In this document: positions 1-64,000 of the stretch, piece by piece
How positions within the stretch are numbered: the first letter of the stretch is position 1
Layout of the letters: each line of letters begins with the position of its first letter
NCBI RefSeq assembly: GCF_032062105.1
Contig: NW_026924102.1
Coordinates: 124,001-188,000, forward strand
Length of the DNA stretch: 64,000 nucleotides
Direction: 5' to 3'
Source: Saccostrea cucullata
Lineage: Eukaryota
Made by a program: the position numbers and the translations under genes
Notes under the pieces: model-generated
The model's database searches: none
What the model was told of the DNA's origin: nothing
The model's input: the letters and a program-made list of their open reading frames with translations, nothing else

Positions 1-64
1 ACCACAACCATCAAAAATATGAAATATTTTACTGTAATAAAAAAGATTGAGTAAAGTGATTAAC

Positions 65-1472
65 CTTTCAACTAATTCCCCGATTGACACATCGTTCAGG
101 GAATCCCCCAGTTCTTCTGTTTCTCTTCTGCTGACCGTACTTAAAGCAGAGAAAAATAAATATGAATTATACAGGTCATGAATGTCTATGAAGAACAAAT
201 TTAAATACTTAAAAAATACTAACTGAGGTCTCTTCGGCGCATTAGGTGGTACACTGTAAATGAAAGACTATAACGTTAAAATTGAAAATAAGAAGATAAA
301 TGAATAAATACATGTGTATCTTACAAGGAGTATTTCATTAAATAAAATGAAGAGATGAAACTGATGGGATTTCTGTTTATCTATGTCATATATTTCACTG
401 ACCCCAATGAACTAGTATTCTCCAATTCACCATCCCCGTCTCTAAAACGTTTAGAAATAATTGCATGAACAAAATATATAAATATTATATTTAAGGAATG
501 GTAAATAAAACTATTAAAAAAAAATTTTTTAAATACTAACTTTTGTCTTTTGGGTGCATTAGGAGTCGCACTGTAAATGAAAGACTATAACTTTAAAATT
601 ATAAATAAAAAGATCAATGAATAAATAAATGTGTATTTTACAAGTAGTATTAAATTTTATCTCTTTAACTAAATTAAAAATTTTGATAATTAGTACTCAT
701 GGTTTTTTTTAATTTGAAAATGAAAAGATAAATGAATAAATACACGCGTATCGTACAAGGAGTATTAAATTTTATCTATTAATTAATTAAATAAAATGAA
801 GAGTGGAAACTGATGGAATATTTGTTTATCTATGTCATGTATTTCACTGACCCATCTTCTTCACCATCCCCGTTTCTGAAACGTTTAGAAATGAATGTGA
901 ACAAAATATGCTTAAATGTTACATTTAAGGAATGATAAATGAGGAGGGTTAATAAGACTTATTCTACTTACTCTTTACGGGGGGTCCCGATTGGCGTGCT
1001 AATTAATGTGTAGAAAAAAAATGCATAGTAATTAATGGTAAGAAATAGAAAAGAGAAAAAAAAACGAAAGAAAATGAATTCCAGTCTTTTAAAACCAATT
1101 TTCAGTAAAAGATTGAATTAGAGCCAGGCATTACTGACGGTCAATGCAGATGAGGATGATAAATTCATTAATAGATATGATTTTTAAAATTATTATGTTT
1201 CTTAAATACTTGTCAAGCGAAATAAAGTTAAAGAATGAAAATATTTTCTTTTTACCTCGTCCTCTTCCCATAAGACACTTCAAATCTACCAATTAAAAAA
1301 GAAATACAATAGCACAATCACTTACCAAAAATGACATAATTCTCAAGTTTTAAAAATGATGAAAGAGGACTTACGGACAGGGAACATTGTCTACTTTGTC
1401 AATTAGAGCGACCAAGTCCCCGATGATTTCTGTAATTACACCGCAAATACAAACAGGCGTTTTTGATGCCAT
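65..1472 (-). CDS. Uncharacterised multi-microexon gene, 3' end runs off the window. Exons: 1472-1375, 1285-1256, 998-972, 875-852, 570-541, 441-403, 253-224, 139-65
   Basis: All introns are GT..AG (84-281 nt). Internal exons are 30, 27, 24, 30, 39, 30 and 75 nt, all phase 2-2. They join into the stop-free protein MASKTPVCICGVITEIIGDLVALIDKVDNVPCPFEVSYGKRTSTPIGTPRKENGDGEEDGATPNAPKRQKDGDGELENTSSLGVPPNAPKRPHTVSRRETEELGDSLNDVSIGELVE... Confidence 0.8.
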
Positions 1473-1956
1473 GACTGGTAAGATTTCAAGGGAAAGTTTT
1501 CCTCTTTTTATTTGAAAAATGTATCATGTGATATGAGTACCAAATTTGAATAATAAAAACTAAGTCTTATGTACAGTGAATCTAGTGAAAAAGAGAAAAT
1601 GAAAAATTTGTACTGGTCATCCTCCCTGTCAATCAAAGAGGAGCCCAAAAAAGAAGGAAATCCCTGCGTGTGAAATTATACAATTCTGTCAGTCTTAATT
1701 AAAGATGACTCTAAATTAATGAACATACAATAAACAAGACTGAAAAAAAAATGCTAGTCTAGTAACGAAAACATTTTAACAGAGAAATCATCATGTTGTC
1801 ATTTTTACCATTACCATCTGTTCTGAACGGTGATTTATCGTTTTGAAAAATGTGGTCAGACATTTTTATTATGATTAGAAAGTGTTGTAAAGTAAATTTC
1901 CATCAGTGTCATCACTCACTGTGTAATTAAAGATATAAATATGGACAGGGTCATCA

Positions 1957-2289
1957 GTGCACTGGTCAGATTATAGGACATTCCGTTCCCCCAATACCTA
2001 CGGTGACGAGAAGATCAACAGTTCATCCTACTCCCACATTACAACACCCGTCGCTACGGACACTTCAACGAGGGACACGATCCTTAATACCCATGAGAGT
2101 TCAGACAAGGGTATCAGAAATGAGCTTGACTATTTGTTCATAACTATCCTTATACCCTTATTATTTATAATGTGTGTCTGTGTTTTGAAGCTAAAACGTA
2201 GGAAAAAATCTAATCTTGTAAATAATTCAATTGAGATGGAATGTGTTGATGAAGGTGAGACGATATTATACAAAGCCACAGATAAATAA
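1957..2289 (+). CDS. Small single-pass membrane protein (S/T-rich ectodomain, TM helix, basic stop-transfer, acidic tail); true 5' exon/start unresolved
   Basis: TM YLFITILIPLLFIMCVCVL followed by KLKRRKK. The ORF has no early ATG, so it is probably a terminal exon. A possible first exon is near 1793-1829. Confidence 0.6.
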   Translation: MHWSDYRTFRSPNTYGDEKINSSSYSHITTPVATDTSTRDTILNTHESSDKGIRNELDYLFITILIPLLFIMCVCVLKLKRRKKSNLVNNSIEMECVDEGETILYKATDK

Positions 2290-2481
2290 ATGCATGATCA
2301 AAATCAAATTTCCTTTTATCATATCAACTGAAAGTTAAAAAAAAAGAATGTTTAACAGAATCAAGATCCGTGATTTGTATGAATAGTTCTGTACTAATAT
2401 ATATCTTGTTTGCTACTAATATGATTTTTGAACTCATTATTCTTGTTATGATACCTGATTATCAACCAATATCCTTATTGT

Positions 2482-2799
2482 ATGCATGCATTAACACTGA
2501 TGGAGATTAAACTATTAAGTAAGTATTTACTTAATATATTTTCTGAAGTCTGAAATGCAATGAACACTATCGCGATTCATTAAGAATTCACACTCAGATT
2601 GAAATTAAAGTAATATATGTTTTTACATGTAATTAATTTTTTTCAAATTAATAATTACAGTAGACACAGCGTACGGGCTTGGGGTGACAGGAGTGTGCCT
2701 TATCATCATCATCGTGCTGTCCTGGGCAGTGAGACTACTACTTCGTAAGATGGGCATCACATGCAGACTCCCCATGAAGAAAAGTCGTGTAAAAAGGTA

Positions 2800-2867
<68 letters not shown>

Positions 2868-3075
2868 TTGCATTCATGAAATGTTACAATCTTGCACTTG
2901 CGATAACAAGTTAAAAACAAATCAGTACGAAAACATGTTTATAACATACAGGAGACCGGCAGCACGAGACATTGAGCTGAAGGACATAAGAACCGTAAGG
3001 ATAGAAACGGACGAGAGTGAGGATGAAGAGGTGCAGCTGAAAACCCGCTACGACCTGCGCGGAAGAAAAGAGTAA
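2482..3075 (+). CDS. Three-exon single-pass membrane protein of about 98 aa. Exons: 2482-2518, 2661-2796, 2952-3075. A further 3'UTR intron spans 3079-3190
   Basis: GTAAGT/GTAATT donors and CAG acceptors with matching phases (1, then 2). Product MHALTLMEIKLLIDTAYGLGVTGVCLIIIIVLSWAVRLLLRKMGITCRLPMKKSRVKRRPAARDIELKDIRTVRIETDESEDEEVQLKTRYDLRGRKE. AATAAA near 3403. Confidence 0.75.
2803..2863. repeat. (CT)n microsatellite in intron 2 of the TM gene
   Basis: Perfect dinucleotide run. Confidence 0.98.
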
Positions 3076-3213
3076 AGGGTAAGTTCATATGATGAATATC
3101 AGTAAAAGTAGTGTGTACGTAACATTTAGTATTGTATGTTTTGATATTTTTTTGTGTGTGTGTGTATATTTGTTTGTTTTTTCTTCTCAGATGACGAAAG
3201 ATCAGTACGTATC

Positions 3214-3386
3214 CAGGGAGGAACGAAGTCACTAAAGTTACAAAAGTTCCAGGAAGGAATGTGTAAATTCATCTTCATAAAAATTTTGTAAACATTGTTC
3301 AGGGAGGAACGAAGTCATTAAAGACACAAAACAAAATTCCAGAAAGGATTGTGTAAATTCATCCTCATTAAAATTTTGTAAACATT
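3214..3386. repeat. Tandem duplication of about 85 bp in the 3'UTR exon
   Basis: CAGGGAGGAACGAAGTCA...AAATTTTGTAAACATT present twice. Confidence 0.9.
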
Positions 3387-3479
3387 TAATTTCTTTTTAT
3401 TTAATAAAGGTATAATGAATGATAAATTGTTAGAACTACGGGTGATATTTATGGATTATATTCAAAACGATGGATATTA

Positions 3480-4710
3480 CGAGAAACGACAAAATTATGC
3501 CCATGTTTGGACGTTATTTGATTGTTAGGTATCATGTGTATTTTTTTTTTATAAAAATACACAAGTTATCGTAATCAACCATCTAACATCCGAACTTTGG
3601 TATAAAAAAATATGAATGGTCCGCTAATACTCTGCTTACAGACAACATGCATGAATAATTAACCAAAGAGGTTTATAATGATACCAATTCTTTAAAAAAA
3701 ATCACGTTTACAAGCATGTTGAGAGGATGACAAAAGCATACCCATGTTTAGATGTTCAGGTATTCATTGTATAATGACAGAGATATGAACGGTTTTCAAT
3801 TATTGTAATCTAATTGAAAAGGCTTTGCTAAATCAAAGTGAAATGAACCAAATTCACAAGACTGATATGCATTTTAGATTTATAAAAAAAATGCGATAAA
3901 TAATTTATTTTCTGTCATACTTTAAAAACAAGGATTTTTTCAAAAAAAGAGAGTTGTTTGAAATTCAATTAAAAAAAATTCTTACAATAGAAAATTCTTT
4001 TAAGGAAGGATTTTTATTTCATAACATCTTAAAAATTCTACCACGATTAAAAAAAAAATACCTAATCAATAATTTATTAAGTACAAAATATAGTCATACA
4101 TTGAATATCCAAACTTTGATAAGTAAAGTAAAAAGACGGCAACAGTTTACGTGCGAAATAACAAGGAGGATTTAAAATTAATCTATTTACATTTAGAAAA
4201 AGCGTAAAACACGGAGTGAGGATGAAAAAAATAATCCCCCCTGTTTTGAACATTATGTCATTGTTAAAAATACGCCCAGGTTTAGAAGTTATTTGATTGA
4301 TAGGTATCGTGTGTATTTTTTTTAAATTAAATACACAAGTTGTTTTAACCAATCATTTAATACCCAAACTTTGGTATGTATCGTAAAAGGACAGCAACAG
4401 TGTACGCACGAATCAATTACAAGGAGGATTTAAAATTAAATCTCTTTATTTATTTTAGAAAAAGTGTAAACACACGGGTTGAGGATGACAAAATAATTTC
4501 TTCTGTCTGAACATCATGCCATTATTAAAAATGTATATATACACATAAAAAAACTAATTACGAAACATTAAAGTATAAATGGTATTTATTATGTGTGAAA
4601 AAAAAATCTGATGTAAAATACAGAATTCATTAACTTTTCCCATCGAAATTTTCCATGGTTTACTACCTGTATCGTACATGAACGAATTACAATGGGGTAT
4701 TAAAAGTACA
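3480..4710. repeat. Degenerate tandem array, period about 250 bp, 4-5 units
   Basis: Recurring blocks GAGGATGACAAAA (3723, 4218, 4481), CCAAACTTTGGTAT (3590, 4109, 4364) and ACAAGGAGGATTTAAAAT (4161, 4419, 4690). Confidence 0.7.
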
Positions 4711-5467
4711 AAAGGTAATCATTGTATATAAAAGAATCTGCAACATTCTACAAACAATGTCATTATTTTCCCTACGGAAAATTTTCCAGAGTCCCGAAAT
4801 GTTTTTTACGCTTGAGCAGTATCACCCAACAGGAATTTGAGAATTGTTGAAATATCCAAAATAAAATAACTGTATATTACTTTTATTGTATATTATGTTT
4901 TAAGTCCTCTGAGGAGACTGACGTGCGTTACTTAAGGAAAAAAAACATCATGTTTCAGTGTGGTTATTGTGAATTAATGTTTAATGATTATGATAGCATG
5001 GCCGATCACGAAAAGGAACACGAAAGGAATATTAACAATACTGCAAGGTAAGAATGACCATTTGTTTACCTTCTTATGCACAATTCAGAAAGATATCGGA
5101 TAAAGAGAGATAACTCCGCTAACTTCAAATATCTGAGGTGAACTCGGGCATTACCTTGTTAACGCTCCTTGTAAAGTCACAACACAGAGACTTAACGTAA
5201 ATGTGAATAACCAAAATCATAGTATCAAGTAATGAAGTTGTGTTATTTCTATCCATCGATGATGGCTAATATATCATTGCAAATATATAGATGTAAATAA
5301 TTGTTTTTTTTCTTCCAATTTTTTTCTCTCGATGATAAATCTGACATTTAAAGAGAAAAAGAAACAGGGATCTAATTAATAAGGTGAAAAAATCATCAAT
5401 GAGTTTACTGTGTCATGTGTTTTGTTGTCAAACAAGTACTTTAAGATATGTATTTGACCCCCCGATT

Positions 5468-6375
5468 TAAATCAAAACGCACGTATGGTGCTCCATGCGA
5501 GATAATTGTCAATAAAACAGAGAGCGACTTCATGTATGGTGGACCGCTTGTGATAAAAATGATTAAAGTTATGGATCAATTGTATGGCGTCACATAATAG
5601 ATAAAATTCACCCCTATCAAAGTATACCATGTATGGTATTCCGTTTGTGATAAAATTCGATGAAAAATTGAAAAAAAGGTAAAATATATGGTAACCTTTT
5701 TGAGTTAAAAAAAAAATCTTTAAAAAGTTTTTTTTATTTACAACAGTTATTCAACCACCCTAAATCTAAATCAAAACACACGTATGGTGTTCCATGCGAG
5801 ATAATTGTCAATAAATCAGAGAGCGACATCATGTATGGTGGACTGCTTGTGATAAAAATGGTTAAAGTTATGGATCAATTGTATGGCGTCACATAATAGA
5901 TAAAATTCACCCCTATCAAAGTATACCATGTATGGTATCCCGTTTGTGATAAAAGTCGATGAAAAATTGAAAAAAGGTAAAATATATGGTAACCCTTTTG
6001 AGTTAAAAAAATCTTTAAAAAGTTTTTTTATTTACAACAGTTATTCAACCCCCCTCAATCTAAATCAAAACACATGTATGGTGTTCCATGTGAGAAAAAT
6101 GTCATTAAAATATAGAGAGCGACTTCATGTATGGAAAATTTACTCAAATCAAAGTAACCCATATACCGTAACCCGTTTTGTGATAAAAGTTAAAAAAAAT
6201 AAAATATACGGTAACTCATTTGAGATGAAATTGAATTTTAAAAAGTTTTTTTTAAATGTTTGATAGTTTAGCAAAATTTAAAAAAAAAAAAAATGAAAAA
6301 TGAGAAAGTTATTTTATAGGATGATTCGTTTTGAGATAAAGAAAAAAATTAAGAGTGGGAATGTATGGTAACAGA
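5468..6375. repeat. Higher-order repeat upstream of pPolB: units of about 299 bp built from monomers of about 50 bp with GTATGG-N12-GATAA
   Basis: GTATGG/ATATGG at 5483, 5534, 5582, 5631, 5686, 5782, 5833, 5881, 5930, 5984, 6076, 6129, 6363; most are followed 12 nt later by GATAA or GTTAA. Confidence 0.85.
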
Positions 6376-6427
6376 TATCAATGAATGAGCAATGTCTTAA
6401 TGTCTGGTGTTTATTTTAAAATATACA

Positions 6428-9400
6428 ATGAATGATTACAGTTCGGGCGTTTGTGAACAAGAACTGTTTCGAGACATCCAAAACATGGACTGGACACCTG
6501 TTACGGGAGACGACCTATTATACCAGGCGTCCACGTCCAGCGGTGCTCATGCAGAGAGCATGGACTTTAAGGACATTGCCGATTCCTCCTTCCACGGCGA
6601 GGAATCCCTGTTGATGGAAGAAGATGGACTCTTTTCGGAAATCACGGATACCTCTTTTCACGGTGAAGATTCTCTCCTTTGCGACATACCAGTGGATCCG
6701 CTGAGCGATTCATTAGCCGGTCAGTACGGTGCTGGACGAAAAGACGATTTCGATATTCGAATCATACGTGAAAAGAAATTGAAAAAGATGGGAGCCGTGG
6801 ACTTGCAGTACGAGTTGACGTTCCACGACGACCTCTTTCGGGAAAAAAAGAAGATGATCGAAGTCAAAAACGTCTTGAAAGACGCCTTCGAAGAGATGCT
6901 CGATCGAGTCAAGAAGGACCTTCGTCGCGGAGATCTCGTCAGGGCAGCCATCCATAATGATCATTTGGACTTGCCCGTGTTCGTCCCCTGTCGACCCATG
7001 GAGGAGATGGACGCAGAGACCATGCTAGAAAGCCTGATGATCGTCCTTAACAGTCACCAGGACCTGCCTTTCGATTCCTCTTGTCGAATCGATATCGGGG
7101 CCATCAAATATCCACGCGGTGGTACGGGAGTAAAGATGTCTTCCGTCGCTAAATCGATTGCCGAGAAGAGAGCCATTATAAAGATACGCAATACCGATAA
7201 CAAGTGTCTCGTCCGCGCTACTCTCGTCTCTTTGGCCCACAGTTGTCAAATTCACATCACTGAGTTTAACAACGTCAAGGCGCGTCATCCGACCCTCACG
7301 ACCGGGGAAATTCTCATTTTTTACCACCAGTGTCCGCTCTGGTATTGCAGGGATCTGCGAAAAAACCACAAAGGAGCCCAAGACAGCCTGACAAATCAGA
7401 TCTGTGAAACGATGAATATCGTCGATGACGGTCCGTTGTCCTACTTGGCCATCCCTCCTCTAGAAGATTTTCTCAACGTGAACCTCTACATCATCAGTGC
7501 GAAGATGGGGAACGCATTCTCTTACATCAGTGCCCATCACGACGAAGAACGAAAGAAACTATTCCTGCTGCACGACGACACGGAGGGGGCCGAACACTTT
7601 TATCCCATCACGACGCTGGCAGGTTTCTTTTGTCGGTCACGGTTCTGCAGTACGTGTTTAAAACCATACGAAAAACCATACGGACATAAATGCAAACACC
7701 ATTGCAATGTCTGCTTTTCCGATCATTGTCCCGTACTACAAAAGAGAGCTTGTCCAGACTGTCATCAGACCTGTCGCTCTGGGGCTTGTTTCATTCGACA
7801 TAAGAATCCCATGGAAGGAGGGACCACACCTTGCGATCTCCGATACAGATGTCCGACCTGCAAGAAGACTTTCTTACGACACGAGTTAAAACCCGAAGAT
7901 CACCGATGCGGTCATTACATCTGCAAGTCCTGCAGGCAATACGTAGATCCCGAACATCTGTGCTACGCCAGGAGACACCCTTCCAAGGAAAACGAAACCA
8001 GTCGACGATTCATTTTTGCCGACATCGAGGCCTCACAAAAGGACGAAATCGTCCAGTGTGAGTGGGGATACGCACCTCGACGCCTCAACGACTGTACCGA
8101 ATGTCGAACAGAGCAAGACCCGTGCCCCTCCTGTCGACTCTGTCAACACTGTCTCAAATCGCACTGCGGAAAATTTAAACATACCGTGGTCTTGGCAGTG
8201 TGTCAGACCGCCTGTGAAAATTGCGAGAACGACGACGTCACATTCGACAGTACGTGCGCTTCTTGTGGAGACCGATGCTCGACCTGTGACAAGAAGGACA
8301 AGAAAACCAAACAGTACCTTTCGCTTCCCTGTCCTGGTCGATGCGGACAGCGAGAGCGCGTCTTCCAGACCTTGTACGATCTCGGGATATGGATCTTTCG
8401 CGAACATCACAAAGGCTTTACCGTCCTGTTTCATAACCTCTCGTACGATGGCCAGTTTCTTCTGCAGTACTTACTGTCGCAGTCCATTCGTCCTTCCTTT
8501 ATCATTTACAGGGGAAGTAAAATTCAAATGTTCAACATCACCGGCCTTCAAATCCGAGTCATCGATTCGTTTAACTTCCTACCGATGGCCTTATCCAAAC
8601 TCCCCAAAGCCTTCCAGCTGGAATCGCTGGCCAAGGGGTACTTTCCTCACTTTTTTACATGCCAGGCCAACCGGAATTATGTGGGACCTTACCCACCTGC
8701 CGAGACTTATGGTCCCAATGCCATGTCTGTGGATGGTAGAAAAGAGTTCTTCAAATGGTACGACGCTAAAGTCACCAGTGGAGACCTCTTTGATTTTCAA
8801 CAAGAAATCCTCAAGTACTGCCGAAGCGACGTTGACATCCTCCGACGTGCCTGTCTCAAGTTCAAGAACCTCCTGCAGGAAGCAACCGGTAAAGAGGGAG
8901 GCCAAACCGTCGATGCGTTCGATTCCTGTACCATCGCGTCTCTCTGCATGGACGTATTTAAATCCAAGTTTTTAATGGAAGACTGGAGATGCCTGGTCCA
9001 AGAGGACGATGAGGAACGTTGGCTGGAAGTCAGGAAGTTTGACGGAGAGGCGATCGTGAATGACGAGGGTCGTTGGATTCCTTGGAATACTCTGAAGCAA
9101 CGGAACGTCGTCATCGTGAAAGAAGAGTTTGTCAAGTCCCCCATTGCTCGTCCTCCACCCAAGGGATATCCGTCCCGCATCCAGTACAGCCGCAAGTCCA
9201 TCTGCTGGTTAGAGTTACTGAGACATCGCGCTCAAACTTCGGGACGCATTTTGGACATTCAGCATGCACTCACGGGACGTGGAGAATACCATCTGCCCGG
9301 TACCCGATATTCCCTAGACGGATACGTTTCCCCCAGTGCCGAACACCCCCACGGCGTGGCTTACGAGTTCCACGGCTGTCTGTACCACGGCTGTCCCGTC

Positions 9401-10972
9401 TGTTACAAAGATCGAGACGCCCTACTGATCCCGAATTCGGAGCAGACGGCTTCGGAATTGTTTTCACTGACGCAGCACAAGGAACTTCAACTCCGTCAAC
9501 GGGGACTCAAAGTGGTCACCCTCTGGGAACACGAGTTTGACGCCATGTTAAAGACGGACGAGGAGGCCAAAGCGTTCGTCGACCGTTTAGAAGTGGTGGA
9601 CCGTCTCGATCCTCGGGACAGTCTGATGGGTGGGCGTACCAACGGATGCGTGCTCTACAAGCGAGCCACCAAGGACACGAAAATCAAATACGTGGACTTT
9701 ACCTCCCTGTACCCCTTTGTCAACAAGACGTGCCGTTACCCCGTCGGACACCCAGAGATCGTCACCCGGGATTTCGCCGACCTTTCGACCTATTTCGGAT
9801 TAGTCAAAGTCAAAGTCCTACCGCCCCGCGGTCTCTTTCATCCGGTCTTGGGTTACCGTACGGGAGGAAAATTGACCTTTCCTCTCTGTCGAACCTGCGT
9901 CGAACGGCAGCAACAGACCCCCTGTGTCTGCAACGAGGACCAAAGGGCTTTCACGGGAACGTATTGCACGCCAGAACTCTCAAAAGCCATCGAAAAAGGG
10001 TACGCGGTCTTGAAAATCTACGAGGTGTACCACTGGACGGAAACGACTCAGTACGACACGGCCACGAAGACCGGAGGCCTCTTTTCCTCCTACATCAACA
10101 TGTTTCTGAAAATAAAACAAGAGGCCAGTGGGCGACCGGCGTGGGTCAAGACCGAGTCGGATCTCGAAAGTTACATCAGGATGTACGAGGCCAAGGAAGG
10201 CATTCGCCTAGACCCCGACAAAATCCAAGTCAATGCGGGTCTAAGGAGTTTAGCCAAACTGTTATTGAATAGTTTTTGGGGGAAATTTGGTCAGCGCACG
10301 AATCTGACCAAGACCCAATTCCTTCACGACAGTCAGGCCCACTTCCTCTTCGGTCAAATGACCGATCCCACCGTACAGATTGTCGACTTTAACATCGTGG
10401 ATGACGAAAACCTCATGCTGTCCACCAAACGCGTTTCGGAAGAGATGTGTGCTCCGGGTCACACCAACGTGTTCCTGGCCTCTTTTACCACCTGCTGGGC
10501 CCGGCTCAAACTGTACGACTTACTAGATCAATTACAGACTCGGGTCCTTTATTGGGATACGGATTCCGTCATCTACGTGTCCAAGGCAGGGGAGTGGGAA
10601 CCTCCCACCGGAGACTACCTCGGAGAGCTCACCGACGAACTGGACGAAGGAGATTGGATCACGGAATTTGTCTGTAACGGTCCAAAAAACTACGCGTACC
10701 GGACGCATCAGGGAAAGCAGGTGTGCAAAGTGAAAGGCTTTTCTCTCAACTACGCCAACTCACAGATTCTCAACCTGGAAAGTATGAGAGACGCTATGTT
10801 TAATCGCGACGATCCGACGATGGGCATGTATCACACCACCAACGCCAAAAAGATCTGCCGGGAAAAGATTCATTCTGAGCTCTACAGTCAAGAAGAACTC
10901 AAACAATATTCGGCTGTCTACACTAAGAGAGTCGTGCAGAGTGACCTGACCACCCTTCCTTACGGATATTAA
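6428..10972 (+). CDS. Protein-primed family B DNA polymerase (pPolB) with N-terminal OTU-like domain, Zn-fingers, 3'-5' exonuclease and inserted VSR-like nuclease
   Basis: Motifs: DNKCLVRA...HFYPI (OTU-like); FADIE, HNLSYDG, YCRSDV (Exo I-III); LDGY...YEFHGCLYHGC (VSR-like); VDFTSLYP, KLLLNSFWGKFGQ, YWDTDS (Pol A-C). First ATG at 6428. Confidence 0.97.
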   Translation: MNDYSSGVCEQELFRDIQNMDWTPVTGDDLLYQASTSSGAHAESMDFKDIADSSFHGEESLLMEEDGLFSEITDTSFHGEDSLLCDIPVDPLSDSLAGQYGAGRKDDFDIRIIREKKLKKMGAVDLQYELTFHDDLFREKKKMIEVKNVLKDAFEEMLDRVKKDLRRGDLVRAAIHNDHLDLPVFVPCRPMEEMDAETMLESLMIVLNSHQDLPFDSSCRIDIGAIKYPRGGTGVKMSSVAKSIAEKRAIIKIRNTDNKCLVRATLVSLAHSCQIHITEFNNVKARHPTLTTGEILIFYHQCPLWYCRDLRKNHKGAQDSLTNQICETMNIVDDGPLSYLAIPPLEDFLNVNLYIISAKMGNAFSYISAHHDEERKKLFLLHDDTEGAEHFYPITTLAGFFCRSRFCSTCLKPYEKPYGHKCKHHCNVCFSDHCPVLQKRACPDCHQTCRSGACFIRHKNPMEGGTTPCDLRYRCPTCKKTFLRHELKPEDHRCGHYICKSCRQYVDPEHLCYARRHPSKENETSRRFIFADIEASQKDEIVQCEWGYAPRRLNDCTECRTEQDPCPSCRLCQHCLKSHCGKFKHTVVLAVCQTACENCENDDVTFDSTCASCGDRCSTCDKKDKKTKQYLSLPCPGRCGQRERVFQTLYDLGIWIFREHHKGFTVLFHNLSYDGQFLLQYLLSQSIRPSFIIYRGSKIQMFNITGLQIRVIDSFNFLPMALSKLPKAFQLESLAKGYFPHFFTCQANRNYVGPYPPAETYGPNAMSVDGRKEFFKWYDAKVTSGDLFDFQQEILKYCRSDVDILRRACLKFKNLLQEATGKEGGQTVDAFDSCTIASLCMDVFKSKFLMEDWRCLVQEDDEERWLEVRKFDGEAIVNDEGRWIPWNTLKQRNVVIVKEEFVKSPIARPPPKGYPSRIQYSRKSICWLELLRHRAQTSGRILDIQHALTGRGEYHLPGTRYSLDGYVSPSAEHPHGVAYEFHGCLYHGCPVCYKDRDALLIPNSEQTASELFSLTQHKELQLRQRGLKVVTLWEHEFDAMLKTDEEAKAFVDRLEVVDRLDPRDSLMGGRTNGCVLYKRATKDTKIKYVDFTSLYPFVNKTCRYPVGHPEIVTRDFADLSTYFGLVKVKVLPPRGLFHPVLGYRTGGKLTFPLCRTCVERQQQTPCVCNEDQRAFTGTYCTPELSKAIEKGYAVLKIYEVYHWTETTQYDTATKTGGLFSSYINMFLKIKQEASGRPAWVKTESDLESYIRMYEAKEGIRLDPDKIQVNAGLRSLAKLLLNSFWGKFGQRTNLTKTQFLHDSQAHFLFGQMTDPTVQIVDFNIVDDENLMLSTKRVSEEMCAPGHTNVFLASFTTCWARLKLYDLLDQLQTRVLYWDTDSVIYVSKAGEWEPPTGDYLGELTDELDEGDWITEFVCNGPKNYAYRTHQGKQVCKVKGFSLNYANSQILNLESMRDAMFNRDDPTMGMYHTTNAKKICREKIHSELYSQEELKQYSAVYTKRVVQSDLTTLPYGY

Positions 10973-11004
10973 CAACAAGACATTTTTTTTGTATGAAATC
11001 ATTT

Positions 11005-11064
11005 TTTATTGGCTCATGGTACATGTTTTTGTAATTCTTGTACAGAAATATAAATGTCAATAAA
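11005..11064. terminator. Convergent polyadenylation signals for pPolB (+) and the minus-strand structural block
   Basis: AATAAA at 11059-11064 on + and at 11010-11005 on -. Confidence 0.6.
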
Positions 11065-11196
11065 AGTTCCAAAAATCTCGAGTCTTTCTTCTTCTTTGTG
11101 AGAGTTGTGCATATGCTCAGAAGGTACTTCCGGTCGTATTCACTCGGACGGTCTGTTGCCTGAAAGATGATCACGTATGTTTTCGTATAAAATGTT

Positions 11197-11445
11197 TCAA
11201 AACTTGATCCAAGTCTTGTTCTTCTTTGGGAGAGTCGTGCGCATGCCCGGTGGGGACTTCCTCTTCACGGATCCGTCGTAAATCAGTCCCGAACCCCTCT
11301 GGCGATCCGTCACCGAGGGTTCGATCTGAGGGTCGGAAGGAGTCTCGGTGTTCGTTTCTTGGTCTCGTACCTCTTGACGATCATTCTGACTTTGTTTCAT
11401 CCGATCGAAGGTCGTCTTTTTCACGAGAACGTATTCCTCTGCCAT
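11197..11445 (-). CDS. Small Polinton ORF (82 aa), positionally PZ-like; contains a QRGSG motif
   Basis: ATG in good context, overlaps the upstream ORF, N-terminus MAEEYVLVKK and C-terminus WIKF resemble PZ-type termini as recalled. Confidence 0.6.
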   Translation of the reverse strand: MAEEYVLVKKTTFDRMKQSQNDRQEVRDQETNTETPSDPQIEPSVTDRQRGSGLIYDGSVKRKSPPGMRTTLPKKNKTWIKF

Positions 11446-11740
11446 CTTTGAAATGAGGTTTCAGAATCAGGGGTATGGCCTCTGCGTGTTTCCTCAATAA
11501 TTTCTTGATGGCGGTGTTGTCCACTGCTCGGTCACTGAGAGACTGAAGTAATGTTTTATGAACCTTGAGTTTTGTCTTGTAATAACCGGACACGGGGGGA
11601 TGTCCCGAGTACAGATTGAGAGCGATTTCTCGAAAAGCATTCAACTGCTCGTCCGACGCCAGGTTGACCAGTTCTTTCCTCTGTACGGGATCCGCTTCGT
11701 ACAGGAAACGGAGAAAAGTTGCGTGACGTCTAGGTCTCAT
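11381..11740 (-). CDS. Conserved Polinton PW-like (putative core) protein, 119 aa
   Basis: Pattern L..L...QRKELV..A...QL.AF.E.ALN.Y.G..P......L..HK..L..L. Start MRPRR at 11740 is preceded by a TATA-like element and Inr. Confidence 0.75.
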   Translation of the reverse strand: MRPRRHATFLRFLYEADPVQRKELVNLASDEQLNAFREIALNLYSGHPPVSGYYKTKLKVHKTLLQSLSDRAVDNTAIKKLLRKHAEAIPLILKPHFKDGRGIRSREKDDLRSDETKSE

Positions 11741-11778
11741 GACGAACAATGACGTCTCGAATGGGTCGGCGGTCGTAT

Positions 11779-12417
11779 TTATTGGGGCAGGTACACGACC
11801 GTTTCCCCTTCTTCCGGTAAGACGTTCGTGCGCAGGCGTCGATCTTCGGGACAGTGATTGGTCAGATCCACCAGAATGTATCCGTAAGGACGGCGGACGG
11901 CCTTGGCGTAGGCGTCCATCCAAAATTTAGAACGACCCGTAAACACCTGACTTCCGAAGGTGATGATCTGGCGATTGTCTCTCACGTTCTTGAATAGAAC
12001 CACGTGTTGACAGTTCAACAGGATGCTCTTGGCGTAGACTCCGGGCGGGTAGAGGTTCTGAGACAAGAGAAATGCCGTCACGTTGCCGTGAGACACCATG
12101 GTCTGAAACAGGTGCAGGGCATCGGGGCTCTTGGTCGCCAGGTGAATCATGTCGTCCAAGACCACTACCGTGTGTGGCGAGTCCAGACACCAATCTCGGA
12201 TCTCTTCTCGGGTAGGCAATCCTCGGTAGGTGGTGAAATCGGGGAGAGTCGCTTGCATGTCGTCCACCACGGGTTGGTCTTCCAGATAACAGTACACGAT
12301 CTTACTAGGAGAGACTTCGAACGTGTCGGGACTTTTCAACAGGTTCCACACCCAGTGCGTCTTGCCGCACATGGTTCCCCCCACGACGGCAAACGAGGTC
12401 GGAGTCTTAAATTTCAT
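11779..12417 (-). CDS. A32/FtsK-like genome packaging ATPase
   Basis: Walker A GGTMCGKT, Walker B VVVLDD, LSQNLY and PYGYILVD motifs. Confidence 0.95.
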   Translation of the reverse strand: MKFKTPTSFAVVGGTMCGKTHWVWNLLKSPDTFEVSPSKIVYCYLEDQPVVDDMQATLPDFTTYRGLPTREEIRDWCLDSPHTVVVLDDMIHLATKSPDALHLFQTMVSHGNVTAFLLSQNLYPPGVYAKSILLNCQHVVLFKNVRDNRQIITFGSQVFTGRSKFWMDAYAKAVRRPYGYILVDLTNHCPEDRRLRTNVLPEEGETVVYLPQ

Positions 12418-12550
12418 CGTGACGTTCTCTTGGTAAAGGCTGTCAGAGACTAACGTCTCTCTAGAGAAAACACCTCGTTAAATAATCACAACACCTTTTT
12501 TTTGCGTGCACTTTTTTTATTAGACACGAAAATCAATGACATGAACCACA

Positions 12551-12610
12551 TTTTCCCGGGCCGCCGCCGCGCGCGCGAACCCGAGGGATCCGGAAACTGG
12601 TTTCCGGAAA
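12551..12610. promoter_or_regulatory. GC-rich upstream element of the ATPase gene with palindrome TCCGGAAAC-TG-GTTTCCGGA
   Basis: GC island in an AT-rich spacer; inverted repeat at 12589-12608 with ETS-like CCGGAA cores; E2F-like TTCGCGC on the minus strand. Confidence 0.5.
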
Positions 12611-12736
12611 TCTTTGATGATGGACAATGCGAATACCAATCCATAAAATAAAAGATACAATGTGCATTCTTAGGATCATACATACATACAGAATAAACAT
12701 TTTTTTTTATATTTAAGAGTCTTCAAGCATATAATG

Positions 12737-13183
12737 TCAAAGAAGGCGATCTCCCTTTAAAATAACGTCACGTACGAGGGACTCTGACGTCGTACGAATC
12801 ACATCGGCCATGGATAGTCCTTTCACTCGACAATACAGGTAAAATAAGGCATGAAGTCCGCAACTGGTGGCAGCATCCGGCTGTACTTGTACGTTGTTGT
12901 AGAGGCAGAACAAGGCGTTGCGATCGATAAAGTCTCTCAGACGACCGTCGTACTCTCCCGGCAATCTTCCGAAACTGTCGAAAAATTCGCATTGGTCGGC
13001 ACTGGCGAACCAGTAAGCGACCCAGTGCGTCCCCTTCTTGTCGATGGGATCCGTGTTGCAGACGAAGGCCGAGGGAAACTGTCGAACTCGCCCGGGTAGC
13101 GTATCGGAAGCAAACACCCCCCGAAAATGAAGTTTCAACCCCGGCAACGTCTCTACTCGTTGAAGTAACTGTAACGTGTCCAT
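12737..13183 (-). CDS. Adenain-like (C5) cysteine maturation protease
   Basis: GVFASD, NTD, GTHWVA (His), EFFDSFG (Asp), VQ...SCG (Gln/Cys). Confidence 0.95.
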   Translation of the reverse strand: MDTLQLLQRVETLPGLKLHFRGVFASDTLPGRVRQFPSAFVCNTDPIDKKGTHWVAYWFASADQCEFFDSFGRLPGEYDGRLRDFIDRNALFCLYNNVQVQPDAATSCGLHALFYLYCRVKGLSMADVIRTTSESLVRDVILKGDRLL

Positions 13184-13185
13184 GT

Positions 13186-14499
13186 TTACATCTGTCGGAT
13201 CTCTCGAGCTTGGTCGACGAGGAGCAGTCCTGGATATTCGCAGAAGGCCAGTGCGCTCACGGTCTCCGTGGTGGGCGAGGCAAATCGAGCGTATACTCCG
13301 ACGTTTGCCTGATGTACCAGGTTTATATACCCCTCACCCAGGTCGTTGGGGTCGAGGTCAAAGGCGTAAATGGCGTAGCCTTTAGAAAACTGGTCGCGGT
13401 CGATGATCAGGCCGTCGTCCTTGTACCATTTTTCGGAAGCTTGATACAGGTTGCAGAGCGCCGTGACGTAATTTCGATCGTCGCCAAAGTCCATCTTCAT
13501 GGGACGGACGGGGGTGGGTTCTCCGTTGACGGTCACGACGATTTCGGACAGATTCAGGTGTTGAAAGTTGTAAGGATTGCCTTCGTAGCTTCCGTTCACG
13601 GCCGACTGTTTCACAAAGACCACGTACATCTTGGAAGGTCTTCTTCCGTTCCACACGTCGTCCCAGTAGACTTCACTGGTCTTGTCCGAGATGGTCATCA
13701 TCTTGACGTCGGTCTTGAGATAATTGTAACGGGCCGGCGATTTGGTGATGGCGTTGGCATGGTTCAACAGGACGGCACTGTCTAATCGGATCTTGCACGC
13801 CTTGAAGACGGCATCGAGGATGGTGACTTTGTAACTGGGCGAAGCCTCCGCGCTCATCAGCACAAACTCGTTCCTCGAACGAAAGAGTCTCAGCTGTAAG
13901 TCGACCCCGTTGATCAGGTACTTGTCCAGGTAGAAACAGTCGACGTACAGGGGACCTTCCAGATCGAAAGTTCTGGACATTTGCGTGAACACGTACCGTC
14001 CTCGGAGTCCCTGGTTGCGTCCTGTGGCGGCATCTGCGTCATCCAAGACTTCCTTGTCGGGGTAATACAGCTGAGACTGTAGTTGCGAGTTGCTGGCGGC
14101 GGGTGAGTTGGATAAGAGGACTTTGAGGTAGGCTTTCCAAGGATAATTGTTGGCGTTCTGCGAGACGCATTTTCCGTTCATGTAGACGTCGATCTGCGAA
14201 AACAAAGACTGCAACGGCAAGTTGACGATACCCGTCTTTTCGGAGGCCGCCAGTGCCGTGCCGTCCGCTTTAGTGATCTTGGCTTTCAAGTAGAGTCGGC
14301 TCCTTCTCAAGTCGATGTATTCGTTTCCCCCTCCCGGAATGGCAAATTCGAGAGGAGCGGTGTCTCCGTCAAAGGAGGAGACGGGTCGAATCTCCGAAAA
14401 ATAAATCTTTTGAACAGCCACCTGATTGGGAGGATCGCTAAAGAGAGCCAGTTCGGAGGGTTCTGCCACGGACGTGTTGATCTCGCTCAAAAATGCCAT
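13186..14499 (-). CDS. Double jelly-roll major capsid protein (PY/hexon-like)
   Basis: 437 aa; SELALF.DPP.Q, PLEF.IPG...[28 protein letters not shown] motifs typical of Polinton MCP. Confidence 0.93.
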
Positions 14500-14501
14500 G
14501 A

Positions 14502-14957
14502 TTAAAAGATGGTTTTCTTTGGAAGACGGGATTTTCTCTGCGTGGTTTTTGTGGTTTTGGGTTTCCTTTTCTTTAGGCTTCTGGCTCGTTTACGGACTTT
14601 CGTCTTCTGGCTCCGGACACGTCCTTTCCCTTTGGAGGTCGATGTGCGACTGACAGATTTCTTCTTCTTTTTTCTTTTTATAGTTCTCTTCAGAGGTATG
14701 TGAGGCTCGTCGTTACGCATGGTTTCTTTCAGATCGGACAGGGCTCGCTCTTGCTCGGCGGCTACGGGTGTCACCAGCTGTACGTTCTGTTGGGGAATGC
14801 GAGATTTCAAGGGAAGCATGTAAGCTCTTCTGCGGTTTAGGATCCCACCTCCTCTCTGGCTGTTGCGTCGTAGGGTAGGAATGAAATTTTCGCCATCTTC
14901 CGTGTGGCGAAATTGTTCCCATAAGGCCGGATTCGAAATGTAAGTGGGTCCAGACAT
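14502..14957 (-). CDS. Basic core/DNA-condensing protein (adenovirus pVII/pX-like by analogy)
   Basis: QRGGG motif, [11 protein letters not shown] motif, K/R-rich C-terminal half, located between penton and MCP. Confidence 0.75.
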
Positions 14958-14963
14958 GTTGGA

Positions 14964-15371
14964 TCAGAGACGCCGAAACACGAGTGTCAACGTCGACTCT
15001 CCGACCAAGAATGAAACGTCGCCGTCGTTTTTGTCTCTTATATACACGTGAACGTCCCGCAGGTCATTGATGCGTAACGGTATGCGATAGGGTTGCAGAA
15101 AGATGACGTTGCGGTCGCTTTCCAGCACGATGCGCCTCAGGAGGGGTTTCTGATGTTCCCCGACGATGCTATCGTCACAGACGGAACAGTAGACGAAGAT
15201 TTCCTTGTCGGACGTCGGTTTGACGTTCGAGTTCCAAAATTCGGTCAGTTCCACCGTCCAATCCCCCGTCAAGGGTAAAGGACGGGGTAACCGCACTCTA
15301 AAGTCGTCAGGTCGATTGTTGTGGTGGACGGAGGGACTGTCCGTAGACTTGAGAACCATTCGCATCGACAT
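14964..15371 (-). CDS. Minor capsid protein/penton (PX), short single jelly-roll
   Basis: L.S.DS...H.NN.P.DF.V.LP.PL.L.G.W.V.L.E, FVYCSVC..SIVG....PLLR, I.I.D..G..V.F..G. Confidence 0.88.
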   Translation of the reverse strand: MSMRMVLKSTDSPSVHHNNRPDDFRVRLPRPLPLTGDWTVELTEFWNSNVKPTSDKEIFVYCSVCDDSIVGEHQKPLLRRIVLESDRNVIFLQPYRIPLRINDLRDVHVYIRDKNDGDVSFLVGESTLTLVFRRL

Positions 15372-15401
15372 CTTCTCTAGTACTGATGAATTGAGTCGGC
15401 A

Positions 15402-16526
15402 TCACGTCTCTTTTATGTCGGACTGAGGAATCCAGCTGTCGAATTTTTTGGGCCAGCCCAGCCATCTGACCAGAACCTCTTCTTTCCCGCGAACTTTGCG
15501 TTTCCGCAAGATCTTGTCTATTCGCCAGACGGTCTCATCGTCTTTCGACACTTTCTGAAGTTCGCTGGCGTAAAACGTTCCTCGAATTGGGTCGTCCATC
15601 ATGTCCTTCAATTTGTAGATGGGTATGTCTTGAGACACGAAACGATCACTCACGATGAAGATTTCTTCCGTGTACGTCTGGTCGTAATCGCGTTGAAACG
15701 CCCGTTTCAGATGCGTGATTCGAACTTGATCACCCTTTTTAAATCTGAAGGGTTTGCGTTTTTTCAGAGATTTCTTCCCTCGGGGTATGCGTGCGTCTTT
15801 CTGTCGACGTGCTAAATAAGCATCTAATCGCACTTCTTCTTCGTTCTCTTGGGTCACGGAAGACGGCGTCCGTCCGTTCAGCGAGCGATTGGGCGTATCG
15901 TTGATGGAATGCACCACGTCTTGAAGAATGTTTAGGTACTTGTATTTCTGAAGGTGGGTGAAGTAACGATACAGTCTCTTCTTTAAAGTCTGTATGTATC
16001 GCTCCGCAAAATTGGCTTTGGTCTCGTTCAGGGCGTAAAATATCTTGATGTTCTGCTCTCTCAGGTATTTTTGAAGGTATCGATTGTAAAATTCCGAGCC
16101 CTTGTCGGTGCGGATGGCTCTGGGTCGTCTAGGGCCACTCAGTACGTCTTTGAACGCATCGATGACGGACTTGGATTTCCGGTCTTTCAAGGGTCGAACC
16201 CACAGAAAACGAGAAAACACGTCCACGATCACCAGCAGAAATTTGATGCCGTCGTTGTACTCGGACAAGTTCTGAACATCGGCCAGATCGGCTTCCCATT
16301 GATAGTCGATCCCTTGAACCACGACTCGTCTCCGCTTGAAACCACGTCGCCTCAGTTTCTTTTGCAACGAGTAAGCATCTTGGTTTTGTAAGAATTTTTT
16401 GATTTTTCTCAAACCAATATTATATTTGCCTTCTCGTTTCACCACATCATATAACTTGGAAGGTCCGGCAAACGATCCGGCATGCCGAGGATCGTACCAG
16501 ATTTTTTTCAGGTACTCTTCCATCAT
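15402..16526 (-). CDS. Retroviral-like DDE integrase (rve) with C-terminal chromodomain
   Basis: EADLAD, RTDKGSEF, AERYI triad; WRIDKIL...LVRWLGWPKKFDSWIP chromodomain. The ORF track start at 16553 is TTG; the first ATG is 16526. Confidence 0.96.
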   Translation of the reverse strand: MMEEYLKKIWYDPRHAGSFAGPSKLYDVVKREGKYNIGLRKIKKFLQNQDAYSLQKKLRRRGFKRRRVVVQGIDYQWEADLADVQNLSEYNDGIKFLLVIVDVFSRFLWVRPLKDRKSKSVIDAFKDVLSGPRRPRAIRTDKGSEFYNRYLQKYLREQNIKIFYALNETKANFAERYIQTLKKRLYRYFTHLQKYKYLNILQDVVHSINDTPNRSLNGRTPSSVTQENEEEVRLDAYLARRQKDARIPRGKKSLKKRKPFRFKKGDQVRITHLKRAFQRDYDQTYTEEIFIVSDRFVSQDIPIYKLKDMMDDPIRGTFYASELQKVSKDDETVWRIDKILRKRKVRGKEEVLVRWLGWPKKFDSWIPQSDIKET

Positions 16527-16840
16527 CCGATCACTAGCACTGTTCGAATGCAAATGACTTGAACCCGTTTCACACCTCCATTTTTATATTTATAAAAAGA
16601 CCTCTCCTAGTCATAAAAAAATAAACAACACACATTTCAACAAACCAAATTTTATTCATCAGATCAAATACAAACAATAGTCTCCTCTCACTACTTCGGT
16701 CGACCTTGTCCATACGGATCGGAGCACCTGACGTGTCCTAGATCGGTCGGTTCGGATTCTCGAAGGAGACGTGGGTGAATGGTCTCATGATTTTTTTTTG
16801 GTCTTTGAAAAAAAAGCCACAGTTCATAGTTTTCGTTCAC

Positions 16841-17308
16841 TCATCGTACTTTTCCATCGGTCACCATGTTAGCGAAGACACAATTCTCGGACCAGCGGAG
16901 ATGTTCTCTGTAGGCATCGTCGAAGGGTTCCCAATTCTTCAGAGTCCAGCCACAGGAGAAGCAAGTGACTTTGTCTCCGATCTCGGTGTAAATGAACCCA
17001 GATCGTGCTAGATCCGTCTTGTTGGGACCTTTGAGAAACTTGGGCCATTCTTTAAAGCTGGCATAGCGTTCGGCAAAGTTGACGTATTCCGGGTACTTCC
17101 AAGATTTTCGTACGACAGGCGGAGGAATGTTCTCGACTGGCAGTCGTACAAACTCGTTTGATGTCCCCCGTACCCCCGACGACTTGTAAGGGCTGACCAG
17201 AACGAATCGGGTGTCGGGGTCTCTCTTTCGAGCAGTGGTTTGGGTCAAGAGGTTGGGTGCACTGTCCGTCTCCACGACATTAGGCATGCAATCCAACGTC
17301 GAAGTCAT
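16841..17308 (-). CDS. Single-BIR inhibitor-of-apoptosis-like protein (no RING)
   Basis: R.ASF..WP, LARSGF.Y...GDKVTCFSC...L..W...DD...EH..W...C. Confidence 0.93.
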
Positions 17309-17390
17309 GTTATCGTGACGATGTGTTCACTAGTAATGAAAGCCGAGAATGAGAGACGAGACATTAAAGGGTCTTGATCACGTGCTTGAC

Positions 17391-17422
17391 GGGAAAAACC
17401 TGTGACGTCATAGGTTTTTCCC
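17391..17422. promoter_or_regulatory. 32-bp palindrome: Rel/Dorsal-like kB site, CRE, kB site
   Basis: GGGAAAAACC-TG-TGACGTCA-TA-GGTTTTTCCC, one mismatch from perfect dyad, in the divergent promoter between BIR and the 17728 ORF. Confidence 0.7.
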
Positions 17423-17727
17423 CGATGTGATGGACCATGAAGGTACTCGGGAGAATTTCATTGTGACACAAAGGGGGGAAAGAACAATGGGAGTATTATC
17501 TCTATTGTTTGAGCAAGGGGGTAACAACAATGACGGATCATCACGGATGAGTCCCTTCGTGACCCTTAGACGACCTTTCCCACGATTCAATGGGAGTCAA
17601 ACACAATGACTCTATTCTTGGAACAATAAAGGGGACGCTGTGACTGCGCATAACGTCCTAGGTGGCAATGTTAAAAAGCAGAGGTTTCCATCAGAAAGAT
17701 CATACCTCCTCTAGCATACGGACCAGA

Positions 17728-18183
17728 ATGATTTCCAACAAGAAATATCAACTCGAAATGATAGATGATTCAGGCTTTCATCTATTCATGAAAAAGGGTG
17801 CAGCTGTCAAACAACTGATTGACCACCATATTGCCAACGACATGAGTACAGAATCCTGTGATTTCTGTAAAAAACAGCACGTTCTCAGAAGTAAGCTCGT
17901 CCATGAGAAACACTGTCTTGTCCGATTAGCTTTGGAAGCGCAATCGGACGTTACAAAAATGACCACATTCTGTTTGCGAGCACAGGATATCCAAGACGAA
18001 TCGCACGGAAAGAACCTGGTGTTTTTCTGGGATATCATGATGGTCACTATGGCCGACCGTATTCCCTTCGAGGACATGAGAGCTGCTTATTACGAATCCC
18101 TTTTTGAAAGTTACGACCGCGGAGAAATGGAATTCCTGTGGCCAGACGGAGTCTGGCGTAAAGAAGACCCATGTTACACTTAA
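17728..18183 (+). CDS. Hypothetical protein with CxxC...H...C putative Zn-binding motif
   Basis: Clean ORF with CDFCKKQH...HEKHC; TATA-like TTAAAAAG upstream; AATAAA at 18249. Confidence 0.65.
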   Translation: MISNKKYQLEMIDDSGFHLFMKKGAAVKQLIDHHIANDMSTESCDFCKKQHVLRSKLVHEKHCLVRLALEAQSDVTKMTTFCLRAQDIQDESHGKNLVFFWDIMMVTMADRIPFEDMRAAYYESLFESYDRGEMEFLWPDGVWRKEDPCYT

Positions 18184-18343
18184 CTTTTAATCAATGAAAA
18201 AGAACAGTTTTTCATGAAACCATGTTTTTATTCTGGTTACATGTCAACAATAAATTTTTTAACCTCTTATTTTTCGTTGTCTTTTTTTTAAACATTAGAT
18301 TCAACACAACATGGATTAAAAAAAAAAACAAAACTTTTGCTCA

Positions 18344-18856
18344 TCAAGTACGAGGTACGACGATAATGACATTTTTACCGGATCTCTTTACAAAGTTTTT
18401 GATCAGTCCGAAATAAACACTCCAATCTCCCCCGGCAAGTCCACATCCTATCTTGAATGGAAAGGCTATGGTTTGAAAATGAGTATCTGTCAGTTCTTGC
18501 AGACACTGTTGAAACCATACAACTCTGTTTTCTTTCGTGTCCACAAATGGCGGGATCTTTCGTTTACAGTTGTTTTGACAACGACCGAAATCCCATTGCG
18601 ACAGGAAACAGACGATTGCAGGACACTCTGGTGTCGTAAAAATGCGTACAGTACCTGGCCTCCCCCTCGTTTCCAAAGTGGCCAAGTTACGCTTTGCCAC
18701 GGGTTGTCTTTGTTGGTAAATATCGGCCCAAGGATACTTGAGGGCGATTTGACGTGAAAGGCCATGGGATGTCACCGTTAAACAATTTACCTGGTGACAG
18801 ATGGCGTCCACCTCGCTGATCGTTAAGAGATTTCCGTAGACTTGTCGTATACTCAT
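18344..18856 (-). CDS. Macro domain protein (Poa1p/TARG1-like ADP-ribose processing)
   Basis: GNLL....DAICHQVNC....HGLS.QI..KYP and IAFP.KIGCGLAGGDW motifs. Confidence 0.9.
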   Translation of the reverse strand: MSIRQVYGNLLTISEVDAICHQVNCLTVTSHGLSRQIALKYPWADIYQQRQPVAKRNLATLETRGRPGTVRIFTTPECPAIVCFLSQWDFGRCQNNCKRKIPPFVDTKENRVVWFQQCLQELTDTHFQTIAFPFKIGCGLAGGDWSVYFGLIKNFVKRSGKNVIIVVPRT

Positions 18857-19224
18857 TGTCTCTATGGGAGATCAGACGACTGTGAACGATTCGATTGGAA
18901 ACAGACCTTTTAATCAAAAACTTAACTCTCTTGTTTACCACGTGACCAAATAACAACACACTGATTTGAAATACAATAGACTTTTATTTACGGAATAATG
19001 ACAAGATTTAAACATATACGAGAATACGGTGACAAGATTCAAACATATATAAAAAAAATACGGTATCATGACAAGATTCATATTGGAAAAATGTCAAACT
19101 CGTTCATAGTCTTTCTTCTCACAGCGAGGTTCATTGTTTCACCGAAAATCAAAGGTTCTCATGTCCACGTCTTTCGTTTTCCCACCGTTTTTTGACTTGT
19201 TCACCATTTTCCCGTCTTCCGATT

Positions 19225-19734
19225 TCACCAATTTTCGTAATCGTTTGGATTACAAGTCGCACATCGCAACATTCCGACTTGATTCAGGTGGTCGTCTCGA
19301 TCGTAACAGAGCACCGTGGTCTCCAGTTCCGGTAGATTTTTTTCGATGTTTTCCCAGTTCGACTTTAAAGTGCGATATTCCTCCGGTCTCAAACAAAGTC
19401 CTTTCTTTGTCGGCACGATCTCACTTTGCTTTGGTGGCCTCCAGTATTGCCGGATGTCCACGCACGGGTTCCATTCCTTTACGGTTACATACACGTTATA
19501 ACCCAGGTGCCAATCCCCTTCTTCGTGCTTTTTCATCGTTTCTTCGATGCTCTCCCATTTGTCTGACAACGATTTTATCTGATGCAATTTCAGACTGATT
19601 CCTTTTTTGGTAGGTTTCATGGTGCGATCTCCCATTTCCCATTCTCGTATGTCGAGTCTGGGTTCATTTTGCCATGTCTGTACTCTGGCATATCTACCGT
19701 TTTCTAGGGCTACAGATAATCGTGGATCTGACAT
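19225..19734 (-). CDS. Tandem PC4/Sub1 ssDNA-binding domain protein
   Basis: Two copies of Y..V..W.....DIR.W/Y...PTKKG..L; C-terminal C...H......C..C. ATG 19734 lies downstream of TATA 19793 and Inr 19763. Confidence 0.9.
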   Translation of the reverse strand: MSDPRLSVALENGRYARVQTWQNEPRLDIREWEMGDRTMKPTKKGISLKLHQIKSLSDKWESIEETMKKHEEGDWHLGYNVYVTVKEWNPCVDIRQYWRPPKQSEIVPTKKGLCLRPEEYRTLKSNWENIEKNLPELETTVLCYDRDDHLNQVGMLRCATCNPNDYENW

Positions 19735-19859
19735 GTTGTCGCTATCACGTTTGTTTCTCAAATGACGAAAAAGTACAACCCATCTTCTATATAAACGTCT
19801 CCCCAATGACACGTCATAGAAAACCCAAGACATCCCACGTGGTCTGTTCAGGTCACTAC

Positions 19860-20214
19860 TCCATTGTTGTCACTCACGGTAATGTCTCCTTTAGGTCAAC
19901 AAGAGGTCATCCATGACCTTACCCCATTGTTCTCTGACACCGTCATGTCTCCTCCGGGTCACGGTGAAGTCGTCCATAACCTAGCTTCCTTGTTCTTCCC
20001 CCCTCGCCTTACAATAGAGGGGGATAATCCGGATCATCCTCCCATTGTCCTCCCCCTTGTTCTCCCCAACAATAAATCCCCTTGTTTACCCCCTCCATTG
20101 TCCCCCCTTACAATAGAGGGGGGATAATCCGGATCATCCTCCCATTGTTCTCCCCATTGTTCTCCCTAACAATAGACCCATTGTTTACCCCCCCTATATG
20201 TCGGTTATACTACT
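19860..20214. repeat. Right terminal inverted repeat region with subterminal duplications of about 63 bp and 99 bp; candidate 6-bp TSD GAGGAG at 20215-20220
   Basis: CCTTACAATAGAGGGGGATAATCCGGATCATCCTCCCATTG twice; multiple CCATTGT; terminal ACTACT. Confidence 0.8.
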
Positions 20215-21169
20215 GAGGAGGTGCAGTACATATTTTTTAATTTTGTTGATTTTTCTTATTCATTTCATTTGAATATCTACAACATATGCTTTTTAAATAT
20301 ATTTTTACAAATGTTTTCCATGAGAAATGTGCCGATTTGCATCTAAAATGGTTTGAATAAATTTGTAATATGCATTCGATGGATATGTAAACTTTATCTT
20401 AAACTTTGTAAGTTAATCCAAGTATTTTTACTATGAATTTCAAACAATGTATTAATTGTATTTTTTTATTTTCCACAGGCAAATATTTATATATGAAAGA
20501 AAGTACATTTCTATTACTTGTACATTTTCTTTTTTTCCAAAAGAATTGAATACATGTAATTGATATGTAATTTAAAAAATATTTACGCTCTAAATCTTAA
20601 AAAAGTTTAAGAGTAAAATTTTACAGTATATCAAAGTATTAAAAACAAGAGTATACTATGATAAACTATTATAGCTAACTATATTATATGGTTAATTTTT
20701 TGTTAGGGTTATTATGAAATAATGCGTACCTGAAAATATCGACTGTGAAGATTGTTTCCTATTTCAGATTCAGATCCCAGCGGTCGCTAAACTATGTCGA
20801 CACCATGGCTCTACCTCATATTTATGATCAGCCAATCAGTGACTCTGTACCATCTTCGTATGTCACTCTTCAAGATGAATTGTCGAAAAATGACCCCCTG
20901 GTAAAAAAGAGTGACTATTTGGAAATCATTTAAAGCAACTGATGCGTATGACTAGGAACATTTTTGTGTATGATTCTTCGTTCTGTGTTTTATGTTTTGT
21001 ACATGTACGAGGGTTGTTCGAAAAGTTCGTGGACGATGTCAATCTTCGTTACATTACTCACTAGAAATTTAAAATAAGCACAATATAATCTGTAAAAAAT
21101 ATTTGTTTTGTTGATGTGTGAAGTTTCATTCCATTCGATTTAACAGAAATCAATCCAATTCATTTTAAA

Positions 21170-24100
21170 ACTAGTGCTAATTGTAACGGGAACCGTTACA
21201 GATGTTCCCCAAACGCTCCCCAACTCCCTTTTGGTGCCATATCCCTGTAAGCTTCATTAGATAAGACTATATATTAACGCATTCAGTCCAAAAGTATTAA
21301 AAATCACTCATTTAAGTGAATTTTTAATTTCACTCGTTCCAAAGGCACGCACGTGCGTGCACGTACATGATGACTATTCCTTCTTGTAGAAGTTCCTTAT
21401 ATTTATCTATGTTCTAAATCCCATCCTGTTTGGTTGAAAAAACAAAGGAGTTATAGCCATTTTAAGTTTCAGCCAATCACATTGCAGCACACATGCATGG
21501 GCGTGATTTCATGATTTTTTTTCTATATCATATTGTAGGATATCCTAATGTATGACAATGATTTAAATTTCAAAGCATTTCATCAAAAAAGAAAGGAGAT
21601 ATAGCTATTTAAAGTTTCAACCAATCAGATTGCAGCACACGTCCATGCGCATGATTTCTTGGATTTTTTTTGTATATCATATTGCAGGATATCCTAATGC
21701 ATGACAATGTTTTAAATTTGAAAACATTTCGTCAAAAAAACAAAGGAGATATAGCCATTTAAAGTTCCAGCCAATCAGATTGCAGCACACGTGCATGCGC
21801 GTGATTTCTTGAAATGTTTTGTATATCATATTACAGTTAATCCTAATGTATGACTATGTTTTAAATTTCAAGGCATTTCGTCAAGAATAATAGGATATAT
21901 AGCCTTTTAAAGTTTCAGCCAATCAGATTGCAGCACACGTGTTTGCGCGTGATTTCTTGAAATGTTTTGTATATCCTATTACAGGATATCCTAATGTATG
22001 ACTATATTTTAAATTTTGAAGCATTTCGTCAAGAAACAAAGGAGATATAGCCTTTTAAAGTTTCAGCCAATCAGATTGCAGCACACGTGCATGCGCGTGA
22101 TTTCATGAAATTTTTTCCATATTATATTGTAGGATATCCTAATTCATGACAATGTTAAAAATGTCAAAACATTTCGTCAAAAAACAAAAGAGATATTGAG
22201 ATTTTTGTTTCAGCCAATCAGAGGAAGGCACACGTGCATGCGCGTGAGTTCATGCTAATTTGACAGTGTCATATTATTAACAGTTTTAATATATCCTTAA
22301 GTAATGAGTTTCAAAGCATTTCATCAAAAATGTAAAAGTTATAGCCATATTAAGTATATCAGTCAATTCACTCATTTCACGCGCACGCACGTGCAGGCGT
22401 ATGCGCGCAAAATGACCTTCGTTCCGCACACCTACACTACACACCTATTAACCCTAAAAAGGTTTTAGCTCAGTTGGGTGAACAGTTTCTGAGAACACTC
22501 GCGGACAAAAAAGTACCGGAGAACAAATAAGAAAAAAAATAATAATAATAATAACTAGGGCTAATTGTAACGGGGACCGTTACAGATGTTCCCCAAACGC
22601 TCCCCAACTCCCTTTTGGTGCCACATTTCTTTCAGCTCTATTAGATAAGACATACTTTGTGCAATTTAGACTTAAACAACGTTTTCCCAGAAGACTACAA
22701 AATATATTTAAATTTAAGCATGACATGCGAGTTCATGTGAATGCATGTGGGTAATGATCATATCATCTTTTCTACACTATGTATATATATTCAAAGAGAC
22801 TTAATATCAAAGCATTTAATCCAGAAGTATTAAAAAATACACTTATTCAAGCATATTTTAATTTTACTCATTTCACGTGCACACACGGTCAAGCATGTGC
22901 ATGATGACCATACCTTCTTGTAGGGGACCATTATGTCTATCAATATTCTAAATACCGTCCTATTTCTTTGAAAACCAAGGAAGTTATAACCATTTAAAGT
23001 TTAAGCCAATTAGATTTCAGCGCACGTGCATGCGTGTGATTTAATGACAATTGTTATATATCATATTGTAGGACATCCTATTGTATGCTTATGTTTTAAA
23101 TTTCAAAGCATTTCGTCTAAAAACGGAAAAGATATTGAGATTTTTGTTTTTTTTCAGCCAATCAGAGTGAAGAACACGTGCACGCACGTGCATGACGACC
23201 ATACCATCTTGTTGGAGTCTATTATGTCTGTCTATGTTCTAAATCCCATCCTGTTTGGTTGAAAAACAAGGGAGTTATAGCCATTTAAAGTTTAAGCCAA
23301 TCAGATTGCAGCGCACGTGCATGCGCATGTTTTTACGACAACTGTTATATATCATATTGTAGGTAATCCTAATACATGACTATGTTTAAAATTTCAAAGC
23401 ATTTCGTCAAAAATTAAAAAAGATATTGCGATTTTTGTTTCAGCCAATCGCAGCAAAGCACACGTGCACGCACGTGCATGCATGTGCATGACAATTACAC
23501 CACCTTGTAGGAGTCCATTATGTCTGTCTATGTTCTAAATCCCATACTGTTTGGTTGAAAAACAAAGGAGTTATAGCCATTTAAAGTTTAAGCCAATCAG
23601 ATTGCAGAGCACGTGCATGCGCGTGTTTACATGACAATTGTTATATATCATATTGTAGTGCATCCTAAAGTATGCCTATGTTTTAAATTTCATAGCATTT
23701 TGTCAAAAAACAGAAAAGATATTGAGCTTTTTGTTTCAGCCAATCAGAGCGAAGCGCACGTGCATGCGCGTGAGTTCGTGCTAATTTGACAGTGTCACAT
23801 TATCTACAGTATTAATATATCTTTATAAAATGAGTTTCAAATCATTTCATAAAAAAATGTAAAAGTAATAGCTATAGTAAGTATATCAGTCAATTCACTC
23901 ATTTCACGCGCACGCACGTGCATGCGTGTGCGCGCAAAATGACCTTCGTTCCGCACACCTACACTACACACCTATTAACCCTAAAAAGGTTTTAGCTCAG
24001 TTGGGTGAACAGTTTCTGAGAACACTCGCGGACAAAAAAAGTACCGGAGAAGAAATAAGAAAAAAAATAATAATAATAATAAGAAACAGAGTAAAAACAA

Positions 24101-24183
24101 TATGTTCCCAAACTCCGTTTGGGGAACATAATAAGAAACAGAGTAAAAACAATATGTTCCCAAACTCCGTTTGGGGAACATAA
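21170..24183 (-). mobile_element. Two nested non-autonomous Helentron-type (HINE) elements with internal satellite of about 150 bp
   Basis: Near-identical end CTAGTGCTAATTGTAACGG..CCGTTACAGATGTTCCCC at 21171 and 22555; opposite end ATGTTCCCAAACTCCGTTTGGGGAACAT twice at 24083-24183; (AAT)n microsatellite; repeats CAGCCAATCAGATTGCAGCACACGTG. Confidence 0.85.
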
Positions 24184-25439
24184 TCAACATGTTTTGTACC
24201 CGCGGAGCACACCTTACGGTAATGTAACGTCAACACATGACGTCAAGAATTTCTAATAAATGTTATCCCTATACATTTCACGCAGTATAATCCAATGCCC
24301 AATCATGAGATCCCTTTTCTAATACTCGATATTTATTTTTTAAGAATTGCTCTTGTTGTATAATTTACTTTGTTAGGTTTTATTTTCTTTTATTACTTAA
24401 CTCTGCTTTCAGAGGATAAGCAGCTCTCAAATGCCTATGTCTTTCCTTGACATTCCAACTTTTAAAAGTTTTTGTTCAGATTTTTACAGTTAATTAAACG
24501 GTTTCTCCACAGATTGTCCTCATTCGATATATAGTCTATGTCACTCATATACTGCCTGTACTATTTCTACACACATGCACAACTCGCTTGTGACATATTT
24601 TCGTGATTCCTCCAAATTTTTAGAGTTTATTCAGGATTTTTCATGAATAAAACACAAAATAGCATCGTTATCTGCTGCAGCATGACGTTTGAAAACGTCA
24701 TCGTTTTTGTCGTTTTCAATGAGGACTCCCTATTTTCTCAAGTTAATTTCTTTTCAACGAAGCAAAATATTAAGCCATAATTTGGAATACAAATCGATGT
24801 GACAGTTCTTGATTATAATTTCTACGGTAGGTTCTTTGCGTTTTTGCTCGATTTTACAGAGAATATGACCACAGACATTATTTAGTGTATTGTTTGTAAC
24901 TTACTAAATTTTGACCTGCTCCACGATCTGATTTTTGCATTTTTAAATTCTGGATAAGTTTTTAATAAATCGTGATATAAAAAAAATGAATACAAATCGT
25001 TTGGATTTATTGTTAGAATACATGTATTTCTACCAAATTTGAATAGCATATGACGTTAAATGAAAAAGATATGACTCGGGCTTCACAGGATTTGATCAAC
25101 TAAAAGTTCATTTCCCAGTGAACTTTTTAACATTGTTGTTTATTTCTTAATTGTACTTACATTTGAAGATGTATATATAATAAGTATTTCAAAGTGTTAT
25201 TTTTGAAATTCGTAGAAATAAATACTTTATTTAAGTGCATTGAACCAAAATATATATTTTTAAAAATGATATCTTTAGAGGCTCTAAGTGAAGAACGATA
25301 ATGCGTTTAATATAAAGTCATAAACATGACCTAAGATACTGAAGCATGTACTTTGAAAATGAGTCCTTAACAATATTATATACTATTCTATCAAACAGGC
25401 AGTGAGCATTATTTTCTTAATCAAAGTACACCCCTCATG

Positions 25440-25560
25440 CACAGGGGCCAGTAACATGCTAAAAATTTATGTAATGACTATTTATATACAAAAAAGACTT
25501 TTTTTTGTATATAAATAGTCATTACATAAATTCAAATTTAGCATGTTACTGGCCCCTGTG
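25440..25560. mobile_element. 121-bp foldback MITE, CA..TG ends, 8-bp TSD CCCTCATG (P- or hAT-type)
   Basis: Near-perfect palindrome flanked by CCCTCATG at 25432-25439 and 25561-25568. Confidence 0.85.
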
Positions 25561-26199
25561 CCCTCATGTCGTTTAGAGTCGGAGTAATTCTTAGAAGGAT
25601 TTCTTTCGTTGTCTTAGATTACTAAACTATAATATACAATTATATCAAAAACTATGAAAGTATTTTTGGTATTCTTGTATTCTTAGTTGTTGTTTTATAC
25701 CTTACTCAAAACGAAATAATTTTGCTGATCTTCAGTTTAACAAAAATGTCAAAGAATTGTACAAATCTCGAGGAATGTAACCAATTTCCTAAGTTACGTC
25801 ATGAAAACCTTGAGTCAATGTCTACTGTCTCTAATAGGTCTGTCAGCTTGTCATATGGCACACCTCTTCGATCGTGTTGAACCTGGTGATGCTTTCAGTA
25901 GCTGACTGAGATTGAAAAAAGGAGAACTTGGGGCCTTTAAATAAATGGAACCTGTAACTTGGGAAACACTGAACAGAATATATGTACCATCCGTCTACAG
26001 GTTCCGGGGGGGGGGGGTTCATAGGGTTAGCAGCCATATCAAGTAGAAATTCTCTATGCTCAGATTTGAGAAACTAGAGCAGCAGACGAATTTCTACAAT
26101 GTATTCTGGGAGAAACCTCACCTAGAGGTCATCAGATTGGAAACCAGTCAGTTGAAAGGTCTCCTTACAATAAAAGCAGTAACAAGGATAGGAATATGC

Positions 26200-28020
26200 G
26201 AACCATGTTTGAAACTAGGAAGGCAGTCCAGGCAGCAAGAGAGACGGGGAGGACAACATCCAACTACTAGTACTCGGAATGTGTGAGAGCAGGTGTATTG
26301 GTATCGGAAAGTCTTCACTAACGAGTGGTAAAAAGATCATCTACTCTGGACATCCAGTGGAAAACCATGAACTCACTGAAAGAGTTGCAATCACGATGCC
26401 TTCAGCTTCAGCGAAGGCACTGATTGAATGGGAAACAATTTCAACAAGGATTATGATAGCAAGATTCCACCCAAAAGGAAGAGAACTGTAATCCAAAAAC
26501 TGCAGGCAGCTGTGGAAAAGGGCATCAAAACGAGACATCAAAATCTTGATGGGTGACTTGGGTACTAGGATACTTGAAGCAAACATTGGGAAAGAGCTCA
26601 TCATGGGCAACCACTGCCAACCAGGCACTTGGACACATTAATGAAAAGTTATTTCCAGATTTTTGTACGTTCAATGACCTTATGATATGAAATGTCTACA
26701 AGCATAAAACATCCACAGAGATTTCGGTTTGGAAAACCCTGAGCTAGCTGATAAACTTCATTCTATTCATTACTATCTGATACGCAATTAAGAAAAGGGG
26801 ATGATGTAACTCAGACCACCATCTAGTTCTTGGCACCATTAGAGTCATGTTAACCTTCAAGGACAACAGTGATAGATCACACATCAAGTTAAATACTCAA
26901 AGACTTCAGAAAAAAAAAAAGATACCAGGAACACCTTTGCCATCATCCTGAAAAACAGTTTACAATGTCGAGATACCCTCAGAAGAATATCAAGAATCAA
27001 GAGATACCCATAGAAGAACACCGGAACTTCATCAAAGACAACTGGAAAGACAGATGTGAAGAGATCCTAGGGAAAAGAGATAAGCAAGACAAGATTTATA
27101 GCTTTCTTGTGACACAAGGAATCTGGTAGGAAAAAAGAGAAAACTTCTAAGACAGCAGCATATCAGCTATGAGGGAGAGCGAGATACACTATTCTAATCA
27201 ATAAAGTAAAGAAAAATGCAAGGAGAAATAATTAAAAGACACTTCTATAATACACCCAGAGAAGCTGAGGAAGCAGCAGAGAAGATAGATATACATAATC
27301 ATGTACAAAAACACAAGAACCCTGGGAATATAACACCACACCACCTAGCCAGTAAAAGAACAGGCAGACATCTCAATTACAATGGAGGAAGACCAGAAAA
27401 GCACTGGGCAGAACAATTCAGAGAACTCCAAAATTGCCCAACATTTGAATCACCAAACATACCACCAGCAGACTTTTATCTAGCAGGAATCACCGCACCT
27501 CACACAAGGGCTAAAGTTGGAAGACAGCTAGGCCTGATAAAATACCCAAACTAAAGATATAAAGATTTCAACAGATATAATACTACCTCTCTTGCAGAAG
27601 ATCTGATCAGAGGGGAAGGTACTGGCTGACTTGATCATTATTTTAATGATACTCGAAGCGCGTCTGCAAGGAGACTGAGACAATGCAAGAACAGGCATAG
27701 CATCATGCTTCTCTCTGTCTTTACTCTTTAAAAACAAAATTCTGACAAGAATAATACTGGAAAGTCTTAAGACTTTGTCTAGAACAGGCGGATTTTAGAA
27801 AGGACAAGTTCTGTCCAGATGAGATCGTCAATCTCTGTATAATAATTGAACGGTGAGTCATCTGGAACCTACTCTAGCATTATGGAACACCACTACCTTC
27901 ATCAATCTCATACAGCAATTGTATGACGAGCTAGGCTTTATGCCAAGTCATCCACACCGGTAAGCTTACAGAAGCTTTTGAAGTATAGACAGGGGTAAGA
28001 CAAGCTTTAAGGCTGTATAT
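26200..28020 (+). pseudogene. Degenerate non-LTR retrotransposon (RTE-like) APE endonuclease plus RT remnant
   Basis: Fragments GKKIIYSGH, ALIEWETISTRIMIARF, IKILMGD, QADFRK/GFRK, AFEV*TGVRQ with many stops and frameshifts. Confidence 0.7.
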
Positions 28021-28179
28021 ATACATGTATTGGATGATTTTCCAAGTGAGGTTGGACTGAATCATGCGGGAAACTACAAGAAATTGCAAGATCGTGCGAG
28101 AAACTACACGAAATGGCAAGACTGGAATCCTTTGGACACTACCACCGAAAAACTTCAAACTTTGAAACCGTTCACGGTA

Positions 28180-29060
28180 CCTGAGGTCTTTGGAGACCAG
28201 GTCTTCCAACAATCTATTGGAATTCCCATGGGAACCAATTGCGCTCCTTTATTAGCAGACCTATTTTTGTATTCATATGAAGCAGAATTTATGCAAAATC
28301 TTATGCGTGAAAAGAAGAAAACACTTGCTGTGGCCTTCAACTCGACCTTCAGATATATCGACGACCTATTGTCAATTAACAATCGTAATTTCCATTCCTA
28401 CGTCGATACGATATATCCAGGAGAGCTTGAGATAAAAGATACCACAGAGTCTGACATATCTGTTTCATACTTGGATATTTTACTTGAAAAAAGACGTTAA
28501 TGGTAACCTAACAACCAATTATATGATAAACGTGACGACTTTACTTTTCTATCGTCAACTTCCCTTACTTATGCAGCAATATACCTTCATCACCTGCATA
28601 CAGAGTGTATATATCTCAGTTGATTCGATACGCAAGAGCATTCTCTACGTATGAACAATTTCTAAACCGAGGTAAATTATAAATTGACAAGCAAGTTGAT
28701 GAATCAAGAATATCAGCAGTCTCGTTTAAAGTCATCATTTCGTAAGTTCTTTGGTCGATACAATGACCTTGTCAGCAAAATTTTTCAATACAATTTATCA
28801 TTGAGTCAAATGCTGACTGACATTTTTCATACAAATTGTTAGTCCATTATTTATACACTGAATTGACGACGAATTTTTCCGTTATTTCACGATCATGACA
28901 ATCAGCACACGGTGGGTGTGACCGGTCAGCAGGGGATGCTCACTCCTCCATGGCACCTGATCCCACCTCTGATGTTTCGGAGGTCCGTGTTTGCTCTGCT
29001 CCTATTTTGTATTGTTTTATGGACTTTGATATTGAATACTGTTCGTTATCTCCATATCCT
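28180..29060 (+). pseudogene. 5'-truncated Penelope-like element RT fragment with 3' tail
   Basis: FQQSIGIPMGTNCAPLLADLFLYSYE...FRYIDD, frameshifted downstream. The tail GGGATGCTCACTCCTCCATGGCACCTGATC recurs inverted at about 46350 and 52240. Confidence 0.8.
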
Positions 29061-29063
29061 TCC

Positions 29064-29200
29064 CTCAGTCGGTAGAGCGTTCGCTTCGTGGTTGGGAGTT
29101 TGAATCTCGGCCGAGGCTGACCCAAGTCAATAAAAATGGGTAAAACTGTTCCATGCGCTCGGCACTTTGAAGTGAATGTTGCTGGTCCTTCGGATGGCCC
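29064..29200 (+). mobile_element. tRNA-derived SINE fragment
   Basis: A-box-like CTCAGTCGGTAGAGCG and B-box-like GTTTGAATC. Confidence 0.55.
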
Positions 29201-29612
29201 AGAAGATTGTAGAACGAATGTCTTCGTTCGTCCCACGACGAATCGGAACTGCATCGAAGTTCGTTGGTCCTGCCCAGGGAGTGTCTGATCTCTAACCAAA
29301 GATGGCCTCGTCGGTATTCTGACGACTCTGGTCCTCGTCTTGTCGTTGATCGAGTCCTCTGTTCCAAATACCAGTGGAATTGTTGGCTAATCCTCGTCTA
29401 GGGGGCGACTTAGAGAACTGTCCAAGGCTACTGTCTGGAAATATCCCAGAAACACTGTCAATCACCTGGTTCCAGTCTTGAGAGAAGCCTGGAGGAAACG
29501 TATTCAAAGTTGTCGGGTCTGCTCTTCCTGGGGTCTTTGGATATTTGGAATTTAAATCCTCGCTAAGTAGCTGCGGAGGTGTAATATCTTCAATGTCCGT
29601 AATTTTAGTTAA

Positions 29613-31456
29613 GGCCGGAATTAAAAATATCTTTGTTTCCCCTAACCCGACCCCAAATTCTCAAGTTGGGTCGGTAGGTAGGTAAACAATTTTCTTTTTC
29701 TGACAGCAGCTTTGAAAATACATTCTAAAATTTAATGGAAATTTACCAGTAAATTTCCATTAAAAGTACGAAAGAAAGCAATTTGTGAATAAAATGCTAA
29801 GTATCATCTATAGGCCGTTTAAAAGCAAATTCATGATAAACTGTGGCTGCAGATCTGTAGCGTTATGTTTTTTATTTAATTTGTCTTTGACCATAACGCT
29901 ACAGATCCCGTAATGCAAAAAAAGGTGCAATTTACGGCGCAATATTTTCTACGCTCTTTTGGGGAGAATTTCTCCACTTTCTAGCATTGTTCAGTCAACT
30001 ACCTTTCACTTCCTAATTCTAGACACATTTTGTAGCCAATATGTATATTTTATCCACTTCCCAACCATTTATAGTTGTCTCTACAGGCAATAAACTCACT
30101 TGAAGTGAATTTTCACAGTAATCTAACAAATAATTTTAATCAAGCGAGTTAATCACTTGTAGAGACGACTATAAAGGATTGGGAGATGGATAAATTATAC
30201 AAATTAGTCAAATAATGTGCCTTGAAATAGGGATTGAAAGATAATTAATTGACCGATGCTAAAAAGTGGATAATTCTCCCCAAAAGTGCACAAATAATAT
30301 TGCGCCGTAAATTGCACCTTTTTTGCATAACGGGATCTGTAGCGTTATGGTCAAAGACAAATATATAAAACCATAACGGTACAGATCTGCAGCTAGATAA
30401 ACTGTTATTCAATTGTACTTGTGAAATATTTGAAGCCACAGTACATTTCTATATATCGAATAAAAAAGGCAAGATTCTCAAGTATGCAAAGATCAGAAAT
30501 CCGAGTATATTGTTCAAACCTTCCATCAGCCTCCAGTGCTTATAGACAATCAATTAGCTTTTTTGAGGGGCATGAGATTTGCAGTGGTTCTAGAGCATTT
30601 TGCTTTGGATTAAGAAGTATGTGGCTAATTTTAAGTCGCAGGTTCAAATCTCAGATGAGGAACGTTTAAAACGGTCCCTCAAAAGGGACTATAAAAACTT
30701 ATGTCCAGTGTCGCAGAATATGTTGGCTCAAAAAAGATCCCCACTATATACTAGAGGGCAAAAAAGTGCTGAGTACGTCTGGAGCAATGGGAAAATGTTC
30801 AAATGTCGTCCCAACAAATCTCGAAGGAAAGAAACAACCAATCTTCAATGGCCTAATTAAAGAAAAATACACTGGACGTCTCAGGAAGCTGAATCATTAT
30901 TTATTTGGAAAGAGTATGTAAACAATAATTAATTGAACCAAACGCAATCTACAGTTGATATAAATGCTATATTCAATGTCATAGTCACGAAGTTTAACCC
31001 ATAAATAAAGGCATGAAGAAAGGACATCTAAATTATATTTATCAGGAAAAATATGCAGACATATTTACAACAACTCCTAAGATAAAGTTCCATAATGGCA
31101 TATAGTGAACATAGGAACATAGCTGAACACATTATTCGGCCAAACCTCAAATTAAATAAAATTCAGTGAAATTGAATGATGTGTTCACTAGGTGGGCCCC
31201 TCACCATTGTTTTATGAAGACCTAATTCTCTGTAATCACATCTGTAAGGGCGCCATTTTAACAAATGCTTGAAAATCACAGCAGAACAATCTCAGCAGTT
31301 CTGATAAAAACTGATTTTCATGTAATTATATTTTATGAAACTTGGCTAACAATAAAAATAATATTTGAATCAGCTTGTTTGAAAAATCTTTCCAGTCGGC
31401 ATGATTTAATTGGGTCGGTCGCGTTAGGGGAAACAAAGGTATTTTTTATTTTGGCC
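29613..31456. mobile_element. PIF/Harbinger-type non-autonomous element, TAA TSD
   Basis: TAA-GGCC...TTTGTTTCCCCTAAC..CGACCC and its inverse ...GGCC-TAA. Confidence 0.75.
29844..30395. mobile_element. Mutator-like foldback MITE nested in the PIF element, 9-bp TSD GATAAACTG
   Basis: Long TIRs starting T(G/A)GCTGCAGATCTGTA; TSD at 29835-29843 and 30396-30404. Confidence 0.85.
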
Positions 31457-32127
31457 TAATCCTCAAAAAAATAAATTACTTTTTAAATCCTGGAGTGTTT
31501 GGTCTTCCTCCTCGAGCGTCAATGTGTCGGTAAATTGTTTTGTTAGAGCTCCATGCAGAGGAAATTACTCTTGGTTGATATATGATTGGGTTAAAAAAAA
31601 TTTCACTGTCATCCAAATATATCACTGCCATCCAAGTCAAACTGCTCGTTTCAAACCGTGACGTTGTAACATTTGGTGTTTCAGTCCTTGTAGCAGGTAA
31701 CTTTTCCATAAATTTGTATCCATTACACATAAGCTACGTGCTCGAATGGAACCAAAGGAGAATGTAGGCTTGGGCGTCCCTGGACAACTTGGCGAAATAT
31801 TTGTTAAAATTCCCATTTTTATCTGGGGTTATTGTTAATAATTTAAATAAAATTGTGATGTAACTTAGAACAGTTTTATATTTAGGACGACTCAATGATG
31901 GTACGACTTATTGAAACCAAACAGACCCGGAATAAACAGTTAGGTACATGAGGTCACCGTCACAAGCAGACTTCAGCTTCACTGATTTTAGGGAAATGAC
32001 AATTCTCTGTCCACATTGACAAAGAGCTATGGTAATATTTTAAGAGATGGTTATATCTAGTCAAATTATAGGACAGAGACACCAATGGAATCACAGTGAT
32101 TTTGTCACATTCATTGACATGATAATC

Positions 32128-32295
32128 CACATGCAGGCGTCTGAATTTCTATCAATAAGCCGTTGTATGTTTGATCAGAGTGATATATAAACCCCCTCTA
32201 AATATAAATACACGTGTATTTATATTTAGAGGGGGTTTGTATATCACTCTGATCAAACATATAACGGCTTATTGATAGAAATTCAGACGCCTGTG
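32128..32295. mobile_element. Spacerless palindromic MITE, 7-bp TSD GATAATC (P-element-like)
   Basis: Palindrome centred on CACGTG at about 32213; TSD at 32121-32127 and 32296-32302. Confidence 0.85.
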
Positions 32296-32537
32296 GATAA
32301 TCATTGCCCTACATGCAGGTATGGTACAAACCGTACAATCACTACATTTAGCTACGTAGCTTGATTTACCTTTATACTTGGCTTTATTTTCCTACCTGAT
32401 TTTGTCACATTGACAGGATAATCATTGGTCTACATGAACAGCGATGTACAAGTGTACAAGTATGTCTATTAGTTTTTAAAACTTATTTTCCAAATTTTTC
32501 TGTGCTCAAATTGAGAAGAAAAATTGTATTTATTTAT

Positions 32538-32870
32538 AGACCCTTTTCCTATGACCTATTTTGTCTAGGAGTTATTCCCCTTAGCCGCCATATTGTAGGG
32601 CAATGTATCCAGATCCCTTCATTATTCAACCATGTTAAATTTGTTATACTGGTTAATGAGGTAAAGATAACACCATTTTTCTTATGAATATACGTTTGTC
32701 AGAGCTGCTATTAATTCATAATTTTAAAATTGTAAATATTTTCCCACATATATTTCTTGCATGCATATTTAAAATTGGTTGCTCAAAGAGGTAAATTCAC
32801 TACTTTGCCCTACAAGATGGCGGCTAAGGGGAATAACTCCTAGGCAAAATATGTCATAGGAAAAGGGTCT
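32538..32870. mobile_element. MITE with TIRs of about 52 bp
   Basis: AGACCCTTTTCCTATGAC...CCCCTTAGCCGCCAT and its reverse complement. Confidence 0.8.
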
Positions 32871-33019
32871 TGTTTTGGCATGTTTGGGGAAGACAAATAT
32901 TTTTTTATAAAAAAAATAATAAAATTGAATAGTTCACAGTGTTGTCAGTCTGATTATATGTCTAGGAAAAATTCCATCGCTTGATGCAGTAAATTCTAAA
33001 TATTTTGGGATCATAGATT

Positions 33020-33357
33020 TTGTAGGTCACCTTTTCATCCGTCGTCGTCCGTCATGCGTTAACATTTGAACATTTTCAGCTTCTTCTCTGCAACCACTGA
33101 ACCAATATCAACCAAATATGGCACAAAGCATCTATGGGTGAATTTCAGGATCTCTGCCCCCGTGGCCTGAGGGGTGGGGCCAAAACCACTAAAAGTAATG
33201 CAATCTTTAAAAATCTTCTTCTTTACTCCTGGACATCAAGCAGTCAAACTGTTTGCATGATTGTAATCAACATTGAGTCCTCTACTAAAATTGTGAAATT
33301 CATGGCCCTGGGGTCAGGGGTTCTAGTGGTAGGGCAGGGGTAAATTAGTATATAGTG

Positions 33358-33391
<34 letters not shown>

Positions 33392-35157
33392 GCTCATGGG
33401 TATTAAATAAACCAACTAAGTACATAGTTATGATGTGCAAGAGTGTCTCTACCAAAATTGTGAATTTTATGGCCCCAGGGTCAGGGGTTCTGGTGTTAGG
33501 GCAGGGCTCTATAGATTATATAGTGAAAATACATGAATTCTTTGAAAATCTTATTCTCTGCTCCTAGGTATTAAATAAACTAACTAAGTGCATAGTTATG
33601 ATGTGCAAATGTGCTTTTACCAAAATTGTGAATTTTATGGCCCCAGGGTCAGGGGTTCTGGTGTTAGGGTGGGGCTCTATTGATTATATAGTGAAAATAC
33701 ATGAATTCTTTGAAAGTCTTCTTCTCTGCTTCTGGGGACTAAATAAACTAACTAAGTGTATAGTTATGATGAGCTAGAGTGCCTCTACCAAAATTGTGTA
33801 TCATATGGCCCCAGGATCAGGGGTTTTGGTGTTAGGGCGGGGCTTTATAGATTATATACTGAAAATACATGAATTCTTTGAAAATCTTATTCTCTGCTCC
33901 TAGGTATTAAATAAACTAAGTACATAGTTATGATGAGCAAGACTGCTTTTACCAAAATTGTGAATTTTATGGCCCCAGGGTCAGGGGTTCTGGTGTTAGG
34001 ACAGGGCTCTTTTGATTATATATTGAAGATACATGAATTCCTTGAAAAATTTCTTCTCTGCTCCTAGATATTAAATAAACTAACTAAGTGCATAGTTATG
34101 ATGAGCAAGAGTGCTTTTACCAAAATTGTGAATTTTATGGCCCTAGGGTCAGGGGTTCTGGTGTTAGGGTGGGGCTCTATTGATTATAAAGTGATAATAC
34201 ATTAAATCTTTGAAAATCTTCTTTCTGTCTCTGGGTATGAAGCAGATGAACTACCATATAGTTATGATGAGCAAGGGCCCTTATCTTGCAGAATTGTGAA
34301 TTTCAAGGCTTCAGGGTCAGGGGTACCATAGAGGGGGGGGGGTTGTACTTATATACTGAAAATGAATGTCAGAATTGTTTGAAATCTTCTCCTTGATATT
34401 AATCAAATATTTTTGAAAGCAAATATGCCTTTTCAAAAATTATGCAGTGTGTGGATCTAGGCCTAAGGGTCAGGGGTTCATGTGTGGTAAGGGCACTACT
34501 GATTATTGCTGAATATTACTGATTAGTTAAAATGCATTTTTTGTTCCCCTACCCTGCCTATGGGTATTAAGTAACCAAGCTAAGCAACTGCTAAGTGTAT
34601 TGTTATGATGATCCATGGTGCTTCTTTTAAAATTGTGAATGCTATAGCATCTGGCTTAAAACATGAATCAAATAGGGATGTGCGATTTTATCGGTATACC
34701 GGTATATCGCGATTTTTTGTTGAGTGATACGTATCGTGATATGGAGACCTAAATACTGATATTTAGGTACATATTTTAAAGTCCTGAAATTATTCATTTA
34801 TTTGTTCAGTCTTTCAAATTACAATTATAGAAAGTCTAAAAATGTTGTAAAAGGTGAAAAGAACAGCATCTTACCATCCAAACATGATTAATTTAATGTA
34901 CATAAAAATTTCAAAAAAAGTGAAATTTTGATTTTCTAGCATATATTTAAGAAAAATAATGACAATTCATTAAAAATCATTGTAAAAATTGATTGTAAAA
35001 ATATCATGATATTATCGTGATATTTTGGGAAAAAGAAATCGTGATATATCGCGATACGAAATTTTTGGCGATACCCATCCCTAGAATCAAATTCAATAAC
35101 TGGAAAGTTGTTGCATAATGCTCAGGTGACCTAAAAGGCCCATTGGCCTCTTGTTTT
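33020..35157 (+). mobile_element. HINE/Helentron-type element with internal satellite of about 180 bp
   Basis: 5' AGGTCACCT, (CGT)n, repeats GGCCCCAGGGTCAGGGGTTCTGGTGTTAGG, 3' AGGTGACCT plus palindrome and TTTT. Confidence 0.8.
34673..35083. mobile_element. hAT-type MITE, 8-bp TSD GAATCAAA
   Basis: TAGGGATG...CATCCCTA flanked by GAATCAAA. Confidence 0.85.
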
Positions 35158-35340
35158 ATTGAAAGGAAGTTTATGACTTTGCTGTCTCTGAAAACAAACT
35201 ACATAATTTCTGGATTCATGAATATTCAATTTATAAGAATTTTAAGATATTTATCAAAGTAAGTTTCATTCTAAACTTTCTTCATTTTTAATTTATACAT
35301 GAATTTGTTTTATTTTCAGAGGCAGAAGATTAATTCATCG

Positions 35341-36943
35341 ATGCTTTTGTTTGGGCCAGTATTTAGACGAAGTTGCTTGGGCTCAGTTATTTGTCTGTTT
35401 TCACTACATTCCTCCCAAACAATACTTCTGAATTATTACAAAGAATTACTGGCTCTAAAGGATAATGGAAAACCTGCACCACTCAAACAAGCTTTACAGA
35501 ATTGTATCAGAGAGGTTTGTAGGCTTGGTTTGAATGGTTTCATTGTTATATTGCTCAGAAATACAGTGTACATGGATGAAAACATCACACATTGGACCCT
35601 CAAACATCCTGCTACTTGAAGCAATGATCAGTGACTTAGCATCATGTTCCAAATGAAATTAATTTCGAATTAGTTTCATAATGAAATTCAACTTACCTGA
35701 AAAACACCTGACAAGCAAAATATTGTCCAAACTCAAATTTGTAGGGAGGGTAGGATAAGTTTCAACTTATTTTAGTAGCATTATTTTACTCAAACACTGT
35801 ATTACCCTTGTTCAATTATATTATACTGCAACAAAAAGTGTGGGGGGGGGGGGGTGCCAGCCCATTTTTCAGTGAATATTTTCTATAGTAAAAACATATA
35901 CTGGTATCTGAAAAAGTGGTTATAAAAGAAATTCTTTTGCATTGAAATTTTTAGTGCTGAAATGAACAAAACATTTGTTTCAATAAAAAAATATCCATTG
36001 TGTCTGTTTTTAATTCTCTCATTAAAAAATTAAATGCACAAATCTAAAATTGCTTTTATTATTAAATATTGTATATCTTCTCAATTTTTAATTGATTTTT
36101 TTTTCTGTATGCATATTTCTACTGGTATCAATATATGTATCATCCTCACACAGAATTGATATCAAAATATTGTCCCAGCTATAATTTATAAATTATAATT
36201 AAAGTAATTAATATTAAAATTATGTTTGTCTTTTGAAGGTTTTTAAAGATTTAATGAAGAAAAAGAGACTAACAGAGCAGCAATTGAAGAAAATTGATAT
36301 CATCATCAGCAAGGACAATACTGAGCCATTTCACAAAGGAAATCTCTACTCTGTCTATGGATCTTTTATTGGACTTCCATCCTCTTTCTCAAGTTTAGAT
36401 TCAGAAACATCTCAACATTCTAATGCAGAAATCCCAGATGGAGTTTCAAATAGAAAAGTTTTACCCAATAATCTAGTTCAGTGGGACAAATGTGCAGTAA
36501 GATACGCTATTATGAAAGAATGCATTCTGACAGATTCCCTTGATCTTCAAGTACGCACAGCTTTGCAGGGGGTTTTCTGCTTTTTCTATTCGTTAATCCT
36601 ACAGTGGAATACCTACAGATTTCGCAGAGTCCCTCATAGAATTATGTACTCAATAGTTTGGTCTGCACTGATCGGAATTGTGTTGTTACAACAGTGGAAT
36701 TTTTACAAGATTTACAGAGACCAACAGGCGGACAATGACATTATTACGTTTGGTGAGGATTATGTCCGAGGTGGACTTCTGTATTATTCAAATGTCTTAC
36801 AGCAGAACAAGTTATCGGGGAGTGGATGGTATGATGAAAATGGAAACCAGAGACAATCTCTTCTCGGTAATAAACAAATTCCTTACACAGAGAAGAAGGA
36901 GTTCTTTATGAAAAAGATGAAAGAAATGAAAAACTGCACTTGA
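35341..36943 (+). CDS. TMEM177: Transmembrane protein 177-like, paralog 1. Coding exons 35341-35514 and 36239-36943; the exon opens in frame at 35320
   Basis: Phase-0 GT-AG intron; GKPAPL...EVFKDL, PFHKG...IGLPSSF, YAIMKE, YVRGGLLYY, GN......KQIPYT match the TMEM177 family pattern. Confidence 0.8.
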
Positions 36944-37084
36944 ATGTATTTAAAGAATTAGAAAATTATAAAAAATAAATTTTTAAATGATCTTGATGTT
37001 GTGCATTGTGATGGACAGGTTATTAAAGTGATACATAACAAAGTAAACCATGTCTATAATAAACCTTAAATTGACCCCCCCCCC

Positions 37085-37085
<1 letters not shown>

Positions 37086-37142
<57 letters not shown>

Positions 37143-37207
37143 CTTGTCTGTCGTTGTCGTTGTTGTCGTCGTTGTCATAAACTTTTCACATTTTCATCTT
37201 CTTCTCA

Positions 37208-37246
<39 letters not shown>

Positions 37247-38545
37247 TATCCTTGGGTGAAGGGGAATCAAATTTGTTCAAATGAAGGGCCACGCCCCCTT
37301 CCAAGGGGAGATAATTATGAATTTGTGAAAAATTTATGGCATTTTTAAAAAAATCTTCTTCTCAAGAACCGCTGGGCCAGGAAAGATGAAACTCATGTGG
37401 AAGCATCCTCAGGTAGTGTAGATTCAAGTTTGTTCAAATCATGACCCCCGGGGCAAGGGTGGGGCCAAAATGGCCGACCCAAGTTTTACATAGGAATATA
37501 TAGGAAAAATCTTTAAAAATCTTCTTCTCCAGTACCACTTGGCCAGGAAAGATGAAACTCGTGGAATCATCCTCAGGTAGTGTGGATTCAAGTTTGTTCA
37601 AATCATGACCCCCCGGGGCAGGGGTCGGGCCAAAATGGCCGACCCAAGTTTTACATAGGAATATATAGGAAAAATCTTTAAAAATCTTCTTCTCCAGTAC
37701 CACTTGGTCAGGAAAGATGAAACTCATGTGGAATCATCCTCAGGTAGTGTGGATCCAAGTTTGTTCAAATCATGACCCCCCGGGGCAAAGGTGGGGCCAA
37801 AATGGCCGACCCAAGTTTTACATAGGAATATATAGGAAAAAATCTTTAAAAATCTTCTTCTCCAGAACCACTGGACCAGGAAAGATGAAACTCATGTGGA
37901 ATCATCCTCAGGTAGTGTAGATTCAAGTTTGTTCAAATCATGACCCCCGGGGCAAAGGTGGGGCCAAAATGGCCGACCCAAGTTTTACATAGGAATATAT
38001 AGGAAAAAATCTTTAAAAATCTTCTTCTCCAGAACCACTGGACCAGGAAAGATGAAACTCATGTGGAATCATCCTCAGGTAGTGTAGATTCAAGTTTGTT
38101 CAAATCATGACCCCCGGGGCAAGGGTGGGGCCCCGGGGCTAGAGTGGGGCCAAAATGGCCGACCCAAGTTTTACATAGGAATATATAGGAAAAATCTTTA
38201 AAAATCTTCTTCTCAAGAACCACTGGGCCAGGAAAGATGAAACTCATGTGGAATCATCCTCAGGTAGTGTAGATTCAAGTTTGTTCAAATCATGACCCCC
38301 GGGGCAAGGGTGGGGCCAAAATGGCCGACCCAAGTTTTACATAGGGATATATAGGGAAACCTTTTAAAATCTTCTTTTCAAGTACTTCAAAGCTATGATT
38401 TGTGACATTTATATGGAATCATCCTCAGGTAGTGTAGATTCTAGTTTGTTCAAATGATGAACACCTGGAGGGGGGGGGGGGGGGTGGAGTAAATTCAAGC
38501 CTGATGTGCTCAGGTGAGCGCTGTGGCCCCTGGGCCTCTTGTTTT
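37086..38545 (+). mobile_element. HINE/Helentron-type element carrying about 6-7 monomers of the ~166-bp oyster (Cg170-like) satellite
   Basis: TTTTAGCTCACCTGAGCCGAAGGCTCAAGTGAGC, (GTC/GTT)n, 166-bp repeats, CAGGTGAGCG..GGCCCCTGGGCCTCTTGTTT. Confidence 0.88.
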
Positions 38546-40365
38546 TTGCAGGTTCACAGATTTATATGGTTAGAAATGCAACTACATTGTGGGTCAATGT
38601 GTTGTTACAAACATAATCCATTTATCATGTTATCATTGATATGACCAGACCTGCAATTGGTGGTAATTAAAATCTCCCAACTTACTCAATATTCAAGAGA
38701 GTAAAATGAGTACAATCACACAGATTTCAAACCATGGCAGGCTACTGATGAACAAGTTAACATTACAGGGACTTCAAAACCAGGTGCTAGGATTTTTTTT
38801 ATGCCCCTGAAATCTAAGATTTGAGGGTATGTATTATAGTAGTTTTTGTCCTGCCAATCTCGGTACTGTCTTTTTGTTTGTCCACAAAAACTTTAACCTT
38901 GCCTATAACTTTTGATGGGTGCTATGGCTTTTATATTGCACATGTGTATTCCTGAGGTAAGACCTTTATTTGGGTACCAACATATTTGACCTCTTGACCT
39001 TGGAGTTTGATCTAACTTATTACTTTAACCTTGGTCATATCTTTTGAACAATTGGTTCTTGGGCTTATTCCTTGTGACAAGACCTGGACTTTGACATAAT
39101 CTTTGCCAAAACATCGGAACATTTAGTTTTACCATGGTTACAGTTGTCATTTATGCTTATTTTGTATGTGTATTTTTTATGGTCTTCTCCTGCATATCAT
39201 TTTTAAGAAAGTTACTGTAAAATATATCAATGCGACTTTTTTTCTTTATCATCAAGACTCTTCTAATTCAAGCACACCTTTAATTTTTTTTCTAGCTTAT
39301 AAAAATTTGTAAAATAATTCAGAAAATTAATTGTGACAGTCACAAAGCTAGGCGCCACATATATAAAAGCACACGTGTTGGGAGGGGCAATTAAGTAAAT
39401 GAGCGCCCCAAATAGTTATCATGTGCGCGCCAAATAACAGAATAAAGCTTTCGAGCATCCGACTGTGTGGTAGTACGACCTAACCATTCAGTGCAAAATG
39501 CCGGTGTTTGATCCCGACCACAACGACAAGGTTGCTTGTGTAATCTTTTAAATGGTGGTTCATTTAAGTTAATAGAGAGCCTGATAACTCTTGAAACATG
39601 AGTCGGGTGAGTATCTTATCAGAACAAAAAAATTTCACTGTGAAAGTTCACCAATGCGTGGTTATCACATGGATAGATCGAATTTACTCGGTGAACTTTT
39701 CTATCACGTTTACTTTAGATTTTGATTAATTAGAATGAACTTTGCATATGTTGATGACTATAGGATAGAGTACTATTCTACATTATTTTGAAAGAGGTAA
39801 TTTAAGTACATGCACCAATTATCTTTTTTTTTGGGGGGGGGGGGGTGGGGGGGTCAGTAGGAAAAGTATCCTAACATTCAATAACATGCCTAATATTCAA
39901 TTCAATTCAATTTCTTTATTGATTCACCAAACATGTTGGCATACAACCATGTTACATACAAAAGACAAATAATAAAATACATACATACATGCAAGTGTAT
40001 GGATCAGTGAAGTCAACTATGCAGTGGATAACAGGATTACAACTTGAAGATTAAACATAATCATTATGCAAGCAGTATAGCATGGACAGTGATGAACTAA
40101 TAAATGCATTAATAGATATATTATAATTGTGCTTTATTTTTGGAACACAATATAATCACTTTATTTGGATACTTTCCATACTGACCCACCCCCAAAAAAG
40201 AAGCTTCCAAGAAAGATCAGCAATGGCATGAAGCTTTTACCTTTATTAAAATATAGTTGTGATAAAGACTATTAAAGCCGTTTACAAATCCATTTAGAAA
40301 TTTCTCTATGTTTATGAATGCAGACCTTACAGTTATGTTGCTTTGGTGGTGGTCAGATAATGGTG

Positions 40366-40930
40366 TAGCTGCAGAACTGTAGCTCTTTGGGGAAAAATTT
40401 ATTGACAGACCTGAGAGCTTCAGTGCCACCCATTGAAAAAACTGTATATTTATTGCGCACAAAAAAGTGCACTCCGTTCTGGATTAATTCTTCCAAATTC
40501 TTACCTCAATTGCAAAAATCTAGATTTCAAAAAAATCCCTTACTCCTTTATTAAGCGTTGAAGTGCGTATGAAATGCGTTTGACCAAATTATATCTTGCA
40601 AACCAAAATGGCAGTATAAATAGGTGAAATTTTTCAATGATCTCAATTTCAGGGCCAGGATGGCTATGAACAACAATTATAAGGAATGTTTAACAGTTTT
40701 ATTGTGGAAACGGAATGTGACAAAATTTGTTAAGAACACACAGTTAGTAATATTATTTAGTAATATTTTTAGATGACAGTTTTAATAATAAAAATGGAGA
40801 AATAAATCAGGATACACTCTGAAAAAGCACTTTTTTTGTGCCATAAATATACAGTTTCTTCAATGGATGGCACTGTAGCTCTCCGGTCTGTCAATATTTT
40901 TTTTCAGAGAGCTAAACAGTTCTGCAGCTT
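40366..40930. mobile_element. Degenerate MITE with inverted repeats of about 100 bp
   Basis: AGCTGCAGAACTGT...GTGCCACCCATTGAAAAAACTGTATATTTAT..GCACAAAAAAGTGC mirrored at 40826-40929. Confidence 0.65.
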
Positions 40931-41088
40931 CTGTAAAGATAGTGGTAAAAAGACAAACCAAAGGAAAATGTTTTACTACATTTTTAAGGGATAAAACATG
41001 TAGCCATGTCTCAGCTATATTTGAATTAATTTAACTACTGTTTATGTTTTCCTCTTACTGATTTTTTTTTTGGCTGGATTTTTTTCAG

Positions 41089-43287
41089 TTCCGTAAATTT
41101 GTGTTGGAATGGAACAGAGTGATACTAGCTTCTGCCCTGACAGCTGGGTCACTGGCTGAGCTCTTTGGTTTTTGTGCCCCAGAAACCTTGTTTTTAAAGG
41201 AATACAAGTACCTGCTGACATTAAAAGAGATGGAGGAACCATATCCTCTGACCCCAAAACTGGAGGAGGCCAAGAATGAGGTGAGAACAAAGCAAGGGTA
41301 ACTGTTGTAAAGGTGAAAAAGATAGGTAGAGCAATGAGTCTGTCACAGGTGGTGAAAAAGTCTCAACTGGGACTCGAACCCAGGGCCTTTGGTAAGGGTG
41401 AAACGATACGCCTCCTTCACGGTTGGATACGTATCGAAAAATTTGGTCTCGGTTCGGTTATTTTCGATACGATACATTTTGATAGAAGGAAACAGATTCA
41501 ATGTTGTTTTATGCTACCTTTTACTTAATCTAGTGAAATAATTTATGTGCAAAATGGATAGAATGTATCAATTTAATTGATTTGACTGTTAAAAATTATT
41601 TTACAAACTTCAAGTCCACACAAACTTACGTTTCTGAACTAATTATACAGAAAAGCATGTGTATACGTATACCTTATGCCAAACCCGACTGAATGACGAT
41701 CCCGACCGTAAAACGAACCGAACCGAAAGCAGAGATTTTGTACCGTGTATCGAACCGAGAAAAAATACCGCGGTGAACCGTTTCACTCCTAGCCTTTGGC
41801 ATACCATGCCAGGCTCTAACCACAGAGCTATTGAGATCCAATTATTGAGTGACTCTTACACACCTGTAAAGCAGGTGACACTATTTTAGCTACTATTTAG
41901 TAGTAACTTGACAATCATATAAAACACATTTCCTTGCATATAATAATGATTGACAACAAATGTGAGGAACTTTAGGGTTAGGATTGAGAGAGCAGACTGC
42001 CTGTGCTAGATTTTAAAAATTCTGGCTTGTTAATCGTTGATTACTGACTGGCAGACTTAATTTAGAAGTATACACATTGCAGTTGTTAAAAGATAGCATG
42101 GATATATACAAATATCTTCAATAGTACAAGTATGGAGATCTAATGTATTAAAGTTTACCCATAGGGTTGAAGGACTGTTTCTAGCAGTTGAGAATAAGTG
42201 AAACATTTACCTGCATGGTAAATTGGAACTCATTTGTATCCCACACTTGACTCTATTATAAAAGTGCCCCCTGATAGTTGCAGGAGTTTATATTAAATGT
42301 GAAACAGAAAAGAAAAAAAAAGTCCAAACCAGGATTTGAAGTCCATATTCCATATCTTTAATAAGTAATTTAGCTTTGATATCTAAATCTTAGCATATCT
42401 TGAGGTATCTTCTTGGTCTTAACAAATGTTTGAGACCATAAGATTTGAAAGTATTTCCTTTGATTCTCAGAATTGAGAAGCAATTTAAGTAACATATTTA
42501 AATTTTATAATCACTCATTGAAAAATTTGTCTTGCAGGTATTTCAAGATTTGATCAGAAAAGGAAGACTGTCACAACAACAGTTAGAGAAGATGGACATC
42601 ATTCTAAATGGTGACATGAATGATCCGTTTCACAAGGGAAACCTGAACTCTCGATTTGGAACCTTCATAGCTCTTCCAATTACATTCACATATAATCATC
42701 CGGAGGAAGTTCCCATGGACAATTTTATGATTGGACAAACCCTCCCGATTGAAGACGGGACACAGGAAGGGGCGGTCCTCAAAAAATCTATCATTCAGGG
42801 AAAAAACGCGGTCAAATACGCATTACTGCGGGAGTGCTTACTGACCGATAGTTACGACATGCAGATTAAGTATTTACTTTTGGCAGTGTTTTTGGCCATT
42901 TGTTCAGCCCTTGTGTATCTAAGTGTGACGCGTATCAAATCACGATCTCAGTTACTACTAACACTGCTTCCTAGTATTCCCATCAATGGACTGGTTCTGC
43001 TACAATTCTGGTGTTGGTACAAACGCAGGAAAGACTCCAATGTTGACTTAGAAGTGGCAGAGTTTGGTCCAGATTATATCAATGGGGGACTTGAATATTA
43101 CACACAGATTGTTCGTCGAAATAAAGCACTGTATTATATAATGAAAGATAACACAAGAGACCACTTCACTGCCGCTGGGAATGAGAAGGAATATTTTTTC
43201 TGGAATGACCGTATTCCGGTCAAGACCAAAAGGGATTTTTTCATGCAAAGAGTAGAAGAAATGAATGAGGCTGTGAAAAAAAATTAG
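41089..43287 (+). CDS. TMEM177: Transmembrane protein 177-like, paralog 2. Exons 41089-41280 and 42538-43287; start exon upstream, unresolved
   Basis: Same intron position and phase as paralog 1; PYPL...EVFQDL, PFHKG, KYALLRE, YINGGLEYY...NKAL, FTAAGNE, RIPVKTKRD. Confidence 0.85.
41341..41880 (-). mobile_element. Solo tRNA-containing TRIM terminal repeat interrupted by a hAT MITE (41393-41791, TSD GCCTTTGG)
   Basis: Homologous to the repeats at 43579 and 43819 once the TAAGGGTGAAACG...CGTTTCACTCCTA insert is removed. Confidence 0.8.
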
Positions 43288-43578
43288 TAAATTAATATGT
43301 ATACCAATGTTTTCATGAGTATTTATGGCTAAGAATAAAAAAATTAAAGCATTTCTACATATTGTGTCCTTTACAACTAGGGAACCTTTGTCACTTACTA
43401 GGCTCTGACTGTTTGGTTTAAGCACCCTTGTGTAAAGGGTAACAACATTTGTGAATGTCATGGTCTCCAGCACCCTTCCAGAGGTCCATGGAGCCAAAAT
43501 TTACAAAATAAATGCAATATTCAAATATCTTTATATAGATGTATTCTTGGACATTAAGCATTCTTTTTTGTACATGAG

Positions 43579-43957
43579 TGTCACAGGTGGTGAAAATCAA
43601 GTTTCAATCGAGACTTGAACCCAGGGCCTCTGGCGTACCATGCCAGCACTCTAACCACTGAGCTATTGAGACCCGATATATTGACTGACTTTTACACACC
43701 TGTGAACCCGTTGACATATTCCCCCTTTTTGTAGAAATTCGTCCTCGAATTCTATGAGTTGAGGAAATGTGTGAAGAATATTCCAAGGGGACAGTGGGTT
43801 TTTTCGTTGGGCGCCAAATGTCACAGGTGGTGAAAAGTCATGTCTCAATCGGGACTCGAACCCAAGGCCCCTTGCGTACTGTGCCAGCGCTCTAACCACT
43901 GAGCTATTGAGACCCCATATATTGACTGACTTTCATGCACCTGTGAACCCATTGATG
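43579..43957 (-). mobile_element. TRIM (terminal-repeat retrotransposon in miniature) with tRNA-like terminal repeats
   Basis: Direct repeats 43957-43819 and 43716-43579 (TGT..ACA); PBS TGGCGCCCAAC; PPT AAAAAGGGGGAATA; TSD TGAG. Confidence 0.85.
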
Positions 43958-44469
43958 TGAGTATTCAGCCAACAAACTGAGTGCAATGTTATGGCAAGCA
44001 AGGTTGTCTCTTCCAAAATTTTGAATTTCATGGTCCCTGGGTGAAGGGATCTGATGTTAGGCTAAGAATCTATTGATGAAATAGTAAACAAGCTAATTCA
44101 GAGAACTTGTGTCCCCTGCTTAAGGAAAAGAAAAGGAGGATGCTGAAATTGGGGGTGGGGTGTGGGTGGATTTGAACAACCCCCCTTCCCTGAATTTGCA
44201 GAATTATTAAATGCATATACTGAAGGAAATAAAAGATGCCAATATGGACATTAAGATTTGACTGCTTAATCTTTAAAATGTATATGAAGATTCTTTTTTT
44301 ATATAAAATATTGATCACACTGTATTACATGTAATAGTTTGTACATGCCATACGAAACATTTTCATTTCATGCTTAATTACTATCATTTAGTAAATAAAA
44401 ATAATTTTAAAAAATCATCTGGGAATTGGGGTGGTCTTACATCCTAAGCGAGAATCGTACCCATCAAGA

Positions 44470-45118
44470 AACTTTACATTGGGAGGAACTAAATGCAAAC
44501 AGTCGGTCACAATTATACATGTTTACATCACGTTCTACATAGTCAAAATTTTACACAAAACTTAGTGTGTCTAGTTTAGCCTCTGCTAATCTTTTGATCA
44601 CAAAATCAATAGGCATCTTCTTTAGACCATAAGAAGTTGTCTTTTAAAATTTAATTGAAAAAGCTGAAAGGCTTAATTTTCGAGATATCGCGTGGAAACG
44701 AGTGTTTTAAATACATGTACAGACAGACGGACGGACGGACAGACCTAAATTAATATCTCCCACTATCAGCGGGAGACAAAACTCAAAAGCTTCTTGAGAT
44801 AACACCTGGAAATGAGGGGACAAAAACTCAAAAGCTTCTTGAGATAACACCTGGAAATGAAAGCTTTAACACACAGACAGAAAATATGAATTAACGGCTT
44901 TGATCTTTGACCTTTAGACCTCTACATCAAAAGGGGTCTTCCATAGGCAATATTCCATATCGCGCGGAAACGAAAGAAAAATTTTTTTGAATTTATGACC
45001 TTGACCTTTTGACCTCAAAGTCACTAGGAGTCTTCCTAAGGCCATAGGAAGTTGTGTAAAATTTCACTTCAAAAGTTCAAAGGTTCTCGAGATATCGCGC
45101 GGAAACGAAAGTGTTACA
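44470..45118 (-). mobile_element. HINE-type fragments
   Basis: (GACA/GACG)n microsatellite plus terminal hairpin twice; TGACCTT repeats. Confidence 0.55.
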
Positions 45119-47000
45119 GACAGACGGACGGACAGAGAGACCGAAATTAATATCCCCCACTTTCAACGGGCGACAAAATCCATTGCATTATGAGTGAAAC
45201 GTGTCTAATCTGAACTAAGAAATAAGCTGGATTCGCCAACATTTTGGACTAGAAAACATTTCAAACAATTTAATTTATTGAAAGGGAATTCGTATTAATA
45301 TTTTCTTAGGCAAAATTTCATAATACACAGCATCTGGATGAGAGAAGTTTTACTGTATTTATCAGAAAATTTTTCCTGCTCCATATGGTGTTCAGTAAAC
45401 AAACTAAGTGCACGATTATGACGAGTAAGGATGCCTCTTCCAAAATCCTGAATTTCATTCTCCAGTTCATGGTAAATTTAAAAGTTGTTTGTTTTATTTA
45501 TTTATTCCTTAAGGCTTACATGGCTTATTAAATCACATTATCAATATGCAATTACAAAACAATGAAAAAAAAAATAGTGATCATTCAAATCTTTAAAGTA
45601 AATAAACAAATAAAAATCTGTAAAAGGGGCATTAAACGTGGATCCCTGAAAATTCCATTAAATGAGTGGATAATAATTAAGATTTCTAAAGGAATAGCCT
45701 ATAACATTTTATAGCCATGACAAGGAATCCATTTATAGTCTGACAATTCCGTCGGGTATATTAATTGTAAGCTCACGTAGCTCTCTGATTTAAGATAGAT
45801 AAATCATCTGGGTATTGAAGCAGAGGTCTGCGTGTCGGTCTATAAGGACAATATTAATTAATTTATGAAGACATTAATTAAAACCGGTACGTGCTTAAAA
45901 GTTATCCAGAAAATACCGAAACCATGTCCCCAATCTAGAATGTGAAAAAGAAAAAAGGATTGTTTTTTGGTATAAAATATTGGATTACCATTTTTGTTTT
46001 TTATTTGAATACTAGTAGTTAACATTTCAGCAACAAAGGAACTTACTGAACACAGCAATTGGTAAGTATACGTTAGTTTATGTCATTTTATTTCCATTTA
46101 GAAATTATTTAGTACGTACTCGATTTGTTGGTTTTTCTTCTCAGACACTAAAAGACATATGTGCAACTTCGTTGCATTTGTGTTATAGCATTTGTTTGAC
46201 AATAACACTAATTTTTTCATGCGTGTTAGTGGATGCACCCTCCTCTCTCACTTTGCAACAATGATAAAAGCGAAGATATCTTTTTAAAAAGTGCAATCTC
46301 CTAAATTCTTTAAATAAAACGGACTGAGAACAGAACAAAAACACGAACCCCCTAGAGATGGGATTAGTTGCCCAAGAGGAGTAAGCATCCTTAGGTCATG
46401 TCCACCGAAAGCCTTCTGTGTTGATAAGCCAAGTGGATGATCCATAGTCAAAATTAACAAAGACAATGTGGCCTTACAACTGATATGAAATCTGTTAGCC
46501 TTAATTTGGCTCAAGAAAGTTTGTATTTGCAAGAAAGTTCATGATGCGATCATAGAATTTGCGAAAATTTTGTTACGCCAAATTGTGTTTCTCTTATTAT
46601 CTTCTTTGGTTTAAAAAAACTGATCAAGAGATGGATTTATTTAAACACGAGGATTGACCAAAATTATAATTAATTCTGAAAAGTGTCAGACTTAATATGA
46701 ATTATTCAAATTCATGAATGAATACTCAGTAAGCATTACTATTTTTACATAATTATTAAATATTGACAAATATAAACTTGCAGGGGAGGGAGATAAGCGT
46801 AAAGACGTATTGTTGCCGTATTGCATCACGCACTACGTATAATCCAAATGATTATATATTGCTAATTGAAAATAGCTATTTGATAAACAAAAATGAATTC
46901 ATGAAAATATCATGTAATGTTTTTATTGTGTTTTAGTACAGTGAAAAATCTACTGTTTGCTGAACTCAATGACTTAATTGTGATCATCTTGAATGAATGG

Positions 47001-47990
47001 ATGGCAACGATGATACATTTAATTAATGAGACAAAAGAGGGGGAATTTGGAAACTGGACGAACAGTTCCACAGTGGAGGAACCGACCATTTACTTCACGA
47101 ACAAAATCTCAATGATTGTTGGAATCCCGACATTCTTAGAAAATATTCTTGCTGTAGCCGTTTTACTGAGGTGTCGTAACATGATAAGCCAAATCCGGAC
47201 TCTACTCTTAAATCTCTCCATCGCAGACTGCCTGACCGGGTTGGTTTTAGCACTTCCGGACTACGCCTACGAGTGGGCATTTCATTGCAGAATCAAGAAA
47301 TATTTGGCGGCTACCATTGTGTTCGCTACCTTTTATACTATTTCGCTTCTGAACCTCGACAGATGTCTCGCTCTCTTCCTTGGAATAAGGTATTACATAA
47401 AAGTGACGGCATTCAGAGTTAGATTTTCTTGTGTGTCCGCATGGTTTCTTGCATTTGGAAATTCATACTTAATGTACTACGACCCGACGGAGCCAACAGG
47501 AATATACTGTTCAATGATGTATTGGTCACCTTATAATTTTGGCACCGCAATCTCTAGTGCATCGATAATACTTTTTGCTATTATTAACATTGTGCTCCTA
47601 GGAGTTATGCTGTACATGGTACCCAAGGATGCCACCAGCAAAGTTCTCTCTAAAATGGCGTTAATAACGGGTTTTGCGTTGGTTTGTTACACCCCGGCTT
47701 TATTGCTCCACGCTTTCTTTCCTATGAAAGACAGTCACTATCGTCGACTCATAGCCTACACAGGAGTTCTACTGTTTTCTAACAGTATATTAAATCCCAT
47801 CCTGTATGTGTGGAGATTCAAAGAAACCCGGTACTACGTCATCAAAACGTTTTGTTTTTGGAACAAAAGGTATCTCCAAAAGTGTGACGAAGAGTGGAAA
47901 TTCCAGACAGCAACGTTTGCCATTTGTCAATCCGTTCCTGTGCATTGTGATAGGAATAGAAATTCAGAAGCAAACGTAAACCAAAATTAA
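47001..47990 (+). CDS. Intronless class A (rhodopsin-like) orphan GPCR
   Basis: Seven hydrophobic segments; EN (TM1), NLSIAD (TM2), DRC (TM3), CYTP (TM6), NSILNPILY (TM7); N-terminal sequons NET, NWT, NSS. Confidence 0.92.
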   Translation: MATMIHLINETKEGEFGNWTNSSTVEEPTIYFTNKISMIVGIPTFLENILAVAVLLRCRNMISQIRTLLLNLSIADCLTGLVLALPDYAYEWAFHCRIKKYLAATIVFATFYTISLLNLDRCLALFLGIRYYIKVTAFRVRFSCVSAWFLAFGNSYLMYYDPTEPTGIYCSMMYWSPYNFGTAISSASIILFAIINIVLLGVMLYMVPKDATSKVLSKMALITGFALVCYTPALLLHAFFPMKDSHYRRLIAYTGVLLFSNSILNPILYVWRFKETRYYVIKTFCFWNKRYLQKCDEEWKFQTATFAICQSVPVHCDRNRNSEANVNQN

Positions 47991-49159
47991 TGTTTGTACA
48001 AATTTCTCTCCTGGAGTGAATTGATTTTTTAAAAAAATGATTTTTATTGAAAATATTTTTGTTAGAGATTCCAGCTACATATGTAATTATCCCCTCGCAA
48101 TGGAATTGGAAGGGTTGTACTACATAACGCAATCGTGTACTTGTGTTTGTTTGTAGGTGTGTTATGTATGGTCGGCAGCACTGAGAAAAGGCAAAAATTA
48201 TCATAATGAGAAAACGACCAATTATTCATTAAAAAAACTTAACAAATGACATTCGAAGCATAATCAACAGACCTGTTCGCAAAACAAATACACATAAAAA
48301 CAAAACCAACGGCCGTGTACTCTCTAGATCAGAAACAAAATTTTAATTACATTACCTGCGGCTCTTTGACAAAAAAAAATCTCGATTAAGAAATGGAATA
48401 ATACAAAGATTTCATGAAGAAAACGCGAAAATCATTTCCACGAAAGATAAATGTTCGAAGAATATTCTACGTGTACTGTTGTACAACATAAACACACGCG
48501 GACAATGACTCAGGTCTTTGACTGATTTTGGATATTATCACTTGCGTGGGTTCTATAGTACATGTACATATTACTGTAGAAAATAGAAATCTAAAGTGCG
48601 ATGATGTAAGGAATTTAGTAAATTAATGGTTGCATTCTGTTAATATCAGTTCATTTTTTACTTGTCCACAAAATACGTGGTCGGGAAGCATTCAAGTCCT
48701 CACTCTTAATGGAAGGCCGTAGGACCGGGGCGGGTGGGTGGAGGTATTTAGTTTTATCTCAATATATATAGAATACAATAAAAAGGTTTTAGCATACATG
48801 TAACTATTATATGCTTATGCCCCCTACGATTTTTTTTTGCTTGTCCGATATATTTTGAATTTTTGGTAGTCCCTCCAAACTAAAAATGTTTGGTCGTAAC
48901 AAACCCCAGCCCCTTAGAAAATAGCTTCCTACAGGCCAATGTATGCTTATGGAGCAGGTAAGATTAGTTCTCACCTGTAAAGTTTGGGGGGGGGGGGATC
49001 GGAAAGAATATAACACCCACATAAGGATGTCAGAAAAGATATACTCCTTACATATACATAAAAAATTCCGGCTTAAATCGAAATGCATGTAATGCTCACT
49101 AAAAAGGCAGTACACAAAACTTTAATTCGTATAAGATGAATTCGAGACGAAACCAATAG

Positions 49160-51437
<2,278 letters not shown>

Positions 51438-52189
51438 AATTCATTCAGAACAATTATTATTCTGAATTATCTGTTAATTCACCGATCTACGCCCCCAAGT
51501 CTTTCTATAAGACAACTGAGTTCATGCAAGAACACTCTGCTTAACAAGAAATATCAGATCAAAGGGTTGGTTTAACGAAAAATTACTCACGGATTTATCC
51601 GTACGGAATATAATCTTTTTTTATTTGTTTGTTTACAAATTGTCCTTAAGCATTAATAAAGCTCTCCCCTCGGAAATAGTAATAATACATGAATCTGATA
51701 GTGTTTTTATGGATATTAAGAACAATAATTATTTACGCTCTATAATGACAAGCTATCAACGTGCTGAATGGGGAACTTAAATTCTTAAGTGGGTATACAT
51801 TGATGGTAGAATATTAATACTAATGAAGCTTTAGTTCAGATAGGCCATCTTGAAAATTTATTTCCATCTCTTAAAGTAAGTCTAAGAGCATTTGTCATTT
51901 TCTATAAATAGAACAGTACAGGTTGTATATGATAGTAATTCTTGCTTCAGACTAATTGAGTTTTGCAGAATAAAAAAAAATGTCAATTAATATCCATCGA
52001 ATTCGACAGATGTAAAAGTAACATTAAATCAGAAATAATAGAGCATTTCCTTAGCGGCTATGTTTGAAGTAATCCACTTTAAACAATCTAATAAAAATGA
52101 CATGTGATTTATACACTGATGTTATTTATGAATAAAAAGAGAAAAAACAGGAGATGAAGAACCATATTAAAGTTAAAAAGTCCATTTAA

Positions 52190-52600
52190 AAAATACACAA
52201 ATCGGAAACAGGGCAAGCCAGACCTCTAACATTAGAGATGAGATCAGGTGCCATGGAGGAGTGAGCATCCCCTTTAGACAAGTCACATCTGCCGTGTGTT
52301 CCGTGTCATGATGGAGAAAACAAAAACATCATAGGCAATACCGTGTGTAAATAATGACCTTATGATTAGTAATAGAAACACTGTTCATCAATCGACTTCA
52401 TAATAGATTGTATTGTAATACTGACAAGATCATTGTATCGACCATAGATTTTGCAAAATTGTGACTTGAAAGAAGACAGTTGATACTTTGTTTCATCAAC
52501 TTGTTTGTCAATAGCTTGCCTCATTTAAGAAACTGCTCCAACTTAGAGCATGCTCTTTTATATTAATTAACAGAAATCAATGAACTGAAATGCATATGAC
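52190..52600 (-). pseudogene. Degenerate 3' fragment of the same Penelope-like family
   Basis: Reverse-complement similarity to 28640-29010. Confidence 0.6.
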
Positions 52601-53425
52601 ACAACCACTTGTTGGTGGAGAGCTAGAAAGAGTGTGTAGAAATTAAGATTCATTTTCTTTATTTATCTTTAACAATAACAACCTTGGAATATTCTGAATC
52701 AATGATTAAATTTACTATTCATCCAAGATTTGACAACAAAAGCACATTTTACTTTTAAAAATTATGAAATTAATATGAATTTATGATTCAATATAAATAA
52801 AATTCAAAAACAAGGACAATGACACATCTTATCCCAAAATAAATCATTAACCAAAAAAGTCTCCATGTACGAGTTACACACACTGGAGCCCCCCCCCCCC
52901 CAAAATATCCAACATAAGGATAAGAAATTATTATTTCACAAATCATACAAAAAATTGTGTACTTAAAATAATATTCAATTAAAGAAAAGGATAAAAAAAA
53001 AGTTCATAGACACCAATAGTTTATAAGGTTCCTCATTCATATATCTCCATATATTTCAATCAAAGTCTATATCAAACTTTATATATGCACTGAAAAATCT
53101 TCCAAGGATTATGATAGGACAATAGGACATAGTTTTCTTAAAGTCAGTTGTTTTCTATCCCCCCTTTCCCCTTGTCATTAGTGATGCAATAGAAAATACA
53201 CAGGAAGAAATATAAAAATCATAATCAATTGAGACAACAAATTATTGTATAATGATTCAAAACAACTTATTTTTCAGCTTCTAACTACAATAAATATATT
53301 TCACGTGTATTTAAAAGCAAAAATAACATACATGAACCAAGCAATTTAGACTGGTATAAAAATTGTACATTGTACCTTTGGCAATATACAGTGTAAAAAA
53401 AATTCTACTAAATATTGATAGTATT

Positions 53426-53905
53426 TATGGAATCCGGATAGGGCCACGCACTTCACTATCGCACCATCGAGCATCAACTTAAAGGTCGATGGCGCGATAA
53501 TGCGATGGCGCGATAACGATGAAACGGTGGTGCGATAACGATGAAGCGATGATGCGATAGCGCGATGACGATGATGCTATGGCGCGATAATGCGATGGCG
53601 ATGGTGCGATAACACGATTGAGCGATAGTGAATATCGCTTCATCGTCATCGTACTATCGCACCATCGTCATCGCATCATCGTGTCATCACTATCGCACCA
53701 TCGCGTCATCGTACCATCGCGTCGCATCGCATCATCGCATTGTCGCGCCATAGCATCATCGTCATCGCGCTATCGCACCATCACTTCATCGCTATCGCAC
53801 CATCGCCTCATCGTCATCGCATTATCTCTTCATCGCACTATCGACCTAAACCTCGATGGTGCGATGATGCGATAGTGAACTGCGTGGCCCTATCCGGATT
53901 CCATA
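53426..53905. mobile_element. Foldback MITE with TATGG termini and 6-bp TSD AGTATT (IS3EU-type)
   Basis: TATGGAATCCGGATAGGGCCACGCA and its inverse; internal (CGAT)/(ATCG) tracts; TSD at 53420-53425 and 53906-53911. Confidence 0.82.
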
Positions 53906-54109
53906 AGTATTAGATGCTCCCACTAGTTACATAATGATGCACATTAAAGGAATGACCCTGTTGCTTAAACAGTGGTCCAGATTTTCCTCTACATTGACAA
54001 ATATGAGGTGGGCTGACCATTATCTTTTACAAAGGAAAGACTGTCAATTTCTGTCAACTTACAGCTGAAAGAACTTTTTTCCTTTACACATGCCAGTTTT
54101 TAGTTCCTT

Positions 54110-54322
54110 AATGCTGGTCATCACAAAGAAGGAATGACCAATCACTGACCATCACACAGTTAGAATGACCAATCACTGACCCTCACACAGTTAGAGTGAC
54201 CAATCACTGACCATTACATAGTCAGAATGACCAATCACTGACCATCACACAGAGGGAATGACCACTGACCATCACACAGTCAAACTGACCAATCACTGAC
54301 CATCACACGGAGGGAATGACCA
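54110..54322. repeat. Minisatellite of about 31 bp spanning the BRCA1 stop codon and 3'UTR
   Basis: TGACCAATCACTGACCATCACACAG repeated 6-7 times. Confidence 0.9.
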
Positions 54323-57300
54323 TTCCTTTGACTGAGGTTAGAACATATTCACTGAGTGGTTGTAGGTTATATACAGTCAGAGAGTCCAACAACCATTCTC
54401 TGGAAACCGTCACAGCTCCATATCTTCTGTACAGCCCTACAAACAAACAAACTACAGTCGTACAAATAAACTACAACCCCACAAACAAACTACAGCTTTA
54501 CAAACAAACTACAGCCCCTACAAACAAACAAACAACTTACAGCCCTACAAACAAACAAAGGATTGAAATAAAAATTTAAAACAAAACTTCTTTACAGTAA
54601 ACAGCTTTTTTTTCAGACTTCAATTACATTGTGCATAATTATAGATTATGAAGATATAAAAGGCTACGACTTGAAAGAAGTTCATACTAAATGAAAAACC
54701 ACACTAGATACTTTTTGTCTGAAAATATTACCTTTAAATTTTTGTTAGAAAGATGACATGAAATGATAACAATATTAAGGACAACACGACTTACGATTAA
54801 ACAGGATGACTTCCTGTGAGGGGGCAGTTTCCTGACTGTCCTCTAGGGCAGCACATGTGATGATTATACAGAGACCGTCACGGTCGAATTCCTCGGGCTC
54901 CTGGATGACACATCCCCCACAAGTCTCTATCAGGTCCCTTATGTCATCTAAAACACGGAAAAGTTAACAATTATCTAATATTGCCTCAAATTTTTTTTCC
55001 AGGTCTTTTGCATCATCTACACCTCAAGAGAATGTAATAATATGTTTTGAAAAAATTTGGTAAAACCTTGTTAAGGTCAAGATCTAGTAAATGAAGGGTG
55101 CCTACAGATTTTTCAAATTTAAGAAATTAATTCCGTTAATGAAGCTTTATAACATTAGCTTGGTCAAAATAGGTGTTTCGGGGCATAATTTGTAGAAAAA
55201 CAAGATGAAAAACCATATTTTATACTGTCATTTTCAATGAAAAATAAAGAAAACTAGTGTTGAAAATGGGAGTTTTTTCCATATCAGACAAAGAAAATAT
55301 CCAGATTGCCTACAGTTTTTCAGAAAACGGAAATTTGTATGTTCTTAGTCTGTGCTTTAAAATAATGTCAAATTTAAGATAGGTATCGGGACTACTGTTC
55401 AAGTGATTTCAAATTGAATTCCATGAAATAGTTTATTTTCTACATAATTCTATTACAGCCGTAAAGTACGGGAAAAAGAAAGTTGAAAGTGATTATGACG
55501 TCATAATGGATTTATCACTGAAACATTTTTCTAAAGTCATTTACTAGATCTTGACCTTAAATTCAACTAGATGACACCAAGAAAAAAATTGAGATATCTG
55601 AGGATTCAAGATATCGGGGGTGAAACATTGATGAAAAGAGATGTTTGTGAAACACTTATGCCCTTCTCCCCCTCTCCATCCGGACAAGGGGCATAACTCT
55701 GTCAAAATTTGCTCAATCAGATTTAAAACAGAACTTGACCTAGTAGATATTCTTTTGATAAATCTGAATACCAAATTTCATTTCAGTATTTGCAACCTCT
55801 GGAAAGAAAATGAATGGAAACTGTTGGTAAACAGACAGGCAGACTGACTCACAGCAGCAAAGCAATATGCCCTCACTTCTTCAAAGGGATTGAGGCATGA
55901 TAAGTGATTGGGACTTCTAAATATTAGTAAGATATCAGTGCTAGAGGTACCAAAGTTATGTATATGTATACATAATTACAAAAGCTGACTAGCAACTTCC
56001 TTGTTTTTATATGTACCTGAACTAAGTCCTTGGCTGGATCCGATGATGTGGAACTGGATTCCATTCAGAATCCCTGGATCAGTGGGACTCTGGGTCCTGG
56101 ATTTCCGTGGTCCGTAGTGATGCTCATTCGTCACGGTATCTCCACTGATTTCATACGGACCCTGTGGATTATAAACACACACAATGTAAATTATTACATA
56201 GTTATGTTCAACTTGGTAACTGTGTATTTCTTCCTTTATTATCACATAGTAATGGTTAGGGGAAAATGAGGCATTAAGAAAAGTTTTCAAGTTTCTTGAT
56301 AAACAGTCTAGAGATCTAAAGGCAGCCAGCATTCTGTGAGAAATTACATACAATCTTTAACATGTTTAAGACAATTTACTGTGAAATCACATATATTCAT
56401 GGGTTCAAATATTCAAGGTTTGAAGAAAAGATTCTGGCTTGGGGGATTTTATTTCACAGTTTTTGAAGTGTTGAGTAGGTGTATACACAATGCATACAAA
56501 ATTTTACATTTTATGGTGAACATGAATTCATGAGTCTTGTCATGCCTCCAAACCATCATAAATTTTAAAAACCCTCACACAAATTAACTATTTCATTTAT
56601 ACATTTTTTCTTTTATACAGTATTTTTAAGCACCAACACATAAGGCCATGAAATAAAATTCCTAGATTCTCATCCGAATTTTTTGAGAAATTGAGGCAGG
56701 CGGGCGGCTTTTATTTTATATTTTTTAACTTTTCCATTTTGCAGATTTTTTATTGACCTGGTCAATCAGTGCAGATTTATCTATAATACCCGAATAAAAG
56801 TCACAGTAGTGATCCATTGATCTCTTCACATCATCACCAATCTTTCACAACCAATGACCCTTGTTTAATACATATTGCAGCAATTACCATCTCAGCTGTC
56901 AAAATCATGCTGACATTTGCGGGATTTAAAACAGAAGTTGAGTGGAAGTTGAATACTGATCCCAATCAGAATTAAGACGAAGAAAAACAGAAATAAAAAA
57001 GTCGAGGTGGGGGTAAAAAATTGGAGCGGGCGGGGATGAGAATCTAGGAATATTTTTAATATGGTCTAACATGACCTTTTTAATCATGAAAACATACCTC
57101 TTCCAGTAGCCTCCCCTTGGCCACACTGTCTGTCACCCACTGGTAATCCAGGATCCAGCACTTATAGGCCAGGGCCTGGAAAAACTTGAGGGTCCTCTCA
57201 CACATCCGACTCCCCGGGGGGACTACAAGGACAGAAAATAAAATCAAAGATTACAGGACTTACATTCATAAAAATCTATATATACTGTATTAAGCATTTG

Positions 57301-60300
57301 GCTGTCTTAATAAGACATACATCATTGCATGAAATATATCTTCATAAATCAAAGTCATAAAACAACGCACACACAATGCCACCGTTTTTGAGGTCTGAAT
57401 CTCCCTATTTTTCATCACAATAGGTTAACATGTATGGTCTTATTTACATATATTCATATAAAGCACATCCAGTAAGCACTAATTCAAATCTACGCTATCT
57501 TGCTAAAAATCAATTTTTACATGAATTGATAAATTCCCTATGATAATGAAGTGTATGTGAGATGTACTGACTACAAGAGTTATTTACTATAAGAGTTATA
57601 TTGATAAAATACATAAATATACCTGTTTTCACTATGAGATGAGTGGTGTAGGGAGAAAACTTGGGGTGAAATTTACAGTCATGACTCTGGACCAATCGAC
57701 GAAGCTCATTCTGAAGAAAAAATAATAAACATAATGTCAAATAACTGTGTTTCAATCTATCAATAAGATTAACTTTGTTTTAAAATGCATCATGATGTTA
57801 TGTTATTTGCTTTTTATCATAGAAAAACTATGCATTCTGCATCATGAAATTTACCCACGGCTAAAGTCAGGTGTACAGAAATTTACACTCGACTTGCTAA
57901 CCAATCAAATCTTGTGTTACAAGCTAGATATGAAAATGTTTATTTACATACCAGCTGACCGAGAGGAAGTCCTGAGGCTATGAAGACTTTACTCTGATGG
58001 TCCTCTTTAGGTGATCTTTGTACCGCTGGGCTCGGAACGTTTACACTGGGGGCTGTGTAGACTTCAGTTTGGGGTGTTCCAAGAAGTTCCCTGGGAGTCA
58101 GGACTGGAGACAGGAATGAAAGAGTATTTTTTCGTCCCCCTTGAGGTTTCTTGATTTTGGATACTGGAGTAGAATGGTAGAGGTCTTTTAATCTAGCCAT
58201 GGAAGTTTTACCAGGTTTTTGGCTTTGAGGAGATTCCTGTATCACTGATGGTTCTTTGATATCAGTCAAATTGTCCCTCTTGGAGTTTATACCCGAATTC
58301 TTTGATTTCTGATTGGATCTTATGATATCCCCGGCCTCATTTTCACTCCTTCCCTTCGCCTCACCCTCTTCCGACAATCTCTCTTCACAATTTTCTTCTG
58401 TAATGAATTTCCCTTCAGATGTTTTCTCCTCACTTCGGAGCTCTTTCAGGAATTCTTCAGTTTCTTTGAAATTTTCAGTGAGATCCACCCCCGCTGTAGA
58501 TAGAGGGCGGGGATCATTAGGGGGTGGGGAGGGAGGGGCAGGACTGAGAAATAGGTCACTGCTGTCATCCGAGTCACAGCCTTCAATGTCATCAGCCATT
58601 TTGGACACAGTATTCTGGGATTGTTGAACAGAATCCCCTTCAGATTCTTCAGTTTGTAATTCTACAAATTCAAAAATTTGCATTATTACTCTTGCTATCT
58701 CTGATATATATTATCTTACTTCTAACAAGTTTAAGACCTATATTAGGTTGGTAAAGTCACAAATATTTGTCATGCACGAATAAAAGTTGGTTTATAATAC
58801 TGTAGAAGAAGAAATTTTTTGCGAGACAAAAATTAAGCGATTTCTCCATAAAAATTGGTATTTTGATTTTAGGGATAAGTAATTTAAAAGATTTTAAAAT
58901 GCTCACAAAAGAAGCTATTACAAATAAAATGCAATTAATTTTTAGTGATATACAATTTAACAAAAATGAGAAATAACGCCAAAAAATGCTTTGAATCCTC
59001 TAAAGCCTTGCGCACGGAAAAAATGCCATATGTTACCCAAAAACTTGTCAAAAACGGCAAAAATGTCTTGTCATCACCTCTTAAATATTCTGAATATGGC
59101 TCCTCAGCTGCCTCTTAATTTGACATATCATATGAATTTTGCACAAATTATGTTCTATATATTTTAACAAAATATTTTTAGTTTAGAAGATAAAAAGCAA
59201 AATATGAGTAATTTTTGGCTCCTTTAAGCATTCTAATTTTTGACCCCTATATAGCACCATTTTGAATAGAGAAACAGAAAAGCAAAAACCGATGTGCACA
59301 AAAAATAAAATCAAAACATTGACATTTTTTAAAAGTTAACCAAAACCGGAAGTGACTTTTTGAAATTGTTAACAAGGATTTCCAAAATGGAGGATAAATA
59401 AATATAATTGAAATAAGAAAAGGATGCATGGTAGAACCTTCATTTCACTTACTCCTCATCATGATTTTTTAATACTGAAATCACTATTCATTCATGAGAA
59501 AGGTAATAATTTGGTTAATTATATGAGACGGCCTGCTTGCGAAAATTCCATTCTTGCATAAAAATTCTATTATTATTGATTGTGCAGAGAAATAACCAGA
59601 ATTAACCAAATTAGTGAAAATTTTGTCTGCTATTAAAATACCAAACATCAGTCTTGTAAAGAATAACCATGATATCAAAAATTAAGTTATCAACACTGAA
59701 CAGCATTTTTTTTTCACAAGGTAAATATTTTTCATAAATATCCTCAACTTACTCTTTGAGGTTTTTACTTTGGTTTCCTTTAGATATCCGTGATTCAATT
59801 TCAGCCATTTCTTTCTTCATTCTTTCCAATTCTTGTTGTAGCAAGATCTGATTCTACATTAAATATATAGAGTAGGTAGAAATTACATTTTTATATAATC
59901 TCCATATTTTTTTTTTTTACATTAAGCTATGGCAGTCTTTGTTCACACACCAGCTAAGTGATTTTGAATTCCAATATACATGTACACTACCTAACCTAAG
60001 TTAAAAGCATAACAGACTTTAATAGCAACATAATTTGTTATATACAAGTGTATGGCACATCTTGATAATAAATTTTTCAAATTACTTTAGACAAAATTTC
60101 TTTGCTTTAACAAGAAACTGAACCTGTTTTTGATACTGTGAGTTTACATGTATACCTGAGTGTTGTAGATATCGTGACTCGTGAGTTTATACCTGAGTGT
60201 TGTAGATATCATGAGTTTATACCTGAGTGATGTAGATATCATGAGTTTATACCTGAGTGTTGTAGAAATTGTGAGTTTTTACCTGAATATTGTAGAATTC

Positions 60301-61008
60301 GTGAATTTATACCTGAGTATTTTAGAATTCGTGAGTTTATACCTGAGTATTGTAGAACTCTTGAGTTTATACCTGAGTATTGCAGAATTTGTGAGTTTAT
60401 ACCTGAGTATTGTAGAATTTGTGAGTTTATACCTGAGTATTACAGAAATAACGTGTTTTTACCTGAGTGTTGTAGCCCTCACTCTGGCTGGAGAAGGCTG
60501 AAGATGAGGTCAGGTTCATCTGGCGACTTACAAGGCTCTCTTGTGAAGAATCTACAGCAATAAACAATTCAAAAATTATGTGTTCAGTAAATACTGTGGA
60601 ATTGTCAATGTTTGTTGGGGGGTAAATGTTTGTGGATTTCATGGGTCACCCTTAACTATGAATTTACATATGAATTGAATTGTTTATTTTGTAAACGTAT
60701 TGATTCATTAAATCAAGTTATCCATACTTTAGTCTCCATAAACAAATTAAAGTTTGTTTACCCACAATCATTGAACCCCCCCCCTAAAATAATTCCACAG
60801 TAATTTATCTAGGTTAATGGAAAGTATTTTTAGAATGATCAAATCGAAATTACAAGTCATACTACCAGAATCATCCTCATCATTCAAATTAATGGACGGT
60901 TTAGATTTCTTGTCCTCTGTCACATCATTTTCTTCCTCATCATCTGATATTATCACAGCTGTCTTTTTCTTCTTCCTTCCAATACTTTCCTTCTCTTCAT
61001 TATCATTG

Positions 61009-61044
<36 letters not shown>

Positions 61045-61691
61045 GATATCACAACCTTCTTCTTTGTCTGTCTTTGAGTCAATTCATCAGCACTGTCATC
61101 ATCATCATCAGATAACACAACCTTCTTTGTCTGTCTTTGAGTCAACTCAACATCACTGTCATCATCATCAGATATCACAACCTTCTTCTTTGCCTTTCTC
61201 CGTCTATGAATCAACACATCATCATTTTCATCATCACTAAGTTCAACAAAGTTCTTCATAATTTCATCTTCCTCACTCCTCTTCTTGGCATGGATTCCCA
61301 TTCTTTTTGATTTTGTATCCCGCTGATATGACGGTACTTTTCCCTCCCAAACTTGCACAAAATCTACACTAGCCTTCTGAGGACTATCCTCAGGGCCCAT
61401 GTCCTCTGGCTTTATTATGTCCTCAGAGAGCAGCTCAAAACCACTGGAATAACTATCATAGGAATCCTCTTCCTTTTGTGGAACGGCTTCTTTTAAGGAC
61501 TTGATGACACATCCAGATGGTCTTTCCTATTAAGGAGGAAAAAACTGACTGATATATATAAGGTTCACAGTTTATATTTCAATGAGTAGTTTTCTCTATG
61601 TAGGAATAAACATTGTACAAAAAAAGTTATATTTTGGATTGATCAATCTAACCTTCATCAAAATTCATTCACAAAACAGCAGAGGCCTAGT

Positions 61692-61730
<39 letters not shown>

Positions 61731-64000
61731 ACCCTTACCAGTAGAAATAATTGCAATCTAAAACCAGAAGTCTCTGTCGAGACTGTAGCTCTACTGGTTT
61801 ATACTTAAAACAAAGGAAGATAAAAGTAGCAGTTGCGACTTGAAACTTTAAAACAGCAATAAATAGATAAATGATCCTCGCTACTCATCAAAACAAAAAC
61901 CGATGCAGAGAATTATGTATCTTAGTTGAGTTTACTTGTGTGCCAAGTAATATTGAAATCAGACGGAAACTGTAAAAGGAGTACATGTAGCATTTTGAAA
62001 GAATTTTAAAGGAATTTCTATTTTTAGTAACCATGGCAACACCGTTCCTCGAAATCAAAAACCAATGCACAGAATTATGTATCTTAGTGTAGTCTACTTG
62101 TGTGCCAAGTTATATTGAAATCAGACCAATACTGTAGGAGGAGTAGCATTTTGAAAGAATTTCAAAGAAATTTCTATTTTTAGTAACCATGACAACACTG
62201 TTCGATGAAATCAAAAACTGATGCACAGAATTATGTATCTTAGTGTAGTCTACTTGTGTGCCAAGTTATATTGAAATCGGACCAAAACTGTAGGAGGAGT
62301 AGCATTTTGAAAGAATTTCACAGAAATTTCTATTTTTGGTAACCATGGCAACACCGTTCCTCGAAATCAAAAACCAATGCACAGAATTATGTATCTTAGT
62401 GTAGTCTACTTGTGTGCTAAATTATATTGAAATCGGACCAAAACTGTAGGAGGAGTAGCATTTTGAAAGAATTTCACAGAAATTTCTATTTCTAGTAACC
62501 ATGGCAACACCCTTCATCGAAATCAAAAACCGATGCACAGAGTTATGTATCTTAGTGTAGTCTACTTGTGTGCTAAATTATATTGAAATCGGACCAAAAC
62601 TGTAGGAGAAGTAGCATTTTGAAAGAATTTCACAGAAATTTCTATTTTTAGTAACCATGGCAACACCATTCATCAAAATCAAAAACCGATGCACAGAATT
62701 ATGTGTCTTAGTATAGTCTACTTGTGTATTAAGTTATATTGAAATCGGACCAAAACTGTAGGAGGAGTAGCCTTTTGAAAAATTGTGCGGACGGAAGAAC
62801 GTTATAATCTGACCAGTACCAAGTTAATTTGAAATCAGACCAAAACTATAGGAGGAGTAGCATTTTGAAAGAATTTCACAGAAATTTCTATTTTTAGTAA
62901 CCATGGCAACACCCTTCATCGAAATCAAAAACCGATGCACAGAATTATGTGTCTTAGTGTAGTCTACTTGTGTGCCAAGTTATATTGAAGTTGGACCAAA
63001 ACTGTAGGAGGAGTAGCATTTTGAAAGAATTTCACAGAAATTTCTATTTTTAGTAACCATGGCAACACCGTTCATCGAAATCAAAAACTGATGCACAGAA
63101 TTATGTATCTTAGTGTAGTCTACTTGTGTGCCAAGTTATATTGAAATCGGACCAAAACTGTAGGAGGAGTAGCATTTTGAAAGAATTTCACAGAAATTTC
63201 TATTTTTGGTAACCATGGCAACACCGTTCCTCGAAATCAAAAACCAATGCACAGAATTATGTACCTTAGTGTAGTCTACTTGTGTGCTAAATTATATTGA
63301 AATCGGACCAAAACTGTAGGAGGAGTAGCCTTTTGAAAAATTGTTTACAGACAGACAGACAGACGGATGGAAGACGGACGCATTACTATCGCATAAGCTC
63401 TTCTGGTCTCTGACCAGTAGAGCTAAAAATATTAAATCCTCAGCTCTTAAATTGTACATTAATGATTCTTTTTTTACCTTTTGCTGTTCATACTCTTCCT
63501 CCAGAATGTCAGGTAGAGGGGAACTCTCTGGAGAATGAAAAAGAGGCTCGTCGTCTCCTGCAGTCTCCATATAACTCGCTTTTCTTGTCAACGTTTCAGA
63601 CTCCCCAACAGTTCCTCCATTTCCATCCTCCTGTCTGCTGCTCTGTGCTGGACTGGAAACAACATCATCCATCTTTACCTTGTTGTCTTCTCCTTCTTGG
63701 ATGTCATCCATCCTTAGAGAATCTTCTTTTACTGAAACTAGTGACCTTTCTAAACCTTTTTCTTTTCTTTTCTCACTGTCATCCGGTTTTAACTCTTCTT
63801 GAATCCTGGTGGTCTTCACATCTGTAATATCTGTATCTTCCTCTTCATCTTCCTCTGTCTTGGACTCCTTCTCTCCATCACATTCTTCCTCTTCACATGG
63901 AAGACTGTCTTCCACAGTTTCTGGTATGGCTGTAACCTCATCATCCATTTGATCTTCAAGATCTTCCAGACCAACCTCCATAGTCTCTGGCACCACATTA
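54303..64000 (-). CDS. BRCA1: BRCA1 ortholog, 3' part. Exons: >64000-63478, 61526-~60866, 60551-60463, 59853-~59769, 58661-57952, 57710-57623, 57222-57098, 56161-56017, 54947-54795, 54436-54303
   Basis: Phase-compatible exons give SSQSEGYNTQ plus coiled coil LQQELERMKKEMAEIE, and tandem BRCT: IASGL, THLIVKT, CERTLKFF, QWVTDS, YEISGD....HHYGPRKSR, SREWLLDS. Confidence 0.92.
54430..54560. repeat. Minisatellite of about 20-25 bp made of the last BRCA1 splice acceptor
   Basis: TACAGCCCTACAAACAAACAAAC repeated about 6 times. Confidence 0.85.
55075..55556. mobile_element. MITE with TTAA TSD (Kolobok-like)
   Basis: TTAA-GGTCAAGATCTAGTAAATGA and its exact inverse. Confidence 0.85.
56644..57066. mobile_element. 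PIF/Harbinger MITE, TAA TSD
   Basis: TAA-GGCCAT..ATTCCTAGATTCTCATCC and its inverse. Confidence 0.78.
60150..60475. repeat. 30-bp minisatellite made of a BRCA1 exon/donor junction
   Basis: TACCTGAGTRTTGTAGAWWTYGTGAGTTTA repeated about 11 times. Confidence 0.92.
61760..63428 (-). mobile_element. HINE-type element with internal satellite of about 156 bp in a BRCA1 intron
   Basis: Repeats GTAACCATGGCAACAC...ATGCACAGAATTATGTATCTTAG; (GACA)n; terminal hairpin AGCTCTTCTGGTC..GACCAGTAGAGCT. Confidence 0.85.

Follow-up and report, generated by a model that had tools for sequence, protein, structure and literature searches.

Tandem duplication of a two-microexon unit in a predicted orphan gene, probably Polinton cargo, of the oyster Saccostrea cucullata

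Near the start of the window (the whole 64,000-nucleotide stretch of Saccostrea cucullata DNA analyzed here), a unit of two microexons and their introns has been duplicated in tandem on the minus strand. The unit belongs to a predicted spliced gene, likely a coding orphan, which runs from position 1472 to beyond position 1. This gene sits upstream of the polymerase gene (from 6401) of a Polinton/Maverick element, at a distance of about 5 kb. The explanation that we tentatively prefer is a duplication within a left-arm gene of the Polinton, the product of which would be a mostly disordered adaptor with one or two P-x-x-P-x-R docking motifs. Duplicated symmetric disordered exons with short motifs (PMC3632108), micro-exon genes (PMC4350168), and spliced Maverick cargo (bioRxiv 2022.07.12.499685) are already described in the available text of these sources. 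The combination of a microexon gene and a Polinton looks undescribed, as no paper pairing the terms "microexon" and "Polinton" was found in the literature searched (subscription journals and Repbase aside).

The duplicated unit and its gene model

The duplicated unit is approximately 430-450 bp long and consists of an intron part, an acidic-linker exon, an intron, and an exon encoding PNAPKR. It occurs twice on the minus strand. Copy 1 (506..940, approximate limits) extends from the 3' part of intron 3 to the start of intron 5 and includes exons 4 and 5 with intron 4 between them; copy 2 (193..506, approximate limits) runs correspondingly from the 3' part of intron 5 through exon 6, intron 6, and exon 7 to the start of intron 7. 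When the two units were aligned globally, the score was 303.5, compared to a mean of 14.3 (sd 11.9, maximum 60) for 200 shuffles, and intron strings are shared at 376-389/825-838, 392-402/841-851, and 254-274/571-591. The claim of a sequence-only reading of this DNA that exon pairs 4/5 and 6/7 were duplicated together with their introns was thus confirmed.

Of the five intron segments compared, four paralogous ones are 89, 89, 90, and 92% identical. Because the fifth segment, the 5' end of intron 3 versus that of intron 5, is only 63% identical, we placed the duplication breakpoint inside intron 3. Between the units, exons 4 and 6 are 88% identical (over aligned columns) and exons 5 and 7 are 67% identical, the latter pair being more diverged than its flanking introns (p 0.001, with small numbers). 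Copy 1 additionally holds an internal repeat with a spacing of ~115 bp.

The gene model comprises eight exons with 117 codons and no stop; all seven introns are GT-AG and in phase 2, and exons 2-8 are each divisible by 3. Predicted exon 1 (1472-1375) starts at the first ATG, with an acceptor at 1474 that permits an unseen upstream exon. It is followed by exon 2 (1285-1256; 30 nt, phase 2-2), which gives the T-S of a TSTP motif, exon 3 (998-972; 27 nt), in which TPIGT and TPRK overlap (T44-P-x-x-T48-P-R-K), exon 4 (875-852; 24 nt), the acidic linker of module 1, and exon 5 (570-541; 30 nt) with the first PNAPKR. Exon 6 (441-403; 39 nt) is the acidic linker of module 2, exon 7 (253-224; 30 nt) carries the second PNAPKR, and exon 8 (139-65; 75 nt) is acidic. 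As the predicted gene extends past position 1, its C-terminus lies beyond the window. Exons 3 to 7, with their AG and GT flanks, agree with those of the sequence-only reading; exon 2 lies outside the interval of that reading (224..998).

Six of the eight visible exons are 2-2 symmetric microexons of 24-39 nt, which together provide 180 of the 353 coding nucleotides, and the introns measure 84-281 nt. The GC content is ~0.47 in the exons versus 0.23 in the introns. A blind list of strong acceptor-donor pairs (n = 15) included all six modeled exons from 2 to 7 (GC 0.43-0.63), while no ORF of 100 codons marks the gene. Since every intron is in phase 2, the doubling, loss, or skipping of any exon should leave the reading frame intact, and all 64 skip combinations in the model stay open. 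Intron 7 (140-223, minus strand; 84 nt) is itself open in frame, so its retention would not halt translation.

Two described systems share this architecture in part. Human tandem-duplicated symmetric disordered exons (PMC3632108) have in common with the oyster gene phase symmetry, disorder, internal duplication, and a combination of SH3-ligand and phosphorylation motifs; however, phase 2 is the rarest class in that source (21%), whereas the oyster gene is entirely in phase 2 and probably belongs to a mobile, virus-like element. Schistosome micro-exon genes (MEGs, PMC4350168) likewise place most of their coding sequence in very small symmetric exons, so that in-frame skipping is possible, a likeness of architecture only. 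MEGs are restricted to flatworms, have long introns and documented alternative splicing, and are found in secretions or glands, unlike the bivalve gene with its introns of 84-281 nt, predicted splicing, and a likely intracellular product.

Variation among copies in sequencing runs

Other copies of the region were compared using four sequencing runs (X1, DNA; X3; X9 and X12, both RNA) aligned to window positions 1-2790. Parts of 1-3400 are contained in 11 of the 23 listed runs (best share 0.16); the conclusions use only the four aligned and set aside the small shares in the other runs, one of them labeled an oyster metagenome. Copy variation was read from the 40 of 353 differences and 12 of 88 indels that were listed, among them 20 of the 24 differences of the X1 contig spanning exons 7-8. 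In these two exons, the listed differences between X1 and the window comprise 10 silent and 6 non-silent changes over ~25 and ~77 sites, respectively (pN/pS 0.19, binomial p 0.0014), and four of the six non-silent changes lie near a 9-nt in-frame insertion in exon 8. Exon 7 shows four silent changes and one in the junction codon; at the protein level the PNAPKR core is identical in exon 5, exon 7, and X1 despite the silent changes. Exon 6 of X1 is 6 nt shorter (net) and exon 4 reads 12 nt longer, so that all three exon length changes seen in X1 (+9, -6, and +12) preserve the frame. Because the differences in exons 7-8 fall mostly at silent sites, the microexon gene is likely coding.

Exon copy number, which the sequence-only reading had proposed to compare, varies among the copies. 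One X1 contig jumps over 515-702 (joint 514-703, short side 130 letters), removing exon 5, and in another the exon 4 acceptor is lost, as aligned, to a deletion of 11 nt at 871. The X1 pieces covering the gene have an even depth of 37-40. The X1 copy therefore keeps remnants of module 1 but would yield a protein with a single PNAPKR. One X3 contig also skips exon 5 (joint 515-611), with a weak anchor whose short side is only 23 letters, and the end of a different X3 contig coincides with the exon 5 acceptor, as expected for a copy bearing exon 5. Module number is thus variable, and at least one lineage can do without the second motif.

A formerly coding cargo gene, by now silent or decaying and with a duplication that drifts without function, would also account for X1 having lost exon 5 and the exon 4 acceptor. 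Spliced RNA is lacking as well: none of the eight joints listed across the four runs is a spliced junction, and the X9 contigs read through the introns. Furthermore, X1, X3, and X9 have extra sequence at 1975-1978 that is missing from the window, within the neighboring membrane-protein gene. However, X12, a raw run from one tissue in which 9 reads aligned of 12.8 million records, is a weak test for an element gene. The eight exons in the window are stop-free with intact splice sites, and the silent-site bias and the in-frame indels also speak against decay, which we consider quite unlikely.

Silent sites of X1 diverge at 10 of ~25 positions versus a background of 6.3% (p 1e-6, small numbers). 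The exons (65-253 and 541-570), silent sites included, outdiverge the introns whether the duplicated units or the copies are compared, in alignments that favor well-aligning introns. CpG decay was considered as a cause of the silent-site excess and rejected, as it accounts for only one of the ten changes. Three of the five X1 differences in exon 7 match the letter of exon 5, and exchange between the paralogues may contribute to the divergence of the exons. A bolder reading, in our view improbable, would have a Polinton micro-exon gene encode a motif-display protein with a valency tuned by doubling, losing, or skipping phase-2 exons. Its exons, silent sites included, would evolve several times faster than its introns under host-defense pressure (e.g. 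from piRNAs) on the mature RNA or protein, and the gene would be a counterpart of early host-subverting genes, built by splicing.

Position relative to the Polinton

A Polinton/Maverick gene set occupies 6401-19869, where 9 of the 15 frames scanned had a Pfam match at E≤0.01. The protein-primed DNA polymerase B (6401..10972, plus strand) is a 1523-codon open frame (PF03175, E 8.6e-49). The core module (11779..16583, minus strand) encodes an A32-like ATPase, an adenain-like protease (PF00770, E 6.1e-06), a double-jelly-roll capsid protein, and an integrase with a chromo domain (PF00665, E 1.1e-10); the matches of the ATPase (PF04665, E 0.0089) and the capsid protein (PF21738, E 0.0016) are weak, below cut-off, but are located in the expected module. 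The right end of the element (20193..20214, minus strand) ends in ACTACT (20209-20214), the end motif (AGTAGT/ACTACT) also described for vertebrate Mavericks (PMC8097293). Polintons are bounded by terminal inverted repeats with AGTAGT ends and a 6-bp target duplication. No partner repeat of the right end was found within the 64-kb window at ≤3 mismatches, and queries with the capsid or polymerase found no related long loci.

Just inside the right end lies a 100-bp subterminal tandem repeat (20007-20192). The right arm (16841-19869) encodes a BIR (IAP-like) protein and a two-domain PC4-like protein, and the frame at 18344-18871 looks macro-domain-like by eye, with no Pfam match. The window as a whole is animal DNA with satellites and intron-rich genes.

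The microexon gene is probably located inside the Polinton, as cargo of its left arm, as its position upstream of the polymerase suggests; the element's left end would then lie outside the window. No left end is seen between the gene and the polymerase, though the core frames are open, and positions 1-6400 match none of the host DNA to the right of the element. The resulting element of 20-plus kb fits the Polinton size range of 13-25 kb (PMC10748475), and nematode Mavericks carry spliced cargo near their left repeat (bioRxiv 2022.07.12.499685). The GC content of the gene arm (0.30) counts against membership, being host-like, versus 0.50 in the core, as does the unseen left repeat.

An ordinary, fast-evolving host gene could also flank a Polinton with a deleted left end, the microexon duplication then being a routine tandem duplication of exons in a disordered protein. 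The host-like GC content and the window without a visible left terminal repeat agree with such a gene, as do the adjoining membrane-protein exon, 62% identical to an annotated Crassostrea virginica relative, and the report that intact vertebrate Mavericks are intronless (PMC8097293, in its available text). We nevertheless regard a host gene as rather unlikely: the open core frames are what a young element with both of its ends would show, neither exon 1 nor exons 7-8 match an annotated host protein, poly(A) RNA reads are almost absent, and nematode Mavericks hold intron-containing cargo in a 2-5 kb zone beside the left repeat (bioRxiv 2022.07.12.499685).

What a Polinton left-arm gene would share with this nematode cargo (wasp/msft-1, krma) is splicing and placement in a variable region, a few kb long, that separates the left end from an intronless core. 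In contrast, the nematode cargo described in the available text encodes folded proteases and kinases in a GC-rich zone, whereas the oyster gene is AT-rich, with exons of 24-39 nt and a mostly disordered product, and its location in the element is our inference. Should the gene lie inside the element, a class of Polinton accessory genes escapes ORF-based annotation. The gene would then also bear on the reported absence of introns from intact vertebrate Mavericks and on the manipulation of host cells by Polintons.

Two more predicted spliced genes adjoin the microexon gene. On the plus strand, 1939-2289 is the last exon of a Ser/Thr-rich single-pass membrane protein, with 62% identity over 101 residues to a WSC4-like protein of Crassostrea virginica. 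A second predicted spliced gene (plus strand; 2482-2518, 2661-2796, and 2952-3074) is in frame over 98 residues and would encode a product with one hydrophobic segment and a tail that is first basic and then acidic; a further 3'-untranslated intron is likely at ~3078-3190. The AT-rich arm (1-6400) contains local tandem duplications at 3214-3386, 3491-3603/4266-4377, and 4099-4532, as well as a 299-bp array (5468-6153) directly before the polymerase. Compared to the rest of the window, 1-6400 showed no match at E≤1e-3 and no shared repeat.

Motifs and features of the predicted protein

The stretch encoded by the symmetric microexons appears mostly disordered, as had been proposed, with 12% order-promoting residues at positions 36-103. 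Exon 1 is predicted to form an amphipathic helix (AlphaFold, single sequence; residues 6-28, mean pLDDT 77), the hydrophobic moment of which was equaled in 1.5% of 5,000 shuffles. A pattern for PKA-anchoring helices fits exon 1 but also 8% of shuffles, and this candidate was dropped. In X1 and X9 no alignment to exon 1 remains, and one X3 contig has other sequence in its place; the helix may thus not be conserved.

Homologue searches used short or intron-holding genomic queries rather than the spliced protein, and their negatives are accordingly weak. Neither exon 1 nor exon 8 had a Pfam match at E≤10. Exon 1, a short query, gave no match at E≤0.001 among 1.84 billion representatives, and with seven upstream codons added, still short, no match among longer proteins. 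No homologue was found for exons 7-8 read through intron 7, a query that includes the intron, nor in the Atlas for queries made of genomic stretches, and the PDB gave a single chance match (E 0.75). DNA patterns for the PNAPKR exon had no hits in viral contigs or metagenomes.

The sequence-only reading had assigned one motif to each exon and likened the product to a cell-cycle-targeting hub of the E1A type. The first proposal did not hold, as one and the same motif is found in exons 5 and 7, none is found in exons 4 and 6, and the cell-cycle motifs overlap: TSTP straddles the exon 2/3 junction, and TSTP, TPIGT, and TPRK share a single stretch of ten residues. All three are present as patterns, but in one overlapping cluster rather than as separate motifs of separate exons. 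Judged from the sequence, the cluster is best read as a single primed phospho-switch. The first T of TSTP (T42) is A in X1, X3, and X9, and motif conservation across copies rests on a few close copies with exon 3 excluded.

Using general patterns for the CDK, S-T-P, degron-like, and basic-core motifs, we estimated their frequencies in 20,000 shuffles of exons 2-7. Single motifs appeared often (CDK site 0.17, S-T-P 0.08, two degron-like sites 0.06, basic core 0.07). All four classes, which were picked post hoc and share TP dipeptides, occurred together in 0.0016 of the shuffles. The composite T-P-x-x-T-P-x-K, also a general pattern chosen post hoc, was found in 0.002 of shuffles. T44-P-x-x-T48 fits, as a pattern only, the layout of an Fbw7 degron (pT-P with a phosphosite or glutamate at +4). 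The degrons of Myc and Jun have pT-P with S/T at +4 (PMC1802738); the hydrophobic -1/-2 residues of the Cdc4 consensus given in the available text of the same source are absent here, where -2/-1 are T and S.

Under a loose NLS pattern, K[KR]x[KR], only exon 5 fits. Neither copy of PNAPKR fits the ELM monopartite core 2 or bipartite pattern as printed in PMC3632108, contrary to its earlier description as NLS-like. Both copies instead fit LIG_SH3_2 (class II SH3 ligand, P-x-x-P-x-[KR]; residues 63 and 86), again as a pattern only; by chance this motif arises in 6.6% of shuffles of the one-copy linker. LIG_SH3_2 is 3.8-fold enriched in short symmetric disordered exons according to PMC3632108.

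These patterns bear on the proposed hub, which in the manner of E1A and the adintovirus Oncoids would engage CDK/cyclin, Plk1, Fbw7, and importin through one motif per exon to push the host into S phase. The comparison keeps some appeal: Oncoid genes are typically upstream of the polymerase (PMC8502044), as is the oyster gene, and like the Oncoids and E1A it would encode a small motif-based protein with acidic, CK2-like sites (here at residues 96, 106, and 111). The joint occurrence of four motif classes in so few shuffles and the BIR and PC4-like proteins of the element also point this way. However, the hallmarks LxCxE, CR1, and paired CxxC (patterns per the available text of PMC8502044) are absent from the 117 visible residues, and there is no sequence match; the Oncoids are described as open reading frames, with splicing unmentioned in that text, while the oyster gene is predicted to be spliced. 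The overlap of the motifs across an exon junction, the failure of both ELM NLS patterns, and the X1 copy without module 1 argue further against such a hub. The visible protein also has no match to an RxL pattern. We find the hub very unlikely.

Alternatively, exons 7-8 could be a degenerate HMG box, with PNAPKR as a basic DNA- or chromatin-binding arm captured from an HMGB-like gene. HMGB1 presumably has a phase-2 intron at the codon matching the PNAPKR exon. The seven residues PNAPKRP are identical to the start of HMGB1 box B, in its N-terminal arm (PMC4261565), and an HMGB1 peptide beginning 30 residues further on opens with SIGD (PMC4261565, in its available text), compared to SIGE 25 residues past PNAPKRP in our model. 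Beyond the arm, no HMG fold signal follows in the oyster gene. Of 29 translated segments, 18 passed an HMG-like filter, 13 of them distinct; a profile built from these 13, with the rest dropped, matched only 8-9 residues around PNAPKR, and a score this high was reached by 39.6% of 2,000 shuffled versions of the downstream residues. The downstream residues hold no aromatic, and the read-through frame of exons 7-8 had no HMG match in Pfam or PDB. The three helices with an aromatic core expected after a PKRP arm are absent from the visible part, although helices 2-3 could lie past the window. We therefore consider an HMG origin highly improbable.

Returning to the disordered adaptor, we infer its partners and its phospho-switch from the patterns above. 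The exon 1 helix would bind one host partner, and PNAPKR, held out by the acidic spacers, would bind another, with an SH3-domain protein as a likelier candidate than an importin. Phosphorylation of T48 by a CDK might prime T44 and thereby create a Myc-type Fbw7 degron, which would tie the lifetime of the protein to the cell cycle. The duplication would only give the protein two motifs instead of one and would be dispensable. The protein would then act as a kinase substrate with docking sites, and not as a hub with a distinct cell-cycle motif in each exon.

As a motif control, similar TP/SP patterns were found in two host ORFs of the window, 57943-58710 and 63295-63999. The surrounding region (57940-63999, minus strand) consists of large acidic, SP/TP-rich host frames, probably the exons of a gene for a nuclear protein with a cell-cycle or checkpoint role.

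What the first reader, a model, noticed from the sequence alone, without database searches (positions are those of the whole stretch)
65..1472. Hidden symmetric-microexon gene in the Polinton arm
This region has no ORF on the track. Seen in the sequence: eight GC-richer islands bounded by AG/GT signals on the minus strand. All seven internal exons (30, 27, 24, 30, 39, 30, 75 nt) are multiples of three in phase 2-2 and splice into a stop-free protein, which is unlikely by chance. Any internal exon can therefore be skipped in frame, recalling schistosome micro-exon genes that generate isoform diversity. Polinton genes are generally described as intron-poor, so a combinatorially spliceable gene in an endogenous virus would be new to my knowledge. 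Membership in the element is inferred from the missing left TIR, compact introns and absence of host TE insertions.
Basis: partly seen in the sequence, partly recalled or inferred. Interest (0 to 1): 0.92.

Follow-up and report, generated by a model that had tools for sequence, protein, structure and literature searches.

The report
Short-exon oyster gene beside a Polinton
The eight small exons are really there and look like the start of a spliced oyster gene built partly by duplicating an exon pair. Nothing in the window places it inside the neighbouring virus-like element, so it is most likely an ordinary, unannotated host gene.

Summary
Observation confirmed. On the minus strand of 65-1472 there is an ATG exon (98 nt) plus seven AG/GT-bounded exons of 30, 27, 24, 30, 39, 30 and 75 nt. 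All are phase 2-2 and stop-free, with GC 43-63% against 15-28% in the introns. Only phase 2 is open, and it is the phase set by the ATG exon. GTNAGT donors occur 8 times on this strand, 0 on the other, 1.4 expected.

Exons 4+5 and 6+7 with their introns are a tandem duplication, so only about five internal exons are independent. Symmetry is largely inherited. Tandem repeats elsewhere in the window mimic such chains.

The host is a Saccostrea-type oyster. The Polinton is real (6428-20214) and its polymerase is complete at its first residue. No inverted copy of its right end exists anywhere in the window.

The 6.4 kb between carries host-like composition, a (TC)30 microsatellite, local repeats, a plus-strand membrane-protein gene and a zinc-finger-like exon.

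Membership in the element is unproven and, on balance, unlikely (about 0.15-0.2). Intron-bearing cargo genes in Mavericks are already described in nematodes. No homologue, family or expression evidence was found. Exon skipping is arithmetically possible but untested.

The parts
1375..1472 (-). Exon 1: ATG at 1472, 98 nt, donor GTAAGT. It encodes a hydrophobic, Cys-containing N-terminal 32 residues plus 2 nt.
   Evidence: mean Kyte-Doolittle 2.07 over residues 6-24, two acidic residues. No Pfam, PDB or representative-library hit.
1256..1285 (-). Exon 2, 30 nt, phase 2-2, acceptor TAG, donor GTAAAA.
972..998 (-). Exon 3, 27 nt, phase 2-2, donor GTAAGT. A Pro-rich basic peptide that faintly resembles exons 5 and 7.
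852..875 (-). Exon 4, 24 nt, phase 2-2, donor GTCAGT. Acidic GDGE motif. Paralogue of exon 6.
541..570 (-). Exon 5, 30 nt, phase 2-2, donor GTTAGT. PNAPKR motif. Paralogue of exon 7.
403..441 (-). Exon 6, 39 nt, phase 2-2, donor GTCAGT. It differs from exon 4 by an in-frame 15-nt length difference.
224..253 (-). Exon 7, 30 nt, phase 2-2, donor GTTAGT. PNAPKR motif.
65..139 (-). Exon 8, 75 nt as modelled. Its donor is weak (GTTAAT) and the frame stays open to window position 1, so its 3' edge is uncertain. The gene runs off the window.
517..950 (-). Duplication unit A (end of intron 3, exon 4, intron 4 with an internal ~115-nt repeat, exon 5).
200..516 (-). Duplication unit B (intron 5, exon 6, intron 6, exon 7, start of intron 7). 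Aligned intron identity to unit A is 81%, exon identity 72%.
1614..1638 (-). Candidate small upstream exon (unverified). It is a GC island ending at a GT donor and would join the AG at 1475-1476 in frame with the ATG at 1472.
   Evidence: exon 1 can be entered in phase 1. Inference only.
1977..3075 (+). Context: a plus-strand intron-bearing gene with exons 1977-2254, 2661-2796 and 2952-3075 (stop). It encodes two hydrophobic transmembrane-like segments and a charged tail, and lies between the short-exon gene and the element.
   Evidence: No homologue found in the 60-192 aa length range.
4950..5047 (+). Context: an ATG-initiated exon-like ORF with a C2H2 zinc-finger pattern, followed by GTAAGA.
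   Evidence: (zf-C2H2_4 E=3e-4, below the gathering score)
5465..6260 (.). Context: an AT-rich tandem array (period 299, about 2.3 copies by TRF to 6153, with degenerate continuation). It reaches to within about 170 nt of the polymerase start.
6428..20214 (.). Context: the Polinton/Maverick as visible in the window. Genes: pPolB 6428-10972 (+); ATPase region 11381-12417 (-); protease 12737-13183 (-); double-jelly-roll capsid 13186-14499 (-); rve-chromo integrase 15402-16553 (-); BIR 16841-17308 (-); PC4-like 19225-19833 (-). The right terminal repeat region is 19834-20214. No left terminal repeat was found.

Best explanation
Window 65-1472 (minus strand) is the 5' part of an unannotated, lineage-restricted oyster host gene whose remainder lies beyond the window's left edge.

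Shown: it has an ATG exon encoding a hydrophobic N-terminus. Seven short exons follow, encoding a Pro/Gly/Asp/Glu/Lys/Arg-rich peptide in which acidic GDGE-type exons alternate with basic exons ending in Pro-Lys/Arg-Arg/Lys. That this peptide is disordered is inferred from its composition. At least one two-exon module, introns included, has been tandemly duplicated.

Inferred: the uniform 2-2 phase is mostly inherited through that duplication. Only frame-neutral units survive duplication, so the symmetry need not be selected for combinatorial splicing. The exons are probably spliced constitutively, like any short exons with strong GTNAGT donors. The Polinton about 5 kb away is a neighbour that has lost its left end or been separated from it. 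The gene is not its cargo.
For: Gene model:
- Exact AG/GT bounds, the single open phase set by the ATG exon, and the GC contrast.
- GTNAGT occurs 8 times against 0 on the other strand and 1.4 expected.
- The symmetric chain exceeds non-repeat controls.

Duplication:
- Units 517-950 and 200-516 align throughout, introns included.
- The exon 4/6 length difference is 15 nt, which is in frame.
- The PNAPKR core of exons 5/7 differs at three third-codon positions, all synonymous.

Host setting:
- The window maps to a 232-kb contig of assembly GCA_032062105.1. Its GPCR is 81% identical to one from Saccostrea echinata.
- All 500-nt tiles of 1-6500 score host-like against a Polinton k-mer model, and the switch falls at the polymerase.
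- Exon GC3 is 0.41, against 0.46-0.51 in host genes and 0.56-0.68 in most element genes.
- CpG o/e of both flanks next to the element is alike (0.97 and 0.95-0.98), against 1.1-1.25 inside it.
- Another intron-bearing gene on the other strand, a microsatellite and several local repeats lie between the gene and the element.
- The six core gene families (weak hits counted) are all found within 6428-20214.
Against: - No transcript, homologue or family supports the model. The exon 1 peptide has 0 hits among 1.84 billion representatives, and Pfam and PDB are empty.
- Between the paralogous units, exons are not better conserved than introns: 72% against 81%, p=0.19, with splice-proximal intron at 89%.
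- The polymerase is complete from its first residue compared with 1517-1524-aa relatives, yet no trace of a left terminal repeat is present. A truncation would therefore have to end in the short stretch just upstream of the start codon. That coincidence would be removed if the AT-rich DNA belonged to the element.
- Cargo regions of nematode Mavericks also differ in GC from the core and carry introns, so composition alone cannot exclude cargo.
Confidence: 0.6

Rival explanations
1. The AT-rich 6.4 kb is an extended left arm of the Polinton, the left terminal repeat lies beyond the window, and the short-exon gene (with the membrane-protein gene) is host-derived cargo carried by the element.
For: - The left terminal repeat is absent from the whole window although the right one is sharp.
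- The polymerase ORF is complete at residue 1.
- The AT-rich tandem array runs almost up to its start codon.
- Nematode Mavericks carry 2-5 kb cargo regions with introns and distinct GC next to a TIR.
Against: - The arm would have to exceed 6.4 kb and hold at least two intron-bearing genes in opposite orientation.
- It would also hold a perfect (TC)30 microsatellite and several local duplications.
- Its k-mers and CpG o/e are indistinguishable from the host flank on the other side.
- The element's core gene families are already accounted for without it.
- No copy-level evidence could be gathered.
Confidence: 0.17
2. The exon chain is not a functional protein-coding gene. It could be a decaying pseudogene or duplicated gene fragment, or a spliced non-coding transcript whose open frame is partly fortuitous and partly copied by duplication.
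For: - No homologue, family or annotated product was found.
- Exons are no better conserved than introns between the paralogous units.
- Tandem repeats elsewhere in the window generate equally long 'symmetric exon' chains.
- Only about 110 whole codons are visible.
Against: - Only one of three phases is open, and it is the one fixed by the ATG exon.
- The conserved PNAPKR core carries three synonymous and no replacement differences.
- The exon 4/6 length difference is in frame.
- Strong, strand-specific donor consensus and GC islands match the exon bounds exactly.
Confidence: 0.15
3. This is a functional variant of the main reading. The gene encodes a secreted precursor or a MEG-like variable protein. 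The hydrophobic exon 1 would act as a signal sequence, the Lys-Arg sites as processing sites, and exon skipping would yield in-frame isoforms.
For: - Exon 1 is hydrophobic (mean KD 2.07 over residues 6-24).
- A Gly-Lys-Arg site and several Lys-Arg or Arg-Lys sites alternate with acidic spacers.
- Every single-exon skip keeps the frame without a junction stop.
Against: - Two acidic residues sit inside the hydrophobic stretch, and no dedicated signal-peptide predictor was available.
- No similarity to any MEG or neuropeptide family was found.
- There is no expression data.
- The symmetry is explained by duplication.
Confidence: 0.08

Closest known systems
Schistosome micro-exon genes (MEGs)
   Same: Both have a run of very short exons whose lengths are multiples of three, flanked by a longer first exon. 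Any internal exon can therefore be skipped in frame. Exon sizes here (24-75 nt) fall within the 3-81 bp quoted for MEGs (bioRxiv 10.1101/2023.06.21.545858).
   Different: - MEGs are described as specific to Schistosomatidae, as secreted proteins with an N-terminal signal peptide, with 10-20 exons and introns up to 5 kb.
- Here the host is an oyster and the introns are 84-281 nt.
- No sequence similarity was found, a signal peptide is unproven, and no isoforms are known.
- Part of the symmetry is a recent tandem duplication.
Intron-bearing cargo genes of nematode Mavericks (wasp and krma genes; Widen et al., bioRxiv 10.1101/2022.07.12.499685)
   Same: Both involve a region next to one end of a Maverick that differs in GC from the intronless core genes and contains genes with introns.
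   Different: - In nematodes the cargo lies between a demonstrated left TIR and the integrase, is 2-5 kb long, and recurs with the element in many species.
- Here no left TIR is seen, and the stretch exceeds 6.4 kb and sits next to the polymerase.
- Recurrence with the element could not be examined.
Ordinary metazoan genes with tandemly duplicated symmetric exons encoding repetitive or disordered linkers (established knowledge of exon duplication and shuffling)
   Same: - A two-exon module is duplicated together with its introns.
- Unit lengths of 54 and 69 nt keep the frame.
- The repeated peptide motifs are low in complexity.
   Different: Phase 2-2 is the rarest symmetric class in animals (general knowledge, not tested here). 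The gene has no detectable relatives.

Membership tests
Schistosome micro-exon gene (MEG) family | Internal exons very short and symmetric (multiples of three), making up most of the coding sequence | tested here: met
   Seven of seven internal exons are 24-75 nt, all multiples of three, phase 2-2. Only the 5' part of the gene is visible.
Schistosome micro-exon gene (MEG) family | N-terminal signal peptide; secreted product | tested here: inconclusive
   Exon 1 is hydrophobic (KD 2.07) but has two acidic residues in the stretch. No signal-peptide predictor was available.
Schistosome micro-exon gene (MEG) family | Sequence relationship to known MEGs; restriction to Schistosomatidae | tested here: not met
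   The host is an oyster. No Pfam hit for exons 1 and 8 and no relative of exon 1 among 1.84 billion representatives. The other exons are too short to search singly.
Schistosome micro-exon gene (MEG) family | Protein variation produced by exon skipping | not testable with these tools
   No transcript data. Only the arithmetic possibility was checked.
Polinton/Maverick cargo gene | Lies between the two terminal inverted repeats of the element | tested here: inconclusive
   The right terminus is at 20214. No inverted copy of 19840-20214 exists anywhere in the 64-kb window. The contig left of the window was not read.
Polinton/Maverick cargo gene | Travels with the element: found beside the core genes in independent copies | not tested
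Polinton/Maverick (the neighbouring element itself) | Protein-primed family B polymerase, rve integrase, adenain-like protease, double-jelly-roll capsid, A32/FtsK-like ATPase | tested here: met
   DNA_pol_B_2 E=8.5e-49, rve 1e-10, Peptidase_C5 3e-6. The DJR-like domain (1.5e-3) and Pox_A32 (9.5e-3) hits fall below their gathering scores.
Polinton/Maverick (the neighbouring element itself) | Terminal inverted repeats at both ends and a 6-bp target duplication | tested here: not met
   Only one end is present in the window. The target duplication cannot be assessed.

The most novel reading that the evidence does not exclude
An oyster Maverick carries a left arm longer than 6.4 kb, host-like in composition, with at least two intron-bearing passenger genes. 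One of them is a MEG-like gene of symmetric short exons that can yield in-frame isoforms. This would be the first such architecture reported in an endogenous virus-like element of a mollusc.
Probability: 0.1. Interest if true: 0.6.

Novelty: new member of a known kind. Interest (0 to 1): 0.25.

Why it matters
The main reading gives one more unannotated, fast-evolving oyster gene that shows how tandem exon-pair duplication produces runs of symmetric short exons. That is useful for annotation but not surprising.

It also gives a practical warning for scans of this kind. Tandem repeats, both here and in the 166-167-bp arrays elsewhere in the window, make 'symmetric exon chains' look more improbable than they are.

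If the minority reading were true, it would extend Maverick cargo capture from nematodes to molluscs and to a gene type suited to isoform diversity. That would be of moderate interest to people who study mobile elements.

Tried and rejected
- The exon 1 peptide was searched against 1.84 billion representative proteins and gave no hit.
- Pfam on exons 1 and 8 and on the neighbouring gene's exons gave nothing meaningful. PDB sequence search with exon 1 gave nothing. Rfam on 1-6500 gave only sub-threshold chance-level hits.
- A homologue search with the membrane-protein ORF found none in its length range.
- Twenty ORFs of 1-6400 were looked up by exact sequence, to find a non-element handle for reading the contig further left. 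None is in the collection. ORFs starting with GTG or TTG may have failed only because the reference translates them as Val or Leu.
- The GPCR look-up failed with the long ORF and worked with the called product.
- The Saccostrea echinata GPCR locus aligns with the window only around the GPCR and has no match to 1-6430, so it gave no synteny evidence.
- A self-comparison of 1-6430 with the right-hand host DNA found no shared repeat family.
- The bacterial promoter/terminator scan is irrelevant here and showed no enrichment.
- The resemblance of exon 3 to exons 5/7 is too short to establish.
- The GC island at 1128-1149, with an unused GTCAGT, could not be fitted as an in-frame exon.
- CpG o/e does not separate the left region from host DNA, because host tiles range from 0.33 to 0.98.

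Full report
**1. The observation.**
- There is an ATG at 1472. Exon 1 ends at 1375 (98 nt, donor GTAAGT).
- Seven internal exons follow at 1285-1256, 998-972, 875-852, 570-541, 441-403, 253-224 and 139-65. Their lengths are 30, 27, 24, 30, 39, 30 and 75 nt.
- Each is preceded by a T-rich tract plus AG and followed by GT.
- All are entered and left in phase 2, and neither the exons nor the split codons hold a stop.
- Exon GC is 0.43-0.63 and intron GC 0.15-0.28. The introns are 84-281 nt.
- No ORF longer than 53 aa exists in 1-1500 on either strand, so an ORF track would indeed be blank.

**2. Is it more than chance?** Four tests say yes.
- A blind segmentation by GC alone finds 11 islands in 1-1500. 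Ten fall in the eight exons, and every exon has one.
- Of the three phases in which exons 2-8 could be read, phase 0 has 8 stops, phase 1 has 2 and phase 2 has none. Phase 2 is the phase imposed independently by the ATG exon and its donor.
- The extended donor motif GTNAGT occurs 8 times on the minus strand of 1-1500 and never on the plus strand. Shuffles give 1.4, and the background in the window's host DNA is 0.4-1.0 per kb. Six of the eight model donors carry it.
- An exon-chain finder that knows nothing of the model gives a symmetric chain of 7 here. Its rules were AG/GT bounds, a pyrimidine tract, GC contrast, consistent frame and no stops. It gives 0-1 on the opposite strand and on the reversed sequence.
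- Over 130 host tiles, the finder gives at most 4 in real and reversed controls. The exceptions are a few tiles that reach 5-8.

Those exceptions matter. In the real sequence they are two 166-167-bp tandem arrays at 37349-38460 and 49331-51175. Each repeat unit happens to hold an AG...GT segment of 30 nt, so tandem repetition by itself manufactures 'symmetric exon chains'. I take the long chains in the reversed control to come from the same arrays, but I did not check this.

**3. The chain is partly a duplication.** Exon 4, intron 4 and exon 5 (unit 517-950) and exon 6, intron 6 and exon 7 (unit 200-516) align along their whole length, introns included. Intron 4 also holds an internal ~115-nt repeat.
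- Two of the seven internal exons are therefore copies, and the number of independent symmetric exons is about five.
- It could be four if exon 3 is an older copy of exons 5/7, which their short peptides hint at but cannot prove.
- The uniform 2-2 phase is thus largely inherited. Only frame-neutral units (54 and 69 nt here) can be duplicated inside a coding region without damage.
- Between the two units, aligned exon positions are 72% identical (39/54) and intron positions 81% (201/248; Fisher p=0.19). The 20 nt next to the splice sites are 89% identical (71/80).
- Coding constraint is nevertheless suggested by two details. The length difference between exons 4 and 6 is 15 nt, which is in frame. 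In exons 5/7 the six codons encoding PNAPKR differ at three third positions, all silent, while replacements cluster at the exon ends.

**4. What the visible product looks like.** Exon 1 encodes 32 residues with three cysteines and a hydrophobic stretch (mean Kyte-Doolittle 2.07 over residues 6-24), interrupted by two acidic residues.
- Exons 2-8 encode a Pro/Gly/Asp/Glu/Lys/Arg/Thr/Ser-rich peptide of low complexity. Acidic GDGE-type exons alternate with basic exons ending in Pro-Lys/Arg-Arg/Lys.
- One K-R-x-K motif straddles the exon 5/6 junction. One Gly-Lys-Arg site is present.
- This fits a disordered linker of a nuclear protein or, less likely, a secreted precursor with dibasic sites. I cannot decide between them.
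- The gene continues past window position 1. Exon 8's donor (GTTAAT) is the weakest of the eight, and the frame stays open through it to the window edge.
- A small GC island ending at a GT at 1613-1612 could be an upstream exon joining the AG at 1475-1476 in frame. This is inference only.

**5. Searches for relatives.** This limits power severely, because six exons are under 14 residues.
- Exon 1 has no relative with E<=0.001 among 1.84 billion representative proteins.
- Exons 1 and 8 have no Pfam family, and exon 1 has no PDB relative.
- A product containing exon 1 as modelled is therefore apparently not among the predicted proteins of the collection. The same contig does carry spliced gene calls elsewhere.

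**6. Where we are.** The single-exon GPCR at 47010-47990 is recorded on NCBI assembly GCA_032062105.1, contig JAVVLV010006239.1 (232,462 bp).
- Its nearest named relatives are from Saccostrea echinata (81%) and S. cucullata (63%). The host is therefore an oyster of, or near, the genus Saccostrea.
- From the locus coordinates I infer that the window is about record 124001-188000, so some 124 kb of contig lie to the left.
- Mavericks are reported in all mollusc genomes surveyed (PMC10294476), so the element's presence is ordinary.

**7. The element.** 6428-20214 is GC 0.41-0.55 against 0.28-0.31 to its left and 0.32-0.37 just to its right. It encodes the following.
- A 1514-aa protein-primed polymerase on the plus strand.
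- On the minus strand: an A32-like ATPase region, an adenain-like protease, a double-jelly-roll capsid protein, an rve-chromodomain integrase, a BIR protein and a PC4-like protein.
- The ATPase region (11381-12417) is covered by two overlapping ORFs in different frames. That is consistent with one frameshift, which I did not verify against relatives.
- The right end is sharp at 20214, with internal direct repeats in 19857-20202.
- I took this terminus by window coordinates and did not use the letters quoted in the finding.
- No inverted copy of 19840-20214 exists anywhere in the 64-kb window.
- The polymerase aligns from its residue 1 to residue 1 of a 1524-aa relative. Relatives are 1517-1524 aa. 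The ORF is therefore complete, and the element reaches at least to 6428.

**8. Is the gene inside the element?**

Against:
- Every 500-nt tile of 1-6500 scores host-like in a third-order k-mer comparison, and the sign changes at the polymerase.
- Exon GC3 is 0.41. The GPCR and the neighbouring gene have 0.46-0.51, and most element genes 0.56-0.68.
- CpG o/e next to the element is the same on both sides (0.97 left, 0.95-0.98 right), against 1.1-1.25 inside it.
- The 5 kb between gene and polymerase contains:
  - a plus-strand three-exon gene ending in a stop at 3075, which encodes transmembrane-like segments;
  - a perfect (TC)30 microsatellite, a 90-bp doublet and a 299-bp array;
  - dispersed hairpin-bearing repeats at 3491-3603 and 4266-4377 and neighbouring duplications;
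  - a zinc-finger-like first exon at 4950-5047.
- 'Absence of host repeats' is therefore not what the sequence shows, and the introns are no more compact than the neighbour's.
- The six core gene families (weak hits counted) are all found within 6428-20214.

For:
- The left terminal repeat is wholly missing although the polymerase start is intact. A truncation must then have ended in the short stretch just upstream of the ATG, and the AT-rich array runs almost up to it.
- Nematode Mavericks carry 2-5 kb regions of distinct GC with intron-bearing cargo genes beside a TIR (bioRxiv 10.1101/2022.07.12.499685). Composition therefore cannot by itself exclude cargo.

I put the cargo reading at about 0.15-0.2.

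**10. Verdict.** Its symmetry owes much to exon-pair duplication. Placement in the Polinton and combinatorial splicing are unsupported by anything in the window. Interest is low to moderate.

Noticed in passing
window 37349-38460 (+) and 49331-51175 (opposite orientation): Two arrays of a 166-167-bp tandem repeat (6.6 and 11.1 copies) lie in inverted orientation on either side of the GPCR gene. Each unit holds an AG...GT segment of 30 nt, so the arrays imitate chains of symmetric exons in an automatic scan.
   Followed up: partly
window 1977-3075 (+): A three-exon plus-strand gene encodes a Ser/Thr-rich stalk, two hydrophobic segments each followed by a basic stretch, and a charged tail ending at a stop. 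No homologue or family was found. Its upstream exons were not located and may lie left of the short-exon gene, which would then be nested within it.
   Followed up: partly
window 16841-17308 (-) and 19225-19833 (-): The Polinton carries a BIR (inhibitor-of-apoptosis) domain protein (E=5e-21) and a PC4-like transcriptional coactivator protein (E=6e-25) as accessory genes between the integrase and the right end.
   Followed up: no
window 11381-12417 (-): The packaging ATPase region of the element is covered by two overlapping ORFs in different frames. This is consistent with one frameshift but was not verified against relatives.
   Followed up: no
window 3491-3603 and 4266-4377; 4099-4271 and 4354-4532: Dispersed local repeats (80-82% identical) are present, the first pair with a central hairpin and a sub-threshold miRNA-like Rfam hit (mir-982, E=0.055). 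They could be MITE-like elements or local duplications.
   Followed up: partly
window 4950-5047 (+): An ATG-initiated exon-like ORF with a C2H2 zinc-finger pattern is followed by GTAAGA. No downstream exons were identified before the element.
   Followed up: no
window 5465-6260: An AT-rich 299-bp tandem array, with a recurring short motif, continues to near the polymerase start codon. Whether it belongs to the host or to the element is unresolved.
   Followed up: partly
window 1128-1149 (-): A GC island inside intron 2 has an unused GTCAGT donor motif at 1138. It fits no in-frame exon and may be an alternative or decayed exon.
   Followed up: partly
window 25464-25532: A perfect 32-nt inverted repeat with a 5-nt spacer lies in host DNA.
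   Followed up: no
window 28030-28500 (+): An ORF with a weak reverse-transcriptase hit (E=2.5e-4) suggests a retroelement fragment. Repeats from 28.3-29.1 kb recur at 52.1-52.6 kb and several times in the Saccostrea echinata locus L003.
   Followed up: no
window 6428-10972 (+): The polymerase has a ~660-residue N-terminal extension ahead of the DNA_pol_B_2 match, including a Cys/His-rich stretch. It is shared with relatives of 1517-1524 aa.
   Followed up: no

Follow-up and report, generated by a model that had tools for sequence, protein, structure and literature searches.

Two unrelated single-pass membrane-protein genes, one of them likely truncated, beside a Polinton core in Saccostrea cucullata

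Introduction

Do animal Polintons carry genes that act on the membranes of their hosts? The question is raised by a stretch of 64,000 nt from Saccostrea cucullata (here called the window), in which a Polinton core is preceded, at 1957-3410, by two adjacent genes for single-pass membrane proteins, gene 1 and gene 2. It bears on whether animal Polintons have an infectious phase and on how non-enveloped particles would leave or modify a cell, and membrane cargo with host sorting signals would make the matter testable. A sequence-only reading had taken the two genes for a matched pair, comparable to adenovirus E3 products or FAST-type proteins. Our results support this interpretation in part: the two are probably membrane-protein genes of a Polinton arm and likely face the host, a placement drawn from a left repeat that is absent and from diverged versions of the region, whereas the pair, the E3 comparison and the FAST comparison were not supported. 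The explanation that we tentatively prefer, giving it slightly less credence than doubt, is that two unrelated single-pass membrane units are intron-bearing cargo of the left arm, gene 2 intact and gene 1 truncated, with a role in the endomembranes. The evidence supports a more modest claim, namely that an unannotated membrane-protein family and an orphan gene lie beside a Polinton core, and that one of the two copies is likely broken.

The Polinton core and its ends

The element was delimited with open reading frames, Pfam matches and capsid relatives.

6428-19833, no strand assigned: Polinton core
20209-20214, plus strand: likely right terminus, ACTACT, matching the (ACT)2 motif at the 3' end of vertebrate Mavericks (PMC8097293, in the part of its text available)

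The core is a complete set of long open frames, encoding pPolB, a packaging ATPase, an adenain-like protease, a double-jelly-roll major capsid, a minor capsid (so labelled from its position and size, and without a Pfam match), an integrase with a chromodomain, and BIR, macro-like and PC4 proteins. All the genes looked for in the Polinton/Maverick gene test were found, that is, pPolB, a retroviral-type integrase, the packaging ATPase, an adenovirus-like protease and a double-jelly-roll capsid. Pfam matches above the cut-off were DNA_pol_B_2 (8e-49), rve (1e-10) and Peptidase_C5 (3e-6); DJR-like (1.5e-3), Pox_A32 (9e-3) and the macro match stayed under the curated cut-offs. The nearest capsid relatives are 91-92% identical, their clusters include Crassostrea and Saccostrea proteins, and oyster capsid relatives are present in RefSeq.

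On the left side, an inverted copy of 19700-20214 was sought in 1-6500 and not found, and no left terminal repeat lies between genes 1 and 2 and pPolB. Polintons/Mavericks are bounded by terminal inverted repeats ending in (AGT)2//(ACT)2, next to a 6-bp target duplication; of these features the window shows ACTACT on the right. AGTAGT at 643 or 3107 was rejected as a left terminus, being without repeat similarity. Since the right end likely lies at about 20214 and the window shows no left terminal repeat, the left end is probably upstream of position 1, and 1957-3410 would lie inside the left arm of the element. The region of genes 1 and 2 is AT-rich and contains introns, and the core has 48% GC; Rfam gave no match in 1-6500. 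Just right of the element end, a host gene likely has its last exon at 20768-20933 (plus strand), where four motifs contain tyrosine, and the Polinton may sit in an intron of that gene.

Among the loci searched, no relative of gene 1 or gene 2 was found placed in a Polinton. A pPolB search of viral and metagenome contigs gave no usable locus, and no locus came from the capsid alignment against viral contigs or from the gene-1 alignment against metagenome and genome contigs. Two loci (L001 and L003) were discarded as chance matches to stretches, hydrophobic or S/T-rich, within unrelated proteins. A third (L005, 51% capsid identity) is a distant Polinton fragment that does not show the equivalent arm. 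It occupies positions 1-3948 of a contig in the assembly of a Solemya velum gill symbiont, carries integrase, capsids and protease, and is likely host DNA within a bacterial assembly.

Two real coding stretches without detectable relatedness

Both genes had been said to encode a transmembrane helix followed by a basic stop-transfer run. We formulated this as a 19-aa hydrophobic helix and then 15 residues rich in K/R, with thresholds set after the proteins had been seen. The pattern is present in two stop-free stretches of the plus strand, whose helices have Kyte-Doolittle values of 2.86 and 2.47 and are followed by 6 and 5 K/R within 15 residues. Its two occurrences in 1-6400 compare with a mean of 0.013 in 300 Markov shuffles (two occurrences in 0/300, one in 4/300), and positions 24200-64000 of the window contain none. 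The shuffles thus support the helix and the basic run in both genes, and both coding stretches are real, beyond chance.

The further claim of one shared layout did not survive comparison of the two proteins. The local alignment of gene 1 with gene 2 scores 33, which 156 of 2000 shuffles reach; for the tails alone, 1646 of 2000 shuffles reach the score; and gene 2 scores -1.7 bits against the profile of the gene-1 family, a value attained in 822 of 1000 shuffles. Paralogy was therefore rejected, alignment and profile scores falling within those of shuffles. The layout is generic, with no detectable similarity between the two genes, and judged by these comparisons the IE(M/L) and the tyrosine that both contain would be coincidental. 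The tyrosine described as C-terminal stands sixth or eighth from the end, and YxxΦ sorting motifs were rejected for both tails because neither tyrosine fits. A short ectodomain is correct for gene 2 (14 aa) but not for gene 1, where the open frame encodes 64 aa with 33% S/T. Altogether, what stood of the original observation were the helices, the basic runs and the phase of gene 2; gene 1 as a complete gene, the common layout and the junctions did not.

Gene 1 belongs to an unannotated family

A word-index search found no relative of gene 1. HMMER, run against 1.84 billion representatives, returned 8 matches at E up to 0.001, of which 7 align over stalk, helix or tail (E 1.5e-11 to 1.4e-4); P0128 was dropped as a relative, being a repeat artefact. 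The relatives come from Logan, ENA and JGI and bear no informative name, and in the largest cluster none of the 40 members looked at was named. They have in common an S/T-rich stalk, a juxtamembrane DKG..ELD block, the helix, the basic run and an acidic tail. Counted from starts set by an automatic gene caller, which need not be true N-termini, the stalk before the KG block has 73-173 residues in 7 of the 8 relatives measured, versus 56 in gene 1 of the window; the exception is P0121, with a called stalk of 31 aa. P0142 and P0133 have the same last 145 aa but different residues upstream of them; a switch of this kind would fit an exon boundary, and with it a longer type I protein encoded by a spliced gene.

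P0126 was left out of A3 and A4; by eye, the proteins of its Logan cluster look like C-to-T-converted (bisulfite) versions of P0121, an artefact family. P0145, a Streptomyces helicase in cluster 5, was taken as a clustering oddity and left out of the tail-motif count.

The ESM Atlas gave no usable match for gene 1. For P0142 its leads were all below 0.9 (SMAGP, TMEM154, MUC15, glycophorin) and mean no more than 'mucin stalk plus helix'. Pfam DUF1180 (FAM174-like) matched weakly in 4 of the 12 family proteins scanned (E 0.05-0.15), over stalk, helix and basic run. The best of these scores, 14.5 bits (E 0.05), is below the gathering score of 27.7 bits, and the tail is not in the match.

Related DNA copies and the possibility of host genes

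Junction support in RNA-seq had been proposed as a check on the gene models. Four of the 24 listed sequencing runs, two poly(A) and two random-primed, were aligned to 1-2800 at 88% likeness, and their reads showed no splice junction over this range. In the poly(A) runs, 4 reads matched among the 12.8 million records of one and 2 among the 11.3 million of the other, with zero depth in both over 1975-2800 (gene 1 and exons 1 and 2 of gene 2). From the random-primed runs came 44 contigs (27 in one, 17 in the other), most of them 90-95% alike and a single one at 99% or above; they could be alleles of a sister species rather than copies of the element. Sampled words were present at 7% in X1 and 5% in X2. 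Because these contigs cover introns and exons alike, unspliced, they are not evidence of expression: they are related DNA or unspliced RNA.

At least three contigs in two runs match the window up to 1975 and then continue in other letters, and at least two contigs (two runs) rejoin it at 2498, contig ends at low likeness being of a kind that may come from other organisms or repeats, and the species of the runs being possibly different from that of the window. One contig in X1, among the matches listed, covers 2031-2237 with 7 gap letters, and one in X2 runs through intron 1 of gene 2 and, by eye, keeps the acceptor at 2660. Several diverged versions of 1-2800, with independent insertions, are present in two runs, and variant contigs overlap within a single run.

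The last of these observations bears on whether genes 1 and 2 are ordinary host genes, or fragments of them, standing beside a Polinton that has lost its left end. We regard this as unlikely, although the diverged contigs could indeed be orthologous alleles. The left terminal repeat was not seen, as this reading would have it; the long open ORFs of the core argue against heavy decay of the element. The AT-rich, intron-containing region next to a core of 48% GC would suit host DNA, as would the host-like last exon just right of the element, but overlapping variant contigs in one run and the near absence of poly(A) reads fit it poorly. The same holds for the proteins: their architecture is host-like and the FAM174-like matches, weak as they are, point the same way, yet the members looked at in the largest cluster are all nameless while oyster capsid relatives are in RefSeq. 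We retain cargo of the left arm as the preferred reading.

Gene 1 is an open frame without an ATG before its helix

Three features describe gene 1 in the window.

1934-1975, plus strand: TATA-like box (TATAAA at 1934) and the stretch up to the divergence of related DNA copies; by inference likely the promoter of the gene 1 unit or its 5' end
1976-2289, plus strand: gene 1 remnant, drawn from the ORF at 1939-2289, 7 relatives, the tblastn start and the list of ATGs
2285-2290, plus strand: likely poly(A) signal, an AATAAA that shares letters with the stop codon of gene 1

The remnant encodes a partial S/T-rich stalk, one N-glycosylation sequon, the juxtamembrane DKG..ELD block, the helix with two Cys (79 and 81) at its C-terminal end, the basic run and the acidic tail. 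It had been read as a complete small gene, and this we could not uphold. No in-frame ATG precedes the helix, the only ones being at 2170, inside it, and at 2236, after it. The candidate acceptors at 1957, 1969 and 1976 are poor, with a T fraction of 0.25-0.30 and 1-2 upstream AG. Similarity by tblastn of the two closest long relatives to the window starts at 1975 and 1978, and the local alignment of P0123 reaches back to 1939, before the proposed break. Because the DNA break coincides with the start of protein similarity, a TATA-like box stands at 1934 and there is no ATG, gene 1 is likely 5'-truncated at 1975/1976 in this copy. A more fitting reading would be the final exon of a longer gene for a type I glycoprotein, and gene 1 is probably not functional in this copy.

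Alternatively, gene 1 could be intact through a short upstream exon (for example, from ATG 1793 to a donor at 1830) spliced in phase 1 to 1957 or 1969, the copies seen in the runs then being ones with longer stalks or insertions. Phase-1 donors do exist upstream, and 1957 and 1969 are phase-1 acceptors; however, these acceptors are poor and the candidate first exons have weak donors. The reach of the P0123 alignment to 1939 and the variable stalk length of the family would suit an intact gene, but contigs and one read pair cover about 1800-1975 unspliced, with no joint, and the TATA-like box at 1934 also speaks against it. An intact gene 1 is hence decidedly unlikely, and we keep to a truncated copy.

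Gene 2 is predicted to be an intact orphan

The model of gene 2 comprises the following features.

2500-2518, plus strand: exon 1, with start ATG at 2500 (alternative in-frame ATG at 2482) and a phase-1 donor at 2519
2661-2796, plus strand: exon 2, encoding the rest of the 14-aa N-terminal segment, the helix (one Cys) and the basic run, with a phase-2 donor at 2797
2803-2863, no strand assigned: (TC)n microsatellite in intron 2
2952-3075, plus strand: exon 3, encoding an acidic patch and then a Tyr-containing basic C-terminus, and the stop
3079-3190, plus strand: predicted 3'-UTR intron, beginning 3 nt past the stop, with an acceptor T fraction of 0.75
3191-3410, plus strand: predicted exon of the 3'-UTR, containing a tandem duplication of 87 nt and, at 3403, AATAAA

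The first reading had held that this gene becomes visible only when three exons are joined and that an extra intron begins 3 nt past its stop, and the sequence features agree with both. Joined in phase, the exons give 92 codons and a stop. The GC content is 50% in exon 2 and 52% in exon 3 versus 23-28% in the introns, with 21% in the 19 nt of exon 1. The donors at 2797 and at 3079, the latter that of the 3'-UTR intron, have 8/9 consensus letters, as do 4 of the 356 GT sites of 1-6400; the donor at 2519 has 7/9, and the acceptor tract of exon 2 is AG-free. Since the frame upstream of 2500 closes with an in-frame stop at 2449 and there is no AG in between, 2500-2518 would be the first coding exon in this copy, and the protein would start at 2500 or 2482, without a signal peptide.

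The 14-aa N-terminal segment of the predicted protein has no sequon, Gly2 or cysteine pair. Cysteines occur only at 19 (in the helix) and 41 (in the tail), none of them juxtamembrane. Of the 15 residues on either side of the helix, 1 is K/R on the N-terminal side and 5 are on the C-terminal side. No homologue was found for exon 3 in a large search of proteins of 57-182 aa, nor any match for exon 2 in Pfam and PDB. Gene 2 is predicted to encode an intact small spliced type III protein of 92 aa, an orphan. With its basic and acidic tail, the protein could also be one that is sorted, or retained in the inner nuclear membrane.

Comparison with ADP and FAST proteins

Comparison with viral proteins that act on membranes gave likeness of layout. 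FAST proteins have about 100-200 aa and need acylation or amphipathic fusion motifs (PMC12945298, as far as its available text goes). Gene 2 resembles the reovirus FAST proteins in being small, with a short ectodomain, one helix, a polybasic run and a predicted N-out/C-in topology. Unlike them, it has no myristoyl glycine, ectodomain cysteine pair or membrane-proximal dicysteine, and it is a spliced gene of a DNA element. ADP (E3-11.6K) is a type III protein with a single signal-anchor, an N- and O-glycosylated lumenal part and two palmitoylated juxtamembrane Cys (PMC7449217, excerpted text). Gene 1 is like it in layout only, through its glycosylation-prone luminal part, one helix, two Cys at the cytosolic end and basic run. 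The gene-1 family differs from ADP in its longer, multi-exon type I look and acidic sorting tail and has no sequence match to it, and gene 2 differs in having neither glycosylation sites nor the Cys pair.

No E3 family appeared among Pfam or PDB matches up to E 10, a range in which the HMMER filters drop most weak matches, and no FAST sequence match was found in Pfam or PDB. The genes show no mutual similarity, and Pfam matches up to E 10 include no family of adenovirus E3, so that a matched pair forming an E3-like module is not supported. Nor is a FAST-type or viroporin role, there being no Gly2 and no ectodomain Cys pair.

That one or both proteins nevertheless act as ADP or FAST proteins do, lysing the nuclear envelope or fusing cells for release or spread of non-enveloped Polinton particles, is improbable. 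An element with an adenovirus-like protease and capsid genes would be a fitting carrier for such functions. The size of gene 2 (92 aa), its polybasic run and its predicted N-out/C-in topology agree with them too, and so do the S/T-rich, sequon-bearing luminal part of gene 1 and its two Cys at the helix end, as in ADP. These are however layout features common to single-pass proteins generally. Gene 2 is without Gly2, an ectodomain Cys pair, sequons or juxtamembrane Cys, the relatives of gene 1 resemble longer multi-exon type I proteins, and searches of Pfam and PDB matched neither protein to E3 or FAST proteins. Indeed, nothing supports fusion or pore activity of either protein.

Finally, a chance assembly of GC-richer fragments amounting to no gene is a very remote explanation of gene 2: the search with exon 3 gave no homologue, no poly(A) reads fall on exons 1-2 and exon 1 is only 19 nt at 21% GC, but phase agreement, strong donors, GC contrast, poly(A) signal, the shuffle test and the acceptor at 2660, kept (by eye) in the X2 contig, all stand against it.

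A possible sorting motif in tails of the gene-1 family

The weak DUF1180 (FAM174-like) matches led us to the acidic-TLY motif of PMC11093223. In the available part of that paper, TBC1D23 is shown to bind an acidic cluster with a TLY-like triad after it, a combination that marks cargo moving from endosome to Golgi, FAM174C included, and FAM174 proteins carry the motif. The pattern taken from it is at least 3 [DE] of 5, then [TS][LIV][YFW], in the cytoplasmic tail. Chosen after the sequences had been seen, and defined on human proteins and cells, it occurs at tail position 26 in the P0122 and P0124/P0144 clusters, that is, in 2 of 7 relative clusters, and shuffled tails carry it 2-21 times in 5000. 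Gene 1 of the window and the P0125 and P0127 clusters miss it by one extra residue. It is absent from the P0121 and P0126 clusters, whose tails end earlier, from P0123, which has no tail, and from gene 2.

Like the gene-1 family, FAM174A/B/C (DUF1180) and other acidic-TLY cargo of TBC1D23 are small single-pass proteins with an acidic cluster and then a TLY-like triad near the C-terminus (PMC11093223, in part). Unlike them, the family has a Pfam score of about half the cut-off, in a match that excludes the tail, and the strict motif in two clusters only, the copy in the window not being among them.

Our proposal is that genes 1 and 2 would be intron-bearing cargo of the Polinton left arm, acting in host endomembranes rather than in the virion. 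Under the positive-inside rule, both proteins would be oriented N-out/C-in. The gene-1 family would be a glycosylated, mucin-stalk type I protein cycling between surface, endosome and Golgi, whose tail would serve endosome-to-Golgi recycling by TBC1D23/AP-1. When the element is active, the family might modulate the host, for example by diverting a surface protein of the host from its route or by shielding it. Gene 2, without relation to this family, would add a small type III protein to the arm. Within this explanation, we infer the position in the element, the splicing, the topology, the truncation, the TBC1D23/AP-1 trafficking and the host modulation.

Precedents for such an arm exist. Nematode Mavericks have intron-containing cargo next to the left TIR (bioRxiv 10.1101/2022.07.12.499685, from the portion of text available). 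As is predicted here, their cargo (wasp proteases, krma kinases) consists of genes with introns, in a poorly conserved region of 2-5 kb between left repeat and intronless core. The present region differs in being rich in AT, not in GC, in its position on the pPolB side and in encoding small membrane proteins instead of enzymes, and no gB-like fusogen is among the ORFs listed, unlike in nematode Mavericks as that text describes them. Vertebrate Mavericks are similar to our element in that accessory regions flank the core modules, and in the (ACT)2 motif at the 3' end (PMC8097293, partial text). The adintovirus accessory genes active on membranes are PLA2X, GasderminX and Cupiennin in the accessible part of PMC8502044; these are enzyme- or toxin-like, whereas here we find stalk-plus-helix glycoproteins. 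Searches of open-licence literature listed no report of mollusc Polinton membrane cargo, nor of viral use of the TBC1D23 motif.

The locus thus probably represents Polinton cargo of an undescribed membrane-protein type, with a likely intact orphan gene and a likely truncated member of a real family. A bolder extension, which we consider doubtful, is that Polintons of oysters carry spliced mucin-stalk glycoproteins that hijack the acidic-TLY/TBC1D23 route, together with a small type III protein, as a region for host modulation or egress analogous to E3 in an integrated, non-enveloped virus. If true, this would argue that there is a real infectious phase in molluscs and that the acidic-TLY motif has a viral mimic.

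Other features of the element and its surroundings

A C2H2 zinc-finger exon lies at 4950-5047 (plus strand; Pfam zf-C2H2_4 E 1.7e-4, below the cut-off). Its donor at 5048 (8/9, phase 2) is compatible with an acceptor at 6441, which lies within the ORF of pPolB and has 6442 as the next base, and pPolB itself may be spliced. No introns were observed in intact vertebrate Mavericks, according to the part of PMC8097293 that is available.

A diverged inverted copy of the right end is found inside the element (17393-17657 versus 19884-20126, nhmmer E 1.5e-6), and a 32-nt palindrome at 17391-17422 adjoins this internal copy. Positions 17393-20214, which include three accessory genes, may form a module with boundaries of its own.

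Upstream of gene 1 and divergent from it, a microexon gene occupies 1-1472 (minus strand), its first coding exon open from an ATG at 1472. It has duplicated 30-nt exons at about 229-258 and 541-570, and the four runs contained no junction reads for it. Elsewhere in the left arm, 5412-6254 and 3491-4532 consist of diverged direct repeats of about 299 nt and shorter units. To the right of the element, 21169-24180 is a nested repeat element with tandem arrays of about 148 and 295 nt, which we take to resemble the Helentron/HINE elements of bivalves.

Follow-up and report, generated by a model that had tools for sequence, protein, structure and literature searches.

A bipartite repeat array, most likely inside a predicted intron of the DNA polymerase gene of an oyster Maverick element

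The DNA analysed here (the window) is a stretch of 64,000 nucleotides from the oyster Saccostrea cucullata (contig NW_026924102.1, positions 124,001 to 188,000), in which we identify the host of the repeat array described below as a Maverick/Polinton element at 6428-20214 with unbroken core frames (Table 1). The Pfam matches of the ATPase and of the major capsid protein fall under the curated cut-offs; position and the 211 homologues fit these assignments, and the best named relatives of the capsid protein are models from Saccostrea echinata with 83-91% identity. The accessory genes include those for a protein with a single BIR domain (IAP-like) and for a protein with two PC4 domains; the 170-aa ORF at 18344-18856 on the minus strand looks macro-domain-like by eye, with no Pfam match, and a 171-aa ORF of the same region has a sub-threshold match only.

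Table 1. Coordinates in the window of the element, of the predicted exon and intron, and of the repeat array
Feature	Coordinates	Strand	Remarks
Predicted C2H2 zinc-finger exon of pPolB	4950-5047	+	32 codons and 2 nt, phase-2 donor
Predicted spliceosomal intron	5048-6441	+	1394 nt, GC 0.30; joins zinc-finger exon to polymerase exon, holds the array
299-bp unit, copy 1	5465-5763	+	Monomer types A-E; box 1 at 5483, 5534, 5582, 5631 (exact sites) and 5686
Unit copy 2 (294 bp)	5764-6057	+	Box 1 at 5782, 5833, 5881, 5930 (exact sites) and 5984
Unit copy 3, older or decayed	6058-6260	+	Partly broken boxes at 6076, 6129, 6163, 6206
Fourth D-E monomer pair, strongly diverged	6298-6395	+	Box 1 at 6316, 6363; just 5' of the acceptor
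Protein-primed DNA polymerase B (pPolB)	6428-10972	+	Open frame of 1514 codons; spliced exon would begin at 6442; DNA_pol_B_2 (PF03175), E=8e-49; 41-69% identity to relatives in the N-terminal part
Maverick core module	11197-16526	-	Two small ORFs, ATPase, protease, capsids, basic protein, integrase
A32-like ATPase	11779-12417	-	PF04665, E=0.009, under curated cut-off
Adenain protease	12737-13183	-	PF00770, E=3e-6, over cut-off
Major capsid	13186-14499	-	Double jelly-roll PF21738, E=0.0015, under curated cut-off
Probable minor capsid	14964-15371	-	Label given from position
rve-chromo integrase	15402-16526	-	PF00665, E=1e-10, over cut-off
Right accessory region	16841-19833		BIR (IAP-type) protein, two ORFs without assignment, PC4-domain protein
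Right terminal region	19834-20214		~100-bp tandem duplication; ends in ACTACT at 20209-20214

Short CATTGT/ACAAT motifs, which we take to be SOX/HMG-like, are clustered in the right terminal region (9 distinct sites) and in the divergent intergenic region 17309-17667 (4 sites); counted as overlapping patterns they amount to 14 against 0.4 expected and to 8 against 0.7 expected, respectively, and the ~100-bp tandem duplication accounts for some of this surplus. The ACTACT motif at the right end is of the type described for vertebrate Mavericks in the accessible text of PMC8097293. No inverted partner of this terminus was found in 1-30000, and therefore the left end lies outside the window or has been lost. 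The stretch 1-4900 forms an AT-rich arm with likely spliced genes, among them membrane-protein exons at ~1939-2289 and 2661-2797 and a tail exon at 2950-3077. The minus strand of the arm carries duplicated micro-exon/intron units at 200-940, and 3490-4530 holds degenerate duplications. An Atlas search with the membrane-protein exon gave no usable match, and the CpG observed/expected ratio in 2.5-kb bins was 0.72-0.94 in this arm versus 0.24-1.04 in the flank; the arm is either the left accessory arm of the element or host DNA. Elsewhere in the window there are host tandem arrays with units of 148, 166-168 and 156 bp (21437-23772, 33275-34363, 37349-38460, 49331-51175, and 61885-63342), which presumably resemble Cg170, and a perfect nested inverted repeat with arms of 25 and 32 nt, MITE-like, at 25439-25561.

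When the element is compared to animal Maverick/Polinton elements of the adintovirus type, as they are described in the available portions of PMC8097293 and PMC8502044, the two converging modules, the accessory genes, and the (AGT)2//(ACT)2-type end are common to both. In contrast, the core ORFs of intact vertebrate Mavericks are intronless in these sources, whereas pPolB here likely has a zinc-finger exon and a 1.4-kb intron. The boxed repeat array apparently contained in this intron and the location of the ATPase on the capsid strand also set the element apart from the Mavericks and Polintons covered there.

The array had been placed in front of pPolB by the first-pass annotation, but it most likely lies inside a predicted intron of the gene, starting 421 bp past the donor and ending 67 bp short of the acceptor. 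The zinc-finger exon has an acceptor-like site ahead of it, near 4904, matches zf-C2H2_4 of Pfam (E=1.7e-4, under the curated cut-off), and shares 10 of 14 residues with the start of the RefSeq model P0156 and 9 of 24 with P0183. Its GT donor at 5048 matches 9 of the 11 U1 positions, and the acceptor at 6441, which falls at codon 5 of the pPolB frame in phase 2, is the sole in-frame YAG out of the five found beyond 6250. Furthermore, the Crassostrea virginica RefSeq models P0156, P0183, P0184, and P0187 start with a homologous exon whose junction with the polymerase falls on the equivalent residue, the unspliced ORFs P0121 and P0124 show a Tyr-Ser acceptor signature at the junction which implies the same position and phase, a further lineage (P0237 and P0245) has a Phe-rich tract followed by Arg-Ser at the junction column, and acceptor-like F/Y/C-(R/S) signatures align in additional lineages. 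The C. virginica RefSeq pPolB models with this start (XP_022311286.1, XP_022308336.2, XP_078310778.1, and XP_078312868.1) are annotated as uncharacterized proteins; compared with this pPolB by protein, they have a C2H2-type first exon with a junction equivalent in position and phase. Of the nine named NCBI models retrieved, four begin with the C2H2 exon and the other five start further inside the gene.

The predicted splice rests on computed gene models, because the spliced start was seen in none of the non-NCBI proteins among 185 relatives; the zinc-finger start, present in RefSeq models, was missed by ORF callers. The predicted splicing of a zinc-finger exon to pPolB has a position and phase that are apparently common to several bivalve Maverick lineages (41-71% identity). 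An internal promoter serving the ATG at 6428 was initially suggested by a Met aligned in three relatives, and this idea was later weakened because the cluster member P0202 has Leu at the aligned position and because Met is also what bacterial gene callers write for alternative starts. Lying in the predicted intron, the array would belong to the element, so that its earlier assignment to the element and not to a flanking host satellite holds as long as the predicted splice does. No account of a zinc-finger exon or intron in bivalve Maverick pPolB was found in the open literature searched; the string 'splic' is absent from the accessible text of PMC8502044, and 'zinc' and 'intron' from that of bioRxiv 10.1101/2024.03.18.585575.

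The array is genuine but smaller than first described, and it rests on five independent monomer types. The first description counted some 14 monomers, each with its boxes separated by exactly 12 nt. There are eight exact GTATGG-N12-GATAA sites, all of them on the plus strand and within 5483-5952, where 0.02 were expected and none of 100 shuffles reached eight; these represent only four independent monomers (types A-D), since the 299-bp unit is duplicated. With up to two mismatches and a spacer of 12 the count rises to 12 sites (0.28 expected, a maximum of 2 in 200 shuffles), whereas a looser search with three mismatches and spacers of 11-13 is unspecific (19 sites versus 6.5). By homology ~16 sites can be placed, those of copy 3 and of the distal pair (6316 and 6363) having broken boxes or a 13-nt spacer. 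The fifth monomer type, E, carries two mismatches and lacks GATAA. The spacer measures 12 nt in all five types while the linkers vary in length, and the period described as near 50 bp, although mostly 48-55, is irregular and ranges from 34 to 157 (successive distances between first boxes are 51, 48, 49, 55, 96, 51, 48, 49, 54, 92, 53, 34, 43, and 157). The higher-order unit was well described, as TRF reports a tandem repeat at 5468-6153 with a period of 299 bp, 2.3 copies and 90% match, and the four spacers quoted before are those of copy 1.

The copies differ widely in divergence, with 12 differences in 294 aligned bases between copies 1 and 2 and 28 in 91 between the distal D-E pair and the corresponding monomers D2E2 of copy 2. 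Copy 3 carries a 63-bp deletion that starts at the end of a box 1 and resumes inside a box 2 (n=1). Other degenerate local duplications occupy 200-4550 as well, and for this reason duplication alone is local background. A structured RNA (z -0.90; no Rfam match in 1-21000) and a hairpin in each monomer (a 7-bp arm in type D only) were considered as candidates and rejected.

Among the five monomer types the boxes are indeed conserved and the N12 variable, with identities of 0.93 for box 1 and 0.92 for box 2 versus 0.41-0.43 for the spacer, 0.34-0.40 for the flanks, and 0.30 for the background; the spacer is thus not wholly free, given its 41-43% identity against a background of 30%. We simulated neutral evolution of five diverging 48-nt sequences in nine settings of 4000 runs each, and because the boxes had been picked after the fact the best box pair anywhere was taken in every run. 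The observed contrast between boxes and spacer was reached in 1-13 of the 4000 runs per setting. The simulated sequences follow a star phylogeny and undergo no gene conversion, and the statistics are carried by five non-independent monomer types; therefore plain drift is rejected, but not every non-selective process. The same contrast does not hold between recent copies: changes from copy 1 to copy 2 affect 0 of 53 box positions versus 12 of 241 elsewhere (p=0.087), those from copy 2 to copy 3 affect 7 of 41 versus 23 of 157 (p=0.74), and a pooled test of box protection in recent copies gives p=0.43. The figures for the old D-E pair are 6 of 22 in boxes versus 22 of 69 elsewhere. The contrast noted earlier thus holds against the neutral model among the old monomer types, but recent substitutions do not significantly avoid the boxes, and the box constraint, if any, is old or limited to some copies.

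No related array was found in the collections searched. The double motif gave 0 loci in viral_contigs and 17 in metagenome_contigs, the latter being coding matches, unrelated microsatellites or further repeats, none of which has a BLAST match to the window, while a single extended motif gave 84 singletons in viral_contigs, none with a second site; none of the 104 loci from the motif scans matches the intron. Four scans of viral_contigs gave no relatives of the capsid or pPolB, and genome_contigs held three related loci, none of which extends to the pPolB 5' region. Maverick capsid genes with ~50% identity occur at two loci in Solemya gill-symbiont assemblies, L018 (NZ_JRAA01000006.1), which also has integrase and protease matches, and L019; these probably stem from DNA of the clam host contaminating the bacterial records. 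A description of the array was not found in the open literature searched.

The reading that we favour, with a probability of roughly 0.4, is that the array is an intronic enhancer, a cluster of GATA-type binding sites expanded by tandem duplication. A host GATA-type factor would bind WGATAA and a partner protein would bind TATGG 12 bases away. Old selection on these DNA-protein contacts may have preserved the boxes while the linkers drifted; repeated local tandem duplication would tune the number of sites, leaving a near-identical copy, a decayed copy and an old dimer, and surplus monomer copies would be free to decay. A fixed spacer of free sequence would be the trace expected from two proteins binding together. 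The earlier interpretation of GATAA as a GATA-factor core agrees with the data, as all eight exact sites fit WGATAA (W is A or T in each of the four exact types), and the array contains 10 WGATAA sites against 2.2 expected, although these come from only four to five independent monomers. Introns near the 5' end of a gene are a usual location for enhancers. The predicted intron that holds the array is at a likely conserved position and adjoins the 5' end of pPolB, and the second short-motif cluster in the same element, that of nine CATTGT/ACAAT sites at the right end, also favours an enhancer. Moreover, the core genes of the element are unbroken, and selection on the intron has therefore probably lasted until recent times. 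Against the enhancer stand the boxes not significantly protected in recent copies, the type E monomer without GATAA, and a monomer spacing (48-55) that is out of helical phase. To our knowledge, box 1 fits no canonical factor: the consensuses of YY1, Runx, Cdx, and SRF are each mismatched, and YY1, which had been proposed before, agrees only in a 4-nt core of the consensus that we assume for it. A cis-regulatory role of the array is nevertheless plausible.

The main alternative, which we regard as possible though somewhat doubtful, is that the array is a functionless intronic minisatellite whose boxes persist as the sites at which unequal exchange, gene conversion or slippage builds and reshuffles it. 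The lack of significant protection in recent copies is consistent with it, as are the many degenerate duplications upstream and the deletion of copy 3, the one large deletion seen, both ends of which lie at box edges (1 of 1). It also has a precedent in the higher-order satellites of the nematode Meloidogyne, where, according to the accessible part of PMC3694981, diverged monomers share conserved boxes proposed as exchange points. In the array, too, monomers that have diverged strongly are grouped in a higher-order unit and retain short conserved boxes in common; however, the Meloidogyne satellites form large chromosomal arrays with boxes of ~17 nt (PMC3694981, same part), whereas here less than 1 kb of a viral-type intron carries boxes of 5-6 nt. 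Such boxes are very short for homology-driven exchange, which moreover does not obviously hold the spacer at 12 nt while its sequence drifts, and neutral substitution alone was rejected by the simulation. Control at the RNA level would also assign a function to the boxes, with GTATGG serving as a decoy for U1 (a weak 5' splice site) ahead of a variant polyadenylation signal, GATAAA, and adjusting the splicing of pPolB or its premature termination. Every site is on the sense strand within the intron, between 4 and 7 of the 11 U1 positions agree in the box 1 contexts, and GATAAA is present in three of the five monomer types, but a single orientation is predicted by tandem origin alone, box 1 is far weaker than the real donor (9/11) and has G at -1 in no site, and the RNA showed no structure, with 3 of 20 shuffles as stable, so we consider this explanation quite unlikely.

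A host satellite, or the core of a non-autonomous mobile element, could have been inserted into the intron of this particular copy, given that oyster genomes scatter short arrays within Helitron/Helentron-type elements (accessible text of PMC8268682), that the window holds several 148-168-bp arrays of this kind, and that the array is AT-rich like host DNA. We give this origin little credence: a second copy was not found in the 64 kb, no element ends surround the array, the graded divergence of the copies suggests long growth in place, and among the matches listed from the Crassostrea gigas satellitome supplement, in its accessible portion (PMC8268682), there is at least one unrelated GTATGGT and no ACCATAC. 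The bipartite, fixed-spacer, repeated layout would also suit a signal for packaging or replication origin recognised by a protein that the element encodes, in the manner of the adenovirus A repeats or the baculovirus hrs with which the array had been compared. Protein-primed replication starts at termini, and adenovirus A repeats (consensus TTTG-N8-CG) lie within a few hundred bp of the genome end. The array has a different sequence and no visible terminus nearby, the right one being 13,839 bp away and the 5,467 bp upstream containing no left one (unless deleted in this copy), and it lacks a long palindrome, all of which makes such a signal very improbable. Seven related A repeats are bound by IVa2 and L4-22K in adenovirus, and the likeness to them is restricted to a repeated bipartite motif with a variable spacer (PMC4346872, available part). 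The baculovirus hrs, as described in the accessible text of PMC13513840, have units of ~70 bp with a central 30-bp palindrome and occupy several loci; the array resembles them in consisting of short tandem units in the genome of a DNA virus or virus-like element, with an enhancer strength that could rise with the number of units, but it is non-palindromic (the longest exact arms measure 3-7 nt in the eight monomers examined), intronic, and present at a single locus in the 64-kb window, so neither viral comparison survives as originally drawn. The least likely of the explanations is a relic of repetitive protein-coding sequence, the boxes reading Tyr-Gly ... Ile-Lys in one frame. Three successive monomers share that frame, and a number of the spacings are divisible by 3; however, in the boxes the third codon position never varies whereas the encoded amino acid does, the copy differences are 8 non-synonymous versus 1 synonymous, stops and a frame break are common to both copies, and a search of 1.84 billion proteins gave 0 matches (best Atlas score 0.76). 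The codon pattern and the absence of a homologue largely refute it.

The enhancer reading can be extended, although in this wider form we hold it to be unlikely, to a model in which bivalve Mavericks would control their polymerase through a copy-number-tunable GATA plus TATGG enhancer with a strict 12-bp spacer in a conserved pPolB intron; this would couple replication of the element to GATA-expressing cells, for instance haemocytes, while the SOX-like terminal cluster would drive the opposite module. Should the array prove to be nothing more than a minisatellite prone to recombination, it is an ordinary curiosity. The gene model itself is corrected, as a spliced zinc-finger exon likely forms the start of pPolB in this lineage. 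Little is understood of what activates animal Mavericks and of the cells in which this happens, and the array is a direct candidate for an element of that control. If the wider model is true, it would define, for the first time in an animal Maverick, a concrete cis-regulatory grammar and would provide, in addition, a strong native enhancer for mollusc cells.

Follow-up and report, generated by a model that had tools for sequence, protein, structure and literature searches.

A coding-complete Polinton/Maverick element in the oyster Saccostrea cucullata and the likely spliced zinc-finger start of its DNA polymerase

Introduction

To date, 134 coding-complete Mavericks have been found in vertebrates, with a size range of 12.7-24.6 kb, and the intact ones were reported to be without introns (PMC8097293). 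In nematodes, the core genes are also described as intronless, and intron-bearing cargo adjoins the left TIR (10.1101/2022.07.12.499685). IAP homologs have been reported in adintoviruses (PMC8502044), bivalves were found to be rich in Mavericks (10.1101/2025.04.19.649669), and polinton mobilisation in insect cell lines has been cited (PMC11296320). In the published layout of the polymerase, replication is primed by a terminal-protein domain at the N-terminus, whose release is likely the work of a vOTU domain (PMC11161782).

Here, we have analyzed 64,000 nt of the Saccostrea cucullata genome (NCBI RefSeq assembly GCF_032062105.1, contig NW_026924102.1, positions 124,001 to 188,000 of the forward strand), referred to as the window, in which a coding-complete Polinton/Maverick element of known kind probably takes up at least positions 4950-20214. 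We consider it well founded that this is a Polinton/Maverick with 13 unbroken ORFs and a canonical right end, likely a recent insertion in the oyster genome. The mRNA of its polymerase is likely spliced, with a C2H2 exon in an AT-rich arm joined to a GC-rich main exon. Since coding-complete Mavericks are common, the element by itself is ordinary, and its spliced leader matters more than the element.

Gene content and integrity of the element

An initial annotation of this DNA had called it an endogenous Polinton, an identity that holds on the gene set, the catalytic motifs, the right terminus and the predicted capsid folds. The core and the right end contain the following features (the PZ-, PM- and PW-position proteins are named by position):

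6428-10972, plus strand: pPolB, protein-primed DNA polymerase B, 1514-aa ORF with main exon from 6442 (PF03175, E 8.4e-49)
11197-11445, minus strand: PZ-position protein, 82 aa (89-92-aa counterparts in L015/L016; 46% to L062)
11381-11740, minus strand: PM-position protein, 119 aa (tblastn matches in 7/80 loci)
11779-12417, minus strand: packaging ATPase, 212 aa (Walker A and B present; Pox_A32 weak, E 0.009; matches in polymerase-bearing loci)
12737-13183, minus strand: adenain-type cysteine protease, 148 aa (PF00770, E 2.8e-6; His/Asp/Gln/Cys present; matches in polymerase-bearing loci)
13186-14499, minus strand: double jelly-roll major capsid protein (MCP), 437 aa (predicted fold)
14502-14957, minus strand: PW-position protein, basic, 151 aa (33-34% to L015/L016)
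14964-15371, minus strand: single jelly-roll penton (minor capsid protein), 135 aa (predicted fold, pLDDT 96.2)
15402-16526, minus strand: rve integrase with C-terminal chromodomain (PF00665, E 1.1e-10; D-D-E present)
16841-17308, minus strand: single-BIR (IAP-type) protein, 155 aa (PF00653, E 5e-21; motif present)
17668-18183, plus strand: 171-aa ORF, no family assigned (open frame)
18344-18856, minus strand: macro-domain-like ORF, 170 aa (PF01661 weak, E 0.051, below cut-off)
19225-19833, minus strand: tandem PC4 (ssDNA-binding type) protein, 202 aa (PF02229, E 6e-25; present also in L015, L016 and L071)
19834-20214, unstranded: right terminal region (100-bp x1.9 repeat, seven CCATTGT motifs, terminal ACTACT)

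None of the 13 ORFs, which together span 6428-19833, has an internal stop, and the catalytic residues that had been described as retained are represented by motifs present in pPolB, the ATPase, the protease, the integrase and BIR. Pfam matches lay above the cut-off for pPolB, adenain, the rve integrase with its chromodomain, BIR and PC4, and were only weak for the ATPase, the jelly roll and the macro domain. The locus thus carries what marks a Polinton/Maverick: pPolB, an rve integrase, a double jelly-roll MCP, a single jelly-roll minor capsid protein, a packaging ATPase with adenain and, at the right end only, a terminal (ACT)2. An 'intact' Maverick in the usage of PMC8097293 has all conserved ORFs intronless, together with TIRs and a target-site duplication, a label from which the predicted 1,394-nt pPolB intron sets this copy apart. 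The absence of introns is part of that operational label, not of the Polinton family definition. The eight genes from the integrase to the 82-aa ORF have the same order and orientation and comparable lengths in 2/80 metagenome loci (L015 and L016), and therefore they have not been shortened by early stops; the length of pPolB fits full-length relatives of 1491-1568 aa.

In the predicted models, both capsid proteins fold as jelly rolls. The MCP model (pLDDT 78.7) was matched by Foldseek to Sputnik (E 1.6e-14) and to the mavirus MCP (E 2.8e-14), and the protein is identical to three Crassostrea virginica proteins at 399/435 to 407/437 positions (92-93%). The penton model aligned with PBCV-1 chain 6ncl_a6 (Z 13.5, rmsd 2.6, 130 aligned) and the mavirus penton (Z 11.5, rmsd 2.7, 125 aligned), the top non-viral row having Z 6.4, and the protein also matched an adintovirus protein (E 2.3e-10). 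A search at E <= 0.001 gave 1,117 relatives of the penton; because many among the 150 listed are 125-155 aa long, it is a naturally minimal penton, and a truncated copy was ruled out by these relatives of similar length and by the full jelly-roll model. Family leads for the 171-aa ORF were rejected, as its Atlas scores were all under 0.9 and a FemAB match was sub-threshold.

The canonical terminus that had been noted is ACTACT at 20209-20214, and a candidate target-site duplication, GAGGAG, lies on its right side at 20215-20220. The right-end 21-mer occurs once in the window (0/100 shuffles match), where no left terminal repeat was found and no long inverted repeat pairs with the right end; the left end is therefore outside the window or lost. 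The length of more than 20 kb given in the initial annotation could not be sustained, given that the window holds no left terminal repeat and that only 4950-20214 is tied to the element. The flank had been described as littered with host TEs; on the right it has 11 tandem arrays (hand-picked from the TRF table) that make up 8,296 of 43,786 nt, as well as an RT fragment. The sole tandem array within 6428-20214 is the 100-bp subterminal repeat. The accompanying statement that no host TE had inserted was not confirmed: the arm contains (TC)30, a 90-bp tandem repeat and a 299-bp tandem repeat, none of which matches the right flank.

A predicted leader exon of the polymerase

The core is probably not intronless, as an additional exon upstream of the pPolB ORF and an intron of 1,394 nt are very likely, both predicted:

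4950-5047, plus strand: C2H2 zinc-finger exon, predicted first pPolB coding exon (donor AG/GTAAGA, phase 2)
5048-6441, plus strand: predicted pPolB intron, 1,394 nt, GC 0.296 (contains a 299-bp x2.3 tandem repeat, 5468-6153)

The leader exon sits 1.4 kb upstream of the polymerase. The acceptor (TACAG, phase 2) ends at 6441/6442, 14 nt inside the polymerase ORF, and matches the donor in phase. Judged from the sequence, pPolB likely begins in the C2H2 exon at 4950-5047 and would be spliced at 5047/6442; because the predicted leader exon lies there, the element likely extends to at least 4950, i.e. over 15.3 kb or more.

The C2H2 pattern by itself is not significant (12/200 shuffles match), so that homology to annotated leaders carries the claim. 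The finger exon is identical at 10/14 positions (71%, E 8e-5) to the start of XP_022311286.1 (P0010) and at 9/24 positions (E 0.002) to the start of P0051, and in the single family formed by P0051, P0052 and P0055 the leader finger has the same C-x2-C-x12-H-x3-H spacing. Among eight NCBI-named pPolB models examined of nine listed, five reach the junction, and four of these five, from two families, have an upstream leader, RefSeq polymerase models being themselves predictions; the fifth, P0005 from Pinctada, is annotated without the finger. Two single-ORF counterparts from Logan/ENA (P0001 and P0006) part from the leader-bearing models exactly at the junction. Of 29 distant loci that include DNA upstream of the polymerase, five have three consecutive C2H2 fingers fused in frame to it without an intron; such an array is absent in 24/29, three of which (L027, L045 and L066) have fingers upstream, out of frame. 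A strict splice scan returned zero exon pairs, and a looser one, run with generic weights, missed the finger exon. The join of leader and polymerase is already implicit in RefSeq oyster models.

With 62-77% identity to relatives from oysters, pearl oysters and other sources, the polymerase shows, in order, an acidic leader, Q-x-G-x-G at 99, Cys260/His390, a Cys-rich region, ExoI-III, a VSR-type motif (979) and Pol A/B/C. Cys260/His390 are putatively of OTU type and the motif at 979 is putatively of VSR type, both labels being assigned from sequence motifs and the literature. Cys260 and His390 are invariant in the pPolB alignment. The Alpha class of adintovirus PolB combines an OTU domain with pfam03175, of which the pfam03175 match is present here and the OTU domain is a candidate. 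Q99, G101 and G103 are invariant in 6/6 aligned polymerases, and Q-x-G-x-G also follows the in-frame fingers in four of the five fused relatives. A motif of this type recurs in the PZ-position protein (at 49) and the PW-position protein (Q-x-G-G-G at 34).

A search of openly accessible papers listed none that describes a zinc-finger leader spliced to the polymerase of a Polinton, although the gene maps of PMC8502044 may show one.

The left arm and alternative readings

Left of the leader exon, three candidate genes were predicted:

224-1472, minus strand: predicted micro-exon gene, runs off the left window edge (AG/GT-bounded GC islands; partly duplicated exon units; element membership only candidate)
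1939-2289, plus strand: predicted small single-pass membrane protein frame (Ser/Thr-rich stretch, TM segment with hydropathy 2.86 over 19 aa, basic tail; candidate member)
2661-3075, plus strand: predicted membrane-protein gene, spliced from two exons (2661-2796, which encodes a TM segment, and 2952-3075; (TC)30 in intron; candidate member)

The candidate exons of the micro-exon gene are 1472-1375, 1285-1256, 998-972, 875-852, 570-541, 441-403 and 253-224; their symmetry is not an unbiased result, because the scan considered only lengths divisible by three.

The core has a GC content of 0.483 (84% coding; 0.498 in coding sequence), compared with 0.304 for 1-6427 and 0.33-0.36 for the right flank. 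From the 40-nt bin at 6401 to the one at 6441, GC rises from 0.23 to 0.47, and the step at 6441/6442 coincides with the predicted acceptor. The initial annotation had seen here a sharp compositional split and, beyond it, a captured or fast-evolving accessory region. The GC drop is real, but as the edge of a captured region it is unsupported, coinciding as it does with the predicted 3' splice site of the polymerase intron; fast evolution is plausible for 1-4900, where no homolog was found. The step is likely the intron/exon edge of a polymerase gene whose structure is predicted from sequence. Because it falls on the acceptor, and because candidate exons make up 14% of the arm while coding sequence fills 84% of the core, the split reflects mostly coding density. 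The eleven candidate exons of the arm amount to 902 nt and have a GC content of 0.437, against 0.282 in the remainder, and several core spacers are AT-rich as well (0.24-0.39). Composition gives no separation of the arm (GC 0.304, CpG o/e 0.85) from the nearest host flank (0.328, 0.94).

On balance, we lean towards regarding 1-4900 as the element's own intron-rich left accessory region, in which case the element would be longer than 20.2 kb. A possible but rather doubtful alternative is that the element is truncated on the left between 1 and about 4900, so that the micro-exon and membrane-protein genes would be host DNA and the copy would be unable to replicate from two ends though its ORFs are whole. 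Such a loss would agree with the lack of a left TIR in the window, with the host-like GC and the microsatellite in the arm, and with its want of homologs: none was found in protein searches with the genes and peptides of 1-4900, and the arm and terminal DNA had no match in 81 loci (blastn, tblastx). However, the right flank is sparse, whereas the three candidate genes are small and closely spaced, and none of the flank satellites occurs in the arm. Moreover, similarly built stretches of several kb that are richer in AT lie upstream in L015 and L019, without sequence likeness to the arm. The former has the same gene order and, in its AT-rich upstream stretch, a TM-coding frame and duplicated exon-like units, with no left end identified; the latter has AGTAGT 5.1 kb upstream of the polymerase (one of six such 6-mers in the locus) and a phase-matched 351-nt intron candidate.

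It is improbable that the arm represents cargo which the element took up from its host. Nematode Mavericks do carry intron-bearing cargo beside the left TIR, and the arm is host-like in GC, but the 1.5 kb adjoining the step are the polymerase's own predicted leader exon and intron, searches with the arm peptides found no cellular homolog, and the nematode cargo is described as high-GC and located by the integrase (10.1101/2022.07.12.499685).

We likewise attach little probability to a polymerase that is unspliced from the ATG at 6428, with the zinc-finger frame either unused or forming a small gene of its own and the joins in RefSeq being artefacts of prediction. That in-frame ATG lies 14 nt upstream of the acceptor and could start a 1514-aa protein, P0001 and P0002 have Met at the same place, and Maverick core genes are described as intronless (PMC8097293; 10.1101/2022.07.12.499685). 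Yet in two oyster families with polymerases about 60-75% identical to this one, a homologous leader is attached at this very residue, the first four codons show little conservation and a high AT content with GC jumping directly after the acceptor, and finger and polymerase are fused in frame in the five distant relatives mentioned above. An assembly error that fused a free or contaminating viral genome to host DNA is highly improbable. In favour of it, the scaffold is 232 kb long; against it, the boundary with host DNA coincides exactly with the canonical terminal motif, and close relatives lie on chromosome-scale contigs of 49-82 Mb in Crassostrea.

Proposed working, age and distribution

By analogy with the family, pPolB would copy the linear genome by protein priming, the integrase would insert it, and the ATPase, protease, hexon and penton would serve in assembling a particle; as in every complete Maverick, the case for virion competence rests on the gene content and the folds predicted. 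The spliced protein would consist, in order, of the finger, the acidic leader, Q-x-G-x-G, the terminal protein, OTU, the Cys-rich region, the exonuclease, the VSR-type insert and the polymerase. As Q-x-G-x-G resembles the adenain cleavage site, the element's own protease would likely cut off the finger and acidic leader (approximately 130 residues) at this motif, before the terminal-protein region. Until then, the uncut leader might tether the precursor to DNA or act as a small regulator. The DNA-tethering or regulatory role is a guess with somewhat less than an even chance of being right.

That the element is young, as had been proposed, receives indirect support: as neither a stop nor a frameshift occurs among 11,181 scored sites, with 4.8% of single changes being nonsense, neutral divergence since insertion is bounded at 0.56%, or at 0.18-0.33% with assumed indel rates (about 0.2-0.6% overall), on the assumption of no selection after insertion.

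A broader scenario, which we regard as unlikely in its full form, is that mollusc Polintons are nuclear viruses with a spliced early region, in which an intron-rich left arm inside the TIRs would encode lineage-specific membrane proteins and polymerase exon 1, the zinc-finger/acidic leader would be a regulatory protein released by the viral protease, and this copy would have inserted recently, would be polymorphic and would belong to a family that continues to spread from one oyster species to another. We do not claim horizontal transfer between oysters, because capsid conservation can explain the MCP identity of 92-93%; a GPCR in the host flank had no 90% relative.

In a search of sequencing runs, 6/24 rows, from three studies, held a part of the element (best share 0.17), figures that have no bearing on presence, absence, habitat or expression. 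In IMG/VR, the terminal 21-mer had 0 matches and the MCP and polymerase queries had none, and an alignment search with the MCP gave one 28% relative, without a polymerase match. The first metagenome scan and GTDB returned no match.

Comparison with known systems

The element resembles the adintoviruses in having a pfam03175 (Alpha) pPolB, an rve integrase, an ATPase, adenain, hexon, penton and an IAP-type accessory gene. In contrast to them as described in PMC8502044, its polymerase is likely spliced to a C2H2 exon, its PZ-position protein has only 82 aa, and its penton is a bare 135-aa jelly roll. With vertebrate Mavericks (PMC8097293), it shares the orders INT-mCP-PW-MCP-PRO and ATPase-PM-PZ, the AGTAGT/ACTACT end and flanking accessory regions; unlike in those, ATPase-PM-PZ lies on the capsid strand, opposite pPolB, and the polymerase likely has an intron.

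As in nematode Mavericks, a compositionally distinct, intron-bearing region lies toward one end. However, the nematode cargo is high-GC, by the integrase and recognisable (10.1101/2022.07.12.499685), whereas the arm here is low-GC and upstream of pPolB, and it contains a polymerase exon and no recognised cargo.

Closer at hand are RefSeq proteins of Crassostrea virginica elements, of which XP_022311285.1 ('F54H12.2-like') corresponds to the MCP (92-93% identical) and XP_022311286.1 and XP_022308336.2 correspond to pPolB (63-75% identical, with a homologous N-terminal leader). The C. virginica element is a different element, annotated as uncharacterised proteins.

Since core Maverick genes are described as intronless, ORF-based annotation clips the N-terminus of the polymerase and may place element borders at the GC step. 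The single exact junction offered here (5047/6442) is testable in existing oyster RNA data. The putative VSR-type motif at 979 of the oyster polymerase invites comparison with mollusc pPolB2 and its VSR insertion (10.1101/2023.08.22.554363), and the Cys260/His390 pair and motif order resemble the TP-vOTU-EXO-PALM layout (PMC11161782). A zinc-finger/acidic leader ahead of the terminal protein is absent from the main texts of both papers, in which 'zinc finger' has 0 occurrences. The finger and acidic leader before the terminal protein, with or without an intron across relatives, would add a domain to the published TP-vOTU-EXO-PALM layout.

The polymerase and its upstream region

In the protein-primed polymerase of the element (pPolB, 6428-10972, forward strand), 35 of the 66 cysteines are concentrated within residues 400-640 (window 7625-8347), where they flank the ExoI motif on both sides and are in many cases invariant among relatives. 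In five of the metagenome loci compared (L020-L024), the pPolB ORF starts with a triple C2H2 array fused in frame, and two of these (L021 and L023) also carry a divergent single-finger ORF on the strand opposite to the fused finger-pPolB gene. Within positions 4047-9147 of another metagenome locus, L019, a possible left end, AGTAGTAGT, is located 5.1 kb upstream of the polymerase, together with a candidate acidic exon of 927 nt and a candidate repeat-filled intron of 351 nt with matching phases.

Penton and PZ-position protein

The penton (14964-15371, reverse strand) is modelled as a bare jelly roll of 135 aa without an insertion domain, a size common to a large family of relatives. Penton relatives in the P0084 cluster are annotated in bacterial assemblies of 'Solemya velum gill symbiont', on contigs of 1-2 kb, which are probably host-clam DNA. 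The gene at the PZ position (11197-11445, reverse strand) encodes only 82 aa, and its counterparts in L015 and L016, metagenome loci with the same gene order, encode 89-92 aa. PMC8502044 describes a gasdermin-like body for the PZ gene class, for which the 82-aa protein is apparently too short.

Host right flank

Beyond the element, two similar-looking host open frames (36218-36943 and 42511-43287), 6 kb apart and both with hydrophobic segments, had no match in Pfam and are probably a tandem gene duplicate. A 166-167-bp satellite forms two oppositely oriented arrays (37144-38460 and 49331-51389) with short repeats at their ends. At 53489-53843, an 8/22/30-bp repeat is followed by a reverse-complement-like counterpart, and this arrangement suggests that the pair is a fold-back element.

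CCATTGT motifs

The motif CCATTGT occurs seven times in the terminal 381 nt (19834-20214; mean 0.11 and maximum 3 in 500 shuffles), partly because of a 100-bp repeat there. A further copy, on the opposite strand, is found at 17484, in the spacer that separates the BIR gene from the divergent 171-aa gene. Another is at 4689, 260 nt upstream of the C2H2 zinc-finger exon predicted to begin pPolB. The motif resembles a SOX/HMG site.
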